DNA from: Acidobacteriota bacterium
Lineage (GTDB): Bacteria > Acidobacteriota > Vicinamibacteria > Marinacidobacterales > Marinacidobacteraceae
Direction of reading: 5' to 3'
Length of the DNA stretch: 64,000 nt
Assembly (NCBI GenBank): GCA_009835985.1
Contig: VXWI01000115.1
Span: 11,145-75,144 of the forward strand
How positions within the stretch are numbered: the first letter of the stretch is position 1; the number at the start of each line of letters is the position of its first letter. A program made the position numbers and the translations under genes. The notes beneath the pieces were generated by a model, which was not told the origin of the DNA, did no database searches, and saw nothing but the letters and a program-made list of their open reading frames with translations. Below, one piece after another: positions 1 through 64,000 of this stretch.

Positions 1-208
1 GGACCTCCTCGACGTCACTCTCGGTCATGATCGGCCGCAGTCCGACTTCGTCCACCTTGTCGATGGGAACCATGACCAGGGTTGACTTGGACAGCAGGCG
101 CAGGCGATAGAAGCTCGGTCCCGCAGTTCCGTTGGTGGATTCAATACTCTCGACAACGCTGATCCCCTGATTCGGGTAGATCACCTTGTCTCCAACTTCA
201 AACCGCAT
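1..208 (-). CDS. CarD/CdnL-family transcriptional regulator, N-terminal portion (partial; C-terminus lies beyond the window start).
   Basis: Minus-strand reading gives MRFEVGDKVIYPNQGISVVESIESTNGTAGPSFYRLRLLSKSTLVMVPIDKVDEVGLRPIMTESDVEEV, which matches the CarD_TRCF N-terminal domain (Pfam CarD_CdnL_TRCF). The ATG is at 206-208. Confidence 0.7.
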   Translation of the reverse strand, partial: MRFEVGDKVIYPNQGISVVESIESTNGTAGPSFYRLRLLSKSTLVMVPIDKVDEVGLRPIMTESDVEEV

Positions 209-428
209 CAATACTCAGCGACGCCTCCCGGTAGCGTTGTGGATACGCGAACCGTTAATCATACCACACCCCTGAAACGCCGAGAACGCTGGCATTCTTG
301 GGATTTGCCGCGCTGAACGGCCGAGGTCGGCCGAGCTCCCGTTGTCATCGGGATGCCGAAGAACCGTGACCCTTCGTTGGTACACTGTGATTCCGAGCGC
401 CGGTGACTGCTGGACGGCTTCGGAGTTT

Positions 429-516
429 GCCGGAGTGGCGGAATTGGTAGACGCACGGGACTCAAAATCCCGCGGTCCTCGTGATCATGAGGGTTCGAGT
501 CCCTCCTCCGGCACCA
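429..516 (+). tRNA. tRNA-Leu with anticodon CAA (class II, long variable arm; CCA encoded).
   Basis: Acceptor stem gccggag/ctccggc pairs perfectly. The anticodon loop is ggaCTCAAAAtcc. D-loop GGTAGA, T-loop GGTTCGAGTCC, discriminator A followed by CCA. Length 88 nt. Confidence 0.9.
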
Positions 517-567
517 GGTCTGAGCGGACCGGGAACGGGGCCCGCGTCCTGCCGATAACCTGAACCC

Positions 568-900
568 ATGATTCACCCCGAACTCCTCGAGATCCTCTGT
601 TGTCCGGAGACCCGGCAGCCGGTGCGCGAGGCCCCCGAGGCGCTCGTGGAGTCCGTGAACCGGGCCATCCGTGACGGCAGTCTCGCGATGCCCGCCAGCG
701 GCGAGCCCGCCGCGGTCCTCGACGGCGGGCTGGTCCGGGAGGACGGGAAGTTCCTCTATCCGGTGCGCAACGGAATCCCGATCATGCTGATCGACGAGCG
801 CATCGCGATGCCGGCCCCGGAGGGCGAAGACTCAACCGAAGATGTTGAAGAGGATGGCGACTCCGGACATCATCCAGTGGAGACTGGCGCCGGGGCCTGA
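568..900 (+). CDS. Trm112/YcaR-family small protein (DUF343) with an acidic C-terminal tail.
   Basis: MIHPELLEILCCPETRQP...FLYPVRNGIPIMLIDERIA matches the Trm112p-like motif (LLEILvCP...YPIrdGIPvML). Confidence 0.65.
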   Translation: MIHPELLEILCCPETRQPVREAPEALVESVNRAIRDGSLAMPASGEPAAVLDGGLVREDGKFLYPVRNGIPIMLIDERIAMPAPEGEDSTEDVEEDGDSGHHPVETGAGA

Positions 901-1287
901 GAGCATCGCCCGCCGCACCGCGCCGGCCGGCTCCGTCAGTTCGGCCGCCGCCGCCATCTCGGTTCCCATCAGGGGCGGCTCCGCGGTTCCCTCGAAGACG
1001 CCGTCGTAGAGCCGCTGCAACCGCTCGTCGGTGCGGGTGAGCGAGGCGTCCATCCACCAGAACCAGAGCGCGGCCGGGATCGCGGCCAGCCGCAGGAGCA
1101 GCCATCCCTGGAGCACGCCGAAGCCGATGGCGCCCGCCACGAGCGCCACGCTCCCGCGCTTCACCCAGAGCGACTTCCTGGCTACGGCGGCGCGGGAGTC
1201 CTGGATCCGGTCCAGTCCGACGTCCCGGTCCGTACGCGGCGCCTTCGGCCGCTCGGCGCGCAGGGGGGAGCGAGCGGGTCCGGGCAT
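832..1287 (-). CDS. Hypothetical membrane protein.
   Basis: ORF with hydrophobic segments (LVAGAIGFGVLQGWLLLRLAAIPAALWFWW). No recognisable family. Start chosen at MPGPARS. Overlaps the 3' end of the Trm112-like gene on the opposite strand. Confidence 0.3.
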   Translation of the reverse strand: MPGPARSPLRAERPKAPRTDRDVGLDRIQDSRAAVARKSLWVKRGSVALVAGAIGFGVLQGWLLLRLAAIPAALWFWWMDASLTRTDERLQRLYDGVFEGTAEPPLMGTEMAAAAELTEPAGAVRRAMLSGPGASLHWMMSGVAILFNIFG

Positions 1288-1491
1288 GGCTAACAGCCGG
1301 TGGCGGAACTGGCGTGAGCACCGGCCCCCCACCGGGAGAACTGGTGCACGCTGGGCCTCGCTGACAAGGCGCGCGAGGGAGGAATAGCAGCGCTCTTTCG
1401 ACCGAAGCGCAACGATGAGCGAGCCGAAGGCGAGCGGTTCAGCGGGGATTCAGCGGGTGTCGAATGCCGCGGTAGTTTCGTCACAGGCTGT

Positions 1492-1821
1492 CTAGTGAAC
1501 CGTGGAAGAGTCGGTTCCCTGGGGGCGGGGAACGTTGTCGCCCTCCGACTGCTCCACGGCGCTCAACTGGGTCTCGAGCATCTTGATGAGGGCGGGGACG
1601 ATCCGGAAGGGAAGCGTGATCCGGGTCTTGGGATCGGCATGCACGACGGGTTCGCCGGATGCATCGGTGTGCGAGAGGTCCTCCGGCTGGATGCCGGTGA
1701 GACTGCAGAACGTGATCGTCAGATCGAAGGGCGAGTGCGTCGCTTCGCAGAAGTTCGCGTACACCTCCGGACAGGAGACGTCCCGCCGGGCCTTGATCTT
1801 GAACGTTTTCTTCATGTCCAT
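1492..1821 (-). CDS. Small conserved hypothetical protein (DUF3467-like).
   Basis: 109-aa ORF; the YANFCEATHSPFDLTITF motif resembles the DUF3467 family. Codon usage is consistent with the rest of the window. Confidence 0.5.
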   Translation of the reverse strand: MDMKKTFKIKARRDVSCPEVYANFCEATHSPFDLTITFCSLTGIQPEDLSHTDASGEPVVHADPKTRITLPFRIVPALIKMLETQLSAVEQSEGDNVPRPQGTDSSTVH

Positions 1822-1864
1822 GGCGACTCCCGAAGTCGGACCCCGGAAACGGGGTTGCCGACGG

Positions 1865-1939
1865 TAGCGGGGGGCGGACTTGAACCGCCGACCTAAGGGT
1901 TATGAGTCCTTCGCTCTAACCGAACTGAGCTACCCCGCC
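1865..1939 (-). tRNA. tRNA with anticodon CAU (Met elongator or Ile2-lysidine type).
   Basis: Reverse complement is ggcggggtagctcagttcggttagagcgaaggaCTCATAAcccttaggtcggcggttcaagtccgccccccgcta. It forms a cloverleaf with D-stem gctc/gagc, T-arm ggcgg-ttcaagt-ccgcc, and a 7-bp acceptor stem with G1.U72. No encoded CCA. Confidence 0.8.
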
Positions 1940-1984
1940 AGCCGAATTTCGTCGGAACCGATCAATTTTACCACCCGGAACATC

Positions 1985-2000
1985 TGGCACGTCGGTTGCG
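1985..2000 (+). promoter_or_regulatory. Candidate sigma-54 (RpoN) promoter, -24/-12 elements TGGCACG-N4-TTGCG.
   Basis: ctGGCACGtcggTTGCGtt is a near-perfect match to the RpoN consensus TGGCACG-N4-TTGCW. It lies about 50 nt upstream of the Spy/CpxP-like gene (2049) on the same strand. Confidence 0.4.
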
Positions 2001-2048
2001 TTTTCGTGCGATACACCGCGCGCCGAAGCGCGGAAAGGAGTCCCTCCC

Positions 2049-2678
2049 ATGAAGCAGATCACGAGTCCCGCGCCGGTTCGATCCCGCCTCTTCCGCGCCC
2101 TCCTGATCGCGGCGCCGTTCGCCCTGGTCTCCGCCGGGCAGGCCGCCGCGGAATCGCCCCCGGAGCCGGATGCCCGGACTCTCGCGGCGTCCTCCGCGGA
2201 GCCCACGCTCGAGACGGCCTCGCAGCCGGGCCGCGAACGGATGGCGCGCCGGTTCGACCGGCGGTCGGCCGGCCCGGAGCGCCGCGCCCGCCGGGGCGCG
2301 CGCCGTGAAGGCCGCTCGGGTCCGGAGGCGCGCTGGTTCGGACGGCGCGCGGCCGCCGCCCTCGACCTCACCGACGAGCAGCGCGACCAGCTGCGGGACG
2401 CGATGCGGGACATCAGCGACAACCGCCGGGCCAGCCGGCGGGAGGTTGCCGACGCCCGGCGTTCCTTCCAGCGGGCGGCCCGGAACCCCGAGCGCAGCGC
2501 CGAAGAAGTGCAGGCGCTGGGCGAGGCGCTCGGCAGGGCGCAGGCCGACCGGGCGCTGCAGCGGAGGTCCGAACGCGAGCAGATCGCCGCCATCCTGACC
2601 GACGAGCAGCGCGAGCAGCTCGAAACGATGCGCGAGCGCCGGGGACCGCGGGCGCGCACCAGCCGCCGCCGCGGCTAA
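2049..2678 (+). CDS. Periplasmic Spy/CpxP-family stress chaperone (LTXXQ-motif protein).
   Basis: Signal peptide (LLIAAPFALVSAGQAAA). Two LTxxQ motifs (LDLTDEQRDQL, ILTDEQREQLE). Basic, helical, low-complexity remainder, typical of the CpxP/Spy family. RBS aaggag upstream. Confidence 0.6.
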   Translation: MKQITSPAPVRSRLFRALLIAAPFALVSAGQAAAESPPEPDARTLAASSAEPTLETASQPGRERMARRFDRRSAGPERRARRGARREGRSGPEARWFGRRAAAALDLTDEQRDQLRDAMRDISDNRRASRREVADARRSFQRAARNPERSAEEVQALGEALGRAQADRALQRRSEREQIAAILTDEQREQLETMRERRGPRARTSRRRG

Positions 2679-2823
2679 GGGGTCCTTCAGACCGGTGGCG
2701 GGGTCCCTGCCCCGCCACCAGTGAAAGGCGCGCAACGGCTTGGAACCCCCACCGGGAGAACCGTCATGTTCGGTCCACCTGCACACCCCGCCGGGCATGA
2801 AACGGCGGGAACGGCTTGAGCTC

Positions 2824-3043
2824 GGAGCGCCGGCCTCCGGCCGGCATCGCGGCCGCAGGCCGCGAAACGGACGCCGCAGCCGACTCCGATGGCGTGATCC
2901 CTACCGGGAGCGGCTGCCCGCCGCTCGAAACGAGCCGGACCTGGGCCCCACGTTCAGGGGGGAGGAGCGCCATCAGCGCGGGTTTCGCGCTCCCGCGCGG
3001 CCCCCACCGGGAGAACTGGCCGCCGGCCGGAGGCCGGCGCTCC
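2824..3043 (+). mobile_element. MITE-like repeat copy 1, 220 bp, with perfect 22-bp terminal inverted repeats (ggagcgccggcctccggccggc ... gccggccggaggccggcgctcc).
   Basis: About 90% identical over its full length to the reverse complement of 15174-15392. Its 5' half is shared with 28707-28860 and 61238-61265. Intergenic, no coding capacity. Confidence 0.75.
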
Positions 3044-3138
3044 GAGGCGACGCCACCACAGCTGCTGGCCAACTCCGCACGACTGCACTTTCACAGCAAC
3101 TGGCGCGCAGCGCGTGCCGGCTGAAGCCGGCGTTCCAA

Positions 3139-3172
3139 GGAGTCTGAGCCGCATTTCTGCGGCTCAGACTCC
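3139..3172. terminator. Perfect 14-bp stem / 6-nt loop hairpin (ggagtctgagccgc-atttct-gcggctcagactcc); candidate bidirectional terminator.
   Basis: Directly abuts the stop of the minus-strand ORF 3172..3435. No U-tract follows, which is common in high-GC genomes. Confidence 0.4.
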
Positions 3173-3435
3173 TACGCCCGCGCTTCTTCCTCTTCTTCCT
3201 CGGCTTCGAGCAGGCTCCGCTCGTCCTCGGTCAGCACGTCCGCCATCTTCCAGACGGGCTCCTGCGGACCCGGGACGATCCCCTCGATGTCCCGGTCGCC
3301 TTCCCTGGGCACGGCCATCGCCCGCTCTTTCTCGATGGCGCGTTCGCGGCGCCGCAATTCCTTGGCCCGCTGGCGCGCCACGCGCTCCTTTTCCTTCCTG
3401 CGCTTGAGGAACGTCTGTCGGGAACGGTTGGCCAT
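3172..3435 (-). CDS. Hypothetical small protein, basic N-terminus (KRRKEKERVARQRAKELRRRER) and acidic C-terminus (EAEEEEEEARA).
   Basis: 87-aa ORF, no recognisable family. Sits between the MITE/hairpin and the BNR-protein gene. Confidence 0.35.
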   Translation of the reverse strand: MANRSRQTFLKRRKEKERVARQRAKELRRRERAIEKERAMAVPREGDRDIEGIVPGPQEPVWKMADVLTEDERSLLEAEEEEEEARA

Positions 3436-3558
3436 TGGCTCGGGAATGCTAACAAGCCGCTTCCCGGCGAAGTAGCCGCGGACGGACCGGGGGCCGCCTG
3501 GCCATATGCTCTCCGGTTCTCACGTTTCGTGGATTTGTCCCTCAAAGGAGGCCGTTCG

Positions 3559-6500
3559 ATGGCTCTTCGGAAACTGAAACTCGTGCGTCTGCCGCTCATC
3601 GGCCTGGCGGCGCTCGCCCTCGCTGCGCCTGGGTTCACCCAGGACCTGCGGCTGGAAGCCTCGCACCTCCGCACGATGGAGTGGCGCAACATCGGGCCGC
3701 TGCGCGGCGGCCGCTCGCTCTCCTGCATCGGCAGTCCCGGCCGGCGCCACGAGTACTACTTCGGGGCCACCGGCGGCGGTCTGTGGAAGACCCTCGACTC
3801 GGGGACGACGTGGTTTCCGGTGACCGACGGCCAGATCTCGAGCTCCTCGATCGGCGCCGTCGCGGTGGCGGAGACCAACCCCGACATCGTCTTCATCGGC
3901 GGGGGCGAGACCCAGCTCCGGGGCAGCATCACCCAGGGCGACGGCGTCTACAAGAGTTCGGACGGCGGGGAGACCTGGCGCCACGTGGGCCTCCGCGACA
4001 CCCAGGCGGTCGCCCGCATCCGGATCCACCCGGTGAACCCCGACGTCGTCTATGTCGCGGCGCTCGGTCATCCCTACGGCGACAACGAGGAGCGCGGTGT
4101 CTTCCGTTCGCGCGACGGCGGCAACACCTGGGAACGGGTCCTCTTCGTCAGCCCGGGCGCGGGAGCCGCCGACCTCATCATCGACCGGACGAACCCGGAC
4201 GTGCTCTACGCGAGCATCTGGCAGGTGTACCGGAAGGCCTGGAAGATGTGGGGCGGGGGTCCCGATTCCGGCCTCTACCGCTCGGACGACGGCGGCGACA
4301 CCTGGACCGAACTCACCGAAAACCCCGGAATGCCGGCCGGTCCCATCGGCAAGATCGGCGTCACCGTTTCCCCCGCGAACCCCGACCGGGTCTGGGCGAT
4401 CGTGGAGGCCCCCGAGGGCGGGGTGTTCCGGTCCGAGGACGGCGGCGCGACCTGGCGGCTCACCAACAACGAGCGCAAGCTGCGCCAGCGCGCCTTCTAC
4501 TACTCGCGGGTCTACGCCGATCCGGTGGACGTCGACACGGTGTACGCACTGAACACCGGCTTCTACAAGTCGACGGACGGCGGCGAGACCTTCGACCACG
4601 TGATCCGCCCGCCCCACGGGGACCAGCACGACCTCTGGATCGATCCCAACAACCCCATGCGGATGTGCAACTCCAACGACGGCGGGGGCAACGTGAGCGT
4701 GAACGGCGGGGAAACCTGGACCGGTCAGGCCTATTCGACCACCCAGCTCTACCACGTGAACGTGACGAACGACTTCCCCTACCACGTGTGCGGCGCCCAG
4801 CAGGACAACACCACGCTCTGCACGCCCAGCGAGGGCTGGGACCACATGCAGGCGCGAGGTCCCGGCAGCCGCTGGTACTACGACGCCGGCGGCGGCGAGA
4901 GCGGCTACATCACGCAGCATCCCTCGAACCTCGACGTCTTCTACGCCGGCAGCCAGGGAGCGCTGCTGACCCGCTACAACCGCGCGAACGGCCAGATCCG
5001 CGACATCCAGGTCTATCCGCGGTTCTTCTCGGGGGAACCGGCGAGCGCGTTGCCCGACCGCTGGCAGTGGACCTTCCCGATCATCTTCTCGCCGCTCGAC
5101 GAGAACCGGCTCTACACGAGTTCGCAGTTCCTCTACATCACGACTGACGACGGTCAGTCCTGGACGAAGATCAGCCCCGACCTCACCTACGCCGATCCGG
5201 CGACGCTCGGCGAGACCGGCGGCCTCATCACGATGGACATGAACGGACCCGAGATCTACGCGACGATCTTCGCCGTCGTCCCCTCGCAGCACGACATCGA
5301 CACCATCTGGGTCGGCTCGGATGACGGACAGGTCCACGTCACCCGGGATCACGGGGCGAACTGGACGGACATCACCCCGGCCGACCTTCCCAAATTCAGC
5401 CGGGTCAGCATCATCGAGGAGTCGTCGCACCGGCCGGGCACGATCTTCGTGGCCGCCAACCGCTACCAGGTGGACGACCGCGAGCCCTACGTCTTCCGGA
5501 CGACCGACTACGGCGCCACCTGGACGAAGATCGTGGACGGCATCGCCCCCGGGCACTTCGCGCGCGCGGTCCGGGAGGACCCGGTGCGCCAGGGGCTGCT
5601 CTTCCTCGGGACCGAGCACGGGGTGTACGCCTCCTGGGACGACGGGGACCAGTGGGTCTCGCTCCAGCAGAACCTCCCGGACACCCCGATCCGCGACCTG
5701 GTGGTCAAGGATGCGGACGTGGTGCTCGGCACCCACGGCCGCGGCTTCTGGATTCTCGACGACATCCAGCCCCTCCGCCAGTACACCCCCGAGTCGCTGA
5801 ACGCCACGCTGACGGTCTTCGATCCCGACCCGGCGGTGCGCGGAGTCCAGGACGGGATCGTCCAGTACCACCTCGCGGAGGAGGTGGACTCGGTGGTGGT
5901 GGAGATCCACGACGCGAGCGGGACGCTGGTGGACCGCTTCGAGGGCACCGAACCGGACTTCGAGGCGGAGCCGGACTTTTCGTGGTTCCGGGTGCGGCGC
6001 TCGTCGGAGCCGACCACGGGCCAGGGCCTGAACCGCTTCGTCTGGAGCGGCCGCTACCAGGGCGCCGTCGAGTTCGACGGGATGATCCTCTGGAGCGCGC
6101 GGGCCACCAGCGGTCCGAAGGCGCCTCCCGGTGAGTACCGGGTGAGCGTCACCGCGGCCGGAGTCACCGAGACCACGAACCTCACGCTGACCGCGGATCC
6201 CCGACTCAAGGGCGTCTCCACCGCCGACCTCGTGGAGCAGTTCGAACTGGCCAGCAGGATCCGGGACCGCACATCCGAGGCGAACGAGGCCGTGATCCAG
6301 ATCCGGGATGTCCGCGTTCAACTCGAGGAGCGCCTGGAGGGATCGAGCGACCAGGGTCTGATCGCCGACGGCGGCCGGCTGCTCGAGGAGATGACCGAGG
6401 TCGAGGAAGCGATCTACCAGACGAAGAACCGCAGCAACCAGGATCCGCTGAACTTCCCGATCCGGCTGAACAACCGGCTCGCATCGCTCCGCCGCAGCGT

Positions 6501-6684
6501 GGAGACCGGCGATGCGAAGCCCACGGACGGCGCTTACGCGGTCTTCGAGGAGTTGTCAGGCGAGCTGGATCAGCACCTGGGACGGCTCGGCGGGCTGCTC
6601 AGCGACCGTCTCGACGACCTGAACGGAAGGATCACCGCCGGCGGCGCGGACCCGGTGGACGCCGGGCGCTGGAAGGAGCAGTAG
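3559..6684 (+). CDS. Large secreted BNR/Asp-box repeat protein (sortilin/Vps10-like beta-propeller glycosidase-like).
   Basis: RBS aaggagg 8 nt upstream of ATG 3559. Signal peptide (LPLIGLAALALAAPGFTQ). At least 9 Asp-box motifs S/T-x-D-x-G-x-T/S-W (SSDGGETW, SRDGGNTW, SDDGGDTW, SEDGGATW, STDGGETF, TDDGQSW, TRDHGANW, TTDYGATW, WDDGDQW). Confidence 0.8.
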   Translation: MALRKLKLVRLPLIGLAALALAAPGFTQDLRLEASHLRTMEWRNIGPLRGGRSLSCIGSPGRRHEYYFGATGGGLWKTLDSGTTWFPVTDGQISSSSIGAVAVAETNPDIVFIGGGETQLRGSITQGDGVYKSSDGGETWRHVGLRDTQAVARIRIHPVNPDVVYVAALGHPYGDNEERGVFRSRDGGNTWERVLFVSPGAGAADLIIDRTNPDVLYASIWQVYRKAWKMWGGGPDSGLYRSDDGGDTWTELTENPGMPAGPIGKIGVTVSPANPDRVWAIVEAPEGGVFRSEDGGATWRLTNNERKLRQRAFYYSRVYADPVDVDTVYALNTGFYKSTDGGETFDHVIRPPHGDQHDLWIDPNNPMRMCNSNDGGGNVSVNGGETWTGQAYSTTQLYHVNVTNDFPYHVCGAQQDNTTLCTPSEGWDHMQARGPGSRWYYDAGGGESGYITQHPSNLDVFYAGSQGALLTRYNRANGQIRDIQVYPRFFSGEPASALPDRWQWTFPIIFSPLDENRLYTSSQFLYITTDDGQSWTKISPDLTYADPATLGETGGLITMDMNGPEIYATIFAVVPSQHDIDTIWVGSDDGQVHVTRDHGANWTDITPADLPKFSRVSIIEESSHRPGTIFVAANRYQVDDREPYVFRTTDYGATWTKIVDGIAPGHFARAVREDPVRQGLLFLGTEHGVYASWDDGDQWVSLQQNLPDTPIRDLVVKDADVVLGTHGRGFWILDDIQPLRQYTPESLNATLTVFDPDPAVRGVQDGIVQYHLAEEVDSVVVEIHDASGTLVDRFEGTEPDFEAEPDFSWFRVRRSSEPTTGQGLNRFVWSGRYQGAVEFDGMILWSARATSGPKAPPGEYRVSVTAAGVTETTNLTLTADPRLKGVSTADLVEQFELASRIRDRTSEANEAVIQIRDVRVQLEERLEGSSDQGLIADGGRLLEEMTEVEEAIYQTKNRSNQDPLNFPIRLNNRLASLRRSVETGDAKPTDGAYAVFEELSGELDQHLGRLGGLLSDRLDDLNGRITAGGADPVDAGRWKEQ

Positions 6685-6723
6685 CCGCTTCCCCCGGGAC
6701 CGGCGGCCGGGCGCCGGAGCCGC

Positions 6724-7323
6724 CTAGTGCGCTCCGGCGCGCCCGTCTGCGAACGCGGCGGCTCCGCGTTCCGGCGGTGGTTCCCCGGGGGCGAAGGGCG
6801 GGGCCGCGAGCAGGTCCACCTCGTTCGTGAGCATCAGCTCGCCGTCGAAGACGAACCGGCCCGAGAACGGTTGCTCCCGCAGGAGGAGCGGAAGCCAGAC
6901 CGCATCGTCTTCCCACATGCGCTCGTAGGGAATGGACTCGAGGTCCGCCCAGAGCGGCGTGGCCTCGACGGTGGATTCGGGCTCGCCCGCAAATCCGTCG
7001 GCGCGGAACACGTAGACGTGGATCGAGTAACCGTCCACGAACTGGAAGCGCAGTTCCCCGGCGGGACGGATCCCGGTGGGGCGGATCCGGATCTCCTCCT
7101 CCGCCTCGCGGACCGCCGCGGCGCGGGGCGTCTCGCCGGGTTCCAGCCGGCCGCCGGGCCCGTTGACCTTCCCCTGACCCAGCCCGCGGTGTTTCTCGAT
7201 CAGCAGGATCCGGCCGCCCGCGACCACAAAGAGCAGGGTCGCCCGTTCCTCGGGAGTCCAGCCGTCCCAGGAGAACGCCCGCAGGAACGCCCGCGCCTCG
7301 GCGGAAACGCCGTTTTCCGTCAA
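6724..7323 (-). CDS. NUDIX hydrolase (MutT/8-oxo-dGTP diphosphatase-like).
   Basis: Nudix box GPGGRLEPGETPRAAAVREAEEEIRI (Gx5Ex7REUxEExGU). Start assigned to a TTG whose sequence overlaps the TGA stop of the upstream AIM24 gene (TTGA). The 527-aa ORF in the track is an out-of-frame read-through artefact. Confidence 0.7.
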   Translation of the reverse strand: MTENGVSAEARAFLRAFSWDGWTPEERATLLFVVAGGRILLIEKHRGLGQGKVNGPGGRLEPGETPRAAAVREAEEEIRIRPTGIRPAGELRFQFVDGYSIHVYVFRADGFAGEPESTVEATPLWADLESIPYERMWEDDAVWLPLLLREQPFSGRFVFDGELMLTNEVDLLAAPPFAPGEPPPERGAAAFADGRAGAH

Positions 7324-8321
7324 CTGCCGTCCCAGCCGACCCCGGAGAGACGACCGAGGAGCGACCCCTCGCCCTTGCCGCCGCCGCCGGTCTGCGGTGC
7401 GGCCTGGTGGATCCGTCCGGCCAGCCGGCTGAACGGCAGCGACTGCAGCCAGACCCATCCCGGGCCGGTGAGGCTCGCGAAGAAGAAGCCTTCGCCGCCG
7501 AAGATGGCGGACTTGATGCCGCCCACGAACTGGATGTCGTAGTTCACCGAGGGGGCGAGCGCGACGAGACACCCGGTGTCCACCCGCAGGTTCTCGCCGG
7601 CGGCCAGTTCCCGCTTCACGACCGTGCCGCCGGCGTGGAGGAAGGCCAGCCCGTCGCCCTCGAGCGACTGCATGATGAAGCCCTCGCCGCCGAACAGCGC
7701 GGTGCCGATCTTGCGCTGGAACGCGATGCCGATCGAGACGCCCTTGGCGCCGCAGAGGAACGCGTCCTTCTGGGCGATGAGCCGGCCGCCCAGTTCGTCG
7801 AGCTGGACCGGCAGGATCTTGCCCGGATAGGGCGAGGCGAAGGCCACGTGCTGTTTGCCGCCGCCCTGGTTCACGAACTCCGTCATGAACAGGCTCTCGC
7901 CGGTGAGCAGCCGCTTGCCGGCGCCCAGCATCTTGTCCATGAAACCCGTCTGGTTCCCGTCGCCGAAGATCGTCTGCATCTCGATGCCGGCGCTCATGAA
8001 CATCATGGCTCCCGCTTCGGCCACGGCCCCTTCGCCGGGATCGAGCTCGACCTCCACGAACTGCATCTCCTCGCCGTAGATCCGGTAGTCCACCTCGTGC
8101 ATCCGGCGGGGCGCCGGCGGACGGGGCGGCGCCGCGCCGTTGCCGATGCCGGTCCGCAGCTCCGGGACATCGGAGGCCGGCGTCCAGGAGCTTTCTCCGA
8201 GCGGGCACACCAGCGTGCCCGAGGTCCAGCGGCCGCTCTGGAGCGACTGCCGGACATCGGCCGTGGAGAACGGACCCAGAGTCCGGCCTCCCTCGGCTAC
8301 GTACCATTGACTGGTTGACAT
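7320..8321 (-). CDS. AIM24/TIGR00266-family protein with N-terminal DUF4339 (GYF-like) domain.
   Basis: MSTSQWYVAEGGRTLGPFSTADVRQSLQSGRWTSGTLVCPLGESSWTPASDV resembles DUF4339. The remaining ~270 aa match the AIM24 family (FGDGNQTGFMDKMLGAGKRLLTGESLFMTEF...). RBS aaggag precedes the ATG at 8319-8321. Confidence 0.75.
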   Translation of the reverse strand: MSTSQWYVAEGGRTLGPFSTADVRQSLQSGRWTSGTLVCPLGESSWTPASDVPELRTGIGNGAAPPRPPAPRRMHEVDYRIYGEEMQFVEVELDPGEGAVAEAGAMMFMSAGIEMQTIFGDGNQTGFMDKMLGAGKRLLTGESLFMTEFVNQGGGKQHVAFASPYPGKILPVQLDELGGRLIAQKDAFLCGAKGVSIGIAFQRKIGTALFGGEGFIMQSLEGDGLAFLHAGGTVVKRELAAGENLRVDTGCLVALAPSVNYDIQFVGGIKSAIFGGEGFFFASLTGPGWVWLQSLPFSRLAGRIHQAAPQTGGGGKGEGSLLGRLSGVGWDGS

Positions 8322-8543
8322 GTTTTCTCCTTTCGCGACCGTCGCCGTGACTGCCGCTTCCTCAGTTCCCTCCGCAGTGAAACAGGAGGAGTCCGCCGAG
8401 GGCGAGCGCCGCCAGGACGATGGGCGCAAGAGCCACTACGAAGTGCCAGCGCTTCGGGTTCGGTCCGTTCGTGCCCGCCGGCCGGTTCATCGCGCCACTC
8501 TAACGGCCCCGGTGGGGTTCCCGGCCCGCTGACCGCGAGACAA

Positions 8544-9905
8544 ATGAAGGCTCGGCCCGCTCCGCCGCCGCCTTTCGATCGGCTTCGCGCGGACCTCCTG
8601 GCGATTCACCGGGCGGCGCTCCGGGCGGCCGACCCGGAGCGGATCCTGGAGCGGGACCTCCGGGGAGATGCGGCGTCCGGCTGGACCTTCCGGGGCCAGC
8701 CCCTGCTGCCGCCCGCGCGGACGCGGGGGGAGCCGGTCTTCCTGTTCGGCGCCGGCAAGGCGGCCGCCGCGCTCGCCCGGGGAGTCCGGCGGCGGCTTGC
8801 CGGGGAGGTGGTGCGCGGGAGGATCATCGTGAAGCACGGTCACCGGCTCGAGGTGCCCGGGGTGGTGGTCGAGGAGGCGGGACATCCCGTCCCCGACGTC
8901 CACTCGGTGGAGGCGACGAAGCGGTTGCTCGCGGACCTCCGGGAAAGCGCCGATAGCGGCCGGGTCCTCGTACTGCTGACGGGAGGGGCGTCGGCGCTGC
9001 TGGTGGCGCCGGCGGCCGGCATCACCCTGGAGGACAAGTCACGGGTCAGTTCCCTGCTGCTCGCCTGCGGCGCGGACATCCACGAAATGAACACCGTCCG
9101 CAAACATCTCTCCGCCGTGAAGGGCGGCGGCCTCATCCCGCTGCTGCCGTCAGGACGTGCCGCCGCGCTCGTGATTTCCGACGTGATCGGCGACCAGTTG
9201 ACCTCGATCGGTTCGGGGCCGGCGACCGGGGATCCCACGACCTTCGGCGATGCCCTGGGGGTGCTCGAGAAGTTCGCCCTGCTGGAGCAGGTCCCGGAAG
9301 CGGTGATCGCCCGCCTTCGCGGCGGAGTCGCCGGGACGGTCGCGGAGACGCCCGACGCGCCCGGCGAAGCCGTTCCCCACCACATCGTGGCGAGCAACGC
9401 GCACTCCCTCGGCGCCGCCGGGGAGGAAGCGACCCGGCTCGGCTACCGCGCCGAGATCTTCGGCCGGGACCTCGCGGGCGAGGTCCACCGCACCGCCCGG
9501 GGGTTCGCGAACCGCCTTGCCGTCCTGGGTGCGGACCCCGCGCCGGCGGCGCTGCTCGCGGGAGGAGAGCTGACCCTCAAGGTGACCGGACACGGCCGCG
9601 GGGGGCGGAGCCAGGAGTTCGCGCTGGTCGCGGCGGAGACCCTGGAGGGAGTTCCCGGAGTCGCGCTGCTCGCCGCGGGCACCGACGGCACCGACGGCCC
9701 CACGGACGCGGCCGGGGCGTTTGCGGACGGGGAGTCGTTGGTCCGGGCCCGGCAGCAAGGCCTGGACCCGGAGGCGGCGCTCCGGGACAACGACTCCTGG
9801 TCCCTGTTCCGGGCAACGGGCGACCTGCTCATCACCGGTCCCACCGGAACGAACGTGATGGACCTCATGGTGGGACTCACCAGCGGGGAGACGAACGCGG
9901 ACTAA
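8544..9905 (+). CDS. Glycerate kinase (MOFRL family; glycerate 2-kinase / hydroxypyruvate reductase-like).
   Basis: 453 aa with a DUF4147 N-terminal domain and MOFRL C-terminal domain. Motifs FLFGAGKAAAA, LLTGGASALL, HGRGGRSQEFALVAA. Confidence 0.8.
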   Translation: MKARPAPPPPFDRLRADLLAIHRAALRAADPERILERDLRGDAASGWTFRGQPLLPPARTRGEPVFLFGAGKAAAALARGVRRRLAGEVVRGRIIVKHGHRLEVPGVVVEEAGHPVPDVHSVEATKRLLADLRESADSGRVLVLLTGGASALLVAPAAGITLEDKSRVSSLLLACGADIHEMNTVRKHLSAVKGGGLIPLLPSGRAAALVISDVIGDQLTSIGSGPATGDPTTFGDALGVLEKFALLEQVPEAVIARLRGGVAGTVAETPDAPGEAVPHHIVASNAHSLGAAGEEATRLGYRAEIFGRDLAGEVHRTARGFANRLAVLGADPAPAALLAGGELTLKVTGHGRGGRSQEFALVAAETLEGVPGVALLAAGTDGTDGPTDAAGAFADGESLVRARQQGLDPEAALRDNDSWSLFRATGDLLITGPTGTNVMDLMVGLTSGETNAD

Positions 9906-10603
9906 CGGGATCCCTCCCGCAGCCGGCGGCGTCCGCGCGAGGCCGCGGGGCGGATTCCCACCCGGTGACGGTGCCCGGCGAAGGACGTGCGGAGCGCCCG
10001 TTTGATCAAGGTGATCCGGCGGGCCACCGAGGAAGCGCTGAGCGGCACCGCCCGCAGGCGCGCGATCTGCGGAATGGTGCAGTGGTCCCGGAAGTAGAGC
10101 TGAAACAGGAGCCGGTTCAGGGCCTGCTGCCGGTCGTCGACCGAGATCCGCCGCAGGACCGTCTCGACGCCCTCGTTCAACTCGCGCATCACAACGGCCG
10201 ACTCGGGATCGTCGAGGACGTCTTCGAGAGGACTCTCGGCGAGCGCGGCCTCGAGCCGCCAGGTCTCCTCGGGCGGAAACGTCTGTTCGACGCCATGCCG
10301 GTACCGGTCGTGCCGGAACTGGTCCCGCAGGATGTTCTCGGCGATCCGGCGGATGAAGAGATCGAACGTCTCCTCGCGCGTCCCGGCGAAACTGCGGATC
10401 ACCCGGCGCCCGTCCGCGACGAGCCGCTCCATGACGTCCTGCGACAGGTCGTCCAGCGTGGCGGCGTCCGCGCGCCGGCGACCCGCGAAACGCGAGTGCA
10501 GAACCACCCGGACGAGGTTCCGGCAGCGTCTGAACAGGACTCCCCACAGGGGGTCGTCCGGACGCGCCGCCACGAGGCGGCGAAACAGCTCCCAGGAGTC
10601 CAT
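9902..10603 (-). CDS. ECF-type RNA polymerase sigma factor.
   Basis: Sigma-70 region 2-like segment (DLSQDVMERLV...) and region 4 helix-turn-helix (RQQALNRLLFQLYFRDHCTIPQIARLRAVPLSASSVARRI). An AT-rich putative promoter lies upstream at 10640-10690. Confidence 0.6.
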   Translation of the reverse strand: MDSWELFRRLVAARPDDPLWGVLFRRCRNLVRVVLHSRFAGRRRADAATLDDLSQDVMERLVADGRRVIRSFAGTREETFDLFIRRIAENILRDQFRHDRYRHGVEQTFPPEETWRLEAALAESPLEDVLDDPESAVVMRELNEGVETVLRRISVDDRQQALNRLLFQLYFRDHCTIPQIARLRAVPLSASSVARRITLIKRALRTSFAGHRHRVGIRPAASRGRRRLREGSR

Positions 10604-10689
10604 GCGCAGCGGCAGCCGGGGAGTCTATTCCGTCCTAACTCTCTCCGAACTCTTTTTTTCGACGCGCTTTTTACGTTTGTTACAGCACA

Positions 10690-11091
10690 TTACACCGAAG
10701 CGGCCCCGCCGTGGCCGCCGTGGCGCGGGACTGCCAACAAGACGGCCAGCGTCACGGCGGCCAGGACACCGTCCGCCGCGGCGAACACCAGGAACAGGGG
10801 AGGGGAGTCCCTGAGCAGGAAGTCGAGGACGAAGAGCAGGGCTCCGCCACCCTTGAGCACGGGTCCCATGATCCAGATGTACCAGCGGTTCGCTTCGAGG
10901 TTTTTCAGGATCGCGAAGTAGCCGAGTCCGACCGCGAGCGCGAAGAGTCCGTTCAGGTTCGCGTGGATCGGGAAGCGGGGCGGTTCGGTGCCGAACAGCT
11001 GGCGAACCTCTTCCAGCGCGAAGAGCAGCGCGCCGCCCAGAAGCACGTCGTAGACGCCGCTGACGATGACGACGCCAAGGAGCAACCTCAT
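10690..11091 (-). CDS. Hypothetical small integral membrane protein (4 predicted TM helices).
   Basis: 133-aa hydrophobic ORF immediately upstream of, and co-directional with, the ECF sigma gene. Possible membrane-bound partner or anti-sigma factor, but no family recognised. Confidence 0.45.
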   Translation of the reverse strand: MRLLLGVVIVSGVYDVLLGGALLFALEEVRQLFGTEPPRFPIHANLNGLFALAVGLGYFAILKNLEANRWYIWIMGPVLKGGGALLFVLDFLLRDSPPLFLVFAAADGVLAAVTLAVLLAVPRHGGHGGAASV

Positions 11092-11151
11092 CGGCCAAAT
11101 GTAACCGCCGGCGCCTCCACGAAGGGCCGCCGGCGCCCTGTAATCCGCCCA

Positions 11152-11179
11152 TTACAGGCCATTCGGGCCCGGCTATACT
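11152..11179 (+). promoter_or_regulatory. Candidate sigma-70-type promoter for hslVU: TTACAG-N16-TATACT.
   Basis: -10 TATACT at 11174-11179, -35 TTACAG at 11152-11157 with 16-nt spacing. An 8-bp-stem hairpin (cctgtaat-ccgccc-attacagg) overlaps the -35 region. Confidence 0.3.
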
Positions 11180-11206
11180 GCCTGACTGCCCCGTGTGGAG
11201 AACCGC

Positions 11207-11821
11207 ATGCGGCGCCCGGGTCCCGACGGGGTGCGCGCGCGGCTTCGCGATGGTCCAGGTCCGCGGGGGCTCCGCATCAGTTCCGTGCCCTCCCCGTTCC
11301 ACTCCACGACCGTGCTGGCCGTCCGTCGCGAGGGCAGCACGACCCTGGCGGCCGACGGACAGGTCACCCTCGGGGACATCGTGGTGAAGCACGGCGCGCG
11401 CAAGCTGCGACGGATGAGCGATGGCGCGATCCTCGCCGGTTTCGCCGGGGCCACCGCGGATGCCCAGGCGCTGTTCGCGAAGTTCGAGACGAAGCTCGAA
11501 GCCCATCGGGGGAACCTCGAACGCGCGTGCGTGGAGCTCGCCCAGGACTGGCGGACCGATCGGGTGCTCCGCCATCTGGATGCCCTGCTGCTCGTGGCCG
11601 ACAAGGACCACGTCTTCCTGCTCTCGGGCGACGGGGACCTCATGCAGCCCGACGACGGCATCATGGCGATCGGCGCGGGAGCGCCCTTCGCGATGGCGGC
11701 GGCGCGCGCCCTCGCGTCCCGAACCGAACTCACCGCCCGGGAGATCGCCGAGGAGGCGATGCGCGTCACCGACGGCATCTGCATCTACACGAACGGTCAG
11801 GTGATCTACGAAGAGGTGTGA
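11207..11821 (+). CDS. hslV: ATP-dependent protease subunit HslV, with an apparent N-terminal extension before the catalytic Thr.
   Basis: TTVLAVRREG...GQVTLGDIVVKHGARKLRRM...GFAGATADAQALF...DWRTDRVLRHLDALLLVAD...AIGAGAPFAMAAARAL...CIYTN aligns along the whole length of HslV. GGAG RBS 6 nt upstream of ATG 11207; GTG 11195 also possible. The catalytic Thr codon is at 11309. Confidence 0.8.
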   Translation: MRRPGPDGVRARLRDGPGPRGLRISSVPSPFHSTTVLAVRREGSTTLAADGQVTLGDIVVKHGARKLRRMSDGAILAGFAGATADAQALFAKFETKLEAHRGNLERACVELAQDWRTDRVLRHLDALLLVADKDHVFLLSGDGDLMQPDDGIMAIGAGAPFAMAAARALASRTELTAREIAEEAMRVTDGICIYTNGQVIYEEV

Positions 11822-11845
11822 CTTCTGGTCGAGTATCTCCCCCCC

Positions 11846-13264
<1,419 letters not shown>

Positions 13265-13298
13265 CGGCACGCCGATTCCCGCCGGCCGCCGGGGCTCG

Positions 13299-15119
13299 AT
13301 GAAGACGCTGGCCGCGCTCGCGCTCGTCCTGATCGTCGGCGCCGCCGGATGCGGTCGCCGGGGTCCGCCGCTCGCGCCGCTCCAGGTGGATCCGGAAACG
13401 CCCCGGGTCCTGCCGCTCCGGCAGGAGGACGGCGCGGTCGTGGTGCGCTGGTACGCGCCCCGTCTCGACTCGGGGGGGGACCCTGCGGACCTGCGGCTGC
13501 GGAAGGCGGTCGTGTCCTACCGGATCGTGGACCTCCACGCCCTCGCTGCGGAGGAGCGCGCCTCCCAGCGCCGGCCGCCGGAGGAGGAGGAAGAGGACAC
13601 CGGGGCGGCCTCCGCGGACGACGAGGATGGCGCCGGAGTCCCCGAACCGGAGGACCCCGAACCGGAGGACCCCGTGACCGAGGACTCCGCGACGGAGGAC
13701 TCCGTGACGGAGGACCCCGTGACGGAGGAGCCGGCAGCGCCGGACGCGGCGCCCGCGACGCCGGGGCCGGAGACCCCCGCCGGGGAAGAAACGCCGGTGC
13801 CGGATGCCGTGCCCCCGGAGACCACCGAGCCGGGGCCCGTAGCGGTCGAGGAACCGTCCCCCGCCGGCGGGACTCCGCCCGGGGAAGCGGAAGCGGAGCC
13901 GGAGCAGCAACCGGTGCCGGAGGAGGAGCCCGAGCCGGCGCCCGAGCCGGGAGGGGAGCCGGAACCCGAACCCGAGGGGGAAACCGGGCCCGGCGCCGCC
14001 CAGGAAGCGGAGGGACCGGGAGAACCAGCCCCGGACGAGGCGGGTGGTGATACGCAGGAGGAGGCTCCGGAGCCGGAGGCCGCGCCGGAACCCGAGGGGC
14101 CGCTCCTCGACTACGAGGAACTCGAGTTCGAAGTGCTCTCCGAGATCGAGTCGGAAGTGCCCGGGGAGGAACGGGTCCTCGAGCTGCCGGTGGAACCGGA
14201 CTGGATCGGCCGCCGCCTGGAGATCACCGTCCGCTACGAGGCGCGCGGCGGCGCGAGCGAGGAGAGCGAACTCCAGTCGCTCGACGTCACCGGCCCGCTG
14301 CCGCCGGTGGCGGGGGTCCTCGTCGAGGTCGGGCCGCGCGAGCTGACCATCCGCTGGCAGGATCCCCGCGGCGCCCTGGGAGAGGCGCCCCTGGCGGACC
14401 CGCTGTTCGAGGTCTTCCGCCGGCGCGGAGGGGAATCCGAACGGCTGGGACGGTCCTTCGGCCCGACCCAGACGGACGCCGACGTGGTGTGGGGGGAAGA
14501 GGTCTGTTACCGCGCGCGGCTCGTCGTGGCCGGGGACGCGGAAGAGCGGGTGATCCCCGACCCCGGGCCCGTCGCGCCGGCCGGCCCCGCGGGAGGCGAT
14601 AGCGCCGGGGAGTCCCCGGCTCCGGACGAGACCGGCGAGCCTGGCGCCCTCGATACATCCGGCGCGGAGCCCGCAGATCCCGAAGGGGAAGCGGCGACCG
14701 CGCCCGGGGATCCCGAGGCGGAGGAGGCGCCGTGGACCCCGATCCCGATCCGGGTCCCCGGCGCCGGAACCGGCGCGCTGAGCGTCGGGCCGATGTCCGC
14801 CGAGGAGTGCGTTACCCCGGTGGACGTCTTCCCGCCGGTCCCGCCGTCGGATCTCCGCCTCTTCTGGCGCGCCGAGGCGACCGAACTCAGTTGGAGGGAC
14901 TCGGCCTCCACCGACGTCGCCGGGTATCACGTCTACCGCTCCGGCCCGGATGGCAGCGGCTTCCAGCGCCTGACCGAGTCGCCGGTCGAACAGACGAGCT
15001 ACACCGACGCGGCGCGCGATCCGCGGGGCGCGTATCGCTACGCCGTCACGGCGGTGGACGGCGCCGACCCGCCGAACGAGAGCCTGCCCTCCGACCCCCG
15101 CACCGCGAATCCGCGCTAA
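13299..15119 (+). CDS. Lipoprotein with a long acidic Pro/Glu-rich tandem-repeat region and C-terminal fibronectin type III-like domains.
   Basis: Lipobox MKTLAALALVLIVGAAGC. Degenerate 15-nt (5-aa) in-frame tandem repeats at ~13641-13730 (PEPEDPEPEDPVTEDSATEDSVTEDPVTEE). FN3-like segments (LRLFWRAEATELSWRDSASTDVAGYHVYRSGPDGSGFQRLTESPVEQTSYTD). Confidence 0.6.
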   Translation: MKTLAALALVLIVGAAGCGRRGPPLAPLQVDPETPRVLPLRQEDGAVVVRWYAPRLDSGGDPADLRLRKAVVSYRIVDLHALAAEERASQRRPPEEEEEDTGAASADDEDGAGVPEPEDPEPEDPVTEDSATEDSVTEDPVTEEPAAPDAAPATPGPETPAGEETPVPDAVPPETTEPGPVAVEEPSPAGGTPPGEAEAEPEQQPVPEEEPEPAPEPGGEPEPEPEGETGPGAAQEAEGPGEPAPDEAGGDTQEEAPEPEAAPEPEGPLLDYEELEFEVLSEIESEVPGEERVLELPVEPDWIGRRLEITVRYEARGGASEESELQSLDVTGPLPPVAGVLVEVGPRELTIRWQDPRGALGEAPLADPLFEVFRRRGGESERLGRSFGPTQTDADVVWGEEVCYRARLVVAGDAEERVIPDPGPVAPAGPAGGDSAGESPAPDETGEPGALDTSGAEPADPEGEAATAPGDPEAEEAPWTPIPIRVPGAGTGALSVGPMSAEECVTPVDVFPPVPPSDLRLFWRAEATELSWRDSASTDVAGYHVYRSGPDGSGFQRLTESPVEQTSYTDAARDPRGAYRYAVTAVDGADPPNESLPSDPRTANPR

Positions 15120-15173
15120 ACGGCCGCGCTCGCTGGTCGGCGGGTCGCCCAGCCGCCGTGGTGGCGCCGCCTC

Positions 15174-15392
15174 GGAGCGCCGGCCTCCGGCCGGCGGCCA
15201 GTTCTCCCGGTGGGGGCCGCGCGCGAGCGCGAAACCCGCGCTGATGGCGCTCCTCCCCCTGAAGGTGGGCCCCACGTTCGGCTCGTTTCGGGCGGCACGC
15301 AGCCTTTCCCGGTTGGGATCACGCCATGGGAATCGGCTGCGGCGTGCGTTTCGCGGCCTGCGGCCGCGATGCCGGCCGGAGGCCGGCGCTCC
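15174..15392 (-). mobile_element. MITE-like repeat copy 2 (219 bp), inverted relative to copy 1; same perfect 22-bp terminal inverted repeats.
   Basis: Its sequence equals the reverse complement of 2824-3043 with about 90% identity, e.g. ...ggccagttctcccggtggggg... is the reverse complement of cccccaccgggagaactggcc. Lies between the lipoprotein gene and tal. A 10-bp-stem hairpin (cgtttccgcc-N11-ggcggaaacg) follows at 15403-15435. Confidence 0.75.
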
Positions 15393-15513
15393 GAGCTCCG
15401 GCCGTTTCCGCCATTGTCGTGACGGGCGGAAACGCCGCGTCAGTCGTGCCGCCAACCGGTAGAATCGCGCCGGGGCCGGGCCGAATTCCGGATTGACGAG
15501 GTGCCGGGCGCGC

Positions 15514-16161
15514 ATGCAGATCTTTCTTGACACCGCAAACGTTGACGAAATCTCGCGTGCCGCCGCGATGGGGCTCGTGGACGGCGTCACGACGAATCCG
15601 TCGCTCATGGCGAAGGAAACGGGCGATCCGCGGGAGATCCTGGCCGCGATCGCCGAAACGGTTTCCGGCGACGTCTCGGCGGAGGTCTTGTCAACCGACA
15701 CCGCCGGGATGGTGGCCGAAGGCCGGGAACTCGCGACCATCGCCCCGAACATCATCATCAAGTGCCCGCTGACGCCCGACGGCCTGCGCGCGGTCCGCGA
15801 ACTCAAGGAGGAGGGGATCCGTGTCAACGTGACCCTCTGTTTCAGCGTTCCGCAGGCCCTCTTCGCGGCGAAGGCGGGCGCCTACATCGTGAGCCCCTTC
15901 GTCGGCCGGCTCGACGACATCTCCGCCCCCGGCATGCAGTTGATCGCGGACATCCGGGAGGTCTACGACAACTACGGCTTCGCCACCCAGATTCTGGTCG
16001 CCAGCATCCGGAACCCCCTGCACGTCGTGGAGGGGGCGCGGCTGGGAGCCGACATCGCCACCATGCCCGCCAAGGTGCTGGACCTGCTCATCAAGCATCC
16101 GTTGACGGACATCGGCCTCGAGCGTTTCCTGAAGGACTGGGAAGCCGCCCGGGTCGGTTGA
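15514..16161 (+). CDS. tal: Transaldolase (fructose-6-phosphate aldolase/TalC subfamily).
   Basis: [13 protein letters not shown]...GVTTNPSL...IIIKCPLT...[11 protein letters not shown]..., about 215 aa, typical of the short TalC/FSA transaldolase subfamily. Confidence 0.85.
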
Positions 16162-16197
16162 CCGGGCGCGCCGGAGGTCTGGCGAGGTCCGGCTGAA

Positions 16198-17763
16198 GTG
16201 TCAGCCAGGTCGGAAGGGTCTGCGGACGCCTTCGCCGAACTCGAGGAGCGGAACCGCCGCGCCGAGGAAGGCGGCGGCGAGGCCCGGCTCGAGCGCCAGC
16301 GGCGTTCGGGAAGACTGACGGCGCGCGAGCGGATCGCGACCCTGGTCGACGCCGGGTCCTTCGAAGAGACCGGACGGCTGGTCGAGCACCGCTCGCGCGA
16401 TTTCGGCCTCGACCGGCAGCGCTATCCCGGGGACGGAGTTGTCACGGGCTACGCCCGGATCGACGGGCGCCTCGCCTACCTGTTCGCCCAGGACTTCACG
16501 GTTCTCGGCGGCTCGCTCAGCGAGGCGGTCGCCGAGAAGATCTGCCGGACCATGGATCTGGCGGTCCGGCAGGGCGCCCCCATCATCGGGCTGAACGACT
16601 CCGGGGGCGCGCGCATCCAGGAAGGGGTGGTCTCGCTCGCCGGATACGCCGACATCTTTCTGAGGAACACGCTGGCTTCGGGCGTGGTTCCCCAGATTTC
16701 GGCCATCCTCGGGCCCTGCGCCGGCGGCGCCGTGTATTCCCCGGCCATCACGGACTTCACGATCATGTCCCGCGGCACCAGCTACATGTTCGTGACCGGG
16801 CCGGACGTGATCCGCGCCGTGACCCACGAGGAAGTCACGATGGAGGACCTCGGCGGTGCGGAGACCCACAACACGGTTTCGGGGAACGCGCACTTCCTGG
16901 GGGAGAACGACGAGGACTGCCTCGATCTCATCCGGCAACTCCTCTCCTTCCTGCCGTCGAACAACCTGGAGGAGCCGCCGCGGCGTCCCTCGGCGGATCC
17001 GCCCGACCGGGAAGTCCCGTCGCTGGACAAGCTCGTTCCCGAGGCGCCCGACCAGCCGTACGACATCAAGGACCTCATCGGCGAAGTGGTGGACGACGGC
17101 GAGTTCCTGGAGGTCCAGGCGCTCCACGCCGGGAACCTGGTGGTCGGTTTCGCCCGGCTCGCCGGGGCTCCGGTGGGCATCGTGGCGAACCAGCCGGCGG
17201 TGCTGGCGGGCGTTCTGGACATCCATGCTTCCGTCAAGGGCGCCCGCTTCGTCCGGTTCTGCGACGCCTTCAACCTCCCGCTGATCACGTTCGAGGACGT
17301 GCCGGGCTTCCTGCCGGGGACCCAGCAGGAGTGGGGAGGCATCATCCGGCACGGAGCGAAGCTGCTCTATGCCTTCGCGGAAGCCACCGTTCCCAAGATC
17401 ACGGTCATCACCCGCAAGGCGTACGGCGGCGCCTACTGCGTGATGGCGAGCAAGCACATCCGGACCGACCTCAACTACGCCTGGCCGAACGCCGAGATCG
17501 CGGTGATGGGGTCGGAGGGAGCCGTGAACGTCCTGTATCGGCGCGAACTCGAAGCGGCCGAGGACGCCGAAGCGGAGCGCGCCGGCCGGGTGGCCGCCTA
17601 CCGCGAGCGCTTCGCGAACCCGTACGTGGCGGCGGAGCGGGGATACGTGGACGAGGTCATCCCGCCGCGGACCACCCGCCGGAAGCTGACCACCGCGCTG
17701 GCCTCGCTCGCCACCAAACGTGACCGGAACCCGCCGAAGAAGCACGGCAACATCCCGCTCTGA
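16198..17763 (+). CDS. Acyl-CoA carboxylase carboxyltransferase subunit (propionyl-CoA carboxylase beta / methylmalonyl-CoA carboxyltransferase family).
   Basis: 521 aa, GTG start. Conserved blocks [56 protein letters not shown]. Confidence 0.85.
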
Positions 17764-17772
17764 CACCGACTG

Positions 17773-19287
17773 ATGTTCCGCCGGGTCCTCGTCGCCAACC
17801 GGGGTGAGATCGCGGTCCGGATCATCCGGGCCTGCCGCGACCTCGGCGTTTCGCCGGTAACGGTTCACTCCGAGGCCGACCGGGACAGTCTGCACGTGCG
17901 GCTCGCCGACGAGTCCTTCGAAGTGGGGAGAGCGGCCTCTCGCGACAGCTACCTGAACGGCGAGCGGGTCATCGAGGCGGCGCGGGCCATGGAGGCCGAG
18001 GCCCTTCATCCCGGGTACGGATTCCTTGCCGAGAACGGCGGTTTCGCCGCGCGCTGCGCCGAACGCGGCCTCGTCTTCGTGGGACCGCCTCCGGAGGCCA
18101 TGCGCCGGATGGGGGACAAGGCTGCGGCCCGCGCGACGGCGGTCGAGGCCGGGGTCCCGGTCGTCCCGGGCTCGGATGTCGTCTCGGGGAAGGACGCCGA
18201 ACGCGCCGCCGTGAGGATCGGGTTCCCGCTGCTCATCAAGGCCGTGGCCGGCGGCGGAGGCATGGGAATGCGCCTCGTGCGGGATCCGTCGGAGTTCTCC
18301 GACTCCCTGCGGGCCGCGGAGTCCGAAGCGGAGGCGGCCTTCGGGGATGCCGGGGTGTTCCTCGAGCGCTTCGTGGAGAACCCCCGTCACATCGAGATCC
18401 AGGTGTTCGGCGATGACTTCGGCTCCGTCGTTCACCTGGGCGAGCGCGACTGTTCCATCCAGCGCCGGAACCAGAAACTCCTCGAAGAGAGCCCGTCGCC
18501 GGCGATTTCGCCCGGGCTGCGTGCCGCGATGGGGGAAGCGGCCGTCCGTCTCGCGCGCGGCGCCGGCTACCGGAACGCCGGGACCGTGGAGTTCCTCCTC
18601 GCTCCGGAAGGGCGCTTCCATTTCCTCGAGATGAACGCGCGGCTCCAGGTCGAGCATCCGGTCACCGAGCTGGTCTCGGGAATGGACCTCGTCGCGCTCC
18701 AGTTGCGGGTGGCCGCCGGCGAGCCGCTCGGTTTCGCCCAGTCGGAGGTCTCGCTGAGCGGCGCGGCGATCGAACTCCGGATCACCGCGGAGGATCCGTT
18801 CACCGGTTTCGTCCCGGCCACCGGCCGCATCCGGGAGTTCCGTCCCCCCGCCGGTCCGGGAGTCCGCTGCGACGCCGGGATCGACTCGGGCAGCGTGGTG
18901 TCCCCGCACTACGACCCCCTGCTCGCCAAGATCATCGTGTCGGGGCCCGACCGGGAAACGGCCCGGAAACGGGCGATCCGGGCGGTCCGGGAGACCCGGC
19001 TCATCGGAGTCGCCTCGACCCTGCCCTTCTTCGAACGGGTGCTGGCCAGCGCCCCCTTCTGCAGCGGGGACCTCGATACCTCGTTCGTCGCCGTGCACTG
19101 GTCCGCCCTCAGCCGGGACGGAGCGGACGGCGAATCCGCGGCGCGGGCCGAACTGGCGCCTCTGGCGCTCGCGGCGGCGGCCGGTGAGCTGTGGCGCCGC
19201 GAAGGAGCCAACGCGGGCGTTTCCGGTGCGCCCCCGTCCGGGTGGCGCCTCGCCGGCGTCGCCGAAGCGCAGCGGGACCGGCTCTAG
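17773..19287 (+). CDS. accC: Biotin carboxylase subunit (AccC/PccA-type).
   Basis: MFRRVLVANRGEIAVRIIRACRDLG..., ATP-grasp motifs, GYGFLAEN, EMNARLQVEHPVTE, and a C-terminal biotin-carboxylase domain. 504 aa. Confidence 0.9.
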   Translation: MFRRVLVANRGEIAVRIIRACRDLGVSPVTVHSEADRDSLHVRLADESFEVGRAASRDSYLNGERVIEAARAMEAEALHPGYGFLAENGGFAARCAERGLVFVGPPPEAMRRMGDKAAARATAVEAGVPVVPGSDVVSGKDAERAAVRIGFPLLIKAVAGGGGMGMRLVRDPSEFSDSLRAAESEAEAAFGDAGVFLERFVENPRHIEIQVFGDDFGSVVHLGERDCSIQRRNQKLLEESPSPAISPGLRAAMGEAAVRLARGAGYRNAGTVEFLLAPEGRFHFLEMNARLQVEHPVTELVSGMDLVALQLRVAAGEPLGFAQSEVSLSGAAIELRITAEDPFTGFVPATGRIREFRPPAGPGVRCDAGIDSGSVVSPHYDPLLAKIIVSGPDRETARKRAIRAVRETRLIGVASTLPFFERVLASAPFCSGDLDTSFVAVHWSALSRDGADGESAARAELAPLALAAAAGELWRREGANAGVSGAPPSGWRLAGVAEAQRDRL

Positions 19288-19304
19288 CCGCCTGGTTGAA
19301 ACCA

Positions 19305-19832
19305 ATGCGGCGCACCCTTTCTCTCGACGGAAAGAAGCTGCGGGTCGAAGTGCGCGCCGAGACCGGCGACGGCACCCTGAGGGTCGGGATCGAGGGCGGT
19401 GACCGGGAACTGGTCGCTCGCGAGACCCCCGGTGGCTGGACGATCACGAACGGCCGCCGCACGGTCGAGGCCGGCGTTACCGGCGATCGAAGCGGAGCAC
19501 TGGTGGTTCAGATCGCCGGACACACCTACCGGCTCGAAACCGGCCGGGGCCCGGCGGGCAGCTCCCGCCGAATGGGGCCGGCGGCCGGCGGGGCGGCGGG
19601 TGGCCGCTCCGAGGTCCGGACCCCGATGCCAGGCAAGGTGGTACGCCTCCTGCGTGAGGAAGGCGAGCAGGTCGCCGCCGGCGACGGCGTGCTGGTGTTC
19701 GAAGCGATGAAGATGCAGAACGAGATCCGCGCCCCGGAGAGCGGGGTCATCGCTAACATGAGGGCTGCCGCGGGAACACCCATGGAGGGCGGCGAACTTC
19801 TGTTCGTCGTGGAGCCCGCGCAATCTGCGTGA
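19305..19832 (+). CDS. Biotin carboxyl carrier protein (biotinyl/lipoyl attachment domain).
   Basis: C-terminal biotinyl domain with EAMKMQNEIRAP (AMKM biotinylation motif). Start ATG 19305 lies 15 nt after the accC stop. Confidence 0.8.
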   Translation: MRRTLSLDGKKLRVEVRAETGDGTLRVGIEGGDRELVARETPGGWTITNGRRTVEAGVTGDRSGALVVQIAGHTYRLETGRGPAGSSRRMGPAAGGAAGGRSEVRTPMPGKVVRLLREEGEQVAAGDGVLVFEAMKMQNEIRAPESGVIANMRAAAGTPMEGGELLFVVEPAQSA

Positions 19833-22800
19833 CTTCTCCCGCTCCGAATCGCCGAAACCGCCGGTTCCGGCTGGTGTTGGCGGGCGCCGCCGCCGCCTCG
19901 GCGGTGTCCCTCGGCGTGATCCTCTGGGTGGTGTCGAGCCTGGATCAGCAGCGGCTCGGCGCCTACGTCACCGACCGTCTCAGCGCTGTCCTGGGCCGCC
20001 CGGTCGCGGCGAGCGGCTTCGAGTTCTCGCTGCCGGAGGGGGAGTTCGTCCTCCGCGGACTCCAGCTCGGGCGGGAACCCACGGAGATCGGTCCGCCGCC
20101 GCCGGCATTCTCGATCGACCGGGTCCGGGGCCGCCTGAGCTGGCGGTCGCTGTTTCCCGCACGCCTCCACCTCGAGAGCCTCGATGTCGAGGGAGTGGGC
20201 CTCTGGGGTCTCGACGACGGGGGAAAGCCGCCGCCGGAGTCCGCCCCCCTGGGACCGGCCATCGAGGCGGTGGCCGCCAGGCTCTCGTTCTCTTCGAACC
20301 GCATGTCCGTTTCCGGAACCACGATCGGGTACCGGAACCGGCCGACGCCGTGGGAAGTCCGCGCCGACGACGTCGCCTTCAGCCTCCAGACCGGTGACGA
20401 AGGCGGCGTGGACGGCGAGATCCGATCCGGTTGGGGAGTGATCCGCCTCTGGGAACGGCCCGATCTTCCGATGGCGCTGTCATCGGACTTCCGGATCCGG
20501 GAGAACGACCTGCACATCGACTTCCTCGAGCTGCGCTCCGACCTGCTCGAGGTGCGCTTCGAGGGGACGATGGACATGGCGAACGATCTCGACGGCCGCC
20601 TGCGGATGGTCGGGAGCGGGGACGCCGGCGGTCTGGGCCGTTTCCTGTTCGAGTTCGAGGGCATGGACACCGAGGGGGATCCGTGGCTCCAGTTCGACGG
20701 AACGGCGGGGTTTCAGGAGAACGGCCTGGCGATCGACGGCGATTTCGCCTTGCCGCGGAGCCGTTTCTTCGGCGTTCCCCTGCGGGACTGGACGGGCGTG
20801 GTGCACTGGGACCCCGAGCGCGTCGAGATCCTCTCCTCGCGCGGACTCGCGTCGGAGGGACCGGCCACCCTGCGGCTGCTCCAGGTGCAGCCGCGGGAGG
20901 AGAACCCGGCGGAGATCCTCCTGAGCGTCCGCGACGGAGCGCTGGCGCCCGCGCTGGAAGGCGTCTTCGGAACGCCGACCACGATCCGTTCGCAGGTGAC
21001 GCTCGACGCGGACCTGCGCATGCCGTTCGCCGATCCGGGCCTGATGACCGGGACCATCCAGGCCACCGGACTGATGCCGGACGAGACCGGGTCGGGAGAG
21101 TTGCCGCTCGGCTTCGAGACCGACCTGCGCATGGATGACACGGCAACCGACATCCACCGCGTCGTCCTGGAGGGCGAGGCCTTTCGCGGCTCCATGGAGG
21201 GCCGCTATCCCCGATCCGGGAACGCCAGCATCGCGGCGACCGCGCTGGCCGGCGAATCGGCCGAGGCCGACGCCATGCAGCAGGAGCTGCGCCGGGTGCT
21301 CTTCGGGGAGGATCCCGAGACGACCTGGTGGGACGTCGCGGGGGCCGGTGGGTTCGAGGGCATCGTCCGCGGCCGCTGGCCCGATCTCGTCCTCGAGGGA
21401 GAGGTCGAGGGTCAGATGATGCGCTTCTCCACGATCCACACCGAGACCCTGATTGCGACCGGGAGGATCGAGCGCGACGCCATCCATCTCGACAGCCTGA
21501 ACGCGCGCTTCGGCGGGGGAAGGATCTCGGCCTCCGGGGTCTTCGACCGCGCCACGGTGGAGTATCCGGACATGGAGTTCGACGCCGACTGGGAGGGATG
21601 GGACGCCCGGGAGATCATCGATTTCCTCGAGTGGGACCTTGAGGCCGACGGAACCACGACCGGCCGCAGCCACACCGTGCGGCGCGACGAGCGCTACACG
21701 GGGGGCGGATCCGTGGTCGGCTCCGACGGACACGTCCTCGAACAGCCGTTCGACGAGGTGGCCATCACCTGGGACATGGATGGCGATACCGCCCGGCTGG
21801 CTCCCATGAGCGGGGTGTTTCGGGCGGGCACTGCCGATGGGGTCCTCGACATCGGCCTCGTGGACTGGGAGATGGAGGGTCTCGTCACCGGGAGCGATTA
21901 CCCCCTGACGCCCGGTCTGGCGCCCGAGTGGATCTCCATCCGCTCCGATTTCCGCCTGGAGGTCGGGGGAGATCTCCTGGTTCCCGAACTCCTGCTCGAG
22001 GCGCGGGTGCCGAACGCCGCGGTCCTCGGCCTTCCGCTCGGTCCGGGCGACATCCGGGGATCCGTCCACGGCGAGGAATTCGAGGGCAGCGGGACGCTGG
22101 ACTCGGGCGCCGCGTCCTTCCGGATGCAGGGACGGGTGCCGCTCGGCACCGCCGGCGCCGGCACGGTCACGATCCGGGAAGTCGATGTCGCACCGATCCT
22201 CTTCGACGCGCCGGCCGAGCGGGGGTTCCAGGTCGTGGTTGGCGGGTCCGGAGACTTCCACATCGAGGATCCGCTCGACGAATGGATGACCGGCGCGGCG
22301 ACGCTCGAGACCCTGACGATCACGGCGCCGGACTTCGTCGCCGAAACGGGTGGTCCGACGACCGTCCGCCTGGAGGACGCGCGGGTGCACGTCGAGGGGC
22401 TCCGCCTCCTGCACGGCGACAGCCAGCTGGCGCTCGCCGGGTCCATCGGACTGGATGACGAGCTGCTCGACCTCTCGCTCCTGGGGCAGACGTCGCTGCT
22501 CGCCACCGCGCCCTTCGTGCCCTGGCTTTCGGCGGACGGCGAGTTCGGCCTGGAAGCCGCGGTGGTGGGTCCCTGGACCGAGCCCGAAGTCCTCGGCACC
22601 GGGACGATCCAGGGCGGCTCCTTCCGGGTCGAGGGGTTCCCGCACGCCCTCAGCGACGTGGAGGGCACCGTCGATTTCGATCAGCGGACGCTGCGGATCG
22701 CGGAGGTCATCGGCCGCATGGGGGGCGGCGAGGCCGTCGTATCCGGCTCGATCTCGGTCGAGGACGCGGAGTTCGCGGCCACCGACCTGCGCGTTCAGCT

Positions 22801-23743
22801 CACCGGCTCCAGCCTTCGCTATCCGAGCGACCTGAGCGCGACCGTGGACGCCGACCTGCGGCTCCTCGGCGATCAGAGCGGCCGTCTGCTCACCGGGGAG
22901 GTCCGCCTCGACCAGGCGGTCTGGAGCCGCGAGTACGAGTTCTTCGCCAGCATCCTCGCCGACGTCAACAGCGTCGCGCGCCCGGGGGAGACCGAATCGA
23001 GCGGGTTCCTGGACGCGTTGCGGATGGACATCCAGGTGGAGACGGACTCACCCTTCGCGGTCCGGAACTCCATCTTCCAGCTCGATGCCACGGCGGACTT
23101 CGATCTCCGCGGCACCGCCGGATCGCCCGCGGTGCTGGGTCGCGCCGACCTCGTCGGGGGCGAGGTGTACTTCGGCGCGCATCGCTTCCAGATCGTCGAC
23201 GGCCGGGCCGACTTCATCGATCCCGCGGGAATCCAGCCGGTGTTCGAGATCGAGGCGGAGACCACTGTCCGCAGCTACCGCGTGCAGCTCGCCGCCTCGG
23301 GGACCGCGGAACAGATCGAGCCGAATCTGAGTTCCGAGCCGCCGCTGCGGGAGGCCGACATCCTCAGGCTCCTCGCCGGGGCCCCGGAGCAGGACCTCCT
23401 GACGGCGGCGAGCGACGACGAACTCGCGGCGGCCTCCGCGGCGAGCCTGCTGAGCCAGCAGCTCAGCAACATGATCGGCCGGCGCGCCGGCCGGGTGTTC
23501 GGGATCGACCGGGTGAGCATCGATCCCTTCATGATCGGCCGTTTCAGCAATCCGACCGCCCGGGTCACGCTGGGCAAACAGGTGACCCGGGATCTCAACG
23601 TCCGCTACTCCTCGAGCCTGTCGGACGCCGAGGAGTCCATCATCGTGGTCGAGTACACCCCGAGCGGCCCGGTCTCCTGGATCTTCTCCCGGGATCAGGA
23701 TGGCTCGCTGGGGGTGGACATCCGGTTCCACCGCAGCTTCTAG
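19829..23743 (+). CDS. tamB: TamB/AsmA-family translocation and assembly module protein (DUF490 C-terminus).
   Basis: 1304 aa. N-terminal signal-anchor (RFRLVLAGAAAASAVSLGVILWVV). C-terminus ...LGKQVTRDLNVRYSSSLSDAEESIIVVEYTPSGPVSWIFSRDQDGSLGVDIRFHRSF matches DUF490/TamB. GTG start overlaps the BCCP stop (GTGA). Confidence 0.85.
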   Translation: MTSPAPNRRNRRFRLVLAGAAAASAVSLGVILWVVSSLDQQRLGAYVTDRLSAVLGRPVAASGFEFSLPEGEFVLRGLQLGREPTEIGPPPPAFSIDRVRGRLSWRSLFPARLHLESLDVEGVGLWGLDDGGKPPPESAPLGPAIEAVAARLSFSSNRMSVSGTTIGYRNRPTPWEVRADDVAFSLQTGDEGGVDGEIRSGWGVIRLWERPDLPMALSSDFRIRENDLHIDFLELRSDLLEVRFEGTMDMANDLDGRLRMVGSGDAGGLGRFLFEFEGMDTEGDPWLQFDGTAGFQENGLAIDGDFALPRSRFFGVPLRDWTGVVHWDPERVEILSSRGLASEGPATLRLLQVQPREENPAEILLSVRDGALAPALEGVFGTPTTIRSQVTLDADLRMPFADPGLMTGTIQATGLMPDETGSGELPLGFETDLRMDDTATDIHRVVLEGEAFRGSMEGRYPRSGNASIAATALAGESAEADAMQQELRRVLFGEDPETTWWDVAGAGGFEGIVRGRWPDLVLEGEVEGQMMRFSTIHTETLIATGRIERDAIHLDSLNARFGGGRISASGVFDRATVEYPDMEFDADWEGWDAREIIDFLEWDLEADGTTTGRSHTVRRDERYTGGGSVVGSDGHVLEQPFDEVAITWDMDGDTARLAPMSGVFRAGTADGVLDIGLVDWEMEGLVTGSDYPLTPGLAPEWISIRSDFRLEVGGDLLVPELLLEARVPNAAVLGLPLGPGDIRGSVHGEEFEGSGTLDSGAASFRMQGRVPLGTAGAGTVTIREVDVAPILFDAPAERGFQVVVGGSGDFHIEDPLDEWMTGAATLETLTITAPDFVAETGGPTTVRLEDARVHVEGLRLLHGDSQLALAGSIGLDDELLDLSLLGQTSLLATAPFVPWLSADGEFGLEAAVVGPWTEPEVLGTGTIQGGSFRVEGFPHALSDVEGTVDFDQRTLRIAEVIGRMGGGEAVVSGSISVEDAEFAATDLRVQLTGSSLRYPSDLSATVDADLRLLGDQSGRLLTGEVRLDQAVWSREYEFFASILADVNSVARPGETESSGFLDALRMDIQVETDSPFAVRNSIFQLDATADFDLRGTAGSPAVLGRADLVGGEVYFGAHRFQIVDGRADFIDPAGIQPVFEIEAETTVRSYRVQLAASGTAEQIEPNLSSEPPLREADILRLLAGAPEQDLLTAASDDELAAASAASLLSQQLSNMIGRRAGRVFGIDRVSIDPFMIGRFSNPTARVTLGKQVTRDLNVRYSSSLSDAEESIIVVEYTPSGPVSWIFSRDQDGSLGVDIRFHRSF

Positions 23744-23780
23744 TCGGACCGTGGTGCAAGTGCCCCACCCCGGCCCGGGG

Positions 23781-26555
23781 GTGGCTCCGGCGCCGCGTCC
23801 GGCGTTCGGCGTGCCGGCGGTCCTCCTTGCCGGCATCCTGTCGGGGGTGTTCGCGGCGCCCGCCGCCGGCGGGCAGGACGTTGCCGGTCAGCCCGAGGAT
23901 CCACTGTCCCGGCGCGTGGACTCGGTCGTGGTCCGCTGGGCCGACGGGAGCAGCGAACCGGTGCCCGAGGAGGTCTCCCGGCTGATCTCGGTACGTCCGG
24001 GAACCCGCTTCCGCCCGCTGGTCGCGCGTCAGTCGGTGAAACAGGTGTTCGCGCTCGGCCGCTTCCGCGATGTCCGGGTGCGTTCGGAGGAGGCGCGGGG
24101 CGGGGATCTGCGGCTCATCTTCGAACTCGACCCCATCCCGAGGATTGCCCGGCTGAACGTGGAGGGGGCTCCGCCCGGCGAGGATCTGAACCTCATCGCC
24201 ACGCTCGGACTGGAGGTCGGTGAGACCGTCCCGGAGGATCTGCCGGTTCGGGCGGAGGCCGGCGAAAACTGGCTTCGCTCGCGCGGTTTCGTGAGCGCGG
24301 AAGTGATCATCCGGAGCGTTCCGGACGGCCGGGATGCGCTGCTCGAGGTGGTGGTGTCCGCCGCCGACCGGGCCCGCGTGGTTTCGATCGAGGCCCTCGG
24401 GGTGGGGGAAGAACCGGGCCGCGACCTCATCGCCGCGCTGGGGATTTCGCGGGATGATCCCTGGATCGAGGCGGACGTGACGGCGCGGCTGCCGGAAGTC
24501 GAGGAACGGCTCCGCGACCGCGGGTTCCTGTTCGCCACGGCAAGCCTCGATTGGAGGCTCACCGACGCAGGGGACGTCCAGGTATTCCTGTCCGTGGACC
24601 CCGGCCCCGCAGTAACCCTGGAGGTGCAGGGGTTCGGCGCCTCTCAAGGAGACGCACAGGGCGTCGTGGACGGGCTTTCCGGACAGACACTGACGCTCGA
24701 TGCGATCGAGGCCGCCAGGCAGGAGCTTCTCGACGAACTCCGGCGCGAGGGACGGCGGGACGGCGCCGTCGCCGTGGAGAGCGTGGAGAGCGCGGACGGC
24801 GGACACCGGACCTTCCGGTTCTCGGCGGACCCGGGCCCTCGTTACGTTGTCGGCGAGGTCTCCTCGGAGGGTGCGCCTCCCCTCGAGGTGGACACCGTCG
24901 CCGAGGTCCTGCTGCCGCTCCAGCCCGGCCGCCCCTACCGCGAAGAGGAGTGGCGGGCGCTGACCGACAGTGTGCGCCGGACGCTCCGCGGTCTGGGGTA
25001 CTTCCAGGCCGAGGTGGCGCCGCTGCCGCCCCGGCCCGGGGAGCCCACGGACGATGGCGTTCCGATCGATCTCCGGGTGCGGATCGAGCCGGGTCCGCTC
25101 GCTGCCGTGGCGGCGGTCCGCTTCGAGGGCAGTGCCGCGTTCACCGACGCCGAGCTGGCGGAGGCGGCGGCCATCGCACCCGGTGCGCCGTACGTCGCCG
25201 AAGAGATCGTGAACGCCCGCGAAGACCTGGAGGCCTTCCATCGGAACCGGGGATACCTCGAGGCGGTGGTGGAGGTCGAGGCTCCGGTGGACCCCGTCAC
25301 GCACCAGGCGGAGGTCGTCTTCCGGATCCGCCCCGGGAGTTACTTCACGGTCGGCGGCATCATCGTGGCGGGCCTCGACACCACGCGGGATTCGGTGATC
25401 CGCTCCCGCCTCCCCTTCGCGGAGGGGGACGCGCTGGGGAGCGGCGATCTCCTGGAAGTGCGCCGGCGTCTCGTGTCCATGGGGGTTTTCCGCAGCGTGG
25501 ACGTGAACCTGCTGGAACCCGAGGAACCGATCAGCGAACGGAACGTGTTGATTCGCGTGGTGGAGGGCCCGCGCACCAGCATCGGCTACGGCGCGGGCTA
25601 CAGCGAGCGCGAGCAGGTTCGGGGAGAGGGCGAATGGACCCGGAACAACCTCTTCGGGATGGGCCACACCCTGAGCCTGTTCGGCCGGTTCTCGCTCAAG
25701 GGCACGCGCATGGTGGCCACCTACCGGGGGGCGGAGAGCGTCGAGGGCGAGATCCCCATCTTCGTGAGCGCGTTCCGGGAGTCCCAGGACCGGGAGAGTC
25801 TCGACTTCATCCGCTCCGGCATCGGCGTCCAGGTGACCCGCAGGATCCTCGGACGGAACGTGTTCCTGCGCTACGACCTCACCACCAGCGAGTTGTTCGA
25901 TCTGAAGATCAACCCGATCCAGATCGATCGGAACTTCGCCGACAACCTCTGGCTCTCGGCGGTCTCGGCGTCGGTGGTCACGGACACCCGCGACGATCCC
26001 GTGGACCCCCGCCGGGGCCGGTTCGGCATCGTGGACGTGGAGTGGTCGTCGGCGCTCCTCAGGTCCCGGGCGCCGTTCCTGAAGGGCCTGGGGCAGCAGT
26101 ATCTGTTCTTTCCCGTCGGCGAAGCGATCGTCCTCGCCGTCAGCGGGCGGCTCGGCCTCGCGTGGACGCTGGGTGCGGACGAGCCGGCCCTGGTTCCGAT
26201 CACCGAGCGGTTCTTCGCCGGGGGAGCCACGAGCCTGCGCGGTTACAAGCTGGACCGCGCCGGACCGCTCGATCCGAGCGGTTACCCGGTCGGCGGGAAC
26301 ATGCTCATCGTGGGGAACCTCGAGGTCCGGTTCCCCATCGTGGGGAGCCTCCGGGGCGCCGTGTTCTCGGATCACGGCGGGGTCTACAGCGAGGTCCGTT
26401 CCTTCCGCCTTCCGGACCTGGGCCATAACGCCGGCGCCGGGCTCCGCTGGAACACCCCGCTGGGGCCGCTCCGTTTCGACTACGGGATCCGGCTGGGCGA
26501 CGTCGGCGACGCCCCCCGCGGGCAGTGGCACTTCACGATAGGCCACGCCTTCTAG
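23781..26555 (+). CDS. Omp85-family outer membrane protein assembly factor (BamA/TamA-like) with multiple POTRA domains and a C-terminal D15 beta-barrel.
   Basis: Signal peptide after the GTG start; repeated POTRA-like segments; C-terminal barrel with GYSEREQ..., GGATSLRGYKLDRAGP, and terminal ...WHFTIGHAF. Roughly 925 aa. Confidence 0.8.
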   Translation: MAPAPRPAFGVPAVLLAGILSGVFAAPAAGGQDVAGQPEDPLSRRVDSVVVRWADGSSEPVPEEVSRLISVRPGTRFRPLVARQSVKQVFALGRFRDVRVRSEEARGGDLRLIFELDPIPRIARLNVEGAPPGEDLNLIATLGLEVGETVPEDLPVRAEAGENWLRSRGFVSAEVIIRSVPDGRDALLEVVVSAADRARVVSIEALGVGEEPGRDLIAALGISRDDPWIEADVTARLPEVEERLRDRGFLFATASLDWRLTDAGDVQVFLSVDPGPAVTLEVQGFGASQGDAQGVVDGLSGQTLTLDAIEAARQELLDELRREGRRDGAVAVESVESADGGHRTFRFSADPGPRYVVGEVSSEGAPPLEVDTVAEVLLPLQPGRPYREEEWRALTDSVRRTLRGLGYFQAEVAPLPPRPGEPTDDGVPIDLRVRIEPGPLAAVAAVRFEGSAAFTDAELAEAAAIAPGAPYVAEEIVNAREDLEAFHRNRGYLEAVVEVEAPVDPVTHQAEVVFRIRPGSYFTVGGIIVAGLDTTRDSVIRSRLPFAEGDALGSGDLLEVRRRLVSMGVFRSVDVNLLEPEEPISERNVLIRVVEGPRTSIGYGAGYSEREQVRGEGEWTRNNLFGMGHTLSLFGRFSLKGTRMVATYRGAESVEGEIPIFVSAFRESQDRESLDFIRSGIGVQVTRRILGRNVFLRYDLTTSELFDLKINPIQIDRNFADNLWLSAVSASVVTDTRDDPVDPRRGRFGIVDVEWSSALLRSRAPFLKGLGQQYLFFPVGEAIVLAVSGRLGLAWTLGADEPALVPITERFFAGGATSLRGYKLDRAGPLDPSGYPVGGNMLIVGNLEVRFPIVGSLRGAVFSDHGGVYSEVRSFRLPDLGHNAGAGLRWNTPLGPLRFDYGIRLGDVGDAPRGQWHFTIGHAF

Positions 26556-26564
26556 CATTGGAAC

Positions 26565-26604
26565 GCCGGCTTTAGCCGGCACGCGCTGCGCGGTAGCGCA
26601 GCGC
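26565..26604 (+). terminator. Two adjacent GC-rich hairpins (gccggc-ttta-gccggc and gcgctgcgc-ggta-gcgcagcgc) following the Omp85 gene stop.
   Basis: Perfect 6-bp and 9-bp stems beginning 10 nt after the TAG stop. No U-tract. Confidence 0.35.
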
Positions 26605-26677
26605 ACGGCGCAATCCCGACGTGCCCGGTGGGACGCCGGAACCCGGCAATCGGCCCGGGCTGTGCCAGACTGTCCCC

Positions 26678-27424
26678 GTGCGCAGACACGGCCGAATCGC
26701 GGGGAGGCGCCCGAGCTCCTGCGAGCGCCGCTCCGGGTGGTCCGCCCGCCTCGTGCTGGGCGCCTCCCTGGTGCTTGGCCCGGTCCCTGCGGCTTCAGAA
26801 GGCGGCGGCTCGGGCGGACGCGGGCAGGTTCCGGCGCGATCCGATGCCGTGGAGATCGACCGCGTACTCGCGGTCGTGAACGGCGAACCGGTGACCTACT
26901 CGGAAGTCCTGGAGGCGATCGCCCTCACCCCGGGGGTGACGCCGCCCCCGACCCTGGAGGAGACCCTGGAACGCCTCATCGATGCGAGGCTCATGGAGGG
27001 TGAGGCCCGCCGGTACCTGCAGAGCCCGCCGTCGGACGAGGAGAGCGAGGCCACGCTGCGGGCCCTCATGGACCGGTTCGCGACCCCGGGCGACTATCGC
27101 GCCACGCTCCGCCGCCTCGGCATCGCCGAGGACTACCTGCGGAAACGGATCGAGCGCGAACTGATCGTGGACCGCTACGTGGATCGTCGTTTCCGGCCGC
27201 TGGTCCAGGTGGCCCAGCGAGACGTTGAGGAGTACTACCGGACCGTGCTGCTCCCGGATCTGGACGCTGGTTCGCCCGCAACTTTGGTTGAAGTCGAGAG
27301 CCTGATTCGGAATATACTTGAACAGCGCGATCTGAATCGGCGGATTTCCGCCTGGGTGGACGAGTTGAAGTCCAGCGCCAGCATCGTGCGATTGCCGCTC
27401 TCCGAGCCGCCCCAATCGGACTGA
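26678..27424 (+). CDS. SurA N-terminal-domain-like periplasmic chaperone (no PPIase domain).
   Basis: Signal peptide (ARLVLGASLVLGPVPAAS); IDRVLAVVNGEPVTYSEVLEA... resembles the SurA/PpiD N-terminal chaperone domain. Completes a tamB-Omp85-chaperone module. A hairpin (ccttcgg-N15-ccgaagg) follows the stop. Confidence 0.5.
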   Translation: MRRHGRIAGRRPSSCERRSGWSARLVLGASLVLGPVPAASEGGGSGGRGQVPARSDAVEIDRVLAVVNGEPVTYSEVLEAIALTPGVTPPPTLEETLERLIDARLMEGEARRYLQSPPSDEESEATLRALMDRFATPGDYRATLRRLGIAEDYLRKRIERELIVDRYVDRRFRPLVQVAQRDVEEYYRTVLLPDLDAGSPATLVEVESLIRNILEQRDLNRRISAWVDELKSSASIVRLPLSEPPQSD

Positions 27425-27660
27425 ATCCTTCGGTCCCGCCGGGGCGATCCGAAGGTGTCCATCCGCGGGGAAGGGAACCTTGGTTCGGGTGTGGCGTTAC
27501 TCCTCTACCGATGGGTGAGGAGGGACGAGTCACCTTGTTTGCGGGTGACCAAAGTTACCGCTCGGAGACGGAGCGGCTGGAGCAGCGAGGATGGCACACG
27601 GCGTGCTTACCAAAGCTATAGACACAAAGTAGGCCAACAAGGAGTTATCTGGAGGGCGTC

Positions 27661-28695
27661 ATGGACCCTACGAGTACGGATTACGAAACCATCGAGTTTG
27701 TGGACGAGGCTTTCGACCTCGAGGAAGAGGAGGAAGAGTCCACTGAGGACGAGGTGGACGAGGCGACAGAACTCGGCCTCGCCCCGGACACGCACCAGAC
27801 CGGTGATCTGGATTCGATGGGCCTCTATCTGCGGGACACGCACCGGCACCGGCTGCTCACCAAGAATGACGAGCAGCGCTACAGCCGGGCCATGCAGAAG
27901 GCCCTTCGCGACATCGAGGGCACCGAGGACCCGTCGAACGAGAACCTCACGGCCTTCTACAAGAACCGCGAAAAGATGATCGAGGGGAATCTGCGCCTCG
28001 TCATCTCCATCGCCAAACAGTCCCGAGGAAAGGGGCTCCCGCTGGGCGACCTCATCCAGGAGGGCAACATCGGACTCATGCAGGCGGTCCGCAAGTTCGA
28101 GCCCGAGCGGAATCTCAAGTTCTCGACCTACGCGACGTGGTGGATCCGGCAGGCCATCTGGCGCGCGCTCTCGCAGAAGTCCCGCACCATCAAGGTCCCG
28201 ATCAACAAGCTGGATCTCCATCGCAAGGCTTCCAAGGTCAGGGCGGAACTCGAGCAGCGGTACCGGAACGATCCGGGGCGCCGCGGCAAGCGTCAGTTCC
28301 CGTCCACGGATGACGTCGCTCGCGAGATCGGCGTGCCGCCGGACAGGCTTCGCGACGCGCTCCGTTCGGTGCCGCAGATCGACTCGCTCGACGCACCGCT
28401 GGTTCCCGACGGGACGCCGCGGATCCAGTTGACTCCCGATCCGGACCAGTTGAACCCGATCGAGGGCGTCACGGACGCCGAGCAGCGCCGTCACGTGCGG
28501 GATGCGATTTCGGACCTCCCGGACCGGTTGCAGCACGTGCTCAAGCGCCGCTTCGGAATCCTGGGCGGTCCGGAAGCCAACCTCGAGGAGATCGGACGCG
28601 AGCTTCACCTCACCCGGGAGCGGGTGCGGCAGCTCGAGGCGGAAGCGCTCACGCGGCTCCGCCAGGACCCGCGCCTCCGCATCTCCGCAAACTGA
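27661..28695 (+). CDS. rpoD: RNA polymerase sigma-70 family factor (RpoD/SigA-like, group 1/2).
   Basis: Acidic N-terminus; region 2 LVISIAKQ...[37 protein letters not shown]; region 3 and 4 HTH ([22 protein letters not shown]). 344 aa. RBS aaggag upstream. Confidence 0.85.
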
Positions 28696-28706
28696 CCGGG
28701 CGCTTC

Positions 28707-28860
28707 GGAGCGCCGGCCTCCGGCCGGCATCGCGGCCGCAGGCCGCGAAACGCATCTTCCGTGGTGGCAACGCGGCCCCTCAGTTTCACGCGGGCCTGGC
28801 GCCCGGTACGCGCGCCTCGCCTCGCTGCGCTCGGCGATGCCGACCAGAGGTCGGCGCTCC
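28707..28860 (+). mobile_element. MITE-like repeat copy 3 (divergent/truncated, 154 bp).
   Basis: First 47 nt identical to copy 1 (ggagcgccggcctccggccggcatcgcggccgcaggccgcgaaacg). Degenerate right inverted repeat gccgaccagaggtcggcgctcc. Inserted 12 nt after the sigma-70 stop. Confidence 0.6.
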
Positions 28861-28894
28861 ACCCCCGAACCGACACGACGGATACGATGGCGCC

Positions 28895-30505
28895 ATGCGC
28901 CGTCTTCTGCCGTTCCCCACCGCCCTCGTGGGTGGGGCGCTTGCCGCCCTGGCCCTGTTGCTCCCCGCCCGCGGCGATTCCGGGCAGCCCCGTGAGATCG
29001 AACTCACCACCGCCACGATCGCCGAGATCCATGAGGCGGTGGATGCCGGCGCGCTGACCGCCGAGCGGCTCGTCGAGCTGTGTCTCGCGCGGATCACGGC
29101 CTACGACGATCAGGGGCCGCGGATCAACGCCGTCATCTCGGTGAATCCGAACGCCCGGCAGCGGGCTCGGGAGCTGGACGCCGAGCGGGAGCGGTCGGGG
29201 CGCCGCTCACCGCTGCACGGGATCCCGGTCCTCCTCAAGGACAACTTCGACACCGCGGACATCCCCACCACCGCGGGATCCTTCCTGCTGCAGGATTCGC
29301 GCCCCCCGGACGATGCCTTCGTGGTGCGGAAGCTGCGAGAGGCTGGCGCGATCGTGCTGGCCAAGGTGAACCTGAGCGAGTTCGCCTCCGGGGGCGCCAT
29401 GAGTTCGCTCGGCGGGATCACCCGGAACCCGCACGATCCCGCTCGCACCCCCGCCGGTTCTTCGGGTGGCACCGGCGCCGCGGTGGCGGCCGGATACGGT
29501 TTCGTCGGGCTGGGTTCCGACACCGGCGGTTCCATTCGCGGCCCCTCCACCGCGAACGGACTGGCCGGTCTCAAACCGACGCTGGGGCTCCTGAGCCGCG
29601 ACGGCATCGTGCCGCTGGCGCTCTCCTTCGACACCGGCGGACCGATGGCGCGCAGCGTGTACGACGTGGCGGTCTCGCTCGGAACGATGGTGGGCGTGGA
29701 CGAGGCGGACGCCGCGACGTCGAGGAGCGCCGGGCAGTTCCACCACGACTACACCCAGTTCCTGGACCAGGAGGCGCTGTCCGGGGCGCGCCTCGGCGTA
29801 GCCCGCGATTTCATGGGCGCCGACCGCGAGGTGGACTGGGCGATTGAGGCGGCGCTCGATGCGATGCGCGACGCCGGGGCCGAGGTCGTGGACGTGCGCT
29901 TTCCGGAGTGGCTGCTCGAGGTCGAGAGCGACTTCTACCTGGCGGTGCGCTGGCCGGAGTTCCGCAAGCAGATCGCGGAGTACCTGCAGGGCCTCGGTGA
30001 CGGCTATCCGCAGACGCTCGACGAGCTGGTCGAGCGCTCCATGCGCCTTCCCTCCCACGGCGACGGGCTGCGTCCCAACCCGGGACGCTGGAGCCTGTTC
30101 CTCCGCGAGAACGCCAGCGGGGAGGTCACCGACTACGCCCACCTTGCGGTGCGGGAGCATGCGCTCCCGTTGGTCCGCACCCTGGTGGAAGGCCTGATGG
30201 ACCAGGAAGACCTCGACGCCATCGTCTATCCGACCTCGCCGACGCGTCCGGCGCTCCTCGATCGGCCGCCGGATCTCTACGGACCCTCGCCCGTACGCCT
30301 CGCCAACATGAGCGGGTTTCCGGACCTGATCGTGCCCGCGGGGTTCACCGGGGGAGGACTCCCGGTGGGCATCTCGTTCCTCGGCCGGGCTTTTAGCGAG
30401 CCTCGCCTGCTGGCCCTCGGCTATGCCTTCGAGCAGCGGGTCAGGGCCCATCGGGTGCCCGCGCACACGCCGCCGCTGCCGGGCGAACGGATCACCATTC
30501 CGTGA
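28895..30505 (+). CDS. Secreted amidase (amidase-signature family).
   Basis: Signal peptide MRRLLPFPTALVGGALAALALLLPARG. Amidase-signature block GGSSGGTGAAVAAGYGFVGLGSDTGGSIRGP and the HGIPVLLKDNFDT motif. 536 aa. Confidence 0.85.
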   Translation: MRRLLPFPTALVGGALAALALLLPARGDSGQPREIELTTATIAEIHEAVDAGALTAERLVELCLARITAYDDQGPRINAVISVNPNARQRARELDAERERSGRRSPLHGIPVLLKDNFDTADIPTTAGSFLLQDSRPPDDAFVVRKLREAGAIVLAKVNLSEFASGGAMSSLGGITRNPHDPARTPAGSSGGTGAAVAAGYGFVGLGSDTGGSIRGPSTANGLAGLKPTLGLLSRDGIVPLALSFDTGGPMARSVYDVAVSLGTMVGVDEADAATSRSAGQFHHDYTQFLDQEALSGARLGVARDFMGADREVDWAIEAALDAMRDAGAEVVDVRFPEWLLEVESDFYLAVRWPEFRKQIAEYLQGLGDGYPQTLDELVERSMRLPSHGDGLRPNPGRWSLFLRENASGEVTDYAHLAVREHALPLVRTLVEGLMDQEDLDAIVYPTSPTRPALLDRPPDLYGPSPVRLANMSGFPDLIVPAGFTGGGLPVGISFLGRAFSEPRLLALGYAFEQRVRAHRVPAHTPPLPGERITIP

Positions 30506-30519
30506 TCCCGTAGCACTCC

Positions 30520-31470
30520 TTAATCCGGGATTCTCAACACCCCTTCGGCGACCTCCACGGCCTGCCCGCCGACGCGAACCAGCGAGGGCTGGCCGCCTTC
30601 GCGTTCGACCTCGACGTGGATCGAACTGGGACGACCCATCTCGTAGCCCTGTTCGATCACGAGGCGGACCGGGTCCCGGCCGCCGTTCTTCGCGAGTCCG
30701 TGCCGGACCAGCCAGGCGCCCAGCGCGCCCGCGGCGCTGCCGGTCGCCGGGTCTTCGTGCACGCCGAGTCCCGGGGCGAACATCCGGGCGTGCGCGGCGC
30801 TGTCTTCCCCGACGCACTGGGTCGAGAAGACCATCATGCAGTCGGAGCCGATCTCCTCGCGGTTGAGCAGCGCCTGCGCGGCCGCCGGGTCCAGTTCGAG
30901 CTTCTCGATGCTGCGCAGCGACCGCACCGGCACCATCAACTGGGGAAGCGCGGTCGAGACCACCTGCGCCGGCCGTCCGTCGGGAAGGAGCTCGTCGGCC
31001 CCGATACCGAGACAGCCGGCGAGGGAACTCCGATCCGTGAACTCGGCGAAGAAGCGGGGGGGCGCCTGGGTCATGACGACCTGCTCCACCTCGCCCCTAC
31101 GAACCCGGATGTCCACCGGAAGCACCCCGGCGCCGCATTCCTGGTGGATGCGGTGGACGCCGGTGCCGAGGGTGCCGAGCGCCTCGCCGAGGCCCAGTTC
31201 TCCGCGCCGGGCGAGTACGAAGAAGGTGCCCACCACGGGATGGCCCGCGAGCGGCAGTTCCGTGTTGGGGGTGAAGATGCGAAGGCGGCAGAGCGCCTGC
31301 ACGTCGGTCGGCGGCAGCACGAACGCGGTCTCCGAGAGGTTCATCTCGGCGGCGATCCGCTGCATCTCCTCGCCCGACAGCCCTTCGGCGCCGGTGACGA
31401 TGGCCAGCGGATTCCCGGCGAACGCGCGGTCGGTGAAGACGTCCGCCTGAAGGAACCGGTACTCGCGCAC
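30520..31470 (-). CDS. PhzF-family isomerase (phenazine biosynthesis protein PhzF-like).
   Basis: YRFLQADVFTDRAFAGNPLAIV... matches the PhzF/YddE N-terminus. GTG start at 31470, 14 nt downstream of the rnhA stop. The longer ORF in the track overlaps rnhA and is an artefact. Confidence 0.7.
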   Translation of the reverse strand: MREYRFLQADVFTDRAFAGNPLAIVTGAEGLSGEEMQRIAAEMNLSETAFVLPPTDVQALCRLRIFTPNTELPLAGHPVVGTFFVLARRGELGLGEALGTLGTGVHRIHQECGAGVLPVDIRVRRGEVEQVVMTQAPPRFFAEFTDRSSLAGCLGIGADELLPDGRPAQVVSTALPQLMVPVRSLRSIEKLELDPAAAQALLNREEIGSDCMMVFSTQCVGEDSAAHARMFAPGLGVHEDPATGSAAGALGAWLVRHGLAKNGGRDPVRLVIEQGYEMGRPSSIHVEVEREGGQPSLVRVGGQAVEVAEGVLRIPD

Positions 31471-31483
31471 GAACGCCCCGAGT

Positions 31484-31969
31484 CTATCCGCTGGGGGGAA
31501 AGAGCCGGCCGCTCCGGTTGGGCCCGGGCGCCTGCCGCCCTTGCCTTGCGGCTGCTTCCGAAGCGAGGTCATGGGCTCTTTCGTTTCCGGGGTGGCCGGC
31601 ATGGCCCGGGACCCACTCGAAACGAACGCCGGGCCGCCTGGCGCGCGCGGCGGCCAGCCGCCGCCAGAGGTCGGCGTTCTTGACCGGGCGGCGGCTCGCA
31701 GTCTGCCAGCCGCGCCGGACCCAGGACGGAAGCCACTGGGTGATGCCCTTGACCACGTACTGGCTGTCGCACGACACCGTGGCCGAGGCGCCGTCCGGCA
31801 CCGCTTCCACGGCCCGGATCGCGGCCGTGAGCTCCATGCGGTTGTTCGTGGTGTTCGGTTCACCGCCGGAGAGGACCCGTTCCTCTCCGGCATCGGTCAG
31901 GATCACCGCCGCCCACCCTCCCGGCCCGGGGTTCCCGAGGCAGGAGCCGTCGCACGCGATCTGCAACAT
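31484..31969 (-). CDS. rnhA: Ribonuclease HI.
   Basis: MLQIACDGSCLGNPGPGGWAAVI...TNNRMELTAAIRAVEA...VSCDSQYVVKGITQWLPSW...FEWVPGHAGHPGNERAHDLA carries the canonical RNase H catalytic residues. 161 aa. Confidence 0.9.
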   Translation of the reverse strand: MLQIACDGSCLGNPGPGGWAAVILTDAGEERVLSGGEPNTTNNRMELTAAIRAVEAVPDGASATVSCDSQYVVKGITQWLPSWVRRGWQTASRRPVKNADLWRRLAAARARRPGVRFEWVPGHAGHPGNERAHDLASEAAARQGRQAPGPNRSGRLFPPSG

Positions 31970-32011
31970 CCGCTGGGTATCCTATGTGGCGGGTTCCCTC
32001 TCCCCGTTCGG

Positions 32012-32569
32012 ATGTCCTGGATTCACATGGTTCCGCCCAGCGCCCCCGAGGGGCAGGCGGGGCGGCTCGGGGAGCTCTACCGGCGGCACCGCCGTCCCGA
32101 CGGACTGGTGGACAACATCCTGAGGGTGTCCAGCCTCAATCCGGAAGCGCTGGAGCACCACCTGTCGCTCTACGAGCACCTGATGCGGGGCGAATCGGGC
32201 CTCAGCCTCGCCGAACGGGAACTGATCGCGGTCGCCGTCTCGGTAGTCAACGACTGCCACTATTGAATCGAGCATCACCGGAGAGGTCTTCTCCGGCTGA
32301 CCCGGGACCCGCAACTGGTGGACGCCCTCCGCCGTGATCCGGAGGGTTGCCCGCTGGCGCCCCGCCAGCGGGCGCTCGCCGACTACGCCATCAAGCTGGC
32401 GCGGACCCCGGGCAGCCTGGTGGAGCAGGACCTCGCGCCCCTCCGAAACGTGGGACTCTCCGATCGCGACATTCACGACGCCTGTGCGGTCGCGTCCTAC
32501 TACTGCTTCGTGAACCGCATGGCGAACGGCCTGGGGGTGGAGCTGGAGGAGACGGAAGCCGGCCGGTAG
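32012..32569 (+). CDS. Carboxymuconolactone-decarboxylase/AhpD-family (peroxidase-related) protein with an in-frame UGA (32264-32266) at the active-site CxxC position; candidate selenoprotein.
   Basis: ORF 32012-32266 ends ...AVAVSVVNDCHY-TGA. The same frame continues as IEHHRRG... and joins the track ORF 32318-32569 (both in frame with 32012), giving a contiguous 185-aa CMD domain. The motif becomes VNDCHY-U-IEHH, corresponding to the family's CxxC-x3-H. Confidence 0.6.
32278..32296 (+). promoter_or_regulatory. Candidate bacterial SECIS hairpin (ccggaga-GGUCU-tctccgg), 11 nt 3' of the in-frame UGA.
   Basis: 7-bp perfect stem with apical loop GGUCU. The loop resembles the E. coli fdhF SECIS apical loop (cagGUCUg), and the 11-nt UGA-to-hairpin spacing matches it. 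Confidence 0.5.
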
Positions 32570-32680
32570 CCCGGATAGCGCACCGGCCTGGAACGCCGGT
32601 CTCCAGACCGGCACCGCGGCGCTCCGCACCGCGCACGTCGCAACCCCACCCACCCTCATGACGAGGTCCGGGAGTACGCG

Positions 32681-34624
32681 CTACGGACCTCCGGGGCCGC
32701 CCTGAACCGCGGCGTCGAGGCGTTCGAGTTCCTCGTAGAGGGCCGGCAGCCGGCTCTTCAGATCCTCGTAGGTGGCCGTGACTTCCCGGGATCCCTCGCG
32801 GTCGCCGAAGAAACCGGGCGCCGCCATCCGCGCTTCCAGGCTTTCGACGGCGGCCTCGGTGTCCGCGATCGCCTCGAACACCTCGCGCCACTCGCGCCGC
32901 AGCTGCCGCAGCCGGTTCTTCCCGGGCGGCCGGGGCGCGCCGGCCCTGCCCGCCGGCTTCGCGGTTCGCTTCGGTCGTTTCGCCGCGGCCGCTGCGGCCG
33001 CCGCGGCCGCCGGGGGAGCCGCCGCCGCGGGTTCCGGCGGCGTGACCCGCGCGAGGTAGTCCGAGTAGTTGCCCCAGTAGAGGGCCGCCCCGCCACCGCC
33101 GATCGCGGCCACCCGGGTGGCCAGCGCGTCCATGAAGTACCGGTCGTGGGCGACGAACACGATGGTGCCCTGGTAGTTCGAAAGGGCGTTCAGGAGCGCC
33201 CGCTTGGCGTCGAGGTCGAGATGGTTGGTCGGCTCGTCGAGGAGGAGGAGATTCGCGGGACGAAGGAACAGGCGGGCCAGCGCCAGACGGCTTCGTTCGC
33301 CGCCGGAGAGGACCGCCGTCTTCTTCTCCACGGTCTCTCCCGAGAACAGGAACGCACCCAGGATGTTGCGGATCTCCGGGAGCATGGCGAGCGGCGCCGC
33401 GTCGGCCATGGTCTCCCGCACCGTGCGGTCCGGATCGAGGTCGTGCCGGTCCGGCCCGTAGTAGGCGATGCGGACGTTGTGGCCCAGTTCCCGATTGCCG
33501 GCGTCCAGGCCTTCCTCACCGGCGATCAGCCGGATGAGGGTGGATTTCCCGGCGCCGTTCGGCCCGACGAGCGCCAGGCGCTGGCCGCGCTCCACGACGA
33601 GGTCCACATTCCGGAACACCTCGTTGGTCCCGAAGGCCTTGGAGACCGCGGTGAGCGTGACGAGCACCCGCCCGGAACGTGGCGGATGCGGCAGGCGCAG
33701 GGCCACCCGCCGGGGCTCGGGCGGCACCTCGATCCGCTCGATCTTCTCGAGCATGCGGACCCGGCTCTGGACCTGCCGCGCGCGGCTGGCCTGATAGCGG
33801 AACCGGTTGATGAAGCGTTCGTTCCGCTCGATCTCGGCGGCCTGCTCGGCGGCCCGCTTGCGCAGGTCGGCGATCTCGGCGGCCCGCTGGGTCTCGTAAC
33901 GACTGTAGGTGCCCGGATAGTTGCCGAGCCGGCCCAGCCCGATCTCGGTGATCCGGGTCACCACGGAGTCGAGGAAGTAGCGGTCGTGGGCGACCAGTAC
34001 CAGGCCGCCGCGGTGCCGGGCGAGGAAACCGAGCAGCCAGGTGCGGGCCTCGATGTCCAGGTAATTCGTGGGCTCGTCGAGGAGGACGAGGTCGTTCGCC
34101 TCGACGAGCAGCCGGGCGAGGGCGATGCGCATCTGCCAGCCCTGGCTGAAGGTCTCCACGGGGCGGTCCTCGTCCCCGGCCGCGAATCCCAGGCCGGAGA
34201 GGACCTCGCTGATGCGGGTGTCCATCTCGTACCCGCCCCGGCGCTGCCACTCATCTTCCAGTTCTCCGTAGCGGGCGACGAGTTCGGGCTGCTCCGGGGT
34301 CTCCGCGAGCGCGTCCGCCACCTCCTCCTGTTCGCGCCGCATCCGGAGCAGGTCGGCGAAGGCGGTCCGCACCTCCCCGGCAACGGTGCGGTCCCCGAGG
34401 CTCAGTCCCTCCTGGGGCAGGTACCCGACGCGTTTCCGCCTGGCCAGCACCACCTTTCCGGCGTCGGGACGCACCAGTCCCGCAAGGATCTTCAGTAGGG
34501 TGGTCTTGCCCGACCCGTTGGGTCCGACCAGACCGACGCGGTCGCCGTCGCCGACCTGCCAGGAGACCTCACGGAGAAGGACCTGTTCTCCGTAGGCCTT
34601 GGTGGCCTCGACGAGCTGGATCAT
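32681..34624 (-). CDS. ABC-F family ATPase (Uup-like; two ABC domains plus C-terminal coiled-coil/basic tail).
   Basis: Two Walker A motifs (GPNGSGKTTLLK; GPNGAGKSTLIR), two LSGGE signatures, no transmembrane domain, and an Ala/Lys-rich C-terminal extension. 647 aa. Confidence 0.85.
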   Translation of the reverse strand: MIQLVEATKAYGEQVLLREVSWQVGDGDRVGLVGPNGSGKTTLLKILAGLVRPDAGKVVLARRKRVGYLPQEGLSLGDRTVAGEVRTAFADLLRMRREQEEVADALAETPEQPELVARYGELEDEWQRRGGYEMDTRISEVLSGLGFAAGDEDRPVETFSQGWQMRIALARLLVEANDLVLLDEPTNYLDIEARTWLLGFLARHRGGLVLVAHDRYFLDSVVTRITEIGLGRLGNYPGTYSRYETQRAAEIADLRKRAAEQAAEIERNERFINRFRYQASRARQVQSRVRMLEKIERIEVPPEPRRVALRLPHPPRSGRVLVTLTAVSKAFGTNEVFRNVDLVVERGQRLALVGPNGAGKSTLIRLIAGEEGLDAGNRELGHNVRIAYYGPDRHDLDPDRTVRETMADAAPLAMLPEIRNILGAFLFSGETVEKKTAVLSGGERSRLALARLFLRPANLLLLDEPTNHLDLDAKRALLNALSNYQGTIVFVAHDRYFMDALATRVAAIGGGGAALYWGNYSDYLARVTPPEPAAAAPPAAAAAAAAAAKRPKRTAKPAGRAGAPRPPGKNRLRQLRREWREVFEAIADTEAAVESLEARMAAPGFFGDREGSREVTATYEDLKSRLPALYEELERLDAAVQGGPGGP

Positions 34625-34754
34625 GGTTGTCTACGGAGCTGCTGCGCCGGGAACCGTATCGCGGGGAACGGCCCGCTCACGCCCGTCCCGGTTCCGCATG
34701 GAAACCGCTTCCGCCGATCGGCGTGGGCGCCACGTTGGTCATAATGGGGGATCC

Positions 34755-37700
34755 ATGTTCCGGAGCGTCCAGTCCCGTCTCTTCTGGCTCCTGCCGCTCG
34801 CGGCGGCCGTCGTCCTGTCTTCCGTCGGCGCCCAGACGCAGCAACAGCAGGCGGAGGCCGGGATGAGCCGCGGGGTGGCGCTGCTCGAGCAGTTCCGGTT
34901 CTCGGACGCCGCCACCGAGTTCGCGCGCGTGGTGGATCTCCGGCCCGAGTCGGCGGCGGCCCATGTGAACCTCGGGATCGCCTGGTTCAACGAGCGCGAC
35001 TTCCTTGCCGCCCGCGCCTCCTTCGCCCGAGCCCTCGATCTCGACCCCGACGGGCTCCACGCGCTCTACAACCTGGGCCTCATCGAAAAGCTCGAAGGCA
35101 ACACCGACGCGGCGCTCGCCGCCTTCCGGCAGGTCGCCGAAGCCGATCCCGACGACGCGATGACGCAGTACTACCTGGGCGCCGCCTACGCCGCGGTCGG
35201 CCGTCTGGAGGAGGCCGAGGCCGCCCTGCGCACCGCGATCCAGCTCCAGCCGGAGCATGAGTCCGCGCACTTCAGCCTGGGGAACGTCCTCGTGCGTGCC
35301 GGCCGCCGGGAAGAGGGCCGCGCCCAGTTGATGCTGTTCCAGGAGCTGAAGAACAGCTTTTCCGGGGGCGGGGTCTCCGCCGGGCTCCAGTACACCGAGC
35401 TTGGGCCCTATGCGGAGGCGGTCGAGGAGCGTCCGGTCTCGCTTCACGGCGCCCAGGGCCAACCGGCGCCGACGGGTCAGGTGCGTTTTTCGGAGGCGAC
35501 CGGGGAATGGAACTTGGCGCTGCCGGCTGCGGGCGCGCCGCCGGATCCTCCCGTGACCCTGAGAGCGGAGGACTACTCGGCCGACTGGGTAGCGGCGAAC
35601 CTGCTGCCCCCACTCGGTTCGGGCGTCGCGATCCGCGACCTGGACGCGGACGGCCGGCCGGAGGTCCTGTTCGTCAGGGACGGGAGTGTGGTCTTGTTCC
35701 GGAACACGGGGGATGGCTTCGAGCCCTGGGCGGACTCCGGGCTCGAAACGGACGGGGCGGTCAGCGTGACCGTCGGTGACGTGAACCTCGACGGAGCTCC
35801 CGACGTCTACGCGGCGGGCGTCGGCCCGAACGCGCTCTTCTGGAACCGGTCGGGTGAGGCCGGGGCGCTCTTCGCCAGGGCGGACGCCTCGGGAGCCGAG
35901 GGAGACGACCTCTCGGTGGGCGCCACCTTCGCCGACTTCGATCACGACGGCGACCTCGACATTCAGGTTTCCAACTACGCCCCGGCTTCGCTCGCGGCGC
36001 TCGACGGTGTCCCGGAGGTCCTCCGCGTTCCGGACGATCTTCCGGGGGCCCCCAACCGTCTCTACCGGAACAACGGGGACGGCAGCTTCACGGACGTCGC
36101 GCTGGAGACCCGGACGGACGGCGGGGCGCGGCGCAGTCTCTTCGCGCTGTTCTCCGACTGGGACGACGACCGCGACGTGGACTTCCTGGTGGTGAATGAC
36201 GGCAGCCCGGTGCAGGTCTTCTCGAACGACCGCATCGGAACGTTCACCGAGAGCTCGGAGGCCTGGGGCGTCGAGACGGCGAGACGGATGCGGGGAGCCG
36301 CGGCCGCCGATTACGACCGGGACGGCTTCTTCGACCTGCTGCTTTCGGCCGAGGGAAGCGCGTTGAACATGCTGCTGCGGGGATCCGGACCCGACGGGTT
36401 CTCTCCGGACATCGGGTCCCCCTTCCTGCTGCGCGCCGGCGTGCCCGGGGCCCGGTACGGGGTCTCGTTCCTCGATGCCGACCACGACATGGATCTGGAC
36501 CTCCTCATGGCCACCTCCGGCGCCGACGGGCCTCTGACCCTCTATGAGAACTCGCCCGCCGGGTTCTCACGCGCCGGAGCGGTTTCCGCCGGGCTCGACT
36601 CCGGCGAGGAGCCGCGGGCGCTCGCCACCGGGGACCTCGACGGTGATGGAGATCTCGACGCCGTGATCGGCACCACCCGGGGCCGCATCTTCGCCTTCCG
36701 GAACGATCAGGCCGGGTCCGGAAACTGGATGGCGGTCAGCCCGCGGGGCCTGCGCAGCAATCTGGACGGGGTCGGCACCAAGATCGAGGTCCGGGTCGCC
36801 GGGGTGAGCCAGCGCCGGCAGGTGCGGACCACATCGGGATACCTGTCGCAGAGCGATCTTCCCGTCCACTTCGGGCTGGGGGACGCGGTCGCGGCCGACT
36901 ACGTCCGCTTCCTCTGGCCGGGAGGGGTGAAGCAGGTCGAGCTGGACGTGCCGGCCCTGGCCGTGGCGTCGGTCGAGGAGCTGAACCGGAAGGGCACGTC
37001 CTGTCCCGTCCTCTACGCCTGGGACGGACAGCGGATCCGCTTCGTCACCGATTTCCTGGGCGGCAGCGCGCTCGGCAACCTTCTCGCGCCCGGTACCTAC
37101 AACTTCCCGGACACCGCGGAAGTCGTGAAGATGGAAGCGTTTCCGCTCGTCCCCAGGGACGGGGCCTACGAGATGCGCTGGGTGAACCAGCTCGAAGAGG
37201 TCATCTTCTACGACCGGGCGGCGCTTTGGGTGGTGGATCATCCGGAAGAGGCGGACGTGTTCCCGCTCGAGCGCCTGATGCCGGGCCCCCCGTATCCCGA
37301 CCCGGGACTGATCGCGGTCCGGAACCGGCGGGCTCCCTCCCGTGCTTCGTCTTCGACGGCCGCGGGGGAGCGGGAGGTGACCGCGGCGCTCGCCCGCGTG
37401 GACCGGGACTACGTCGACGACTTCGCCCTTCTGCCCTTCAAGGGATACGCCGAGACCCACGACCTGACCCTCACGTTCGAGGGGGTGCGCCCCGGCGTCC
37501 CCCAGGTCCTCCTGCTCTACGGTTGGGTGGACTACGCCGATTCGAGTTCCAACCTCGCGGCTTCCCACGCAGGAGTCGGAGCCCAGCCGCCGATCCTGGA
37601 GATCGCCGACGGGGACGGTTTCCGCCTCGCCACCGACCGGATGGGATTCCCGGCAGGCCTGCCCAAGACGATGGTGGTGCCCCTGAATGACCTCGCGGTC

Positions 37701-38351
37701 GAGAGCGGGCGGCCGCTCAGGATCCGGACCAACATGCGCATCTACTGGGACCGGATCGAGCTTGCCGAGGTCGCCGACGTCCCGCTTCAGGAGTGGCGGC
37801 TCGACGCCCAGACGGCGGGGTTCGGCTTCGCGGGGTATCCCGAACCGCATCGGCCCCGCGGCATCCCGCCCACCGAGTACCGCTACGGGACGCGCGCGGC
37901 GCGGGACATCTGGGGCGCCCATGAAGGGGAGTACACGAGGTACGGGGACGTGCTGCCCCTCCTCGACGAGATCGACGACCGCTACGTCATCGCCCGGCAC
38001 GGAGATGAGCTGCGGCTCCGGTTCGACGCTCGGCAGGTCCCGCCGCCGGCCCCCGGGACCCGCCGTTCGTTCTTCGCGTTCGCCGACGGTTTCGGAAAGG
38101 ACATGGATCTGAACTCCGCCCGGCCGCACACGATCGAGCCGCTGCCGTTCCGCGGGATGCCGAGCTACCCGTATCCCCCGGACGCCTATCCGGACACCGA
38201 GGAGTTGGCGCGCTGGCGCGCCGAATACAACACCCGGCGGATCGGCCCCGAGGGGCGGCACGGGTTCCTCGAGGACGGCGAGACACCGATCGAAACCACC
38301 GGGGCGCCGGGCGGACCCGGTGCCGGCCGGGAGCGGCCGCGCCAGCGCTAA
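34755..38351 (+). CDS. Secreted TPR + FG-GAP/VCBS repeat + ASPIC/UnbV-domain protein (CRTAC1 family).
   Basis: Signal peptide LFWLLPLAAAVVLSSVGAQ. N-terminal TPRs. Seven or more D-x-D-x-D-G calcium-binding FG-GAP-like repeats (DLDADGRPEV, GDVNLDGAPDVY, FDHDGDLDIQ, ...). ASPIC/UnbV signature SGYLSQSDLPVHFGLG. 1198 aa. Confidence 0.75.
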   Translation: MFRSVQSRLFWLLPLAAAVVLSSVGAQTQQQQAEAGMSRGVALLEQFRFSDAATEFARVVDLRPESAAAHVNLGIAWFNERDFLAARASFARALDLDPDGLHALYNLGLIEKLEGNTDAALAAFRQVAEADPDDAMTQYYLGAAYAAVGRLEEAEAALRTAIQLQPEHESAHFSLGNVLVRAGRREEGRAQLMLFQELKNSFSGGGVSAGLQYTELGPYAEAVEERPVSLHGAQGQPAPTGQVRFSEATGEWNLALPAAGAPPDPPVTLRAEDYSADWVAANLLPPLGSGVAIRDLDADGRPEVLFVRDGSVVLFRNTGDGFEPWADSGLETDGAVSVTVGDVNLDGAPDVYAAGVGPNALFWNRSGEAGALFARADASGAEGDDLSVGATFADFDHDGDLDIQVSNYAPASLAALDGVPEVLRVPDDLPGAPNRLYRNNGDGSFTDVALETRTDGGARRSLFALFSDWDDDRDVDFLVVNDGSPVQVFSNDRIGTFTESSEAWGVETARRMRGAAAADYDRDGFFDLLLSAEGSALNMLLRGSGPDGFSPDIGSPFLLRAGVPGARYGVSFLDADHDMDLDLLMATSGADGPLTLYENSPAGFSRAGAVSAGLDSGEEPRALATGDLDGDGDLDAVIGTTRGRIFAFRNDQAGSGNWMAVSPRGLRSNLDGVGTKIEVRVAGVSQRRQVRTTSGYLSQSDLPVHFGLGDAVAADYVRFLWPGGVKQVELDVPALAVASVEELNRKGTSCPVLYAWDGQRIRFVTDFLGGSALGNLLAPGTYNFPDTAEVVKMEAFPLVPRDGAYEMRWVNQLEEVIFYDRAALWVVDHPEEADVFPLERLMPGPPYPDPGLIAVRNRRAPSRASSSTAAGEREVTAALARVDRDYVDDFALLPFKGYAETHDLTLTFEGVRPGVPQVLLLYGWVDYADSSSNLAASHAGVGAQPPILEIADGDGFRLATDRMGFPAGLPKTMVVPLNDLAVESGRPLRIRTNMRIYWDRIELAEVADVPLQEWRLDAQTAGFGFAGYPEPHRPRGIPPTEYRYGTRAARDIWGAHEGEYTRYGDVLPLLDEIDDRYVIARHGDELRLRFDARQVPPPAPGTRRSFFAFADGFGKDMDLNSARPHTIEPLPFRGMPSYPYPPDAYPDTEELARWRAEYNTRRIGPEGRHGFLEDGETPIETTGAPGGPGAGRERPRQR

Positions 38352-38353
38352 CC

Positions 38354-38827
38354 ATGCCCAGAGACACCCTGCGCGCCGAGCTCTACCGGTTGCTCTTTGA
38401 CGACCGGCAGGGGGCGGCGGCGTTTCTGGCGCCGCGGATGCTGGCCGACCCGCAGTCGCTCACCCCGGAAGTGCGCTGGTGTTTGATCTACCTGCTACGC
38501 GGGATCCGCTCGGTTGCGGCGAGCAGCCGCCTGCTGGAACCCGACTCGGTGCTCCACCTGGTGGCGCACACGGTGGAGGCCGCGCGCCGGACGACGGCCG
38601 GTATCGATGGGCACTGGTATGAGATCGCGCGAGAACTACCAGGCCACTGGTTGCGGCGCTACGAGCGGGGAGAGGTCCGGTACTCGCTGGACGAACTCCG
38701 CTACCTGAACGTGCTGCTCGCCCGGTTGTGGTTCGTGGAGCGGCAACGGATCGCCTTCATGGACCCGCCGCTGCTCCCGCGCTACCTGCGCCCGGAGGGG
38801 ACGGAGGCGATGCTTCCCGCGGGGTGA
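38354..38827 (+). CDS. Hypothetical protein.
   Basis: 157-aa ORF starting 3 nt after the CRTAC1-family gene stop. No family recognised. Confidence 0.4.
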   Translation: MPRDTLRAELYRLLFDDRQGAAAFLAPRMLADPQSLTPEVRWCLIYLLRGIRSVAASSRLLEPDSVLHLVAHTVEAARRTTAGIDGHWYEIARELPGHWLRRYERGEVRYSLDELRYLNVLLARLWFVERQRIAFMDPPLLPRYLRPEGTEAMLPAG

Positions 38828-38840
38828 CCCCGCAGGAACG

Positions 38841-39938
38841 CTAAAGGCCCCCTTCGCAGACCCCGTCCTCGATGTCGAGGATCATGTCCTCGACGTCCGC
38901 GGCCCGCGAGTCGCCTCCGGCCAGGCGCATGAACGCCCTGAAGTAGCGCTCTGCGGTGTTGCACTGGCCGCGATTGAAGGCGATCACGCCGAGGGAGTAG
39001 TTCGCATCCCGGGCGTTCGGGTTGTTGGGGTCCGCCTGGAGCGCCGCGCCGTAGTGGCGCATCATGCCGTTCTCATCGGTGCTGCGTCCCGCGATGAACC
39101 CGAGCATCCAATGGACCTCGGTGGCGTACTGCCCTTCCGGCGCCGCTTCGAGATACTTGTTCAACCGCTCGGCAGCCGAGTCGAACTCCTGGGCGTTGTA
39201 GGCGAGTTGGCCGGCCAGGAAGAGAACCTGCGGCAACTGCGGGATGTCCGGGTTCAGGGCGATCACGGCTGCGAAGGACTCTTCGGCGCCCGCATCGTCG
39301 TCCTCCTGCAGCAGCGCGTACCCAAGCCGGAAATACGCCTCCGCGTCCGTCGGATCGGCTTCGGCGACCTGCCGCAGCAGGGGGATCGCGGCCGCGCGGT
39401 CACCCATCTCGCTCTTGGCGATCGCGACGTTGCGGCGCGCCATGGTGATCTGCTCGCCGAGCTGGGCGGCCATCTCCGGATTCGCATCGGCGGCAGCGAG
39501 GAACTCCTCGAAGGAACCGATGGCCTCGGTCGCGCTTCCCGTCCCCTGATGGGCGAAGCCCAGGAAGAGGTGGGCGACGAAGAAGTCGGGAGTCGTGGCG
39601 AGGATTGCCGGGCAGGCGGTGAGGGTCGTGTCCCAGGCGCCGGACTGCGCCGACTCGACGCACTGCTGCTGGTTCTGGTAGTTGATCGTGGTGTGGGCGT
39701 ACTCCACGTTCTGCTGGTAGAACTCGTACGCAGGATCGCTCTCGTCGTGGGTGGAGAGCAGCGGCTCACAGGCCGCGATGACGTCTTCCCAGACCTGGCT
39801 CTCGATGGCCGCCTCGCAAACTTCGCCCGGATCCTCCTGCAACAGCGCTGGCGGAGCGGCGGCGGAAAGCGCGAGAGCGGGGAAGGCGAGCGTTGCAACG
39901 AGCAGAAGCGGGAGTCCGATGTTGCTCCGGAGTGACAT
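38841..39938 (-). CDS. Secreted TPR-repeat protein, paralogue 1 of 3.
   Basis: GAGGAGG RBS. Signal peptide MSLRSNIGLPLLLVATLAFPALALSAA. TPR-like helices. Conserved Cys pairs near the N-terminus and a C-terminal ...GVCEGGL. Confidence 0.7.
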   Translation of the reverse strand: MSLRSNIGLPLLLVATLAFPALALSAAAPPALLQEDPGEVCEAAIESQVWEDVIAACEPLLSTHDESDPAYEFYQQNVEYAHTTINYQNQQQCVESAQSGAWDTTLTACPAILATTPDFFVAHLFLGFAHQGTGSATEAIGSFEEFLAAADANPEMAAQLGEQITMARRNVAIAKSEMGDRAAAIPLLRQVAEADPTDAEAYFRLGYALLQEDDDAGAEESFAAVIALNPDIPQLPQVLFLAGQLAYNAQEFDSAAERLNKYLEAAPEGQYATEVHWMLGFIAGRSTDENGMMRHYGAALQADPNNPNARDANYSLGVIAFNRGQCNTAERYFRAFMRLAGGDSRAADVEDMILDIEDGVCEGGL

Positions 39939-40150
39939 GACAAAACCTCCTCGAGGGCGGGCAGGGTGCGACGGCCGGTGAGCGCGGGCCATACCCCCAT
40001 GGTCCCCGTCCCCATTACGGGAACGAAGCAGCCTAGCACAGGCAACGGATGGTGGTGTAAAGGCGAACACAGCGATGGAAAGGCGGGTTGATACTGCAGA
40101 TTCGGAGCCCGCCAGGAACGCCTTCAGGCGGGCCCGCGGGGGTGCCGGGC

Positions 40151-41206
40151 TCAGCCGCCCTCGCAGCCGCCTTCCGCGATCGATGCGAGGATCTCGGTCA
40201 CCTGGGCGGCGTTCGCATGGTCGGGCGCCAGCTCCATGAACGTCTGGTAGTGGGTCTCGGCGTTTCCGCAGTCGTCGCGGTTATAGAAGATGGTGCCGAG
40301 GGCGAAGTTGGCGTCCACGATCCGCGGGTCCCCCGCCGCCGATCCGGAGAGGAAACCCTGGTAGTGGGTGACGGCCCGGTCCTCGTCCGAGCCCTGGAGC
40401 GCCTGCGCCAGCATGAAGTGCGCGTCCGGGACGCCCCGGTCCCCTCCGGCATTCGCCAGGTAGGCGGTCAGCCGGGCGTCGGCCCTGGCGTAGTCGCCGG
40501 CGTTGTAGTTGAGCTGGCCGGCGAGGAACAGGACGCTGGCGATCGGGTTCGGAGCGTTGTCGATCACGACGGAAAACGCCCGCTCGGCGCCCGCGCTATC
40601 GCCCGTCGACAGGAGGGCGACTGCGAGCCGGTAGTGCACCTCAACGTCGGTCCCGCTCGCTCGGGAAGCCGCCTGCAGCAGGGGAATGGCGTCCTGCAGC
40701 GCGCCCGCCCGCGCGTACGCGATGCCGCCGGAGCGCTGGGCGGTGGCGACCTGGTCCGAGAGCTGCGACGCTGCCTCGGAGTTTCCCCGGACTCCATTCA
40801 GGAAGGCGGCGAAATTGACCGCGGTGTTCGCCCAGTCCTCTTTCGTCTGGTGAGCGACGCCGAGGAAGTAGTTCATGATGAACGCCCCGGGGTTCGCCTC
40901 GACCGCCATCTGGCAGTAGGCGATCACGCTGTCCCACTGCTGCGCTTCGAACGCCGGTTGGCACTGGAGGCTGTAGGCGTAGTTCACGGTCTGCGCCCAG
41001 TGGGCGTAGTACGGATGGTCTTCCGGAAGTACCTCGAGTACCTCGGGACACGCCGCCAGGACCTGTTCGTAGTTGGCGCCGTCCACCGCCTGCATGCAGG
41101 CGGCGGCCTTCTGCGGGTCCACATCCTGGGCCGTCGCCTCCTGGGCGCTTCCCATGAGTGCGCCGAATGCGGCGGCTACCGACAGGGCGAGGAATCGGGT
41201 AGGCAT
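40151..41206 (-). CDS. Secreted TPR-repeat protein, paralogue 2 of 3.
   Basis: Signal peptide MPTRFLALSVAAAFGALMGSAQEATA. Same architecture as paralogue 1 (C-terminal ...GGCEGG; shared blocks FLAGQLNYNAGDY, HYQ.F..). Confidence 0.7.
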   Translation of the reverse strand: MPTRFLALSVAAAFGALMGSAQEATAQDVDPQKAAACMQAVDGANYEQVLAACPEVLEVLPEDHPYYAHWAQTVNYAYSLQCQPAFEAQQWDSVIAYCQMAVEANPGAFIMNYFLGVAHQTKEDWANTAVNFAAFLNGVRGNSEAASQLSDQVATAQRSGGIAYARAGALQDAIPLLQAASRASGTDVEVHYRLAVALLSTGDSAGAERAFSVVIDNAPNPIASVLFLAGQLNYNAGDYARADARLTAYLANAGGDRGVPDAHFMLAQALQGSDEDRAVTHYQGFLSGSAAGDPRIVDANFALGTIFYNRDDCGNAETHYQTFMELAPDHANAAQVTEILASIAEGGCEGG

Positions 41207-41292
41207 GACGAATGTCTCCTTGACGGGATGACCGGACGCCCCGTGGCGCGCGCTCTGATGAAGGCGGTCGCGGCCCGTGCGAACGGGGGAAA

Positions 41293-42249
41293 CTAGCATA
41301 GCCCTCGGGGATTCAGCGAATTCCCGGCGGGGGCCGGACACGGCGCGAAACCCTCCTCCAGGTAGCGCCGGACCTCGGAAGCGCGTTCGTGGTCCGGCGC
41401 GATCCGCAGGAAGTCCTCGTAGTGCCGGCGGGCCTGATCGCAGGCCTCCCGGTCGGCCGCGATGGTGCCGAGGAAGTAGTGCGCGACCGCAGCGCGGGGA
41501 CTCTCCGGTTCGACCGCGAGGAGCGCGGCGAAGTGGTTCCGCGCCTCGTCGTCGGCGCCGGGGTCCGCCGTCTCGGACTCCGACCTCCTCAGCGCGATGG
41601 AGCCGGCCATCCAGTGCGCGTCGGCGGCGAAGGGTCCCGCGGGCGCCGCTTCCAGATAGCGGGTGAGGTGGGCGCCCGCCGCTTCGTAGTCCCCCGTTTC
41701 GTAGCGGAGCTGCCCGGCGAAGAAGAGCGCCTGGCTGATCTGGGGGGCTTCCCGGATCACGACCGAAAAGGCCGCCTCCGCCGCCTCGCCGTCACCCCGC
41801 CGCATCAGGCCGACCCCGAGAAGGAAGTGGACCTCGGCGTCGGCCGGATCCGCTTCCGCGGTCCGGTGGAGGAAAGGGAGTGCGGCCTCGAGGTCTCCCG
41901 CGCGGAACCACGCCAGCCCGGCGCTCCGCGCTGCGATCCCGAGTTGCTCGTCCGGTCGCGGAACGTCCTCGGGCAGGTCCTCGACCGCGGCGAGGAAGGA
42001 CTGGAACGCGGCGCCGGCCTCGGTCCATTCCTGCCTCGCCTGGTAGGCGAAACCCAGGAAGTAGTGGATGCCGTAGGTGTCGGGGGATTCCCGGATCGCT
42101 TCCTCGCAGACTGTGACGGCGGCGTCCCAGTCGGACGCCTGCGCGGCTGCCTCGCACTCCCCAACGGCGTCCGAGTCCGGCTGCGCCGGCTGCGCGAACA
42201 GGGGACCCGCCGCGAGGAGGCACGCGGTGCTCCACCCGGGAAGCGCCAT
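41293..42249 (-). CDS. Secreted TPR-repeat protein, paralogue 3 of 3.
   Basis: Signal peptide MALPGWSTACLLAAGPLFAQP. Shared blocks (ALFFAGQLRYETGDYEAAGAHLTRYLEAAP; HYFLGTIAADREACDQARRHYEDFLRIAPDHE) with paralogues 1 and 2. Confidence 0.7.
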   Translation of the reverse strand: MALPGWSTACLLAAGPLFAQPAQPDSDAVGECEAAAQASDWDAAVTVCEEAIRESPDTYGIHYFLGFAYQARQEWTEAGAAFQSFLAAVEDLPEDVPRPDEQLGIAARSAGLAWFRAGDLEAALPFLHRTAEADPADAEVHFLLGVGLMRRGDGEAAEAAFSVVIREAPQISQALFFAGQLRYETGDYEAAGAHLTRYLEAAPAGPFAADAHWMAGSIALRRSESETADPGADDEARNHFAALLAVEPESPRAAVAHYFLGTIAADREACDQARRHYEDFLRIAPDHERASEVRRYLEEGFAPCPAPAGNSLNPRGLC

Positions 42250-42283
42250 GAGACCGCCGCCCAAACGACGGCGGGGCTGGCTC

Positions 42284-42628
42284 CTAGCGAGCCCGCGATT
42301 CACTGGAGGACGAGGAGGTCTTACCGCTGCTTGCCGTTGCCGGCTTGGCTCCCGAACCCTCCTTCCCCTGCGGCTTTCCGGAGTCCGATTTCTCCGGTCC
42401 GCCCTTTGCCGCCGATCCGTTCTTCCCGCCCGCAGCCTTGTCGCCGTTCTTCCTCGCGTAGTCGGTCACGTACCAGCCGCTTCCCAGGAACTGGATGGCC
42501 GGGCTGGAGACGATCCGGCGGGCGGCTCCGCCGCAGAGCCGGCAGACGTCGAGCGGCGCGTCACTGATGCGCTGGATGGCCTCGAACACCTGATCGCAGT
42601 CGTCGCAGCGGTATTCGTAGATGGGCAT
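42284..42628 (-). CDS. FmdB-family zinc-ribbon protein with Lys/Gly/Ser-rich tail.
   Basis: MPIYEYRCDDCDQVFEAIQRISDAPLDVCRLCGG matches the CxxC-N17-CxxC FmdB zinc ribbon. Confidence 0.7.
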   Translation of the reverse strand: MPIYEYRCDDCDQVFEAIQRISDAPLDVCRLCGGAARRIVSSPAIQFLGSGWYVTDYARKNGDKAAGGKNGSAAKGGPEKSDSGKPQGKEGSGAKPATASSGKTSSSSSESRAR

Positions 42629-42689
42629 GGGTCTCCGGAGCGCCGGGGCGGGGAGTGTAGCGAAGAAACGCCGGCCCGTTCGGCGCGCC

Positions 42690-44264
42690 CTACGGCGTCA
42701 CGGGAGGGGTGGTTGGCGGCGGTTTCCGGTGACCGGTCGCCTGCTCGTAGGCGTACGAGATCCGGAACAGCGCGCCCTCGCCGAGGGCGTTCCCCAGGAG
42801 CTGGAGTCCACCCGGAAGTCCTGACGGAGTGAAGCCCATGGGAACGGTGACCGCCGGAAACCCGGTGGGAGGGGAGAGCTGGGGCGAGTTGTTTCCGTCG
42901 GGCGTGGTCAGGTCGCCCAGGAGCCGCGGGGGGTTGCTCCAGGTGGGGAAGGCAAGCGCGTCGAGGTCCTCGGCTTCGAACAGGCCCCCGACCTCGGCCC
43001 GCAGTTCACCGGCGCGCCGGTTCGCTTCGGCGCAGACGTCGTCCGGCTCGCCTTCGACTTCGAGGGCGGTCTCGAGTCGTGGCCGGATCGACGGGTGGAA
43101 GTCGCCGCCCTCCACCAGGTCCTCGAGCGTCGTCACCGGGGCGTTCGGTCCCAGGCTTGCCAGATAGGCCTCGAGCTGGGCGCGGAAGGGGTTGCACCAC
43201 AGCGATCCCTCGGCTTCGAGCCCCTCGATCCGCACCGGGTCCACGACGGTGACCCCCAGCGCCTCGAGTTCGGCGAGGGCCGCTTCGAAGAGCGCCGAGA
43301 TGTCGGCATCCGCGGTCTCGGTGTCGCTGAGCTGGCGGACGACACCGATCCGGAACTCGGTGAGCGGGCCCGCGTCGAGGTACTGGAGGTAGTCGCCCTC
43401 GCGCTCGAACCCCTCCGTCGCCTCGTCGGCTGGGTCCGGCCCCGCCAGCACGTCGAAGATCCGCACGCCGTCTTCCACGGTGCGCGCCATCGGGCCGCCG
43501 ATGTCCCGGAAGAGATTGAGCGGCACGATCCCGTCGCGACTCGTCAGGCCCATCGTGGACCGGATGCCGAAGAGGGCGTTGTGGGACGAAGGCCCGCGGA
43601 TGGAGTTGCCGGTGTCCGTCCCGAGGCCCACGGCCCCGAAGCTCGCGGCCACCGCGGCTCCGGTGCCTCCGGAGGATCCCGCGGGTACCCGATAGGGGTC
43701 GTAGGGATTCCTGACGTGACCCGGAATGACCGAGCCGAGGCTCTGATAGGCGCTGAAGGCGAACTCGGCCATGTGGGACTTGGCAAGCACGATGGCGCCC
43801 GCTTCCCGGACCCGCTGCACCTGGAAGGCGTCATCCGGCGGGATCGAGTCCGCGAGCGACGCCGATCCGGCGCTCGTGGGAAGGTCCGCGGTGTCGTAGT
43901 TGTCCTTCACGATCATCGGGACGCACTCGAGCGGCCGGTCCGGGCTGAGCCCGGAACCCGCGAGGCGCACGTCGGCTTCGGCGGCCCGCTCCATCGCCCG
44001 CGGATTGACCGTGACGATCGCGTGGAGGGCCGGGCCCTCCCGGTCGTAGGCCTCGATCCGGGCCAGGTAGGCCGCGACCAACTCCGCGCAGGTGAAGTCG
44101 CCGGCCTGAAGACCCCGGTGGATCCCGGCAATATCGAGTTCCACCACCTCGAGACCGGCTGCCGCTTCCGGCGCCGGATCGCCGCAACCGATCATCGCGA
44201 TCGACCCGAGGGTGACCAGGGCGATGCCGCCTTGTTTCCCGACCTTCTCCAATGTCCCGAACAT
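42690..44264 (-). CDS. Amidase-signature family lipoprotein; paralogue of the 28895-30505 amidase.
   Basis: Lipobox LVTLGSIAMIGCG. Amidase-signature block GGSSGGTGAAVAASFGAVGLGTDTGNSIRGP; PMIVKDNYDT. 524 aa. Confidence 0.85.
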   Translation of the reverse strand: MFGTLEKVGKQGGIALVTLGSIAMIGCGDPAPEAAAGLEVVELDIAGIHRGLQAGDFTCAELVAAYLARIEAYDREGPALHAIVTVNPRAMERAAEADVRLAGSGLSPDRPLECVPMIVKDNYDTADLPTSAGSASLADSIPPDDAFQVQRVREAGAIVLAKSHMAEFAFSAYQSLGSVIPGHVRNPYDPYRVPAGSSGGTGAAVAASFGAVGLGTDTGNSIRGPSSHNALFGIRSTMGLTSRDGIVPLNLFRDIGGPMARTVEDGVRIFDVLAGPDPADEATEGFEREGDYLQYLDAGPLTEFRIGVVRQLSDTETADADISALFEAALAELEALGVTVVDPVRIEGLEAEGSLWCNPFRAQLEAYLASLGPNAPVTTLEDLVEGGDFHPSIRPRLETALEVEGEPDDVCAEANRRAGELRAEVGGLFEAEDLDALAFPTWSNPPRLLGDLTTPDGNNSPQLSPPTGFPAVTVPMGFTPSGLPGGLQLLGNALGEGALFRISYAYEQATGHRKPPPTTPPVTP

Positions 44265-44328
44265 GATCCGATTCTATGCGTCCCCTCCGGCATCACGGTC
44301 TTCGCGGGCTGCTAATATCCCGCGCCCC

Positions 44329-44433
44329 ATGACGCTCAGCGAGTCAGCCCGGTCGCGCCAGTCCCGGCAATGGCTGTGGCGATGGCGATTTTGCATTAGG
44401 CCGGGCTCGTCTCGCGTCCGTTCGATCCACTGA
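44329..44433 (+). CDS. Candidate trp-operon leader peptide (34 aa) containing W-L-W-R-W.
   Basis: ATG 44329 ... TGA 44431-44433 gives MTLSESARSRQSRQWLWRWRFCIRPGSSRVRSIH. Three TGG codons fall within five codons, about 135 nt upstream of trpD on the same strand. GC-rich hairpins follow (gggaggcg-N13-cgcctcc). Confidence 0.3.
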   Translation: MTLSESARSRQSRQWLWRWRFCIRPGSSRVRSIH

Positions 44434-44569
44434 TTGCGGCGGGAGGCGGCCCGACCCGGGACGCCTCCGGACGACGGCGCGAGAGGGTGCTTGAGGGCGC
44501 CCGCCAAGGCTTCGAGGTTCCCGGTTCGGGACGCGCTGACCGTCACTCACCCACCAAGGAGCCACCACC

Positions 44570-45601
44570 GTGATCGCCCCCCTCCTCGAAACCCTGCTCT
44601 CCGGCGAGGCCGCCGACTCCGGCGCGCTGGAGACCGCTCTCCACCGGATCCTGGCCGGAGAGAGCGACGTCGCCCAGACGGCGGGACTGCTCGTCGCCCT
44701 CAGGATCAACGAGCCCGACGCCGCCACGCTGGCCGCGTGCGCCCGCGCGCTCCGGGGTCACCGGAAGGCCGTCATGTCGCAGGTGCGGCCGCTGGTGGAC
44801 ACCTGCGGAACCGGTGGCGACAAGAGCGGCACCTTCAACATCTCGACGGCCTCGGCGCTCGTGGTCGCGGCCGCCGGCGGTGCGGTCGCCAAACACGGCA
44901 ACCGCAGCGTGTCGTCCATCACCGGCAGCGCCGACGTACTGGAAGCCTGCGGAGCGCCGCTCCACCTCGAGCCCGGTCAGGCGTCCCGGATTCTGGATTC
45001 CACGGGTTTCGTTTTCCTCTTCGCTCCCGCCTTCCACCCCGCCATGGCCCACGTCGGGCCGGCGCGCCGGGCGCTCGGGATCCGCACGCTCTTCAACGTC
45101 CTCGGCCCGCTCGCGAATCCGGCGCTCGCGGATCGTCAGCTGATCGGTGTCTACGACCCGGCCCTGACGGAGACCGTCGCGGGTGCGCTCGCCGAACTCG
45201 GGTCCGCCTCGGCGCTCGTCGTGCACTGCGAGGGGCTGGACGAGATCGGTCTCCACGCCACCACCCGCGGACACGCCCTCAAGGACGGAGAGGTGTCGCC
45301 GGTCGAGATCCGGGTCTCCGAACTCGGACTCCGCGAAGCCTCGATCGAGGACCTGCGGGGTGGCGCCACCTCGCAGAACGCGGAGATCCTGCGCGCCGTG
45401 CTCTCCGGAGAGGAAGAAGGTCCGAAGCGGGACGTGGTCGCCGCGAACGCCGGCGCCGCGCTCACCGTGGCCGGCCTCGCGCCGGACCTGCAGGCCGGCT
45501 TGAAGACCGCGCTGGAGACCCTGGCGTCAGGCCGCGCGCTGCGCACGCTGGAACGCTACGTGGAGACCAGCATGCGGATGACGGGGATGAATGTCGCATG
45601 A
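44570..45601 (+). CDS. trpD: Anthranilate phosphoribosyltransferase.
   Basis: GTG start after aaggag. MIAPLLETLL..., GTGGDKSGTFNISTASALVVAAAG, KHGNRSVSS. Confidence 0.9.
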   Translation: MIAPLLETLLSGEAADSGALETALHRILAGESDVAQTAGLLVALRINEPDAATLAACARALRGHRKAVMSQVRPLVDTCGTGGDKSGTFNISTASALVVAAAGGAVAKHGNRSVSSITGSADVLEACGAPLHLEPGQASRILDSTGFVFLFAPAFHPAMAHVGPARRALGIRTLFNVLGPLANPALADRQLIGVYDPALTETVAGALAELGSASALVVHCEGLDEIGLHATTRGHALKDGEVSPVEIRVSELGLREASIEDLRGGATSQNAEILRAVLSGEEEGPKRDVVAANAGAALTVAGLAPDLQAGLKTALETLASGRALRTLERYVETSMRMTGMNVA

Positions 45602-46374
45602 CCGATCGGGTACTCGAGCGGCTCGTCCGGGCCGCCGAGGCGCGAGCCGAACGACTCGCCGCCGGTCCGGCGCCCGGCGCGCCTGAGCGGCCAGCCCCTT
45701 GCTTCCACACGGCGATCGGCGGGCGGGACGCGCTATCGGTCATCGCCGAGTTCAAACGGAAGAGTCCAAGCGCCGGGGCGATCCGCGACGACGATCCCGG
45801 GGCCCGGGCGCTGGCGTACCGGGAGGCCGGCGCCTCGGCCGTCTCCGTGCTGACCGACCCGGATGCGTTCGGGGGATCTCTGGACGACCTGTCGGCGGCT
45901 TCCGCGGCCGCAGGCCTGCCCATCCTCATGAAGGACTTCATCGTGGACCCGGCGCAGATCCGGGCGGGTTGGGCGGCGGGTGCGTCCGCGGTGCTGCTGA
46001 TCGTCCGCTGCCTGGACGACGCCCGGCTTCGCCAGCTCCATCGGGAGGCGCGGTCGCTCGGGCTCGACGCCCTGGTCGAGGTGCACGACGCGGCGGAGCT
46101 GGATCGCGCCCTTGCGCTCGAGGACGCCATCGTGGGGATCAACAACCGGGACCTGGACACGCTGCGGACGGACCGCGGGCGCGTTCGCGACCTCCTTCCC
46201 CAGGTCCCTTCCGGACGGATCGCGGTCGCCGAGAGCGGATACCTGGAGCCGGAACATCTGACGGAGTTGCGGGGGCGGGCGGACGCGGTGCTCATCGGGA
46301 CGGCGTTGATGCGCGCCGCCGATCCCTCGGCATTCCTCCGGGCCGCGACCGAACCCGTACCGGCCGGCGTCTGA
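45598..46374 (+). CDS. trpC: Indole-3-glycerol phosphate synthase.
   Basis: IAEFKRKSPSAGAI...ASAVSVLTD...GSLDDL, ILMKDFIVDPAQI, GINNRDLDTL. ATGA overlap with the trpD stop. Confidence 0.9.
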   Translation: MTDRVLERLVRAAEARAERLAAGPAPGAPERPAPCFHTAIGGRDALSVIAEFKRKSPSAGAIRDDDPGARALAYREAGASAVSVLTDPDAFGGSLDDLSAASAAAGLPILMKDFIVDPAQIRAGWAAGASAVLLIVRCLDDARLRQLHREARSLGLDALVEVHDAAELDRALALEDAIVGINNRDLDTLRTDRGRVRDLLPQVPSGRIAVAESGYLEPEHLTELRGRADAVLIGTALMRAADPSAFLRAATEPVPAGV

Positions 46375-46386
46375 CCGGCGCGCGTC

Positions 46387-47006
46387 GTGGAGATCAAGAT
46401 CTGCGGCCTCCGCCGCCCGGAGGACGCCCGCCTGGCCGTGCGGCTCGGGGCGCAGTGGATCGGGGTGGTCCGGGCTCCCGACTCCCCGCGCTCGGCAACG
46501 CTCGACGAAGCCCGGCAGGTAATCGCGGCCGCCAGGGAGGTCGATCCGGAGGTGCGCCCGGTGCTCGCGACCGGGAGGCGCACGCGCGACGAGGTCGCCT
46601 CGGACGCGTTTGCGCTGGGGGTGGAACGGGTCCAGCCGCACGGTCTCTCCGAAGCCGGGATCCGAACGCTGACACAAGCCGGCCTGATCGTTCACCGGGT
46701 CGTGACCGTGCCCGAATCCGCGGCCCGGCTTCCGGACTTCGAATCCCCCGCGGAGGATGCCGCGCCGCTCGTATTCGATGTGGGAGGGGGAGGCAGCGGC
46801 CGCGCCTTCGACTGGTGCATTCTGGGGGAGCGGGCTCCGGAACGGGCGTTCATCGCCGGCGGGTTGCGGCCCGAGAACATCGAACGGCTGCTCCCCTACC
46901 GGCCGTGGGGCGTGGATGTCTCGAGCGGGATCGAGTCGTCCCCCGGAGTCAAGGATCCGGAGCGGCTGCAGCGGTTCTTCGACCTGGTGCGGCCGCTGGC
47001 CGTGTC

Positions 47007-47010
<4 letters not shown>
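46387..47010 (+). CDS. trpF: Phosphoribosylanthranilate isomerase.
   Basis: VEIKICGLRRPEDARLAVRLGAQWIGVV..., FIAGGLRPENI. ATGA overlap with the trpB start. Confidence 0.85.
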
Positions 47011-48214
<1,204 letters not shown>

Positions 48215-48218
<4 letters not shown>

Positions 48219-49012
48219 GCCACTCGGCGCTCAGCGCGGTGCTCGCGGACGGCCCGGCCGTCTCACCCTGCCTGGTCCTGGGAGACCCCACCCCGGATCT
48301 GTCGGTCGAAATGGCGCGTGCCGCGGTCGGCGCGGGCGCGCGACTGCTCGAGATCGAATTCCCCTACAGCGATCCGGTGGCCGACGGGCCGGCGATCCAG
48401 GCGGCGGTCCAGCGGTCTCTGGCAGGCGGGACTTCGACCAGCCGGGCGTTCGAGTTGCTGGGGCGGATCGCGGAAACCTGTCCCGGGACGCCGCTGAACC
48501 TCCTGGTCTATGGGAATCTCGTCCACCGGATCGGATACGAATGTTTCGCGGAGCGGGCCGTCGCCGCCGGAGCTTCCACGCTCCTGGTGACCGACATTCC
48601 GCTGGAGGAGTCCGTGCCGCTGCGGCGGGCGTGCCGCCGCGCCGGATTGGGTCACGTGGAACTTGCCGGTCCGCTGACTCCCGCCGCCCGCCTTCAAAGG
48701 CTCGCCGCAGTGTCCTCCTTCGTTTACCTGGCCGGATTCCAGGGCGTGACGGGAGTGCGCCGCGGTGGTTTCGATGCCATGCTTCACCGCGTCGCGGAAG
48801 TAGCCGAGATCGTGGACGTTCCTCTCTGCCTTGGATTCGGGCTCTCTGAAAGGAGCCAGATCGTTCGCGCCTTCGGGGCCGGCGCCGGCATCGCGGTCGT
48901 CGGGAGCCATCTCGTGCGGGTGGTCGGCGACCTCTACCGCACTCCGTCTGATGCGGATCGCCTGCTCTCGGGTTACGGAGCCGCCGTGCGCCGGCTCATC
49001 TCGAACGGGTAG
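48215..49012 (+). CDS. trpA: Tryptophan synthase alpha chain.
   Basis: LLEIEFPYSDPVADGPAIQ, GYECF, FVYLAGFQGVTG. ATGA overlap with the trpB stop. Confidence 0.9.
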
Positions 49013-49032
49013 GGAAGCGAAAGGGACGAACC

Positions 49033-50037
49033 ATGCTGGTCATCATGGGGACGAACCCCACCGAAGAACAATGCGGGCGGGTGGAGACCGCGATCCGTGA
49101 CATGGGTTTCACTCCGCTCCGGGTGCCGGGCGCCGACCGGACCGCGATCTGCGTCACCGGGAACCGGGGGCCGGTGGACCCCTCGTTCCTGATCCGGCTC
49201 CCCGGGGTCGCCCGCTGCATTCCGGTCACCAAGCCGTTCAAGCTGGTCAGCCGCGAGGTCCATCCGGCGGAGACGGTCGTCGAGATCGGCGGGGTGCCGG
49301 TGGGGGGGCCGGAACCCATCGTGATCGCCGGGCCGGGCAGCGTCGAGACCGAGGCCAGGACCCTGGACATCGCCCGTGCGGTGAAGAAGGCGGGCGCTCA
49401 CGCTTTCCGCGCGCGCCTGTGGGCGGAGCGGGTCGGTCCGTATCACTTCGGCGGGGTCGGCGACGAAGGGCTGCACACCCTCGACCGCGTGCGCGAGGAG
49501 ACCGGGCTCCCGGTGATCACGGAGGTCATCGATCCGCGGTCGGCGGAGCAGGTCGCGGAACGCGTCGACTGCGTCCAGATCGCGGCCCGCCACATGGAGA
49601 ACGAAGCGCTTCTGGACGTGGCGTGCCGCCTCGGGAAGCCGGTGATCGTGGAACGCGCGCCGTCGGCGAGCGTCGAGGAGTGGCTGATGGCGGCGGAGTC
49701 CCTGCTGGCCCGGGAGAAGCGGGACGTGATCCTGTGCGAACGGGGAATCCGCACCGGCGGCCAAAGGCGAACTCTGCTTGACCTGCACGTCGTGCCGGTG
49801 GTGCGGCGCATGACCCACCTGCCCGTCCTGGTGGACCCGTCGCGGGCCGTCGAGGAACGGGACCGCGTCCGGCCGCTGGCCCGCGCCGCCCTGGGCGCCG
49901 GCGCTTCGGGCCTGCTGCTCGAGGTACACACACACCCCGACACCGCCTATACCGACCCGATGCAGACGGTGGACATTCCGACCTTCGAGGGCATCCAGCG
50001 CGACCTCGTCAAGATCGGCGAGTTCGAGGCGCTATAA
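49033..50037 (+). CDS. aroF: 3-deoxy-D-arabino-heptulosonate 7-phosphate synthase (type I-beta, Thermotoga-like, with N-terminal regulatory domain).
   Basis: N-terminal ferredoxin-like domain followed by a KDO8P/DAHP synthase barrel (IAGPCSVETEA-like IAGPGSVETEA, RAGAHAFRARLW, PVITEVIDP, LLEVHTHPD). Confidence 0.85.
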   Translation: MLVIMGTNPTEEQCGRVETAIRDMGFTPLRVPGADRTAICVTGNRGPVDPSFLIRLPGVARCIPVTKPFKLVSREVHPAETVVEIGGVPVGGPEPIVIAGPGSVETEARTLDIARAVKKAGAHAFRARLWAERVGPYHFGGVGDEGLHTLDRVREETGLPVITEVIDPRSAEQVAERVDCVQIAARHMENEALLDVACRLGKPVIVERAPSASVEEWLMAAESLLAREKRDVILCERGIRTGGQRRTLLDLHVVPVVRRMTHLPVLVDPSRAVEERDRVRPLARAALGAGASGLLLEVHTHPDTAYTDPMQTVDIPTFEGIQRDLVKIGEFEAL

Positions 50038-50038
50038 A

Positions 50039-50216
50039 CGGCCTGTGGTGGAACTCACGCGGCATTCGAACGGCGATGCATCCCGGCTGAACGTGCCGCT
50101 TCGCGCCCCTCATCGTTGCGTTGCGGTCGGAATACACTCGGTATTCCTCCCTTACGCGCCTTGTCAGCCGGGCGCCTCACCGTTCTCGGTGCTCACGCCA
50201 GTTCCACCACAGGCCG
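50039..50216 (+). ncRNA. Candidate structured RNA or palindromic element: a 17-bp perfect long-range inverted repeat enclosing about 144 nt with internal hairpins.
   Basis: 5' arm cggcctgtggtggaact (50039-50055) pairs perfectly with 3' arm agttccaccacaggccg (50200-50216). An internal 7-bp hairpin ggaatac-actcg-gtattcc lies at about 50139-50157. Begins 2 nt after the aroF stop and ends 25 nt before the next ATG. Single copy in the window. Confidence 0.3.
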
Positions 50217-50240
50217 TTCAGGCGTGATTCGCCCGTCCCC

Positions 50241-51128
50241 ATGACCGAGCCGTCTCCGCCGCCACCCGAAGCGGGCGACGTTTCGTTCGCGCGGACCCTG
50301 CTCCAGTTCTTCGTGATCCCCATGGTGGTGGTGGTCCTCGGGGTGGGGATCTTCCTGGGGTTCGCGTGGCTCGTCTCCGACGACACGACCGCCGAGGAAC
50401 AGCTCCAGCGGATCCGTTCCGGGGGACACCGGGAAGCGCGGCAGGCGGCGTTCGAACTCGCGAACCGCATCCAGCACGGCGATCCCGCGGAGTTCCGGGC
50501 CCTGGGCCCCGATCTGGTGCGGGCGTTTGAAGAAGCGGCGCCGCCGACGGATCCGTGGGTGCGCCAATACCTCGCCCTGGCCCTCGGAACCCTTTCCGAA
50601 GCGGCGGCGGTTCCGGCGCTCGCCGTGGCCCTTTCCGATCCGGACGAGACGGTGCGGGTCTATGCCGCCTGGGCGCTTGGCTCCATCGGGGGCGGCACCG
50701 CGGTTTCCGCGCTCGGCGAAGCCAGCCGGGCCGAGGACGCCGGACTCCGCACCATGGCGGTCTACGGACTCGGGGCCATCGGCGATCCGGCGGGCGCCGA
50801 GGCGCTCAGAAGAGCGGTCGACGATCCCGTGCTGGACGTTTCCGTGAACGCGGTGGTGGCGCTCGCCCGAATCGGCGATGCGGCGGCCGCCGAACGGCTC
50901 CTCGGCATGATGGAGCCGGGCTACTGGGCGAACGTGCCGGGCATGCTGGACGGCGAGCGGACGCTCGCCCGGCTGAGCGCGGTGCAGGCGGCGGGCGTGC
51001 TCGAGACCCCGGTGGTCAGGGCCCGGCTCGAGGAGGTGGCGGCGAACGACCCGGATCTCAAGGTCCGGGAGGCCGCGCTCTCGGCCCTCGCGGGTCGGGG
51101 GAGGACGAGGCAGCCGGCCCCTCCCTGA
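50241..51128 (+). CDS. HEAT/PBS-lyase-repeat protein with N-terminal transmembrane segment.
   Basis: N-terminal TM (LLQFFVIPMVVVVLGVGIFLGFAWLV), then repeated HEAT-like units (VRQYLALALGTL, DETVRVYAAWALGSIG, LRTMAVYGLGAIGDPAGAEALRRAVDD, VSVNAVVALARIGD). Confidence 0.65.
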   Translation: MTEPSPPPPEAGDVSFARTLLQFFVIPMVVVVLGVGIFLGFAWLVSDDTTAEEQLQRIRSGGHREARQAAFELANRIQHGDPAEFRALGPDLVRAFEEAAPPTDPWVRQYLALALGTLSEAAAVPALAVALSDPDETVRVYAAWALGSIGGGTAVSALGEASRAEDAGLRTMAVYGLGAIGDPAGAEALRRAVDDPVLDVSVNAVVALARIGDAAAAERLLGMMEPGYWANVPGMLDGERTLARLSAVQAAGVLETPVVRARLEEVAANDPDLKVREAALSALAGRGRTRQPAPP

Positions 51129-51228
51129 GGTGCCGCGAGCGGTCCAAAAACGACGAAACTCATGACGCGACTTCGGGGGGCTTCCGTTAGAATCCCGCGC
51201 CGATCCAGAATTACTCCAACTGCAAGCG

Positions 51229-51783
51229 ATGCCTGATCCCCCGGCCCAACCGGCAGCTCCCAAACCGGCTCCCCGGCGGGCTGCGAGCGCCGCGAAAAAG
51301 GTCACCCGCCGGGAGTTTCCGTTCCTCGCCATCGGCTGGGGCATGTTCACGGCCGCGATGGCGGCCGGCCTGACCGCGGCGGGCCGGTTCATGTTCCCGA
51401 ACGTGCTCACCGAGCCGCCTTCGACCTTCACGGCCGGCTTCCCGGATGACTTCGCCATCGGGGTCGTCGACACCCGTTTCAAGGAGCGCTACCAGGTCTG
51501 GATCGTCCGGGACGAGGAGGGGATCTACGCGCTCTCCACCATCTGCACCCACCTGGGATGCACCCCGAACTGGCTCGAGGCCGAAAGCAAGTTCAAGTGC
51601 CCGTGCCACGGCAGCGGGTTCTACGCCTCCGGGATCAACTTCGAGGGACCGGCGCCCCGGCCGCTGGAGCGCGTCGGGGTGAGTCTCGCGGAGGACGGCC
51701 AGGTCCTCATCGACAAGTCCCGTCTCTTCAAGTTCGAAGCGGGTCAGTGGAACGACCCCGCCTCCTTCCTCTCCCTGACGTAA
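51229..51783 (+). CDS. Rieske [2Fe-2S] subunit of a cytochrome bc/b6f-type complex.
   Basis: N-terminal TM anchor. Rieske boxes CTHLGC and CPCHGS separated by 15 residues. Confidence 0.9.
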
Positions 51784-51802
51784 TCACAAGGCAAGGGGCG
51801 TC

Positions 51803-52603
51803 ATGTTGAACCGCATCCTGGCGCCTCTCTCCGCCGCCTGGAAGGAGGCGACGGACTCGCAGGTCTGGACCTCGATCTTCCGGCACGGCAAGCCGGTCAG
51901 CAACCGGAACCGGGCGCTCGTGATGATGAGCAACGTGTTCCTGCACCTGCATCCGGTGAAGTCCCGGAAGGCGGGAATCAAGCTCCGCTACACCTGGTGC
52001 ATGGGAGGCATCACGTTCTTCCTCTTCCTGGTGCTCACCTTCACCGGGCTGCTCCTGATGTTCTACTACCGGCCCACGGTGGAGTACGCCTACGCGGACA
52101 TCGTGGACCTGCAGGAGCATGTGCCGCTCGGCATCATGCGCGAACTCCACCGCTGGGGCGCCCACGCCATGGTCATCACCGTGTGGCTGCACATGCTGCG
52201 GGTCTTCATGACCGGTTCCTACAAGCCGCCGCGGGAGTTCAACTGGGGCATCGGGGTGGTCCTGCTGGTGCTCACCCTGCTCCTCTCCTTCACCGGCTAC
52301 CTGCTGCCCTGGGACCAGTTGGCGATCTGGGCCATCGCGGTGGGTTCCAACATGGCGCGCGCGACGCCGCTGCTCGGAACGGAAGGGCCGTTATCGGCGT
52401 CCCTCACCCTGGGGGACATCAGCCTCATCAACGCGGGGAACGACGCACGCTTCGCGCTGCTGGGCGCCCGCTCGGTCGGCCAGCCGACGCTCCTCCGCTT
52501 CTACGTCCTCCACTGTGTCGGGTTACCCCTGGCGGCCGCCTTCCTGATGGCGGTGCATTTCTGGCGGGTCCGCAAGGACGGCGGAATCTCGGGGCCGATG
52601 TAG
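51803..52603 (+). CDS. Cytochrome b, N-terminal half (b6-like haem-binding four-helix core).
   Basis: Cytochrome b/b6 N-terminal domain. His ligands in [23 protein letters not shown]... and ...[12 protein letters not shown].... Confidence 0.85.
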
Positions 52604-52655
52604 GTGCGGAATCCACGCTTGAGAGAAGACGCTCCCGCCCCGACCCGTTGAGACC

Positions 52656-53777
52656 GTGATCGACCTCTTCAAGGACCTCGTCAACTGGGCCTCCGGGCCC
52701 ACGGTCCTGTTCACGATCGCGACGCTCGGCCTGTTGGCGGCCTTCCGCTTCACCCAGGTCTGGAGCAAGACCTCGGCGAAGGTGTTCTTCGTCGTCCTCG
52801 CGGTGTTCTACACCGCGAGCATGTGGGACCCCGACTTCTTGCTGATCGTCGCGAAGCCCGACAACATCCCGATCACCGGGGTCATCTTCCTGGTCTTCTT
52901 CTTCACCTGGTTCGCGATGCACCAGGGGATCCAGAACGACCGGCGGAGCGCGGGCGAGGGAGAGGTCCTCGAGAAGCAGGAGTCCGAGAAGGTCTGGGTG
53001 TGGCCCGATCTCGTCTACACCGAGATGCTCGCGATGGTGATTCTCAGCATCGTGCTGCTGGTGTGGTCCATCCTGCTGGCGGCGCCGCTGGAGCAGCCGG
53101 CGAACCCCGCCGATTCGCCGAACCCGTCCAAGGCGCCCTGGTATTTCCTCGGGCTCCAGGAGATGCTGGTCTATTTCGACCCGTGGCTCGCCGGAGTGGT
53201 CTTCCCCACGCTGATCATCGTGGGGCTGATGGCGATTCCCTACATCGACACGAACCCCAAGGGCAACGGGTACTTCACCTTCAAGGAGCGGAAGGCCGAG
53301 ATCGTCATCTTCCTGTTCGGCTTCTTGATCCTCTGGTGCCTGCTGGTCGTCTCGGGCACCTTCCTGCGTGGTCCCAACTGGAACTTCTTCGGCCCCTATG
53401 AGTACTGGGACGTCCACCGGGTGGAGCCGCTGCTCAACGTCAACGTCTCCGACTTCTTCTGGGTGAAGCTGCTCGGGCGTCCCTTGCCGACCGGCGGGTT
53501 CTTCGCCGCGCTCATGCGGGAATGGCTCGGCATCCTGATGGTGGGGGCCTACCTGTTCGTGCTTCCGGTGGTCATGTCGTGGCCGAGGGACAAGTTTCCC
53601 ACCGGGCTCAAGTGGCTGAGCTGCCACCACTACTTCGAAAAGATGGGCGCCACCCGCTACTACCTCGGCGTCAGCCTCTTCCTGATGATGATGAGCCTGC
53701 CGATCAAGATGTATCTGCGGTGGGCCTTCAACCTCAAATACATCGTCGCTTTCCCAGAGATCTTCTTCAACATCTAG
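52656..53777 (+). CDS. Cytochrome b C-terminal domain protein (subunit IV/PetD-like, extended).
   Basis: PWYFLGLQEMLVYFDPWLAGVVFPTLIIVGLMAIPYID matches the cytochrome b6f subunit IV / cytochrome b C-terminal domain. 373 aa with extra TM helices. Encoded separately from the N-terminal half (split cytochrome b). Confidence 0.8.
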   Translation: MIDLFKDLVNWASGPTVLFTIATLGLLAAFRFTQVWSKTSAKVFFVVLAVFYTASMWDPDFLLIVAKPDNIPITGVIFLVFFFTWFAMHQGIQNDRRSAGEGEVLEKQESEKVWVWPDLVYTEMLAMVILSIVLLVWSILLAAPLEQPANPADSPNPSKAPWYFLGLQEMLVYFDPWLAGVVFPTLIIVGLMAIPYIDTNPKGNGYFTFKERKAEIVIFLFGFLILWCLLVVSGTFLRGPNWNFFGPYEYWDVHRVEPLLNVNVSDFFWVKLLGRPLPTGGFFAALMREWLGILMVGAYLFVLPVVMSWPRDKFPTGLKWLSCHHYFEKMGATRYYLGVSLFLMMMSLPIKMYLRWAFNLKYIVAFPEIFFNI

Positions 53778-53787
53778 GCAACCCGCA

Positions 53788-56595
53788 GTGTCCAAAGTCG
53801 CGCCCGGTCACGCTCACAACATCTCGAAGCTGAACGTCATCTTTGCGGTTTCGAGCGTCTTCCTCCTGTTCTCGACGCTGTGGATGATCTGGTTCGACTA
53901 CTCGCGCGAGTGGAAGGGGTTCCAGCGGCAGTTCGTCCAGATGGAGCGCGACCTGACCGCGCGGCAGATCCAGGAGGCGCAGCAGGGGATCAACCAGGCG
54001 GACCTGCAACGCGTTCAGGGCGAACTCCAGCAGGCCCAGACCGCCCTCGCCGCCGAGCAGGCCGCGCTCGAGGCCATCGAAGCGGAGATCGCGGACCTCG
54101 ACACCCGCCGGACGCTGGCGGACATCCGCGAGCGCGAGATCAAGGCGGTCTACGACTCGGACAAGTTCTACTACGAGGAGACCCGCGAGCGCGGGACGCC
54201 GCTCGGCCGGGCGGTGAGCGACGAGGAGTTCGCGGCGCTCGAGACGAGCTTCTTCACCGCGCGCGACGTCCGGGTCGCCATCGACTTCGAGCTGACCCAG
54301 AAGCGGGCCGAACTCCGCGAACAGCGCTCCAGCGTGACGGAACTGGCCGGAGCGATGGAAGAGCTGACCCAGGCGGTGACGCTCGCCCGCAACAAGCTCG
54401 ACAGCCTGGCGCCCAGCTTCCCGAACACCTTCCGCAACCTGCCCGTCGTGGACTTCATCGATCCCTCGATCGAGGTTCGCCAGGTGCTCGTCCGGAACGT
54501 CACCGAGGAACTCAACTTCGCCCAGGTGCCGCGGATCGACCGCTGCCAGACCTGTCATCTCGCGATCGACAACCCCGACTACGCGGACGCGCCCCAGCCG
54601 TTCACCACGCACCCGAACCTGGACATTTTCGTCAGTCGCGAGTCCAGCCACCCGGTGGACGACTTCGGCTGCACCTCCTGCCACCTCGGACGGGGACGCA
54701 AGCTGAGTTTCAGCGGGGCGACCCACATGCCCGAGTCGGTCGAGGAAGAACACGCGTGGATGGAGCAGTACGGCTGGAAGGAAGACCACTACTGGGACAA
54801 CCCGATGTACCAGGCGAACCTCACGGAAGCCGGGTGCATCAAGTGCCACCGCGACCAGGTCTTCATTCCGGGGGCTCAGCACCTCAACCAGAGCCGGATG
54901 ACCTATGAACTCTCCGGCTGCTGGGGGTGTCACAACACGGCCGGTTACGAGGACAAGCGGAACCGGGGACCGTCGCTCAAGCGGATCGCCCACAAGACCG
55001 ATCGCGACTTCGTGGCGCGCTGGGTCCGGGACCCGAAGGCGTTCCGGCAGTCCACCTGGATGCCGACCTTCTGGAACCTCGACAACAACCCGGATTCCGA
55101 CCTCCAGGCTCGCAACGACACCGAGGTCGCGGCGATCGTGGAGTACGTCTTCGAGCATTCCACGGACGACGCCGACTACGCCGCGCCCCCGCGGGGGAGC
55201 GCGGCGCGCGGCGAGGCGCTGGTCAACGAGATCGGATGCCTCGGGTGCCACCTCACCGACGAGACCGGCTACGACCAGGCGAGCATCTACCGCCGGCGCG
55301 GCCCGGCGCTGGTGGGCACCGGCACCAAGCTGGACGCCGGCTTCGTCTACGAGTGGGTCCGGAACCCGCGGCACTACTGGGAAGAGACCTACATGCCGGA
55401 CCTTCGGCTCACCGACCAGGAGGCTGCCGACATCACCGCCTGGCTCATGGGGCTCGAGTCGAACGGGTTCGCGTCGATGGGGGTGCCGCAGGCAGACGCC
55501 GGCGAGCTCGACGAACTGACCCGCGAGTTCCTGAGGACCAGCCTCCCGGACGCGATGGCCGCCGAACGGCTCGCCGGAATGTCGGAGCGGGACAAGCTGC
55601 TCTTTTCGGGCGAATGGTTGATTCGCCGGCACGGCTGCTTCGGCTGCCATGAGATCGGCGGATTCGAAGATGCCCAGAAGATCGGGGTGGACCTTTCCAC
55701 CTGGGGCTCCAAGATGGTGACCCGCCTCGACTTCGGGTACATCGACATCCCCCACACCCGGCAAGCCTGGCTGGAGCAGAAGCTCACCTCGCCCCGCAGC
55801 TATGACCGCGGGAAGGTGAAGGCTCCGGCCGAGAAACTCCGCATGCCGCAGTTCGGATTCACCGACAGCGACCGGCAGCACATCGTGCGGAACGTGCTGG
55901 GCCTGGTGCGCGACGAGTTCCCCCAGGAGGGAACCAAGACGCTCTCCGCGGCCGAAGCGGTCGCCGAACAGGCCCGCCACCTCATCCACAACTACAACTG
56001 CCGCGGCTGCCATCTCATCGACGGCGTCGGGGGCGGGATCTACGAGACGATCGAGGACACGGGCATGCGGCCGCCCGACCTGCATACCCAGGGCAGGCGG
56101 ACCCAGGCGGACTGGCTCTACCACTTCCTCGAGGATCCGACGGAAGTGCGGTTCTGGCTGACCGCGCGGATGCCGAGTTTCAACTTCACCAACGAGGAAG
56201 CGAACACCCTGATCTCCGGGTTCCTGGCAATGGACGGCGGCCAGCCGTTCGACGACGAACAGGCCCGGGAGTACGACCGCGCGGAACTCCGGGTCGGTGC
56301 GCAGCTCCTCGACCAGCTCCAGTGCGAGCGCTGTCACATCGCCGCCGCCGCCGGCACCATGGAGGCGTCCCAGCTTGCTCCGTCCTTCCGGCTTGCCGGC
56401 GAGCGGCTGACCCACGACTGGATCGTGGACTGGATGCTCGATCCGCAGTCGATCACCCCGGGGACCCAGATGCCGCAGTTCTGGCCGACCGATCAACAGG
56501 GCAACCGGTTGACACCCCTGCCGGACATTCTGGACGGCGACCCGATGGCGCAGATGCGCGCGGTGGCGTCGTACCTGATGAACTACGACCGCTGA
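53788..56595 (+). CDS. Membrane-anchored octahaem c-type cytochrome.
   Basis: Eight CxxCH motifs: CQTCH, CTSCH, CIKCH, CWGCH, CLGCH, CFGCH, CRGCH, CERCH. N-terminal TM (ISKLNVIFAVSSVFLLFSTLWMIWF) followed by a coiled-coil. GTG start 11 nt after the cytochrome b stop. 935 aa. Confidence 0.85.
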   Translation: MSKVAPGHAHNISKLNVIFAVSSVFLLFSTLWMIWFDYSREWKGFQRQFVQMERDLTARQIQEAQQGINQADLQRVQGELQQAQTALAAEQAALEAIEAEIADLDTRRTLADIREREIKAVYDSDKFYYEETRERGTPLGRAVSDEEFAALETSFFTARDVRVAIDFELTQKRAELREQRSSVTELAGAMEELTQAVTLARNKLDSLAPSFPNTFRNLPVVDFIDPSIEVRQVLVRNVTEELNFAQVPRIDRCQTCHLAIDNPDYADAPQPFTTHPNLDIFVSRESSHPVDDFGCTSCHLGRGRKLSFSGATHMPESVEEEHAWMEQYGWKEDHYWDNPMYQANLTEAGCIKCHRDQVFIPGAQHLNQSRMTYELSGCWGCHNTAGYEDKRNRGPSLKRIAHKTDRDFVARWVRDPKAFRQSTWMPTFWNLDNNPDSDLQARNDTEVAAIVEYVFEHSTDDADYAAPPRGSAARGEALVNEIGCLGCHLTDETGYDQASIYRRRGPALVGTGTKLDAGFVYEWVRNPRHYWEETYMPDLRLTDQEAADITAWLMGLESNGFASMGVPQADAGELDELTREFLRTSLPDAMAAERLAGMSERDKLLFSGEWLIRRHGCFGCHEIGGFEDAQKIGVDLSTWGSKMVTRLDFGYIDIPHTRQAWLEQKLTSPRSYDRGKVKAPAEKLRMPQFGFTDSDRQHIVRNVLGLVRDEFPQEGTKTLSAAEAVAEQARHLIHNYNCRGCHLIDGVGGGIYETIEDTGMRPPDLHTQGRRTQADWLYHFLEDPTEVRFWLTARMPSFNFTNEEANTLISGFLAMDGGQPFDDEQAREYDRAELRVGAQLLDQLQCERCHIAAAAGTMEASQLAPSFRLAGERLTHDWIVDWMLDPQSITPGTQMPQFWPTDQQGNRLTPLPDILDGDPMAQMRAVASYLMNYDR

Positions 56596-56660
56596 TCGAA
56601 GCCGCCCCGGGACGCCTTGGCCGACAAGCGTTCCGTCAGTAACCCCAGGAGAAACATCAG

Positions 56661-57530
56661 ATGGCCGATGAACCGAAGGGAAGCCGCGGGAGTCTTCAGG
56701 GGATCGCCATGGCGGTCGTCATCTGGGCAATCGTGGTGCTCTCGTCGCTCTACTACGTCCGTTACGGAGTGCCCGAGCTGGCGTCCGACCGCGGCTATCT
56801 GGACAGCCTCTACTACGTGATCCTCGGGATCACCGGGGCCGCCTACATCCTGTATCAGCTCGCGCTCGGCTACGTCATCTACCGGTACCGTGGCGACCGG
56901 CCCGGCGCCGAGTCGAGCTACTGGCACGAAAGCCACAAGCTCGAACTCACCTGGACGATCGGAACCGCGGCCATCCTTATCCCGATCGTCTTCACCGGCC
57001 TGATCTACTGGGAGCGGGTCCGGGGGCCGGCGCCGGAGGATGCCGTGACCGTGATGGCGGTCGGGGCGCAGTTCCAGTGGGACTTCCACTATCCGGGGGC
57101 GGATGGCGAGTTCGGCCGCTTCGACCCCACGCTCTACGCCATCGACAACCAGATCGGCCTCGACGAGACGGACCCGGCGGCCGCGGACGACTGGGTGCTC
57201 ACCAACCAACTGGTGATCCCGGTGAATCGTCCGGCGCGCATCCTGATGCGGTCGAAGGACGTCCAGCACGCCATTTTCCTTCCCAACTTCCGGGTGAAGC
57301 AGGACCTGGTCCCGGGTATGACCACGGAGGTCTGGTTCACCCCGGTGAAGACCGGCAGTTACGAGGTGGCGTGCGCCGAGCTCTGTGGCCTCGGTCACTA
57401 CCGCATGCGCGCCTTCCTCGAGGTGATGGAAGAGGCCGACTACCGGCAGTGGCTGAGCGACAACGCGCCAGCCGCGGTGGCGGACGCCGGGGAACCGGCG
57501 GCGGACGCCCCGCCCGCCTCCGCGGAGTAG
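56661..57530 (+). CDS. coxB: Cytochrome c oxidase subunit II (CuA domain; no fused cytochrome c domain).
   Basis: Two TM helices, then the cupredoxin domain with CuA ligands in ...H....CAELCGLGHYRM. AGGAG RBS. Confidence 0.9.
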   Translation: MADEPKGSRGSLQGIAMAVVIWAIVVLSSLYYVRYGVPELASDRGYLDSLYYVILGITGAAYILYQLALGYVIYRYRGDRPGAESSYWHESHKLELTWTIGTAAILIPIVFTGLIYWERVRGPAPEDAVTVMAVGAQFQWDFHYPGADGEFGRFDPTLYAIDNQIGLDETDPAAADDWVLTNQLVIPVNRPARILMRSKDVQHAIFLPNFRVKQDLVPGMTTEVWFTPVKTGSYEVACAELCGLGHYRMRAFLEVMEEADYRQWLSDNAPAAVADAGEPAADAPPASAE

Positions 57531-57590
57531 GCGGGCAGATCAGGAATCGAACCAGGAAGCGGATCCCCCCAAGAACTACGGAGTAACGGC

Positions 57591-59315
57591 ATGGAGCACG
57601 AAAAGCAAGGCTTCGTGAGCAAGTACATCTTCAGCTTCGATCACAAGATGATCGGCAAGCAGTACTTCACGCTCGCGATGAGCATGGGGTTCATCGGCGG
57701 GATCCTGGCGGTGCTGATCCGCCTCCAGCTCGGCTTCCCCTCGCAGCCCTGGCCCTTCCTCGAGAACCTGTTCCCCGTCGGCATGGCCAGCGGGATCATG
57801 ACTCCCGAGTTCTACGTCTCGCTGTTCACGATGCACGGGACGATCATGGTGTTCTTCCTGCTCTCGCTGCTGCCGGTCAGCGGCTTCGGGAACTTCCTGA
57901 TCCCCCTCCAGATCGGGGCGCGCGACATGGCGTTCCCGTTCCTGAACATGCTGTCCTTCTGGACGGTGGTTCCGGGGGCGATCATCATCATCATCTCCTT
58001 CTTCGTGGAGGGCGGAGCCGCCGCCTCGGGCTGGACGGCCTACCCGCCGCTCTCGGCGATCCGCAGCGCCATCCCCGGTTCCGACCTGGGCCAGACCCTC
58101 TGGCTGGTCGGGATGATCTTCTTCGTGGCCTCGTTCACCATGGGCGGCCTCAACTTCGTGGTGACGATCCTGAACCTCAGGACGAAGGGGCTCCGGATGA
58201 TGCGGATGCCGCTCACCACCTGGGCCCAGTTCGTGGTCGGCATCCTGGGCCTGCTGTCCTTCCCCGCGCTGGCCGCGGGCGCGCTGCTGCTGACCTTCGA
58301 CCGTTCGCTCGGAACCAGCTTCTTCCTCCCGGCGGGCATCTTCATCGGCGACACCCTGATGCCCCACGAGGGTGGCACCCCGCTGCTCTGGCAGCACCTC
58401 TTCTGGTTCCTCGGCCACCCCGAGGTCTACATCATCATGTTGCCGGCCATGGGGTTCACCTCGGACATCCTGGCCACCTTCTGCCGCCGTCCCATCTTCG
58501 GTTACCGCTCGATGGTGTACGCCATCATGGCGATCGGCACCCTCAGCTTCCTGGTCTGGGGCCACCACATGTTCGTGAGCGGGATGAGCCCGTTCCTCGG
58601 CAGCCTCTTCGTGGTGACCACGCTCGCGATCGCCATTCCCTCGGCGGTCAAGGCCTTCAACTGGCTGTTCACCATCGCCCGAGCGCGGATCCAGTTCACG
58701 AGCGCCTCCCTGTTCGGGCTGGGCGTGGTCTCGCTCTTCGTGACCGGTGGCCTCACCGGCATCTTCCTCGGGACGAACGCCGTGGACATCCAGTTGCACG
58801 ACACCTACTTCGTGGTCGGGCACTTCCACTTCATCATGGCGGGCGCCGGGCTCTTCGGAGCCTTCGGGGCGGTCTACTACTGGTATCCCAAGATGTTCGG
58901 CAGGATGCTGAGCGAGCGTCTCGGGAAGATCCACTTCTGGATCACGTTCGTCGCCTACTACGCGGTGTTCTTCCCGATGCACTACCTGGGCGTCTCGGGA
59001 ATGATGCGCCGCATCTACGACCCGAACGTCTACGAATTCCTGCAGCCGCTGCAGCCGGTGAACCTGTTCATCACGATCGCCGCCTTCGTGCTGTTCGCCG
59101 GGCAGTTGATCTTCATCTACAACTACTTCGTGAGCATGCGGCGCGGCGCGCCGGCCACCGCGAACCCGTGGAACGCGGCCGGTCTCGAATGGTCCACACC
59201 GGCCTACCCGGGACACGGCAACTGGGAAGGCGAGATTCCGCCGGCCCACCGCTGGCCCTACGACTACTCCGAGCCCGGCAAGAAGCGTGACTTCACGCCG
59301 CAGTGGGAGGCCTGA
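57591..59315 (+). CDS. coxA: Cytochrome c oxidase subunit I (haem-copper oxidase catalytic subunit).
   Basis: WFFGHPEVYIIMLPAMGF, HHMFVSGM, and 12 TM helices typical of A-type haem-copper oxidase subunit I. 574 aa. Confidence 0.9.
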   Translation: MEHEKQGFVSKYIFSFDHKMIGKQYFTLAMSMGFIGGILAVLIRLQLGFPSQPWPFLENLFPVGMASGIMTPEFYVSLFTMHGTIMVFFLLSLLPVSGFGNFLIPLQIGARDMAFPFLNMLSFWTVVPGAIIIIISFFVEGGAAASGWTAYPPLSAIRSAIPGSDLGQTLWLVGMIFFVASFTMGGLNFVVTILNLRTKGLRMMRMPLTTWAQFVVGILGLLSFPALAAGALLLTFDRSLGTSFFLPAGIFIGDTLMPHEGGTPLLWQHLFWFLGHPEVYIIMLPAMGFTSDILATFCRRPIFGYRSMVYAIMAIGTLSFLVWGHHMFVSGMSPFLGSLFVVTTLAIAIPSAVKAFNWLFTIARARIQFTSASLFGLGVVSLFVTGGLTGIFLGTNAVDIQLHDTYFVVGHFHFIMAGAGLFGAFGAVYYWYPKMFGRMLSERLGKIHFWITFVAYYAVFFPMHYLGVSGMMRRIYDPNVYEFLQPLQPVNLFITIAAFVLFAGQLIFIYNYFVSMRRGAPATANPWNAAGLEWSTPAYPGHGNWEGEIPPAHRWPYDYSEPGKKRDFTPQWEA

Positions 59316-59347
59316 GCCTTCTCAGGATGCCGAAGGCAGGTTCCCCG

Positions 59348-59944
59348 ATGAGTTCGACCGCCGCCGGAGCCGCCGCGCCCATCGACGCGGCGCGGACCCC
59401 TGCCGACCGTCGTCACATCAACCGCCTCGGCCTGCTCGTGGCCCTCGGCGGGATCACGATGCTGTTCGCGGCCTTCACCTCCGCCTACATCGTGCGGAGT
59501 GGAGGCGGGGACTGGACGGCCCTCGAACTGCCACCGGTCCTCTGGATGAGCACGGCGCTGATCGTGGCAAGTTCGCTCACGCTCGAGCTGGCCCGGCGGG
59601 CCTTCCAGCGCGGCAGCCTCCCGTCCTTCCGGTCGTGGAGCGCCGCGACCGCGGCGCTCGGCACCGGGTTCCTGGCGAGTCAGTACGCCGCCTGGCTGTC
59701 GCTCAACGAGGCCGGGATCTACCTTCAGAGCCACCCGAAGAGTTCCTTCTTCTTCGTGTTGACCGGAGTGCACGCCGTCCATCTGCTGGCGGGCGTTGTG
59801 GCCCTGCTGGCGCTGTTCGGGCTGGCCGCCGCCGGCCGGCTCGTCCCGGGACGTTCGGACGCGCCCACCCTGACCGCCATCTACTGGCATTTCGTAGGCG
59901 GCCTGTGGATCTATCTGCTGGCCGTACTGTCTCTTCTCGGCTGA
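59348..59944 (+). CDS. coxC: Cytochrome c oxidase subunit III-family protein (short, 5-TM form).
   Basis: ...SFFFVLTGVHAVHLLAGVVALLALF...IYWHFVGGLWIYLLAVLSLLG is Cox3-like. The alternative ATG at 59327 is also in frame. Confidence 0.7.
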   Translation: MSSTAAGAAAPIDAARTPADRRHINRLGLLVALGGITMLFAAFTSAYIVRSGGGDWTALELPPVLWMSTALIVASSLTLELARRAFQRGSLPSFRSWSAATAALGTGFLASQYAAWLSLNEAGIYLQSHPKSSFFFVLTGVHAVHLLAGVVALLALFGLAAAGRLVPGRSDAPTLTAIYWHFVGGLWIYLLAVLSLLG

Positions 59945-59987
59945 TGTCTGTTTCGCAAACGGGACGCCGACTGGGAGAGGAGGACGC

Positions 59988-60593
59988 ATGAGCCAGACCG
60001 CGATTGCTCAGGCGGACTGGGGGGGCGGTGCGAGCCCCTTCGGCGTGACCTGGCAAAAGATGATGATGTGGTTCTTCATCGTCACCGACGCGCTGCTGTT
60101 CGCCGGCCTGCTGGTCAGCTACGGCGTGGTGCGGATTGCCACCGGAGACTGGCCGACGCAGAGCGAGGTCTTCAGCCTCACTTACATCGCGACGATGACG
60201 TTCGTGCTGATCACCTCGTCCGCCACCATGGCTTGCGGGGTGAAGGCGGCCGAGCTCGGGCGCCCGAAGACTGCCGCCAAGTTCGTCTGGCTCACGATCC
60301 TCGGGGGCTTCATCTTCCTCGGGATGCAGGCCTACGAGTGGTCCGTCTTCATCGGCGATGGCGGCGGAATTACCGCCAACCCCTGGGGTTCGCCCACCTT
60401 CAGCCAGTTCTTCTTCATCATCACCGGCTTCCACGGGTTCCACGTCCTCACCGGCGTGATCGTGCTGCTGGTGGTGGCGATCCGGGCCGCCATGGGCCGC
60501 TATTCCCCCGCCGGCGTCGAGAACGCCGGCCTCTACTGGCACTTCGTGGACCTCGTCTGGGTCTTCGTCTTCGCCCTCTTCTATCTGGTCTAG
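59988..60593 (+). CDS. Second cytochrome c oxidase subunit III-family protein.
   Basis: FFIITGFHGFHVLTGVIVLLVVAIRAA...LYWHFVDLVWVFVFALFYLV matches the Cox3 C-terminal signature. GGAGAGGAGG RBS. Confidence 0.8.
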   Translation: MSQTAIAQADWGGGASPFGVTWQKMMMWFFIVTDALLFAGLLVSYGVVRIATGDWPTQSEVFSLTYIATMTFVLITSSATMACGVKAAELGRPKTAAKFVWLTILGGFIFLGMQAYEWSVFIGDGGGITANPWGSPTFSQFFFIITGFHGFHVLTGVIVLLVVAIRAAMGRYSPAGVENAGLYWHFVDLVWVFVFALFYLV

Positions 60594-60603
60594 GAGAAGC
60601 CAA

Positions 60604-60921
60604 GTGTCAAGTGACGCCCATCCCTACCGCTTCTACTGGCTCCTCTGGGTGGTGCTCCTCGCCGTCACCCTCCTCATGATCGCGATCGAGGGCGCCAACC
60701 TGCCCGCTGCGCTGGCGGTCATCGTCCTGCTCTTCGGATCGGCGATCAAGGCCACCCTCATCATCTTCTACTACATGCACCTCAAGTTCGAGCACATGGG
60801 GCTGATCATGACGGTGCTCGTTGGTTTGTTCGTGACCGCGATCCTGATGTTCGTTCTCCCGGCCTACGACGGCGGCCACATCCTGGATTCGTTCCAGAGC
60901 CTGAAGGAGTATTCGGGCTGA
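60604..60921 (+). CDS. Prokaryotic cytochrome c oxidase subunit IV (CoxD/CtaF-like small membrane subunit).
   Basis: YRFYWLLWVVLLAVTLLMIAIE...IIFYYMHLKFEHMGLIMTVLVGLF... matches the caa3/aa3 subunit IV family (Pfam COX4_pro). GTG start after AGGAG. Confidence 0.7.
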   Translation: MSSDAHPYRFYWLLWVVLLAVTLLMIAIEGANLPAALAVIVLLFGSAIKATLIIFYYMHLKFEHMGLIMTVLVGLFVTAILMFVLPAYDGGHILDSFQSLKEYSG

Positions 60922-60926
60922 CCGCG

Positions 60927-61229
60927 ATGTCCCGTTCCGGCCTCCTCGTCCTGTTCGCGGTGGCGGCGTTCCTGGCGCTGCTCCCCGCCGACGGGTCCGG
61001 CCAGTGCTCCATGTGCCGGACGGCGCTGGAGCAGAACGAAGAGGTTGCCGCCAGCTTCAACAATGCGATCCTGTTCCTGCTGGCGATGCCGTACGCGGTC
61101 TTTGCCTCGGGAGTCGGCTACGTGCTGGTGTCGCGCCGGCGACGCGCGCGGCGGTCCGCCGCCGTGACGGCTCCGGAAGTCCGCGCCGAATTGCTTCCCG
61201 CCGACGATCCGATCAGCGTCACCTCCTGA
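60927..61229 (+). CDS. Small membrane protein with signal/TM segment, CxxC motif (GQCSMCRT) and a second TM helix; possibly oxidase-associated.
   Basis: 100-aa ORF immediately downstream of the oxidase subunit genes with 5-nt spacing. No family confidently recognised. Confidence 0.4.
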   Translation: MSRSGLLVLFAVAAFLALLPADGSGQCSMCRTALEQNEEVAASFNNAILFLLAMPYAVFASGVGYVLVSRRRRARRSAAVTAPEVRAELLPADDPISVTS

Positions 61230-61237
61230 CGGCGTGT

Positions 61238-61300
61238 GGAGCGCCGGCCTCCGGCCGGCATCGCGCCCCACAGGGGAGCGAGACATGCGTGGCTGTTCAG
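61238..61300 (+). repeat. MITE-like repeat copy 4 (5' fragment or solo terminal inverted repeat).
   Basis: ggagcgccggcctccggccggcatcgcg matches the first 28 nt of copies 1 and 3, then diverges. No right inverted repeat found. Begins 8 nt after the upstream stop. Confidence 0.5.
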
Positions 61301-61380
61301 CCCGGATGGTGCACGCGCCTGGTTCACTCCCCGCCCGGGACGCGTCGCGCGAGGCGATCGCACCGCGGCAGCTCCGGCAG

Positions 61381-62061
61381 TCACCGGTCCAGTCGTTCTT
61401 CGATGCGCTTCAGTCGGTCCTCGATCCGGCGTAGCCGGGCATCCGGAGCCGACTCGAGGAAGTACGCCGCGACCGCCCCCCCAAACGTGGCGAAAACGCC
61501 GATTCCGACGAGCATGAGAATTCCGCCGACGATTCTCCCCAGCAGGGAGACCGGCGCAATGTCCCCGTAACCGACGGTCGTCGCGGTGACCAAGGCCCAC
61601 CAGACACCGTTCCAGATACTGCCTACGGCCTTCGGCTCCGCCACGTAGACCAGCGCGCCCCCGACGAGTACCGACAGCAGCAGGACGCCCACGACGGGCC
61701 GGACCCCTGACCGCCCAACGACACCCTGAAGCGCGGGCAGCGCTTTTCCCGCCGCCGACGCGATCAGGAGCACGCGAGCAAGCCGCGCCAATCGCGCGAG
61801 CCGCGAGAGCGCAAGAACCCCCGGCAGCAGAGGGAAACTCAGGACCACGATCGCCAGACTCAACCCCTTTCGGGCGGGCCGGGCGCCCCGCCAGAAATCG
61901 GCGGCGAGGTCGAAGACGAAAATCAGCCAGATGACCCAGTCCGCCGCCACCGTCTGCGGCGTCAGTACCCCTTGTGCTTCAAGAACAACCAGGGGAACCG
62001 TCGCGAGCGCCGCGACGACAACTGCGGCGTCGATCCACCGGAGCGCTCGTGCGCCACTCAT
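61381..62061 (-). CDS. Voltage-gated-type potassium channel (ion_trans family; S4-like RLARLARLARV and TVGYGD selectivity filter).
   Basis: K+ selectivity filter TTVGYGD. Arg-repeat S4-like helix. Four or more TM segments. 226 aa from ATG 62061. Confidence 0.8.
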   Translation of the reverse strand: MSGARALRWIDAAVVVAALATVPLVVLEAQGVLTPQTVAADWVIWLIFVFDLAADFWRGARPARKGLSLAIVVLSFPLLPGVLALSRLARLARLARVLLIASAAGKALPALQGVVGRSGVRPVVGVLLLSVLVGGALVYVAEPKAVGSIWNGVWWALVTATTVGYGDIAPVSLLGRIVGGILMLVGIGVFATFGGAVAAYFLESAPDARLRRIEDRLKRIEERLDR

Positions 62062-62143
62062 GGCTTCCCGGGATTCGAACAGAGAAGCGCGGACAGGGCC
62101 GATCCCGGCGAAGACCGGAGGGGGCGCATCGCGCGCTCTCGGG

Positions 62144-63085
62144 TCACTCCTCGCTCGGGAACGCGTAGTAGCCGTTCCGCGTGCGCGCCAGCAGGTCCCG
62201 GCGCCCCCGAACCGACACCTCGATCTCGCGCCACTCGCCGTCCCTTTCCGCCTCTCGCGGGATGTAGGCAAGCCGGTACTGGGCGTGCATGTCCGCCTCG
62301 ATCCGGGCGAAGCTGCCGATGAGATCGCCGGTCCGCTCCGGGAAGAGCGCCTGACCGCCGGTCTCTTCCGTGAGCCGGCGCAGGAACCGCTTGTTGACCC
62401 GGGCGCCGTTTCCCTCGAATCCGATGGCGTAGACGACGGCATCGGTGAGCCGGGCGGCCTCGATGGCGTCGCCGGCGCTCATCTCGCTGCCGAACCCCAT
62501 GCTCCGCGAGTCGTCGCCGTCGGTGAAGATCAGGAGCACCTTGCGGTCCCCGTCGGCGAAATGGAGCCGCTCGAGGGCCATGATCGAGGCGTCGTAGAGC
62601 GCGGTCGGCCCCAGGGGGTCGAGGGCCATGATGTTTGCCGTGAGCCGAAACCGGTCGTCGGTGAACTCGCCTCCGAAGCGGACCCGGTCGTTGAACTCGC
62701 CGATCATGGCGACATCGCCCTCCCAGAGCCGATCCACGAAGGTCGCGGCGGCTTCCTTCACGTAGTCGAGGCTGACCCTCATGCTCAGGGAGGCGTCGAG
62801 AAGCACGAGGATCGTGAGCGGGGCGGCCTCGGCCGCGAAGAAGCTGATCTGCTGGGGAACTCCATCCTCCCGAACCACGAAGTCATCGGCCGCCAGGCCG
62901 GAGACGAAACGGCCGCGCTCGTCGCTCACCGCCACCCCCAGGTTGACCGCCTCGACCTGCACCTGGATGCGGAAGGGGTCCTGCTGGGTCCGGCCGGCGC
63001 CGGCGAGGGCCAAGGTGCCCGCGATCGCTGCGGAAAGAGCGACGGCCACGCCGGCCGGCGCCTTTGTTCGTATCCACCGGGACAT
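62144..63085 (-). CDS. Secreted von Willebrand factor type A (VWA) domain protein (TIGR03436-like).
   Basis: Signal peptide. VWA/MIDAS motif LVLLDASLSM ... LLIFTDGDDS. About 313 aa. Confidence 0.7.
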   Translation of the reverse strand: MSRWIRTKAPAGVAVALSAAIAGTLALAGAGRTQQDPFRIQVQVEAVNLGVAVSDERGRFVSGLAADDFVVREDGVPQQISFFAAEAAPLTILVLLDASLSMRVSLDYVKEAAATFVDRLWEGDVAMIGEFNDRVRFGGEFTDDRFRLTANIMALDPLGPTALYDASIMALERLHFADGDRKVLLIFTDGDDSRSMGFGSEMSAGDAIEAARLTDAVVYAIGFEGNGARVNKRFLRRLTEETGGQALFPERTGDLIGSFARIEADMHAQYRLAYIPREAERDGEWREIEVSVRGRRDLLARTRNGYYAFPSEE

Positions 63086-63351
63086 TCTCGAAGTTTCCCC
63101 TCGGTTCCGGGTATTTTGTCGCGGCGACGCGAGAAAACGGTGACGGAACCTGCGGACCGCCCGTCTGGTCCGGTCGCACGATCGAGGCAGGCCCAAACCT
63201 CGCGGGGCTGCTACAATTCCCGGCTCGAATCCGGGGCGAAACCGCCCCGCTGAGTCGGTTTCCCGGCTGTCAGGTGCGGCCCGAATCTGTCAGGCCCACC
63301 GGTTGGACCGCAGTTCAATCCCCTGCCCACGGAACGGAGGTTCCTCGCACG

Positions 63352-64000
63352 ATGCTTCAAAGAGCCCCTCGCACGCTCATTCTGCTCGCGATTCCCCTCG
63401 CCGCCGCCCTGATGGTCGGCTGCGGCGGTGGCGGCGAATCGGACACCGCGATGGAGGCCGTTCCGGCCGCCTCCATGACCACCGTGGATCCGGCCACCGC
63501 CGGGACCATCAGCGGCACGATCATGCTCGACGGCGAGGCCCCGCCGGCCGACGCCATCCAGATGGCCGCGGACCCCAACTGCGCCCGAATGCACGACAGC
63601 CCGGTGATGACCGAGTTCGTGATCACGGACATGGAGGGCGGCCTGCAGAACGCCTTCGTGTACATCAAGGGCGGCCTCGAAGGCATGAGCTTCCCGGTGC
63701 CGACCGAGCCGGTCGTCCTGAACCAGGAGGGCTGCGTCTACGTGCCGCACGTGCTGGGCATCCAGGTCGGACAGGAGCTCAACATCCTGAACAGCGACGC
63801 GACGCTCCACAACATCCACGCGACCCCGACCGCGAACCAGGAGTTCAACATCGGCCAGCCGGTGGCGAACATGAGCACCACCCGGACGTTCGACACCGTC
63901 GAGATCATGGTTCCGTTCAAGTGCGACGTGCACCGCTGGATGAACAGCTACGCGGGCGTCCTCGACCATCCCTACTTCGCGGTGAGCGGCATGGACGGCT
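63352..64000 (+). CDS. Lipoprotein with cupredoxin-like (type-1 copper) C-x2-H-x2-M motif; partial (runs off the window end).
   Basis: GGAACGGAGG RBS. Lipobox LAAALMVGCGG. Candidate blue-copper ligands H...C-D-V-H-R-W-M (TLHNIHATP...FKCDVHRWM). Frame remains open to position 64000. Confidence 0.55.
   Translation, partial: MLQRAPRTLILLAIPLAAALMVGCGGGGESDTAMEAVPAASMTTVDPATAGTISGTIMLDGEAPPADAIQMAADPNCARMHDSPVMTEFVITDMEGGLQNAFVYIKGGLEGMSFPVPTEPVVLNQEGCVYVPHVLGIQVGQELNILNSDATLHNIHATPTANQEFNIGQPVANMSTTRTFDTVEIMVPFKCDVHRWMNSYAGVLDHPYFAVSGMDG

What the first reader, a model, noticed from the sequence alone, without database searches (positions are those of the whole stretch)
2824..3043. Family of roughly 220-bp MITE-like elements with perfect 22-bp terminal inverted repeats, four copies in 64 kb
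Copies at 2824-3043 and 15174-15392 are about 90% identical full-length reverse complements of each other. Each is bounded by ggagcgccggcctccggccggc / gccggccggaggccggcgctcc. A divergent copy (28707-28860) shares the first 47 nt, and a 5' fragment occurs at 61238-61265. All are intergenic, three of them 8-55 nt past a gene stop (sigma-70, the FN3-lipoprotein gene and the small membrane protein at 60927-61229). None has coding capacity. This pattern fits a non-autonomous transposable or REP-like element that has recently spread. Such elements often supply terminators, sRNAs or regulatory hairpins.
Basis: seen in the sequence. Interest (0 to 1): 0.6.

Follow-up and report, generated by a model that had tools for sequence, protein, structure and literature searches.

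The report
REP-type hairpin repeats served by RAYT
The "220-bp MITE" is an inverted pair of two-hairpin REP-type repeats, a known class of bacterial intergenic repeat; in related Vicinamibacteria genomes the same repeat flanks a REP-associated tyrosine transposase (RAYT) gene, so this is a new example in Acidobacteria rather than a new kind of element.

Summary
The sequence observation holds. The 22-mer GGAGCGCCGGCCTCCGGCCGGC occurs six times exactly and once with three mismatches (0.02 expected by chance).

The 22-mer is not a transposon end. It is the head of a ~55-nt module: GGAGC, a constant hairpin, AT, a second hairpin that varies in sequence but stays paired, then AAAC. The window holds 10 such modules, not four elements: two homologous inverted doublets, one doublet with a different interior, one complete singlet and three diverged modules.

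Similarity between copies runs 23-80 nt beyond the "terminal" repeats, and there is no target-site duplication. More than 200 modules occur in related Acidobacteriota (Vicinamibacteria) MAGs. They are almost all extragenic, arranged as singlets, tandem arrays and inverted pairs that are always heads-outward.

In six related loci from at least five genomes, arrays of these modules in that same geometry flank a single Y1/HUH gene. That gene passes NCBIfam's "REP-associated tyrosine transposase" model, and its only solved relative is E. coli TnpA-REP.

Verdict: a REP/BIME/REPIN-like family of a RAYT system, persisting over the long term rather than recently spread. It is a new member of a known kind.

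An unexplained 19-nt insert inside the element is the most unusual lead.

The parts
2744..2823 (+). "Leader" segment 5' of copy 1. It is itself a dispersed repeat and contains a variant of the 19-nt motif at 2747-2761.
   Evidence: It is conserved upstream of the left module in L074, L057, L080, L122, L063, L071, L001, L100 and L090. Its short ORF is not conserved.
2818..2871 (+). REP-type module forming the left arm of copy 1. Layout: GGAGC 2824-2828; hairpin 1 2829-2845 (GCCGGCC TCC GGCCGGC); AT; hairpin 2 2848-2864 (CGCGGCC GCA GGCCGCG); AAAC 2865-2868.
   Evidence: The R1 model scores it 66.4 bits, E=1.9e-14.
2872..2978 (.). Core between the two arms of copy 1. It includes a third small hairpin on each side, ending in the GATGGCG motif.
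   Evidence: It is 88% identical to 15239-15344 and also present in L074, L019, L061, L057, L080 and L063. Covariation in the core is weak.
2979..3049 (-). REP-type module forming the right arm of copy 1. Its hairpin 2 is of a different class (CGCGC GGGA GCGCG), and an extra segment separates hairpin 1 from hairpin 2.
   Evidence: The R1 model scores it 33.4 bits. Counterparts without the insert in L074, L057 and L080 read GAT at that point.
2999..3021 (+). Optional insert GGCCCCCACCGGGAGAACTGGCC, built around the 19-nt core CCCCCACCGGGAGAACTGG.
   Evidence: The 15-nt core occurs 4 times in the window against 0.02 expected. It is present or absent at loops and junctions of otherwise homologous repeats, in both orientations.
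3044..3103 (+). "Trailer" segment 3' of copy 1, also a dispersed repeat.
   Evidence: It matches L019, L074, L004 and L075 at 83-90% identity.
3085..3142 (-). Diverged module of the GGAAC subfamily (GCCGGC TTCA GCCGGC). It lies about 30 nt downstream of the stop (3172) of the 87-aa gene and reads in that gene's sense direction.
   Evidence: The R1 model scores it 20.7 bits. It is 97% complementary to 26558-26592 (pair I8).
15144..15415 (-). Copy 2 of the composite doublet, between the lipoprotein gene (stop 15119) and the transaldolase-like gene (start about 15514). Its modules are at 15168-15238 (+, with the insert) and 15345-15398 (-).
   Evidence: See (33.0 and 67.3 bits), with gene context.
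28701..28754 (+). Module forming the left arm of a third doublet. It begins 11 nt after the sigma-70 gene stop.
   Evidence: The R1 model scores it 68.7 bits.
28811..28866 (-). Module forming the right arm of the third doublet. Hairpin 1 carries a compensatory G:C to A:T change (GCCGACC TCT GGTCGGC), and hairpin 2 is of the CGCCGAGC GCA GCGAGGCG class.
   Evidence: The R1 model scores it 50.7 bits. The 22-mer has 3 mismatches here.
61232..61287 (+). Complete single module. It begins 8 nt after the stop of the 100-aa gene 60927-61229.
   Evidence: The R1 model scores it 61.0 bits across the full model, positions 1-56.
26554..26607 (+). Diverged single module of the GGAAC subfamily, starting at the stop of the 934-aa outer-membrane-protein-like gene.
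   Evidence: The R1 model scores it 27.4 bits.
32584..32639 (+). Diverged single module of the GGAAC subfamily, about 15-20 nt after the stop of a small predicted gene (32318-32569).
   Evidence: The R1 model scores it 33.0 bits. Counterparts in L015 and L036 carry the 19-nt insert in the hairpin-2 loop.

Best explanation
The 22-nt "terminal inverted repeat" is the head of a REP-type module of about 55 nt: (C/T)TC-GGAGC, hairpin 1 (constant), AT, hairpin 2 (variable sequence, conserved pairing), AAAC. A third small hairpin often follows.

The roughly 220-bp object is two such modules of different hairpin-2 classes, in inverted heads-outward orientation around a spacer. That makes it a REP doublet of the REPIN/BIME kind, set inside a mosaic of other small repeats (leader, trailer and a 19-nt insert).

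The family belongs to a REP-RAYT system of Vicinamibacteria (Acidobacteriota). A conserved chromosomal Y1/HUH tyrosine transposase gene (RAYT) sits between arrays of the same modules in the same geometry.

**Inferred mechanism, not shown here.** The RAYT recognises the folded hairpin plus its 5' GGAG foot on single-stranded DNA, as E. coli TnpA-REP does with GTAG-REPs. It cuts and rejoins there. This spreads, duplicates and deletes modules in extragenic DNA over long periods, with mainly vertical inheritance.

**Likely secondary effect, also inferred.** The modules sit just past stop codons in the sense direction, so they end up in mRNA 3' ends, where stable hairpins can protect or terminate transcripts.
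For: **Module and structure**
- Repeats beyond chance.
- The module was defined from 134 sites.
- Both helices keep pairing through compensatory changes. Hairpin 2 has 5 of 8 (A2) and 6 of 8 (A3) pairs with double changes, and hairpin 1 has 4 of 7. In all, 95% of cells are paired against 20-45% when partners are slid, and 0 of 500 shuffles reach the observed score.

**Abundance and arrangement**
- There are 10 modules in the window and 210 in 100 related loci.
- 85 of the 102 stretches hit by the exact 22-mer come from Acidobacteriota/Vicinamibacteria MAGs.
- 152 of 154 modules lie outside predicted genes. Contexts are 53 tandem, 51 convergent and 14 divergent.
- Neighbouring pairs are 20 of type +-, 0 of type -+ and 25 tandem.

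**RAYT association**
- The L084 ORF matches Pfam Y1_Tnp at 32.7 bits against a cut-off of 23.
- Its only PDB match is 4ER8, TnpA-REP.
- Homologs score 92-97 bits on NCBIfam NF047646, "REP-associated tyrosine transposase", against a cut-off of 80.
- The HUH and Tyr motifs are invariant across the aligned homologs.
- (+) modules lie upstream and (-) modules downstream of the gene in L084, L113, L114, L115, L116 and L117.
- The gene sits in conserved synteny: thyA-folA-ridA-RAYT-pepM16, or gmk-RAYT-coaBC.

**Dispersal and age**
- The same composite occurs next to unrelated genes in other genomes.
- The orthologous copy-1 site carries (+)...(-) modules in five further genomes, with differing numbers and spacers.
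Against: - No RAYT lies in the window, and I could not locate the one in the source genome.
- The head is GGAG, or GGAA in the diverged subfamily, not the GTAG or CGTC of the described REP superfamilies.
- The module has two hairpins and is longer than the classic 20-40 nt REP.
- The two arms of a doublet differ in hairpin 2, so the doublet is not the symmetric hairpin of textbook REPINs.
- I found no clean filled-versus-empty site for a module. At the sigma-70 site, the relatives at 94% protein identity carry a diverged module-like sequence rather than nothing.
- Binding, cleavage and mobility are inferred by homology only.
- Gene calls come from my own crude caller.
- The A3 alignment is fitted to the model's structure, so its pair counts lean towards that structure.
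Confidence: 0.82

Rival explanations
1. The element is a classical MITE: a deletion derivative of a DDE-transposase insertion sequence (IS630/Tc1, IS5 or similar), moved by cut-and-paste through its terminal inverted repeats.
For: The inverted repeats are perfect over 22-25 nt and about 176 nt apart, the element is non-coding, and there are several copies.
Against: - Homology between copies continues 23-80 nt past the left repeat and 30-60 nt past the right one.
- No direct repeat flanks the element.
- Each "TIR" is itself a hairpin, and it also occurs alone and in tandem arrays.
- The only gene found between inverted copies is a Y1/HUH RAYT.
Confidence: 0.03
2. The modules are primarily functional RNA elements of mRNA 3' ends, such as U-tract-less terminators or stabilisers against 3' exonucleases. 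On this reading they are kept at each site by selection, and the link to the RAYT is incidental.
For: - Placement is close to stop codons: 22 of 39 sense singlets start within 22 nt of the stop.
- Singlets between convergent genes lie nearer the gene they are sense to in 21 of 25 cases.
- When the nearest gene end is a 3' end, 93 modules are sense and 20 antisense.
- Many hairpin-2 loops are GNRA-like or GCA.
- The copy-1 site is occupied across species.
Against: - No U-tract follows the hairpins; AAAC does.
- No Rfam family matches.
- G-U pairs (18) do not clearly exceed A-C pairs (10).
- Much of the sense bias follows from the fixed heads-outward geometry. Singlets between tandem genes are only 14 sense to 9 antisense.
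- Inverted arrays around a RAYT gene and long tandem arrays are not expected for a purely RNA element.
- This reading is compatible with the main explanation as a secondary role.
Confidence: 0.1
3. The element is a locally duplicated regulatory sequence confined to this region.
For: None beyond the clustering of copies within 64 kb.
Against: - The scan found more than 100 exact 22-mer sites, and more than 200 modules score against the model in other genomes.
- Full-length composites occur next to unrelated genes.
- Metagenome assemblies break inside the element.
Confidence: 0.01

Closest known systems
REP sequences with RAYT/TnpA-REP ("REPtrons"); E. coli and Pseudomonas REPs (Nunvar 2010; Ton-Hoang 2012; Di Nocera 2013, PMC3733652)
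   Same: - Short extragenic hairpin repeats with a conserved 5' foot.
- Occurrence as singlets, dimers and clusters.
- A Y1/HUH gene flanked by the repeats in inverted orientation, which passes NCBIfam's RAYT model and matches PDB 4ER8.
   Different: - The foot is GGAG/GGAA, not GTAG/CGTC.
- The unit has two hairpins, one constant and one variable in at least 10 sequence classes within a single genome.
- The host is Vicinamibacteria (Acidobacteriota).
- The RAYT is a roughly 235-aa form with YLPH...NHVH...YIRNNP...DWPWSS motifs.
- Arrays of up to about 11 modules flank the RAYT gene.
REPINs (REP doublets forming hairpins; Bertels & Rainey 2011, PMC3116915)
   Same: - Two inverted REPs plus a spacer, non-autonomous, with the same geometry as the repeats around the RAYT.
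- The same doublet is found at non-orthologous sites.
- The RAYT is vertically inherited in conserved synteny.
   Different: - The arms are heterotypic, with different hairpin-2 classes.
- The unit is longer (about 190-230 nt) and sits within other repeats.
- Whether the doublet or the single module is the replicating unit was not established.
E. coli BIMEs (bacterial interspersed mosaic elements)
   Same: A mosaic of REP subtypes in alternating orientation with recurrent linker motifs, located at gene 3' ends. This comparison rests on my own knowledge of BIMEs.
   Different: There is no sequence relationship, and no IHF-type site was identified. The linker motifs here are the leader, the trailer and the 19-nt insert.
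TIRYT/"TIRtron" elements with double-palindromic inverted repeats, reported among others in Acidobacteria (Di Nocera 2013, PMC3733652, section 16)
   Same: A Y1 transposase gene in Acidobacteria flanked by inverted repeats, some of them double palindromes and some forming moderately abundant dispersed families.
   Different: Those were described in Acidobacteriia-type genomes (Koribacter, Terriglobus, Granulicella, Acidobacterium). I did not compare sequences with them.
Small dispersed repeats of cyanobacteria (Elhai 2008, cited in PMC3116915). This comparison applies only to the 19-nt insert.
   Same: Very small (about 20 nt) repeats found nested inside other repeats. This rests on my recollection of that paper, which is not held in the library.
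   Different: A different phylum and a different sequence. Mobility of the 19-nt insert is not shown here.

Membership tests
REP (repetitive extragenic palindromic) sequences | A short unit that folds into a stem-loop, with pairing maintained by compensatory change | tested here: met
   In some searches, 95% of cells are paired and 10 of 15 pairs show double changes. The slid controls give 20-45% paired. Caveat: A3 is fitted to the model.
REP (repetitive extragenic palindromic) sequences | High copy number, restricted to extragenic DNA | tested here: met
   There are 10 modules in 64 kb and 210 in 731 kb of related loci. 152 of 154 modules lie outside predicted genes. The whole-genome count for the source organism was not obtainable.
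REP (repetitive extragenic palindromic) sequences | A conserved GTAG (or CGTC) tetranucleotide at one end | tested here: not met
   The head is GGAG(C), or GGAA(C) in the diverged subfamily. It occupies the analogous position but has a different sequence.
REP (repetitive extragenic palindromic) sequences | A RAYT gene flanked by the same repeats in inverted orientation | tested here: met
   This holds in L084, L113, L114, L115, L116 and L117. All are related genomes. It was not tested in the source genome, and the window holds no RAYT.
REPIN | [quoted passage not shown] | tested here: met
   The doublets are 2818-3049, 15168-15398 and 28701-28866. Across all loci there are 20 pairs of type +- and none of type -+.
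REPIN | The whole doublet forms a symmetric hairpin | tested here: inconclusive
   The outer 25 bp are perfect and the fold has z = -6.4. However, the arms carry different hairpin-2 classes, and core covariation is weak.
REPIN | The doublet is the replicating unit | tested here: inconclusive
   The same core and arms occur at 7 or more sites in 3 or more genomes next to unrelated genes. Singlets and tandem arrays are equally common.
MITE of a DDE transposon | Inverted repeats form the ends of the repeated unit | tested here: not met
   Homology extends beyond both repeats.
MITE of a DDE transposon | Target-site duplication | tested here: not met
   The flanks TTGAGCTC|...|GAGGCGAC only extend the inverted repeat. 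There is no direct repeat.
MITE of a DDE transposon | A parent IS with the same ends encoding a DDE transposase | tested here: not met
   None was found in the 102 fetched loci. tblastn found only a Y1/HUH gene between inverted modules. The search was limited to the fetched DNA.
RAYT / TnpA-REP (tested on the protein in related loci) | Y1_Tnp fold with HUH and catalytic Tyr motifs, passing the curated RAYT model | tested here: met
   Pfam PF01797 gives 32.7 bits against a cut-off of 23. NCBIfam NF047646 gives 92-97 bits against 80. PDB 4ER8 matches at E=4e-7. NHVH and Y(I/V)xxNPV are invariant.
RAYT / TnpA-REP (tested on the protein in related loci) | Low copy number and conserved chromosomal position (domesticated, vertically inherited) | tested here: inconclusive
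   Two recurrent syntenic contexts were seen across genomes. Copy number per genome was not counted.
Intrinsic terminator | A GC-rich hairpin followed by a U-tract | tested here: not met
   Hairpin 2 is followed by AAAC(G/C), with no T run.
Any Rfam family | A score at or above the gathering threshold | tested here: not met
   Only two tRNAs pass in the window. The best local match is M23 at 17.5 bits against a threshold of 41.2.

The most novel reading that the evidence does not exclude
The 19-nt segment CCCCCACCGGGAGAACTGG, present inside both full-length copies at 2999-3021 and 15196-15218, may be an independently propagating ultra-small insert. On this reading it lands in single-stranded loops and junctions of hairpin repeats.

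It is present or absent at hairpin-1 loops, hairpin-2 loops, inside hairpin 2, between the two hairpins, and at four different points of one copy of an unrelated ~200-nt repeat. It occurs in both orientations. When present it adds a small CCC-ACC-GGG hairpin with an AGAAC bulge.

If true, either the Y1/HUH enzyme or an unknown activity pastes a 19-mer into single-stranded loops. Alternatively, the segment is a selected protein- or RNA-binding loop motif that is repeatedly grafted onto existing hairpins.
Probability: 0.3. Interest if true: 0.6.

Novelty: new member of a known kind. Interest (0 to 1): 0.3.

Why it matters
REP-RAYT systems have been studied almost entirely in Proteobacteria. This one gives a well-defined example in marine, probably sponge-associated, Vicinamibacteria.

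It has features that can be used experimentally:
- an invariant recognition-type hairpin joined to a freely covarying second hairpin;
- a strict heads-outward geometry;
- placement immediately after stop codons.

There are also practical consequences. The modules break metagenome assemblies, and they generate spurious ORF calls of 100-300 aa across the arrays. Annotating them would improve MAGs of this clade.

The result does not open a new category of element.

Tried and rejected
- **Rfam.** Neither the gathering nor the permissive threshold gave anything beyond two tRNAs.
- **Coding potential.** The leader could encode a 17-aa peptide behind a GGGAGA site, but the start codon and frame are not conserved in L057 and L080.
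- **Structured RNA in the core.** RNAalifold on six copies gave only 6 of 69 pairs with double changes, most of them in the arms.
- **Strand test by wobble pairs.** G-T 18 against A-C 10 is not decisive.
- **Sense-orientation bias as proof of RNA function.** The bias is largely explained by the fixed (+)...(-) geometry. Only the singlets between convergent genes remain informative.
- **Empty-site search.** All same-species contigs carry copy 1. Orthologous sites in five other genomes are all occupied, though by different sets of modules. The sigma-70 site in two relatives carries a degenerate module. No clean insertion boundary was obtained.
- **RAYT of the source genome.** It was not found with the look-ups available. 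P0023 turned out to belong to another MAG.
- **Cross-phylum check.** A Haloferula RAYT homolog (56% identity) is flanked by a different palindrome, not by the 22-mer.
- **Recalled query sequences.** The RayT hit was then confirmed independently.

Full report
**1. The observation**

The 22-mer GGAGCGCCGGCCTCCGGCCGGC is exact at 2824+, 3022-, 15174+, 15371-, 28707+ and 61238+. It has three mismatches at 28839-. Shuffled sequence gives 0.02 matches.

Copies 1 and 2 are reverse complements at 89-95% identity. Their inverted repeat is 25 nt long.

The similarity does not stop at the repeats. It runs 2801-3073 against 15144-15415. Against a copy in another genome (L074) it runs 2746-3103. No direct repeat flanks the unit. 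A 1-nt indel between copies breaks every long ORF that crosses it.

**2. What the "TIR" is**

Of these, 85 come from Acidobacteriota/Vicinamibacteria MAGs.

L068 (OZ220713.1, Vicinamibacteria) is about 91% identical to window 6-2515. The window therefore comes from a close relative. Identical sequence occurs in GCA_028875395.1 and in several metagenome contigs.

Lining up all 134 sites shows a common module: (C/T)TC-GGAGC, hairpin 1 (GCCGGCC TCC GGCCGGC), AT, hairpin 2, AAAC. Hairpin 2 has at least ten different stem sequences, but it always pairs.

On a 39-sequence alignment, five of the eight hairpin-2 pairs show changes on both sides. On 142 distinct model hits, six of eight hairpin-2 pairs and four of seven hairpin-1 pairs do so. 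There, 95% of cells are paired, against 20-45% when partners are slid, and 0 of 500 shuffles reach the observed score. That second alignment is fitted to the model, so it leans towards the structure.

**3. Inventory in the window**

Covariance model R1 finds ten modules:
- 2818-2871+
- 2979-3049-
- 3085-3142-
- 15168-15238+
- 15345-15398-
- 26554-26607+
- 28701-28754+
- 28811-28866-
- 32584-32639+
- 61232-61287+

Its right arm has a compensatory G:C to A:T change in hairpin 1. The "5' fragment" is a complete singlet. Three modules belong to a diverged GGAAC subfamily and were missed.

**4. Arrangement and context**

R1 finds 210 modules in 100 related loci. Using my own crude gene caller, 152 of 154 modules are extragenic. 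By context, 53 lie between tandem genes, 51 between convergent genes and 14 between divergent genes.

Neighbouring modules are either tandem, often with a 77-93 nt period, or inverted. Inverted pairs are always (+) then (-), 20 to 0. Outer lengths cluster at 190-233 nt.

Arms of a doublet carry different hairpin-2 classes. This recalls the alternating REP subtypes of E. coli BIMEs, a comparison that rests on my own knowledge.

Sense singlets often start 0-22 nt after a stop codon (22 of 39). Between convergent genes they lie nearer the gene they are sense to in 21 of 25 cases.

**5. The associated gene**

Independent checks followed:
- Pfam Y1_Tnp scores above its cut-off.
- The only PDB match is 4ER8, TnpA-REP.
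- Homologs pass NCBIfam NF047646, "REP-associated tyrosine transposase".
- Several sources name homologs RayT.
- The HUH (NHVH) and Tyr (YIRNNPV) motifs are invariant.

In L084 a dimer of modules with the exact 22-mer lies on each side of the gene, in inverted orientation. In L113, L114, L115, L116 and L117, which come from other genomes, arrays of (+) modules lie upstream and arrays of (-) modules downstream, up to about 11 copies.

The gene sits in two recurrent contexts: thyA-folA-ridA-RAYT-pepM16 and gmk-RAYT-coaBC-udg. This fits the published picture of RAYTs as low-copy, vertically inherited genes (PMC5581495).

The window itself has no RAYT. I could not identify the RAYT of the source genome.

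**6. Age and mobility**

The same arms and core occur in L074, L019, L061, L057, L080 and L063 at 70-89% identity. None of these loci shares flanking genes with the window.

Contigs of several assemblies end inside the element.

The LTXXQ / 87-aa-gene intergenic region that holds copy 1 carries (+)...(-) modules in five other genomes, whose LTXXQ protein is 65-89% identical. The spacer ranges from 228 to 667 nt and holds two to six modules.

The sigma-70 site in two relatives at 94% protein identity holds only a degenerate module-like sequence.

Sites therefore persist while their content turns over. "Recently spread" is not supported.

**7. Interpretation**

The evidence fits a REP-RAYT system, with the roughly 220-bp object as an inverted REP doublet set in a mosaic of other small repeats. 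The leader 2744-2823 and trailer 3044-3103 are themselves dispersed repeats.

Recognition of the hairpin and foot on single-stranded DNA, and cutting and joining by the RAYT, are inferred from the E. coli system. They are not shown here.

A role of the hairpins at mRNA 3' ends is plausible from their placement but is not demonstrated. No U-tract follows the hairpins. The wobble-pair test is inconclusive. Most of the sense bias follows from the fixed geometry.

**8. Comparison with the literature**

REPs, REPtrons and REPINs are well described (PMC3733652, PMC3116915, PMC6006769). Y1 transposases flanked by inverted repeats, some of them double palindromes, were reported in other Acidobacteria (PMC3733652, section 16).

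This family differs in several respects:
- a GGAG foot;
- a two-hairpin unit with a variable second hairpin;
- its host clade;
- a roughly 235-aa RAYT whose Tyr motif fits Quentin's subclasses 2.4 or 2.7 (PMC6006769, Table 1).

I did not resolve the subclass. The family is a new member of a known kind.

**9. Unexplained**

A 19-nt segment, CCCCCACCGGGAGAACTGG, lies in both full-length copies between hairpin 1 and hairpin 2. It is absent from otherwise homologous copies in L074, L057 and L080.

Elsewhere it sits in hairpin-1 loops, in hairpin-2 loops, inside hairpin 2, and at four points of one copy of an unrelated ~200-nt repeat. It occurs in both orientations. When present it adds a small hairpin.

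I have no tested explanation for it.

Noticed in passing
window 1290-1495 (+) and 50035-50218 (-); L126 2533-2790 compared with L127: A second dispersed repeat of about 200 nt ("family B") has terminal inverted repeats CAGCC(G/T)GTGG...CCACAGGCTG and abuts TAA/TAG-type sequences. It is present directly after the sigma-70 stop codon in L126 but absent at the same site in L127, which looks like a genuine MITE-like insertion polymorphism. Copies also occur in L122, L007, L071, L069 and L118. There is no Rfam match.
   Followed up: partly
window 1327-1345, 2747-2761, 3002-3020 (+) and 15201-15219 (-); L126, L071, L015, L036, L070, L085, L116, L090, L012, L048, L073: The 19-nt motif CCCCCACCGGGAGAACTGG occurs as an optional insert in loops and junctions of several different hairpin repeats, in both orientations. 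It includes a tandem duplicate (L071 1614-1650) and four inserts in one family-B copy in L126.
   Followed up: partly
L026 1754-1840, L076 6983-7070, L086 6951-7038, L091 4011-4098, L094 (Opitutaceae MAG SMAG_U2401): The identical 22-mer forms the arms of compact inverted doublets of about 88 nt, with a central GC hairpin, in a Verrucomicrobiota genome. The head sequence is therefore shared across phyla. A Haloferula RAYT homolog, by contrast, is flanked by a different palindrome.
   Followed up: partly
L113, L114, L116, L117, L084; L115, L123: The RAYT gene occupies two conserved chromosomal contexts: thyA-folA-ridA-RAYT-pepM16 and gmk-RAYT-coaBC-udg. Its orientation relative to ridA is flipped in L117. 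Two contigs of one sample (L113 and L114) differ in the number of flanking modules. Gene callers place spurious ORFs of 229-304 aa across the arrays.
   Followed up: partly
window 3139-3172: A perfect 14-bp hairpin, GGAGTCTGAGCCGC ATTTCT GCGGCTCAGACTCC, abuts the stop codon of the 87-aa gene on the minus strand. It looks like a terminator and is separate from the repeat family.
   Followed up: no
window 2690-2722: The hairpin GGTGGCGGGG...CCCCGCCACC lies just after the LTXXQ gene stop. It is conserved in the orthologous loci L118, L119 and L121, unlike the repeat modules that follow it.
   Followed up: no
window 29210-29387 and 43757-43934: A 178-nt stretch is 71% complementary between the two positions. 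It lies inside two predicted genes on opposite strands (28895-30505 + and 42690-44264 -), which are probably paralogs.
   Followed up: no
window 13633-13722: A 15-nt tandem repeat inside the lipoprotein gene encodes a Pro/Glu/Asp-rich low-complexity stretch.
   Followed up: no
window 429-513 (+) and 1865-1939 (-): Two tRNA genes, the only Rfam matches at gathering threshold in the window.
   Followed up: no

What the first reader, a model, noticed from the sequence alone, without database searches (positions are those of the whole stretch)
32012..32569. AhpD/CMD-family gene with in-frame UGA at the catalytic Cys position plus a downstream SECIS-like hairpin: candidate selenoprotein
Two track ORFs, 31541-32266 and 32318-32569, are in the same frame as ATG 32012 and are separated only by a TGA at 32264-32266. 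Reading through it gives one 185-aa CMD-domain protein. The TGA sits exactly where the second Cys of the family's CxxC-x3-H motif is expected, giving VNDCHY-U-IEHH. A perfect 7-bp hairpin with a GGUCU apical loop begins 11 nt after the UGA. The loop and spacing resemble the E. coli fdhF SECIS. Sec-containing AhpD-like proteins are a known but rare selenoprotein class, and a Sec at the resolving position would change the redox chemistry of this peroxidase-related enzyme. The locus would otherwise be annotated as two fragments or a pseudogene.
Basis: partly seen in the sequence, partly recalled or inferred. Interest (0 to 1): 0.8.

Follow-up and report, generated by a model that had tools for sequence, protein, structure and literature searches.

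The report
Selenocysteine-containing AhpD-like redox protein gene
This is one intact gene for a small antioxidant-type enzyme whose internal "stop" codon almost certainly encodes selenocysteine; the enzyme family has been known to do this since 2005, so the finding is a sound annotation fix and not a discovery.

Summary
ATG 32012 to TAG 32569 is one 185-codon frame with a single TGA at 32264-32266. A perfect 7-bp hairpin with a GGUCU loop starts 11 nt after that TGA.

The read-through product is a clear TIGR01926 "peroxidase-related" AhpD-like protein. The TGA falls on an invariant Cys column, the second Cys of E-x11-C-x2-C-x3-H.

At least 20 related Acidobacteriota (Vicinamibacteria) sequences, mostly from sponge, coral and marine samples, keep the TGA at the same codon. 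There are no indels. dN/dS is about 0.11 before the TGA and 0.15 after it.

The hairpin is retained in all of them. Its loop is invariant, its closing pair switches A-U to G-C, and its synonymous sites are unusually frozen. GGUCU sits at the same offset (+18) as in E. coli fdhF.

Pseudogene, split gene, sequencing error and codon reassignment are each contradicted. The one untested point is whether selA/selB/selC/selD are present, because none lies in the DNA I could reach.

CxxU AhpD-like (COG2128/TIGR01926) selenoproteins were described in 2005 and are abundant in marine metagenomes. This is a new member of a known kind.

The parts
32012..32569 (+). Complete coding sequence of a 185-residue AhpD-like (TIGR01926) selenoprotein. 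It runs from ATG 32012 to TAG 32567-32569, with Sec at codon 85.
   Evidence: Single frame with one internal TGA. TIGR01926 146 bits, profile positions 19-174 of 178. Solved homologues align across residues 27-175, spanning the TGA. The N-terminus MSWI(H/R) is conserved as far as a Flavobacteriaceae homologue, which supports the start at 32012.
32219..32221 (+). Codon for Glu70, the proton-relay glutamate (E-x11-C).
   Evidence: Invariant column E70 in the 27-sequence family alignment. It corresponds to Glu118 of MtbAhpD by motif spacing (PMC3141380).
32255..32257 (+). Codon for Cys82, the first Cys of the CxxU redox centre. It is expected to form the selenenylsulfide with Sec85.
   Evidence: Invariant column C82. 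TGC in all orthologues.
32264..32266 (+). In-frame TGA, inferred to be a selenocysteine codon (residue 85).
   Evidence: TGA in all 17 genome orthologues and in 5 more metagenomic sequences. It aligns with an invariant Cys column.
32267..32277 (+). 11-nt spacer between the UGA and the hairpin. It encodes Ile86-Glu87-His88 and part of His89.
   Evidence: Same spacer length as between the fdhF UGA and its upper stem-loop. Its only substitutions among relatives are synonymous: GAG/GAA and CAT/CAC.
32276..32278 (+). Codon for His89, the proton-relay histidine (U-x3-H).
   Evidence: Invariant column H89.
32278..32296 (+). SECIS-like hairpin. 5' arm 32278-32284 (CCGGAGA), apical loop 32285-32289 (GGUCU), 3' arm 32290-32296 (UCUCCGG). 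It lies within codons 89-95 (H-RRGLLR).
   Evidence: -10.7 kcal/mol, loop 5 nt, stem 7 bp, GG at the loop start, 18 nt from the UGA: all four bSECIS criteria are met (criteria from PMC13188914). 97.3% of cells paired across relatives. Closing pair AU:6, GC:6, GU:2, other:2. Loop invariant. Four-fold sites frozen, 3 of 6 against 2 of 47, p = 0.008.

Best explanation
32012-32569 is one functional gene for a selenocysteine-containing AhpD-like thiol/selenol oxidoreductase.

[quoted passage not shown] UGA is then read as Sec instead of stop, and translation continues to TAG 32567.

Inferred chemistry: the product has the AhpD proton-relay active site E70 / C82-H-Y-U85 / H89, with Sec in place of the second, solvent-exposed, attacking cysteine. 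It would attack an oxidised partner, most likely a peroxiredoxin-type sulfenate or disulfide, or weakly a hydroperoxide directly. Cys82 would then resolve it into an intramolecular selenenylsulfide, which a cellular reductant re-reduces.

Shown here: the gene architecture, family membership, Cys/UGA correspondence, conservation, purifying selection and RNA-level constraint.

Inferred only: actual Se incorporation, SelB dependence, the redox partner and the catalytic advantage.
For: 1. Family. TIGR01926 146 bits (cutoff 81.8) and CMD 63.7 bits. PDB homologues 3c1l (1e-31), 2pfx, 2oyo and 6k40 align across the TGA and have Cys at that position.
2. The UGA column is invariant Cys in a 27-sequence alignment, together with E70, C82 and H89. 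26 of 27 full-length homologues have Cys there.
3. TGA is at the identical codon in 17 of 17 orthologous loci at 74-94% amino-acid identity, in L030/L032 (about 72-75%), in L033 (about 50%; ACHY-U-VQHH) and in L035/L036. There are no indels and exactly one internal stop in each.
4. Median dN/dS is 0.109 upstream and 0.146 downstream, at dS of about 0.65-0.8.
5. In the 17 codons right after the TGA, variable columns fall 3/3/13 by codon position. Fourteen residues are invariant while 10 codons vary only synonymously, including Arg CGG<->AGA.
6. Hairpin. The loop GGTCT is invariant. The closing pair switches A-U to G-C through G-U in several sub-lineages. Slid controls pair only 29-70% of cells against 97%. 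Four-fold sites in the SECIS zone are invariant at 3 of 6 against 2 of 47 elsewhere, Fisher p = 0.008. GGT, the rarest Gly codon in three neighbouring genes, is fixed in all 18.
7. The register matches E. coli fdhF: UGA + 11 nt + 7-nt arm + GGUCU. All four published bSECIS criteria are met (PMC13188914).
8. L033 has a different-sequence hairpin (ACGGAGC-GGG-GCUCCGU) at the same offset.
9. The family is a catalogued CxxU selenoprotein family (PMC1088965, PMC2398784, PMC13188914). Acidobacteria include Sec users (PMC1794560).
Against: No Sec machinery was seen. There is no tRNA-Sec in the window, and no SelA/SelB/SelD homologue or tRNA-Sec in about 0.38 Mb of held sequence.

Hairpin stability is not above shuffles. 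SECIS-like hairpins follow 14% of random TGAs in this G+C-rich DNA. G+C-rich Cys homologues also fold strongly in the same region. The structure therefore counts only through its conservation.

Covariation rests on a single pair. The hairpin has no 5' bulged U like the one in fdhF. No peroxiredoxin partner gene is adjacent: the neighbours are RNase HI and an ABC-F ATPase on the opposite strand. There is no experimental evidence of Se incorporation.
Confidence: 0.9

Rival explanations
1. UGA 32264 is recoded, but to a residue other than Sec. One route is cysteine delivered by a tRNA-Sec-like tRNA-Cys(UCA) with a SelB paralogue (the selC*/SelB* system). Another is Cys or Trp inserted by near-cognate read-through when selenium is scarce.
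For: A SelB-dependent UGA-to-Cys route has been described in Deltaproteobacteria and a few other phyla, and unusual tRNA-Sec-like tRNAs occur in Acidobacteria (PMC5389517). Everything I measured (conserved UGA, SECIS, purifying selection) fits any SECIS-dependent recoding equally well. No tRNA-Sec or selA/selD could be shown.
Against: selC* genes were reported from Firmicutes, Thermodesulfobacteria, Nitrospirae and Proteobacteria, not Acidobacteria. The acidobacterial allo-tRNAs are a different class. A lineage needing only Cys would be expected to fix TGC/TGT, as all distant homologues have. Keeping a costly UGA in more than 20 genomes argues for Sec. The family is an established Sec family (PMC13188914).
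Confidence: 0.04
2. Split gene. The N-terminal 84 residues and a C-terminal 83-residue protein started at GTG 32318 are made separately and assemble. This is the way gene callers annotate the locus.
For: Automatic gene calls on seven public contigs give exactly these two products. ORF 32318..32569 has a GTG start.
Against: The 17 codons between the TGA and GTG 32318 evolve as coding sequence. Variable columns fall 3/3/13 by codon position, and 14 residues are invariant with only synonymous changes, including CGG<->AGA. This stretch holds the invariant catalytic His89, which neither fragment would contain. GTG 32318 is GTC in two orthologues. Solved homologues are single chains spanning the site.
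Confidence: 0.02
3. Pseudogene. A nonsense mutation (TGC/TGT to TGA) inactivated an ordinary Cys-containing AhpD-like gene.
For: A single-base change from TGC or TGT gives TGA. No Sec genes were seen nearby.
Against: The same TGA is retained in more than 20 sequences whose synonymous divergence reaches dS > 1. There are no frameshifts or second stops, and dN/dS downstream is 0.146, the same order as upstream at 0.109.
Confidence: 0.01
4. Sequencing or assembly error at 32264-32266, or a genome in which TGA is reassigned to a sense codon.
For: None beyond the bare possibility in a metagenome-derived sequence.
Against: There is an identical TGA in independent assemblies from NCBI, ENA, JGI and Logan, including long-read closed chromosomes. 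TGA is the commonest ordinary stop codon in the window, at 15 of 29 long coding-like ORFs; for example, it ends hslV at 11819.
Confidence: 0.005

Closest known systems
AhpD-like selenoprotein family (COG2128 / TIGR01926, 'AhpD-like 1', CxxU motif), from Zhang, Fomenko & Gladyshev 2005 (Sargasso Sea) and Zhang & Gladyshev 2008 (GOS)
   Same: Same protein family by HMM. Same Sec position, the second position of CxxC giving CxxU. SECIS immediately downstream inside the ORF, with G at the start of a small apical loop. Marine setting. The family is listed as 'AhpD-like protein, TIGR01926, CxxU' in a 2026 review (PMC13188914), with 27 sequences in the Sargasso Sea data (PMC1088965) and 299 in GOS (PMC2398784).
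   Different: The host lineage differs: a clade of mostly sponge-, coral- and marine-associated Acidobacteriota (Vicinamibacteria, 'Ca. Marinacidobacterium'). I found no report of selenoproteins for it in the searchable library. In the public gene calls I saw, it is split into two fragments. Nothing about the protein itself departs from the family.
E. coli fdhF SECIS (formate dehydrogenase H)
   Same: UGA, then an 11-nt spacer, then a 7-nt 5' arm, then GGUCU. The GGUC(U) loop sits at exactly the same offset from the UGA in both. From my own knowledge (Liu et al. 1998), the minimal E. coli element is the 17-nt upper stem-loop placed 11 nt from the UGA.
   Different: The stem sequence is unrelated. 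It is a perfect 7-bp helix without the 5' bulged U of fdhF. The covarying pair supports a 5-nt GGUCU loop rather than an A-U-closed GGUC tetraloop. The extended lower stem seen in fdhF is not conserved here.
Mycobacterium tuberculosis AhpD (TIGR00777), the characterised AhpC reductase
   Same: Same proton-relay signature E-x11-C-x2-C-x3-H (Glu118/Cys130/Cys133/His137 against E70/C82/U85/H89, PMC3141380). Same CMD/AhpD helical core domain.
   Different: It is not an orthologue: TIGR00777 scores 19.8 bits against a cutoff of 191.95. It has Sec instead of the attacking Cys. No ahpC is adjacent, so the redox partner is unknown.
NF041238 AhpD_rel_CFYUT 'alkylhydroperoxidase-related (seleno)protein' and NF041047 'distant AhpD homolog' selenoproteins
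   Same: AhpD-type domain with Sec at the second position of CxxU (PMC13188914).
   Different: They are different families: NF041238 scores 44.9 bits against a cutoff of 175, and is a 357-position two-domain model matched only in its C-terminal half.

Membership tests
Bacterial selenoprotein gene (SECIS-dependent Sec-UGA) | In-frame UGA that aligns with Cys in non-selenoprotein homologues (Sec/Cys pair) | tested here: met
   Invariant Cys column C85 in 27 sequences. 26 of 27 full-length homologues have Cys. TGC in L018-L020 and L037-L043. Cys in PDB homologues.
Bacterial selenoprotein gene (SECIS-dependent Sec-UGA) | UGA-containing orthologues in other organisms, with the downstream ORF under purifying selection | tested here: met
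   TGA in 17 of 17 orthologues plus L030, L032, L033, L035 and L036. dN/dS is 0.146 downstream and 0.109 upstream. Codon-position pattern of 3/3/13 immediately after the TGA.
Bacterial selenoprotein gene (SECIS-dependent Sec-UGA) | bSECIS consensus: apical loop 3-9 nt, upper stem 4-16 bp, G in the first two loop positions, 16-37 nt between UGA and loop, MFE <= -7.5 kcal/mol (PMC13188914) | tested here: met
   Loop 5 nt (GGUCU), stem 7 bp, 18 nt spacing, -10.7 kcal/mol. Caveat: 14% of random TGAs in this window also pass. Specificity comes from conservation.
Bacterial selenoprotein gene (SECIS-dependent Sec-UGA) | selA, selB, selC (tRNA-Sec) and selD present in the same genome | not testable with these tools
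   None in the 64-kb window or in about 0.38 Mb of related loci. The rest of the genome is out of reach.
Bacterial selenoprotein gene (SECIS-dependent Sec-UGA) | Selenium actually incorporated at the UGA position | not testable with these tools
   Needs 75Se labelling or mass spectrometry.
TIGR01926 peroxidase-related enzyme / COG2128 AhpD-like | Whole-protein HMM score above the curated cutoff | tested here: met
   146 bits against 81.8, profile positions 19-174 of 178. Pfam CMD 63.7 bits against 23.
TIGR01926 peroxidase-related enzyme / COG2128 AhpD-like | Proton-relay motif E-x11-C-x2-C-x3-H | tested here: met
   E70, C82, U85 (in place of C) and H89, all invariant columns. Motif definition from PMC3141380.
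TIGR01926 peroxidase-related enzyme / COG2128 AhpD-like | Single all-helical AhpD-like domain spanning the motif | tested here: met
   Tested by sequence only. Solved structures 3c1l (1e-31), 2pfx (6e-28), 2oyo and 6k40 align over residues 20/30-176.
TIGR01926 peroxidase-related enzyme / COG2128 AhpD-like | Peroxidase or peroxiredoxin-reductase activity | not testable with these tools
   Biochemical assay. No adjacent peroxiredoxin gene offers a contextual hint.
Canonical AhpD (TIGR00777, M. tuberculosis type) | HMM score above the cutoff | tested here: not met
   19.8 bits against 191.95. It shares the mechanism motif but is not a member.
NF041238 AhpD_rel_CFYUT (seleno)protein | HMM score above the cutoff and a CFYUT motif | tested here: not met
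   44.9 bits against 175. The motif here is CHYUI.
E. coli fdhF-type SECIS | GGUC-containing apical loop with the upper stem starting 11 nt after the UGA | tested here: met
   Side-by-side comparison with the fdhF sequence from NC_000913.3.
E. coli fdhF-type SECIS | Bulged U in the 5' arm of the upper stem | tested here: not met
   Perfect 7-bp helix. The only bulged-U alternative places the bulge on the 3' side and is not the register supported by covariation.

The most novel reading that the evidence does not exclude
The conserved UGA plus SECIS might be decoded in this acidobacterial lineage not as Sec, or not only as Sec, but as Cys through a SelB-type factor and a tRNA-Sec-like tRNA-Cys(UCA). 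This would resemble the selC*/SelB* system of Deltaproteobacteria. Insertion of Sec or Cys might also switch with selenium supply inside the sponge host. My sequence evidence cannot tell Sec from any other SECIS-dependent insertion, and I could not inspect the tRNA or sel gene set.
Probability: 0.04. Interest if true: 0.6.

Novelty: new member of a known kind. Interest (0 to 1): 0.25.

Why it matters
Practical value: the gene is mis-annotated as two fragments in the public gene calls I saw. Correcting it restores a full-length redox enzyme. It also flags a whole clade of sponge-, coral- and marine-associated Acidobacteriota as probable selenocysteine users, which bears on their trace-element needs and oxidative-stress defence inside hosts.

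Technical value: the SECIS matches E. coli fdhF in loop sequence and spacing. The gene may therefore be expressible as a selenoprotein in E. coli without engineering, giving a convenient system to compare Sec and Cys at the attacking position of an AhpD-type active site.

It does not change what is known about selenoproteins or AhpD enzymes.

Tried and rejected
1. Sec machinery. ARAGORN and Rfam on the window found only tRNA-Leu and tRNA-Met. tblastn with E. coli SelA, SelB and SelD, plus ARAGORN, found nothing in the window or any held locus. This is uninformative for the whole genome. I judged a protein-database search with E. coli SelA or SelD unlikely to surface acidobacterial homologues or to link them to this genome, so I did not spend it.

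2. Other selenoprotein genes in the window, as indirect proof of the trait. A scan for in-frame TGA with coding-like composition on both sides gave only ordinary adjacent genes (hslV/hslU at 11819, plus 17761 and 46372) besides 32264. The other three strong GGUC hairpins after a TGA are out of frame.

3. Rfam. There was no relevant family at gathering or permissive thresholds.

4. Thermodynamic significance of the hairpin. Not significant. I rejected it as stand-alone evidence.

5. Structure prediction of the read-through protein. The tool rejects the in-frame stop and the Cys-substituted sequence.

6. Testing whether a U-containing full-length protein is already deposited. The tool rejects 'U'.

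7. Metagenome scan with the family alignment failed because no stretch was conserved enough. With the single protein it gave only 2 more Sec members and 7 Cys homologues.

8. P0007, with Gly at the Cys column, was suspected to be a TGA translated under code 25. It is a genuine GGT in three contigs.

9. Literature searches for selenoproteins in sponge symbionts or Vicinamibacteria returned nothing relevant.

Full report
**Observation**

ORFs 31541..32266 and 32318..32569 are on the + strand in the frame of ATG 32012. Translating 32012-32569 gives 185 residues with one internal stop, in the context VNDCHY*IEHH.

Direct reading places the TGA at 32264-32266. An 11-nt spacer follows (32267-32277). 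Then comes a perfect hairpin: CCGGAGA (32278-32284), GGTCT (32285-32289), TCTCCGG (32290-32296).

**What the protein is**

With Cys in place of the stop, the product scores 146 bits on NCBIfam TIGR01926 "peroxidase-related enzyme" (cutoff 81.8). The match covers profile positions 19-174 of 178. It scores 63.7 bits on Pfam CMD.

It is not a canonical AhpD: TIGR00777 scores 19.8 against 191.95. It is also not the NF041238 CFYUT selenoprotein: 44.9 against 175.

Solved structures of the same subfamily align over residues about 20-176. These are 3c1l at 1e-31, plus 2pfx, 2oyo and 6k40. The alignment runs straight across the TGA and puts Cys opposite it.

In an alignment with 26 full-length database homologues, the invariant columns are R69, E70, S77, N80, C82, C85 (the TGA), H89, N168 and R169. 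This is the E-x11-C-x2-C-x3-H proton-relay signature defined for M. tuberculosis AhpD (Glu118/Cys130/Cys133/His137) and for PA0269 (PMC3141380).

Of 27 full-length homologues, 26 have Cys at this column. The exception, P0007, has a genuine GGT codon in three contigs.

**Conservation of the UGA**

A scan of one genome per species returned 17 orthologous loci at 74-94% identity. All are from Acidobacteriota, Vicinamibacteria or "Ca. Marinacidobacterium" MAGs. Many isolate names point to sponge or coral samples, and several loci lie on closed chromosomes.

Every one has TGA at the identical codon. The next relatives, at 31-36% identity, have TGC.

Four truncated database proteins end or begin at or within one residue of this position. 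Three of their contigs show further TGA-containing members:
- L030 and L032, at about 72-75% identity.
- L033, at about 50% identity, with ACHY-U-VQHH.

The fourth, L034, does not show a TGA; it is described under "Noticed in passing".

Two more members came from metagenome contigs. The exact C-terminal fragment of the window occurs on seven public contigs, where gene callers split the gene into pieces of 79-84 aa and 83 aa.

**Is the downstream part translated?**

- Across the 18 aligned genes there are no indels and exactly one internal stop each.
- Median pairwise dN/dS is 0.109 for codons 1-84 and 0.146 for codons 86-178, at dS of about 0.65-0.8.
- In the 17 codons between the TGA and the GTG at 32318, variable columns fall 3, 3 and 13 at codon positions 1, 2 and 3.
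- The first 14 of those residues are invariant in 20 sequences, while 10 codons vary only synonymously. This includes the multi-base Arg change CGG<->AGA.
- The GTG itself is GTC in two genomes.

This excludes both a pseudogene and a two-polypeptide split gene. The stretch also contains the catalytic His89.

TGA is otherwise the commonest stop codon in the window, at 15 of 29 long coding-like ORFs. It ends hslV at 11819. A reassigned code is therefore excluded.

**The hairpin**

Taken alone it is weak evidence:
- The region folds no better than shuffles (z = 0.17).
- 14% of all 1225 TGA triplets in this 69% G+C window are followed by a hairpin that meets the published bSECIS criteria.
- G+C-rich Cys homologues also fold strongly in the same region.

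It does satisfy all four criteria from PMC13188914. Those are a loop of 3-9 nt, a stem of 4-16 bp, G in the first two loop positions, 16-37 nt from the UGA, and MFE of -7.5 kcal/mol or lower. Here the values are a 5-nt loop, a 7-bp stem, GG, 18 nt and -10.7 kcal/mol.

Its evolutionary behaviour is what counts:
- The loop GGTCT is invariant.
- 97.3% of cells pair, against 29-70% when partners are slid.
- The closing pair 32284/32290 is A-U in 6, G-C in 6, G-U in 2 and unpaired in 2 of 16 distinct sequences. The states are interleaved among close relatives, which suggests repeated changes.
- L030 and L032 add a G-C to G-U change.
- L033 has a different-sequence hairpin at the same offset.
- Among residue-invariant four-fold codons, 3 of 6 in the UGA-to-hairpin zone are frozen at the third position, against 2 of 47 elsewhere (Fisher p = 0.008).
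- The loop codon GGT is the rarest Gly codon in three neighbouring genes, yet it is fixed in all 18.

Compared with E. coli fdhF taken from NC_000913.3, the register is identical. fdhF reads UGA + 11 nt + GGUUGCA + GGUCU. This gene reads UGA + 11 nt + CCGGAGA + GGUCU. The 5' bulged U of fdhF is absent.

Only 4 of 1225 TGAs in the window are followed by a stem of at least 7 bp with a GGUC loop. The other three are out of frame.

**Mechanism**

The best explanation is standard bacterial Sec insertion. SelB carrying Sec-tRNA(Sec) binds the hairpin and decodes UGA 32264. The product is a 185-residue AhpD-like oxidoreductase with a C82-x-x-U85 centre.

In MtbAhpD the second Cys (Cys133) is the exposed residue that attacks AhpC Cys61, and Cys130 is partially buried (PMC6626918). 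By homology, Sec occupies the attacking position and not the resolving one, as is usual for selenoenzymes. In Burkholderia AhpD the first Cys was reported as more important (same paper), so the assignment is an inference.

No peroxiredoxin gene is adjacent. The gene stands alone between RNase HI (31484-31969, minus strand) and an ABC-F ATPase (32681-34624, minus strand).

**What could not be shown**

There is no tRNA-Sec, selA, selB or selD in the window or in about 0.38 Mb of related DNA.

The phylum does contain Sec users (PMC1794560). A SelB-dependent UGA-to-Cys system exists elsewhere (PMC5389517) and cannot be formally excluded.

**Comparison with what is known**

CxxU AhpD-like (COG2128) selenoproteins were discovered in the Sargasso Sea data, with 27 sequences (PMC1088965). 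They ranked fourth in abundance in GOS, with 299 sequences (PMC2398784). They are catalogued as "AhpD-like protein, TIGR01926, CxxU" (PMC13188914).

The locus is therefore a new, currently mis-annotated member of a known selenoprotein family, in a lineage for which I found no prior report. A specialist would not be surprised.

**Verdict**

| Item | Result |
|---|---|
| Observation | confirmed |
| Confidence that this is a genuine selenoprotein gene | about 0.9 |
| Novelty | new member of a known kind |
| Interest | 0.25 |

Noticed in passing
window 32594-32612 (within 32567-32640): A 7-bp G+C-rich hairpin (GCCGGUC-UCCA-GACCGGC) lies about 25 nt after the TAG stop, with two further stems nearby. 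It sits between the convergent AhpD-like and ABC-F genes. There is no T-run and the terminator scan does not call it. It folds only modestly better than shuffles (z = -1.22). It may be a bidirectional terminator of a non-canonical type.
   Followed up: partly
L044-L046 (protein P0007): A TIGR01926 homologue at 41% identity has a genuine GGT (Gly) codon at the otherwise invariant second-Cys column (CEYGLTHH). It is identical in three contigs from different samples. This is a natural variant lacking the attacking Cys, not a hidden Sec codon.
   Followed up: yes
L033:1681-2214: This is a much more divergent TGA-containing family member, at about 50% identity, with motif ACHY-U-VQHH. Its hairpin has a different sequence (ACGGAGC-GGG-GCUCCGU) at the same offset. 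The gene caller split it into 72 aa plus 104 aa. I did not determine whether its Sec arose independently of the Vicinamibacteria clade.
   Followed up: partly
L034:1121-1444 (protein P0032): This is a C-terminal AhpD-like fragment beginning TVVHH, at the column of the Sec/Cys. It has no recognisable in-frame N-terminal half and no TGA immediately upstream. It lies next to a cytochrome P460 gene and pentose-phosphate genes. It may be a truncated or rearranged copy.
   Followed up: partly
L030:581-889 and L032:4622-4948: Gene callers give these orthologues N-terminal extensions with a repetitive (G[KR]TA)n-like peptide (TAGKTAGKTAGRTA) upstream of the conserved WIETV start region. This is probably a mis-called start.
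   Followed up: no
window 11195-13264: An hslV-hslU protease operon. The hslV stop is a TGA at 11819 and hslU starts at 11846. It surfaced as a false candidate in the in-frame-TGA scan.
   Followed up: yes
window 31970-32011: Only 42 nt separate the divergent RNase HI start (31969, minus strand) from the AhpD-like ATG (32012). No sigma-70-like promoter was found in 31800-32800, and I saw no obvious Shine-Dalgarno sequence upstream of the ATG. Any promoter must overlap the neighbouring coding sequence or be of a non-sigma-70 consensus type.
   Followed up: no
window 429-516 and 1863-1939: tRNA-Leu(CAA) on the + strand and tRNA-Met(CAT) on the - strand are the only tRNAs in the window. Neither is tRNA-Sec.
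   Followed up: yes
The word-indexed protein search did not list the exact 83-aa and 79-84-aa fragments of this very gene, although they are in the collection by exact look-up. The absence of a full-length call among its hits is therefore not proof that none exists.
   Followed up: no

What the first reader, a model, noticed from the sequence alone, without database searches (positions are those of the whole stretch)
44329..44569. Candidate tryptophan-attenuation leader peptide (W-L-W-R-W) upstream of trpDCFBA-aroF
A 34-codon ORF (MTLSESARSRQSRQWLWRWRFCIRPGSSRVRSIH) in the 305-nt leader of the trp cluster has three Trp codons within five positions. Clustered regulatory Trp codons are the hallmark of trpL-type leaders. 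GC-rich alternative hairpins follow (gggaggcg...cgcctcc; cccggttcggg). The operon here lacks trpE/trpG and ends with a DAHP synthase gene, so its regulation is of interest.
Basis: inference. Interest (0 to 1): 0.5.

Follow-up and report, generated by a model that had tools for sequence, protein, structure and literature searches.

The report
Tryptophan-sensing leader peptide before trpD
A 34-codon mini-gene with three tryptophan codons lies just upstream of the tryptophan-synthesis operon of an uncultured marine acidobacterium; it very probably senses tryptophan supply through ribosome stalling, a classic mechanism, but here the usual terminator is missing.

Summary
ATG 44329 to TGA 44433 encodes MTLSESARSRQSRQWLWRWRFCIRPGSSRVRSIH, in the 305-nt gap before trpD-C-F-B-A and a DAHP synthase gene.

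- **Conservation:** every related Vicinamibacteria locus in which trpD heads the operon has a short ORF with 1-3 Trp codons at this place.
- **Frame:** in 13 of 13 lineages that have a -10-like hexamer, the first ATG/GTG 7-15 nt after it is in frame with an invariant TGG. The ORF is therefore probably leaderless.
- **Canonical relatives:** lower-GC relatives, and trpE-led operons in Acidobacteriota and Planctomycetota, carry textbook attenuators (WWW peptide, 1:2, 2:3, 3:4 plus a U tract). These align with the window's leader.
- **Switch:** the window keeps strong, mutually exclusive helices 1:2, 2:3 and 3:4.

It is not a textbook member, however. The 3:4 hairpin is followed by GGACGACGG rather than U's. 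The ORF runs 10 codons past the ancestral stop. The whole 245-nt leader is far more conserved than trpD synonymous sites. An invariant GGCGAUGGCGA, with rare CGA codons flanking the Trp codon, is unexplained.

How the switch acts on expression (translation, Rho or non-canonical termination) could not be resolved. I file it as a new variant of a known kind, of moderate interest.

The parts
44310..44318 (+). Promoter -10-like element, TGc-TAATAT (extended -10 type), ending 10 nt before the leader ATG
   Evidence: Sequence. A TAnnAT hexamer lies 7-11 nt before the leader start codon in nearly all high-GC relatives. The consensus sigma-70 scan found no full -35/-10 match. The transcription start is inferred, not shown.
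44329..44433 (+). Leader ORF, 34 codons plus TGA: MTLSESARSRQSRQWLWRWRFCIRPGSSRVRSIH. No Shine-Dalgarno sequence; probably leaderless or with a 5' UTR of a few nt
   Evidence: Orthologous ORFs in relatives. Frame test 13/13.
44371..44385 (+). Trp codon cluster: UGG at 44371, 44377 and 44383 (W15, W17, W19). W19 is the one kept in all high-GC lineages
44378..44389 (+). Invariant motif GGCGAUGGCGA(U), which is (GGCGAU)x2 and covers R18(CGA)-W19-R20(CGA). Constrained at nucleotide level; no consistent pairing partner found
   Evidence: Invariant in 22/22 aligned leaders and in new lineages. Unique in the window. CGA is 2.7% of Arg codons. Partner surveys.
44339..44354 (+). Segment 1 (GCGAG-U-CAGCCCGGUC), inside the leader ORF; pairs with segment 2
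   Evidence: MFE of free RNA. Duplex -29.7 kcal/mol. 93% of cells paired over 14 sequences, with 2 pairs compensatory.
44399..44421 (+). Segment 2 (GGCCGGGCUCGUCUCGCGUCCGU), inside the ORF 3' of the Trp codons; pairs with either segment 1 or segment 3
   Evidence: 2:3 duplex -33.8 kcal/mol; 98% of cells paired.
44442..44453 (+). Segment 3, the 5' arm of hairpin A (GGAGGCGGCCCG). Its pairing with segment 2 extends over 44437-44456
44457..44468 (+). Segment 4, the 3' arm of hairpin A (CGGGACGCCUCC). Aligns with the terminator stem of canonical relatives, but is followed by GGACGACGG and has no U tract
   Evidence: 100% of cells paired; alignment with terminators; no terminator-like site.
44485..44502 (+). 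Hairpin B (GGGUGCU-UGAG-GGCGCCC). The stem is kept through G-U/G-C/A-U changes and the loop varies
44519..44542 (+). Conserved block CCGGUUCGGG...CUGACCG. It folds either as hairpin C (44519-44531) or as C' (44522-28 with 44536-42) and is followed by a C/U-rich tail. Function unknown
   Evidence: In L069/L065/L070 C' is a perfect 8-bp stem, and in L069 it is followed by UUUUUCUU.
44556..44572 (+). trpD Shine-Dalgarno sequence AAGGAG (44556-61) and GTG start (44570)
44570..50037 (+). The controlled operon: trpD, trpC, trpF, trpB, trpA, and a DAHP synthase (type I-beta with a ferredoxin-like domain)

Best explanation
This is a ribosome-mediated tryptophan attenuator.

Proposed steps:
- Transcription starts a few nucleotides before ATG 44329, so the 34-codon leader ORF is translated without a Shine-Dalgarno sequence (leaderless or nearly so).
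- When charged tRNA-Trp is plentiful, the ribosome runs through W15, W17 and W19 to the stop at 44431.
- Behind it, segment 1 (44339-54) pairs with segment 2 (44399-44415). Segments 3 and 4 then form hairpin A (44442-68). This is the OFF fold.
- When tRNA-Trp is scarce, the ribosome stalls on the UGG codons, which are flanked by rare CGA codons, and keeps segments 1 and 2 apart.
- Segment 2 then pairs with segment 3 (2:3), and hairpin A cannot form. This is the ON fold.

What is shown: the ORF and its in-frame conservation; alignment with canonical attenuators; three strong, mutually exclusive helices; strong purifying selection on the whole leader.

What is inferred: the transcription start, the stalling, and the output.

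Hairpin A is followed by GGACGACGG. I therefore think the output is not canonical intrinsic termination. I rank the possible outputs as follows:
- About 0.4: the switch is relayed through the conserved 100 nt downstream to trpD translation initiation.
- About 0.2: Rho-dependent termination.
- About 0.15: non-canonical termination or pausing at hairpin A.
- The remaining ~0.25 is not assigned to any of these outputs.
For: - **ORF in relatives.** Short ORFs with Trp codons lie upstream of trpD in every related locus where trpD is the first gene: WLWRW, LLWRW, FWRWRF, RRWRF, RWRWRL, RFRWRG and QWWWCV*.
- **Frame test.** In 13 of 13 lineages with a -10-like hexamer, the first ATG/GTG after it is in frame with the invariant TGG. 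The distances are 36, 42, 45, 54, 57 and 60 nt, and the frame is open.
- **Canonical relatives.** Textbook attenuators occur upstream of trpD in soil Vicinamibacteria, and upstream of trpE in Acidobacteriota and Planctomycetota. They have a promoter TTGACG-17-TATAAA, a WWW peptide, a 1:2 helix and a 3:4 helix followed by TTTT. In their consensus structure 7 of 23 pairs are compensatory.
- **Alignment with these.** The window's Trp codons, segment 2 and hairpin A align with the corresponding parts of those attenuators.
- **Switch in the window.** Free RNA up to 44475 folds as 1:2 + 3:4 (-70.7 kcal/mol). With the RNA 5' of a stalled ribosome removed, the MFE is 2:3 (-38.5), and structures containing hairpin A are at least 6 kcal/mol worse.
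- **Helix strength.** Duplex energies are 1:2 -29.7, 2:3 -33.8 and 3:4 -27.4 kcal/mol. Non-adjacent segment pairs give -11 to -21.
- **Both folds are kept.** Over 14 sequences, 96.6% (OFF) and 97.8% (ON) of cells are paired, against 31-53% when partners are slid by 1-3 columns.
- **Selection.** The leader is 88-98% identical where trpD four-fold sites are 48-81% identical.
- **Rare codons.** CGA is 2.7% of Arg codons in the window, yet it flanks W19 on both sides.
Against: - No U tract follows hairpin A, and no terminator-like site lies in 44100-44700. A defining part of the classical mechanism is therefore absent.
- The stop codon lies 16 nt beyond segment 2. A terminating ribosome therefore does not mask segment 2 as it does in E. 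coli trpL.
- Many relatives keep only one Trp codon.
- The peptide sequence is not conserved. The conservation of GGCGAUGGCGA is at nucleotide level: the first base of the preceding codon is free while its GG is fixed. An RNA or DNA element rather than codons might be what matters.
- Compensatory changes in the window's own group are few: 2 pairs in 1:2, 1 in 2:3 and 0 in 3:4. The tested structures were derived from the window sequence.
- The fold of the whole leader is no more stable than shuffles (z = -0.27).
- Predicted accessibility of the trpD SD and start differs little between the OFF and ON folds.
Confidence: 0.75

Rival explanations
1. Classical transcription attenuation. Hairpin A is still the terminator and stops RNA polymerase at about 44470-44480 without a U tract, perhaps helped by NusA or NusG.
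For: Hairpin A aligns with the terminator stem of canonical relatives. It is the most invariant part of the leader: 27 of 29 positions are invariant. The window shows no excess of hairpin+U-tract sites (15 found against about 23 in shuffles). The organism may therefore not rely on canonical terminators.
Against: The RNA after the stem is GGACGACGG, which would form a very stable RNA-DNA hybrid. From general knowledge, intrinsic termination needs a weak U-rich hybrid. High-GC Actinobacteria keep poly-U tracts in their trp attenuators (PMC1262725). None of the roughly 10 high-GC lineages has a U tract at this place.
Confidence: 0.15
2. Same sensor and switch, with Rho-dependent termination as the output. 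In the OFF fold the invariant linker 44416-44441 and/or the C-rich tract 44531-44556 is exposed as a Rho loading site.
For: Leader peptides without obvious terminators, and a possible role for Rho, have been discussed for mycobacterial cys leaders (PMC1262725). The linker is 19/20 invariant and is sequestered only in the 2:3 fold. A C-rich, G-poor stretch precedes the SD.
Against: The candidate sites are short (25-40 nt). No test of Rho binding is possible with these tools. The evidence is purely compositional.
Confidence: 0.2
3. The ORF is not the sensor. The strongly conserved leader, including (GGCGAU)x2, is a structured RNA or a protein-binding site that responds to a ligand or a regulator, and the Trp codons are a relic.
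For: The motif is constrained at nucleotide level. The peptide is not conserved. The whole 245 nt is under strong selection. Many lineages have a single Trp codon.
Against: The frame test is 13/13. The start codon sits at a fixed distance from the -10 element. The leader aligns with canonical leader-peptide attenuators. No Rfam family matches, there is no T-box motif, and there are no TRAP-type (G/U)AG repeats.
Confidence: 0.08
4. A chance ORF in GC-rich DNA with no function.
For: About 0.03 such Trp clusters are expected in this gap. Stop codons are rare at 69% GC.
Against: Conservation across lineages, the frame test, alignment with canonical attenuators, and purifying selection on the leader.
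Confidence: 0.01

Closest known systems
trpL leader-peptide transcription attenuators of Proteobacteria (E. coli trpL) and Actinobacteria (Corynebacterium, Streptomyces)
   Same: A short ORF with clustered Trp codons ahead of trp biosynthetic genes. Three mutually exclusive helices (1:2, 2:3, 3:4). The Trp codons sit where a stalled ribosome would prevent the 1:2 pairing.
   Different: No U tract follows 3:4. The stop codon lies beyond segment 2. The ORF is probably leaderless. About 100 nt of further conserved RNA precede the SD. Rfam (including Trp_leader) gives no match. The actinobacterial examples keep poly-U tracts (PMC1262725).
Canonical trp attenuators found here in soil Vicinamibacteria (upstream of trpD) and in Acidobacteriota and Planctomycetota (upstream of trpE); not in Rfam, and I found no description in the searched literature
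   Same: They align with the window's leader: the SRQW codons, segment 2 (CGGGCU) and the stem GAGGC(A/G)GCCCG...GGG(U/A)(U/C)GCCUC.
   Different: They have a 16-19-codon peptide ending in WWW-x-x-stop, with the stop codon inside segment 2, and a U tract after 3:4. The window has W-L-W-R-W, 10 extra codons and no U tract.
Leaderless polycysteine short ORFs of mycobacteria, which are translational attenuators (bioRxiv 10.1101/834739)
   Same: A leaderless sensory ORF in a high-GC genome, with regulatory codons for the pathway's product and no intrinsic terminator.
   Different: In mycobacteria the Cys tract pairs directly with the SD region of the next gene. Here such pairing (GGCGAU with AUCGCC of trpD) is the best partner in only some lineages. 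Modelled accessibility changes are small.
Rho-dependent leader-peptide attenuators (E. coli tnaC; Salmonella mgtL), cited from general knowledge
   Same: Leader translation decides the fate of the downstream transcript without an intrinsic terminator.
   Different: No rut site or boxA could be identified here. tnaC senses free Trp through the nascent peptide and induces a catabolic operon.

Membership tests
Classical leader-peptide (trpL-type) transcription attenuator | A short ORF in the leader of trp biosynthetic genes, on the same strand | tested here: met
   ORF 44329-44433, 136 nt before trpD.
Classical leader-peptide (trpL-type) transcription attenuator | Clustered regulatory Trp codons, conserved in orthologous leaders | tested here: met
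   Three UGG in 5 codons. Orthologues have 1-4 UGG, and one is invariant.
Classical leader-peptide (trpL-type) transcription attenuator | The ORF is translated (start codon and frame under selection) | tested here: met
   In 13 of 13 lineages the promoter-proximal ATG/GTG is in frame with the invariant TGG, at six different distances. Translation itself is not testable here.
Classical leader-peptide (trpL-type) transcription attenuator | Mutually exclusive helices 1:2, 2:3 and 3:4 | tested here: met
   Both folds are kept in 14 sequences, but with few compensatory changes.
Classical leader-peptide (trpL-type) transcription attenuator | The 3:4 helix is an intrinsic terminator: a GC-rich stem followed by a U tract | tested here: not met
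   The stem is followed by GGACGACGG, and there is no terminator-like site. This feature is met in the lower-GC relatives.
Classical leader-peptide (trpL-type) transcription attenuator | The stop codon is placed so that a terminating ribosome masks segment 2 | tested here: not met
   The stop at 44431 is 16 nt beyond the end of the 1:2 partner in segment 2 (44415). In canonical relatives the stop lies inside segment 2.
Classical leader-peptide (trpL-type) transcription attenuator | Read-through responds to charged tRNA-Trp | not testable with these tools
   Needs reporters, RNA 3'-end mapping or ribosome profiling.
Rfam Trp_leader and any other Rfam family | A covariance-model match | tested here: not met
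   No relevant hit at E <= 10 in the window or at E <= 1 in 7 related loci.
T-box leader with a Trp specifier | A conserved T-box sequence and a Stem I / specifier-loop architecture | tested here: not met
   No Rfam T-box hit. No GGUGGNACC-type motif.
TRAP-binding trp leader (Bacillus type) | A series of 9-11 (G/U)AG triplets spaced by 2-3 nt | tested here: not met
   The longest chain found is 1.
Leaderless-sORF translational attenuator (mycobacterial Cys type) | The sensory ORF starts at or next to the transcript's 5' end | tested here: inconclusive
   A -10-like hexamer lies 7-11 nt before the start codon in nearly all high-GC lineages and there is no SD. The transcription start has not been mapped.
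Leaderless-sORF translational attenuator (mycobacterial Cys type) | [quoted passage not shown] | tested here: inconclusive
   GGCGAUU:GAUCGCC (-16.4 kcal/mol) is the best partner in the window, L008 and L068, but not in most other lineages. That energy is within the background for GC-rich segments. Accessibility changes are small.

The most novel reading that the evidence does not exclude
In the high-GC marine and sponge-associated Vicinamibacteria, an ancestral canonical trp transcription attenuator has been rebuilt. The new form is a leaderless, terminator-less attenuator that needs only one Trp codon. That codon is embedded in an invariant (GGCGAU)x2 element with rare CGA codons. The output acts through the 100-nt conserved downstream RNA, by translation or by Rho. 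The invariant element may in addition be read by a trans-acting factor or a long-range RNA contact.
Probability: 0.3. Interest if true: 0.6.

Novelty: new variant of a known kind. Interest (0 to 1): 0.4.

Why it matters
Leader-peptide attenuation is a textbook mechanism known mainly from Proteobacteria and Actinobacteria. This finding and its relatives show a trp attenuator family in Acidobacteriota and Planctomycetota that Rfam does not hold. I found no description of it in the searched literature.

The family offers a natural series, from canonical forms (WWW peptide, U-tract terminator) to a derived form that kept the sensor and the RNA switch but lost the terminator. That series makes a specific question testable: how does an attenuator change its output when genome GC content rises and canonical terminators disappear?

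The practical value is for annotating MAGs. The sensory ORF and its leader are unannotated regulatory features of the trp operon.

Tried and rejected
- **Known RNA families.** Rfam scans of the window and of 7 relatives found nothing relevant. A T-box motif and TRAP-type triplet repeats are absent.
- **Long helix enclosing hairpin A.** Equilibrium folds favour UCUCGCG paired with CGCGAGA around hairpin A. I rejected it because substitutions in L002, L006, L009, L011 and L012 break it without compensation.
- **5'-3' helix.** Pairing of 44331-40 with 44534-45 appears in the MFE but is not kept in L009-L012.
- **Trp motif pairing directly with the trpD start.** This is the top partner in a few lineages only, which is no more than chance expectation.
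- **Chain of helices 4:5 and 5:SD.** The duplex energies (-20.3 and -16.3 kcal/mol) lie within the background for non-adjacent GC-rich segments.
- **SD and start accessibility in forced OFF and ON folds.** The differences are small and inconsistent, and L015 goes the other way.
- **C' hairpin as the real terminator.** It is convincing only in L069 (an 8-bp stem followed by UUUUUCUU). It is weak in the window, and equilibrium folds do not form it.
- **Linker 44432-39 pairing with CCGUGAUC at the trpD start.** Changes in L009-L013 break it.
- **A second leader before trpE of the same genomes.** There is no trpE in the window. No TrpE from the group A-C chromosomes is among the best 120 homologues.
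- **Literature.** Searches found no description of acidobacterial or planctomycete trp attenuators.

Full report
**Observation.** ATG 44329 to TGA 44433 has 34 codons and encodes MTLSESARSRQSRQWLWRWRFCIRPGSSRVRSIH. UGG codons are at 44371, 44377 and 44383. It lies in the 305-nt gap between a divergently transcribed amidase gene (42690-44264, - strand) and trpD (GTG 44570, preceded by AAGGAG). The genes that follow are trpC, trpF, trpB, trpA and a type I-beta DAHP synthase with a ferredoxin-like domain.

The window is 69% G+C. Clusters of at least 3 TGG in 5 codons occur 13 times over all six frames. About 0.03 are therefore expected in the + frames of this gap. That is suggestive but not decisive on its own.

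**Relatives.** TrpD searches of genome and metagenome collections, followed by look-ups of TrpD homologues, gave 71 loci. Most are Acidobacteriota of the class Vicinamibacteria, including 'Ca. Marinacidobacterium' and sponge MAGs. Some are Planctomycetota. Wherever trpD is the first gene, a short ORF containing Trp lies 100-250 nt upstream:
- Group A (91-97% TrpD identity): WLWRW, LLWRW or RLWRW.
- L068: DCGRWRF.
- Other high-GC lineages: L014 FWRWRF, L015 RRWRS, L016/L031 DRRWRF, L017 RWRWRL, L018 FRRWRG, L065 FRRWRF, L069 GRRWRF, L070 IRRWRF.
- Four lineages with RFRWR(G/S).
- Eleven lower-GC soil lineages: MFDRARSAASRQWWWCV* and variants.

Where trpG lies directly upstream of trpD there is no leader at that position. 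Instead a WWW leader sits in front of trpE. Examples are MFDRARSVDSRQWWWCS* in Acidobacteriota and ..YWWWSAD* and ..SWSWWWRS.. in Planctomycetota.

**The ORF is read as codons.** A -10-like hexamer TAnnAT lies 7-11 nt before the start codon in nearly all high-GC lineages. In the window it is TGcTAATAT at 44310-18, 10 nt before the ATG. There is no Shine-Dalgarno sequence. Starting from the hexamer, the first ATG/GTG downstream is in frame with the invariant TGG in 13 of 13 lineages. The distances are 36, 42, 45, 54, 57 and 60 nt, and there are no stops. With at least eight independent lineages, the chance of this is roughly (1/3)^8. The arrangement implies a leaderless or nearly leaderless mRNA. 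This is an inference, because no transcription start has been mapped.

**Canonical relatives and alignment with them.** The soil lineages have a textbook attenuator:
- promoter TTGACG-17-TATAAA;
- a 17-codon WWW peptide;
- helix 1:2 (GCCCGUUCAG with CUGAACGGGC), with the stop codon inside segment 2;
- helix 2:3 (GGGCUGCC with GGCAGCCC);
- helix 3:4 (GAGGCAGCCCG-loop-GGGUUGCCUC) followed by UUUUUCGUU.

Folding with the 5' part masked flips 3:4 to 2:3. RNAalifold on 13 such leaders from two phyla recovers 1:2 and 3:4, with 7 of 23 pairs compensatory.

In an alignment with these, four things stand out:
- The window's Trp codons, segment 2 (CGGGCU) and hairpin A line up with their counterparts.
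- The ancestral stop codon corresponds to AGG (codon 24) in the window.
- The ORF runs on for 10 more codons.
- The U tract is replaced by CGGACGACGG.

**The switch in the window.** Free RNA from 44325 to 44475 folds as 1:2 (44339-54 with 44399-44415) plus hairpin A (44442-68), at -70.7 kcal/mol. If the RNA 5' of the leading edge of a ribosome stalled at W15-W19 is removed, the MFE up to 44470 is 2:3 (44399-44420 with 44437-56), at -38.5 kcal/mol. Structures that contain hairpin A are at least 6 kcal/mol worse.

Duplex energies of adjacent segments are -29.7, -33.8 and -27.4 kcal/mol. These stand clear of the -11 to -21 obtained for non-adjacent GC-rich segment pairs. Over 14 sequences, both folds are kept in 96.6% and 97.8% of cells, against 31-53% when partners are slid by 1-3 columns. 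True compensatory changes are few, and the structures were derived from the window itself.

**What does not fit the textbook.**
- Hairpin A has no U tract, and nothing in 44100-44700 matches a terminator consensus. None of about ten high-GC lineages has a U tract there. High-GC Actinobacteria, by contrast, keep poly-U in their trp attenuators (PMC1262725).
- The window as a whole has no excess of hairpin+U-tract sites: 15 found against about 23 in shuffles.
- The stop codon lies beyond segment 2.
- Many lineages keep only W19.

**Selection.** Among group A genomes the 245-nt leader is 88-98% identical, while four-fold degenerate sites of trpD are 48-81% identical. The most invariant stretch is 44421-44469.

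An 11-mer, GGCGAUGGCGA (44378-88), is invariant in all high-GC leaders, even though those leaders are otherwise unalignable. The codon before it is UGG, CGG, AGG or GGG. Its first base is free while its GG is fixed, so part of the constraint acts on nucleotides. The Arg codon before W19 is always CGA, which is 2.7% of Arg codons in 15 genes of the window. Slow decoding next to the sensing codon is one possible reason. I could not find a consistent pairing partner for the motif. It remains unexplained.

**Output.** I tested several ideas:
- Direct pairing of the Trp motif with the trpD start (GGCGAUU with GAUCGCC, -16.4 kcal/mol). This resembles the mycobacterial polycysteine attenuators (10.1101/834739). 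It is the best partner in the window, L008 and L068 but not generally.
- A relay 4:5 / 5:SD. It has only background-level energies.
- Modelled accessibility of the SD and start in the OFF and ON folds. It changes little: in the window the start region goes from 0.33 to 0.48 and the SD does not change. L015 goes the opposite way.
- The conserved block CCGGUUCGGG..GACCG plus a pyrimidine tail (44519-44552). It can form hairpin C or C'. In L069, C' is a perfect stem followed by UUUUUCUU. In the window it is weak, and equilibrium folds do not form it.

The output is therefore unresolved. Because a G/C-rich hybrid follows hairpin A, I rank the options as translational relay (about 0.4), then Rho-dependent termination (about 0.2), then non-canonical termination or pausing at hairpin A (about 0.15).

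**Comparison with known systems.** It works like a trpL-type attenuator and is related by descent to canonical ones. It fails two defining features of the classical transcription attenuator: the U-tract terminator and the stop codon within segment 2. It matches no Rfam family. It is not a T-box or TRAP leader. It shares the leaderless, terminator-less layout of the mycobacterial Cys attenuators, but the defining RBS sequestration could not be shown. Literature searches found no description of trp attenuators in Acidobacteriota or Planctomycetota.

**Verdict.** The element is a derived variant of a classic mechanism in a little-studied phylum. Its sensor and switch are well supported, while its output and an invariant motif are unexplained. 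Interest is moderate (0.4).

Noticed in passing
L028:590-736, L035:634-783, L033:621-766; L022:597-722, L024:691-819, L026:592-722, L041:557-684: Canonical trp attenuators (WWW/WWWW leader peptide, 1:2 helix, GAGGCAACCC..GGUUGCCUC stem plus U tract) lie upstream of trpE in Planctomycetota and Acidobacteriota MAGs. They share the same stem sequence across the two phyla. No Rfam family matches them.
   Followed up: partly
window 1-60000: Hairpin+U-tract terminator matches are not enriched: 15 found against about 23 expected from shuffles. This genome seems to make little use of canonical intrinsic terminators.
   Followed up: partly
window (whole) and group A-C genomes: There is no trpE or trpG in the 64-kb window. 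No TrpE from the chromosomes that carry the group A-C trpD loci appears among the best 120 homologues of a Vicinamibacteria TrpE. Whether these genomes have anthranilate synthase at all is open.
   Followed up: partly
window 49033-50037: The last gene of the operon is a type I-beta DAHP synthase with an N-terminal ferredoxin-like regulatory domain (PF00793 + PF18152). The first step of the shikimate pathway would thus be co-regulated with the late trp genes.
   Followed up: no
window 38841-42303 (- strand): Three tandem paralogous TPR-repeat proteins with similar C-terminal CxxGG motifs lie just upstream of the amidase gene.
   Followed up: no
window, 13 sites (e.g. 27117, 28833, 39417, 58624): GGCGATGGCGA with one mismatch or fewer occurs 13 times against 5.2 expected (0 of 100 shuffles reach 13). 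Only the leader copy is exact. I did not check where the one-mismatch copies lie or why they are enriched; a codon-usage effect is one untested possibility.
   Followed up: no
L069:690-740, L017:2975-3010: In two lineages trpD appears to start 12 nt upstream (TTG CCN GAT CCN TTG ATC GC..), which puts the SD 9 nt from that TTG. The trpD start is otherwise an invariant (A/G/T)TGATCGCC.
   Followed up: no
L070:2013-2300: An extra 95-residue ORF with no Pfam hit is called between trpD and trpC in one relative.
   Followed up: no
window 51229-56595: A cluster encoding a Rieske protein, a split cytochrome b and a large multi-haem cytochrome c lies downstream of the operon, after a HEAT-repeat protein.
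   Followed up: no
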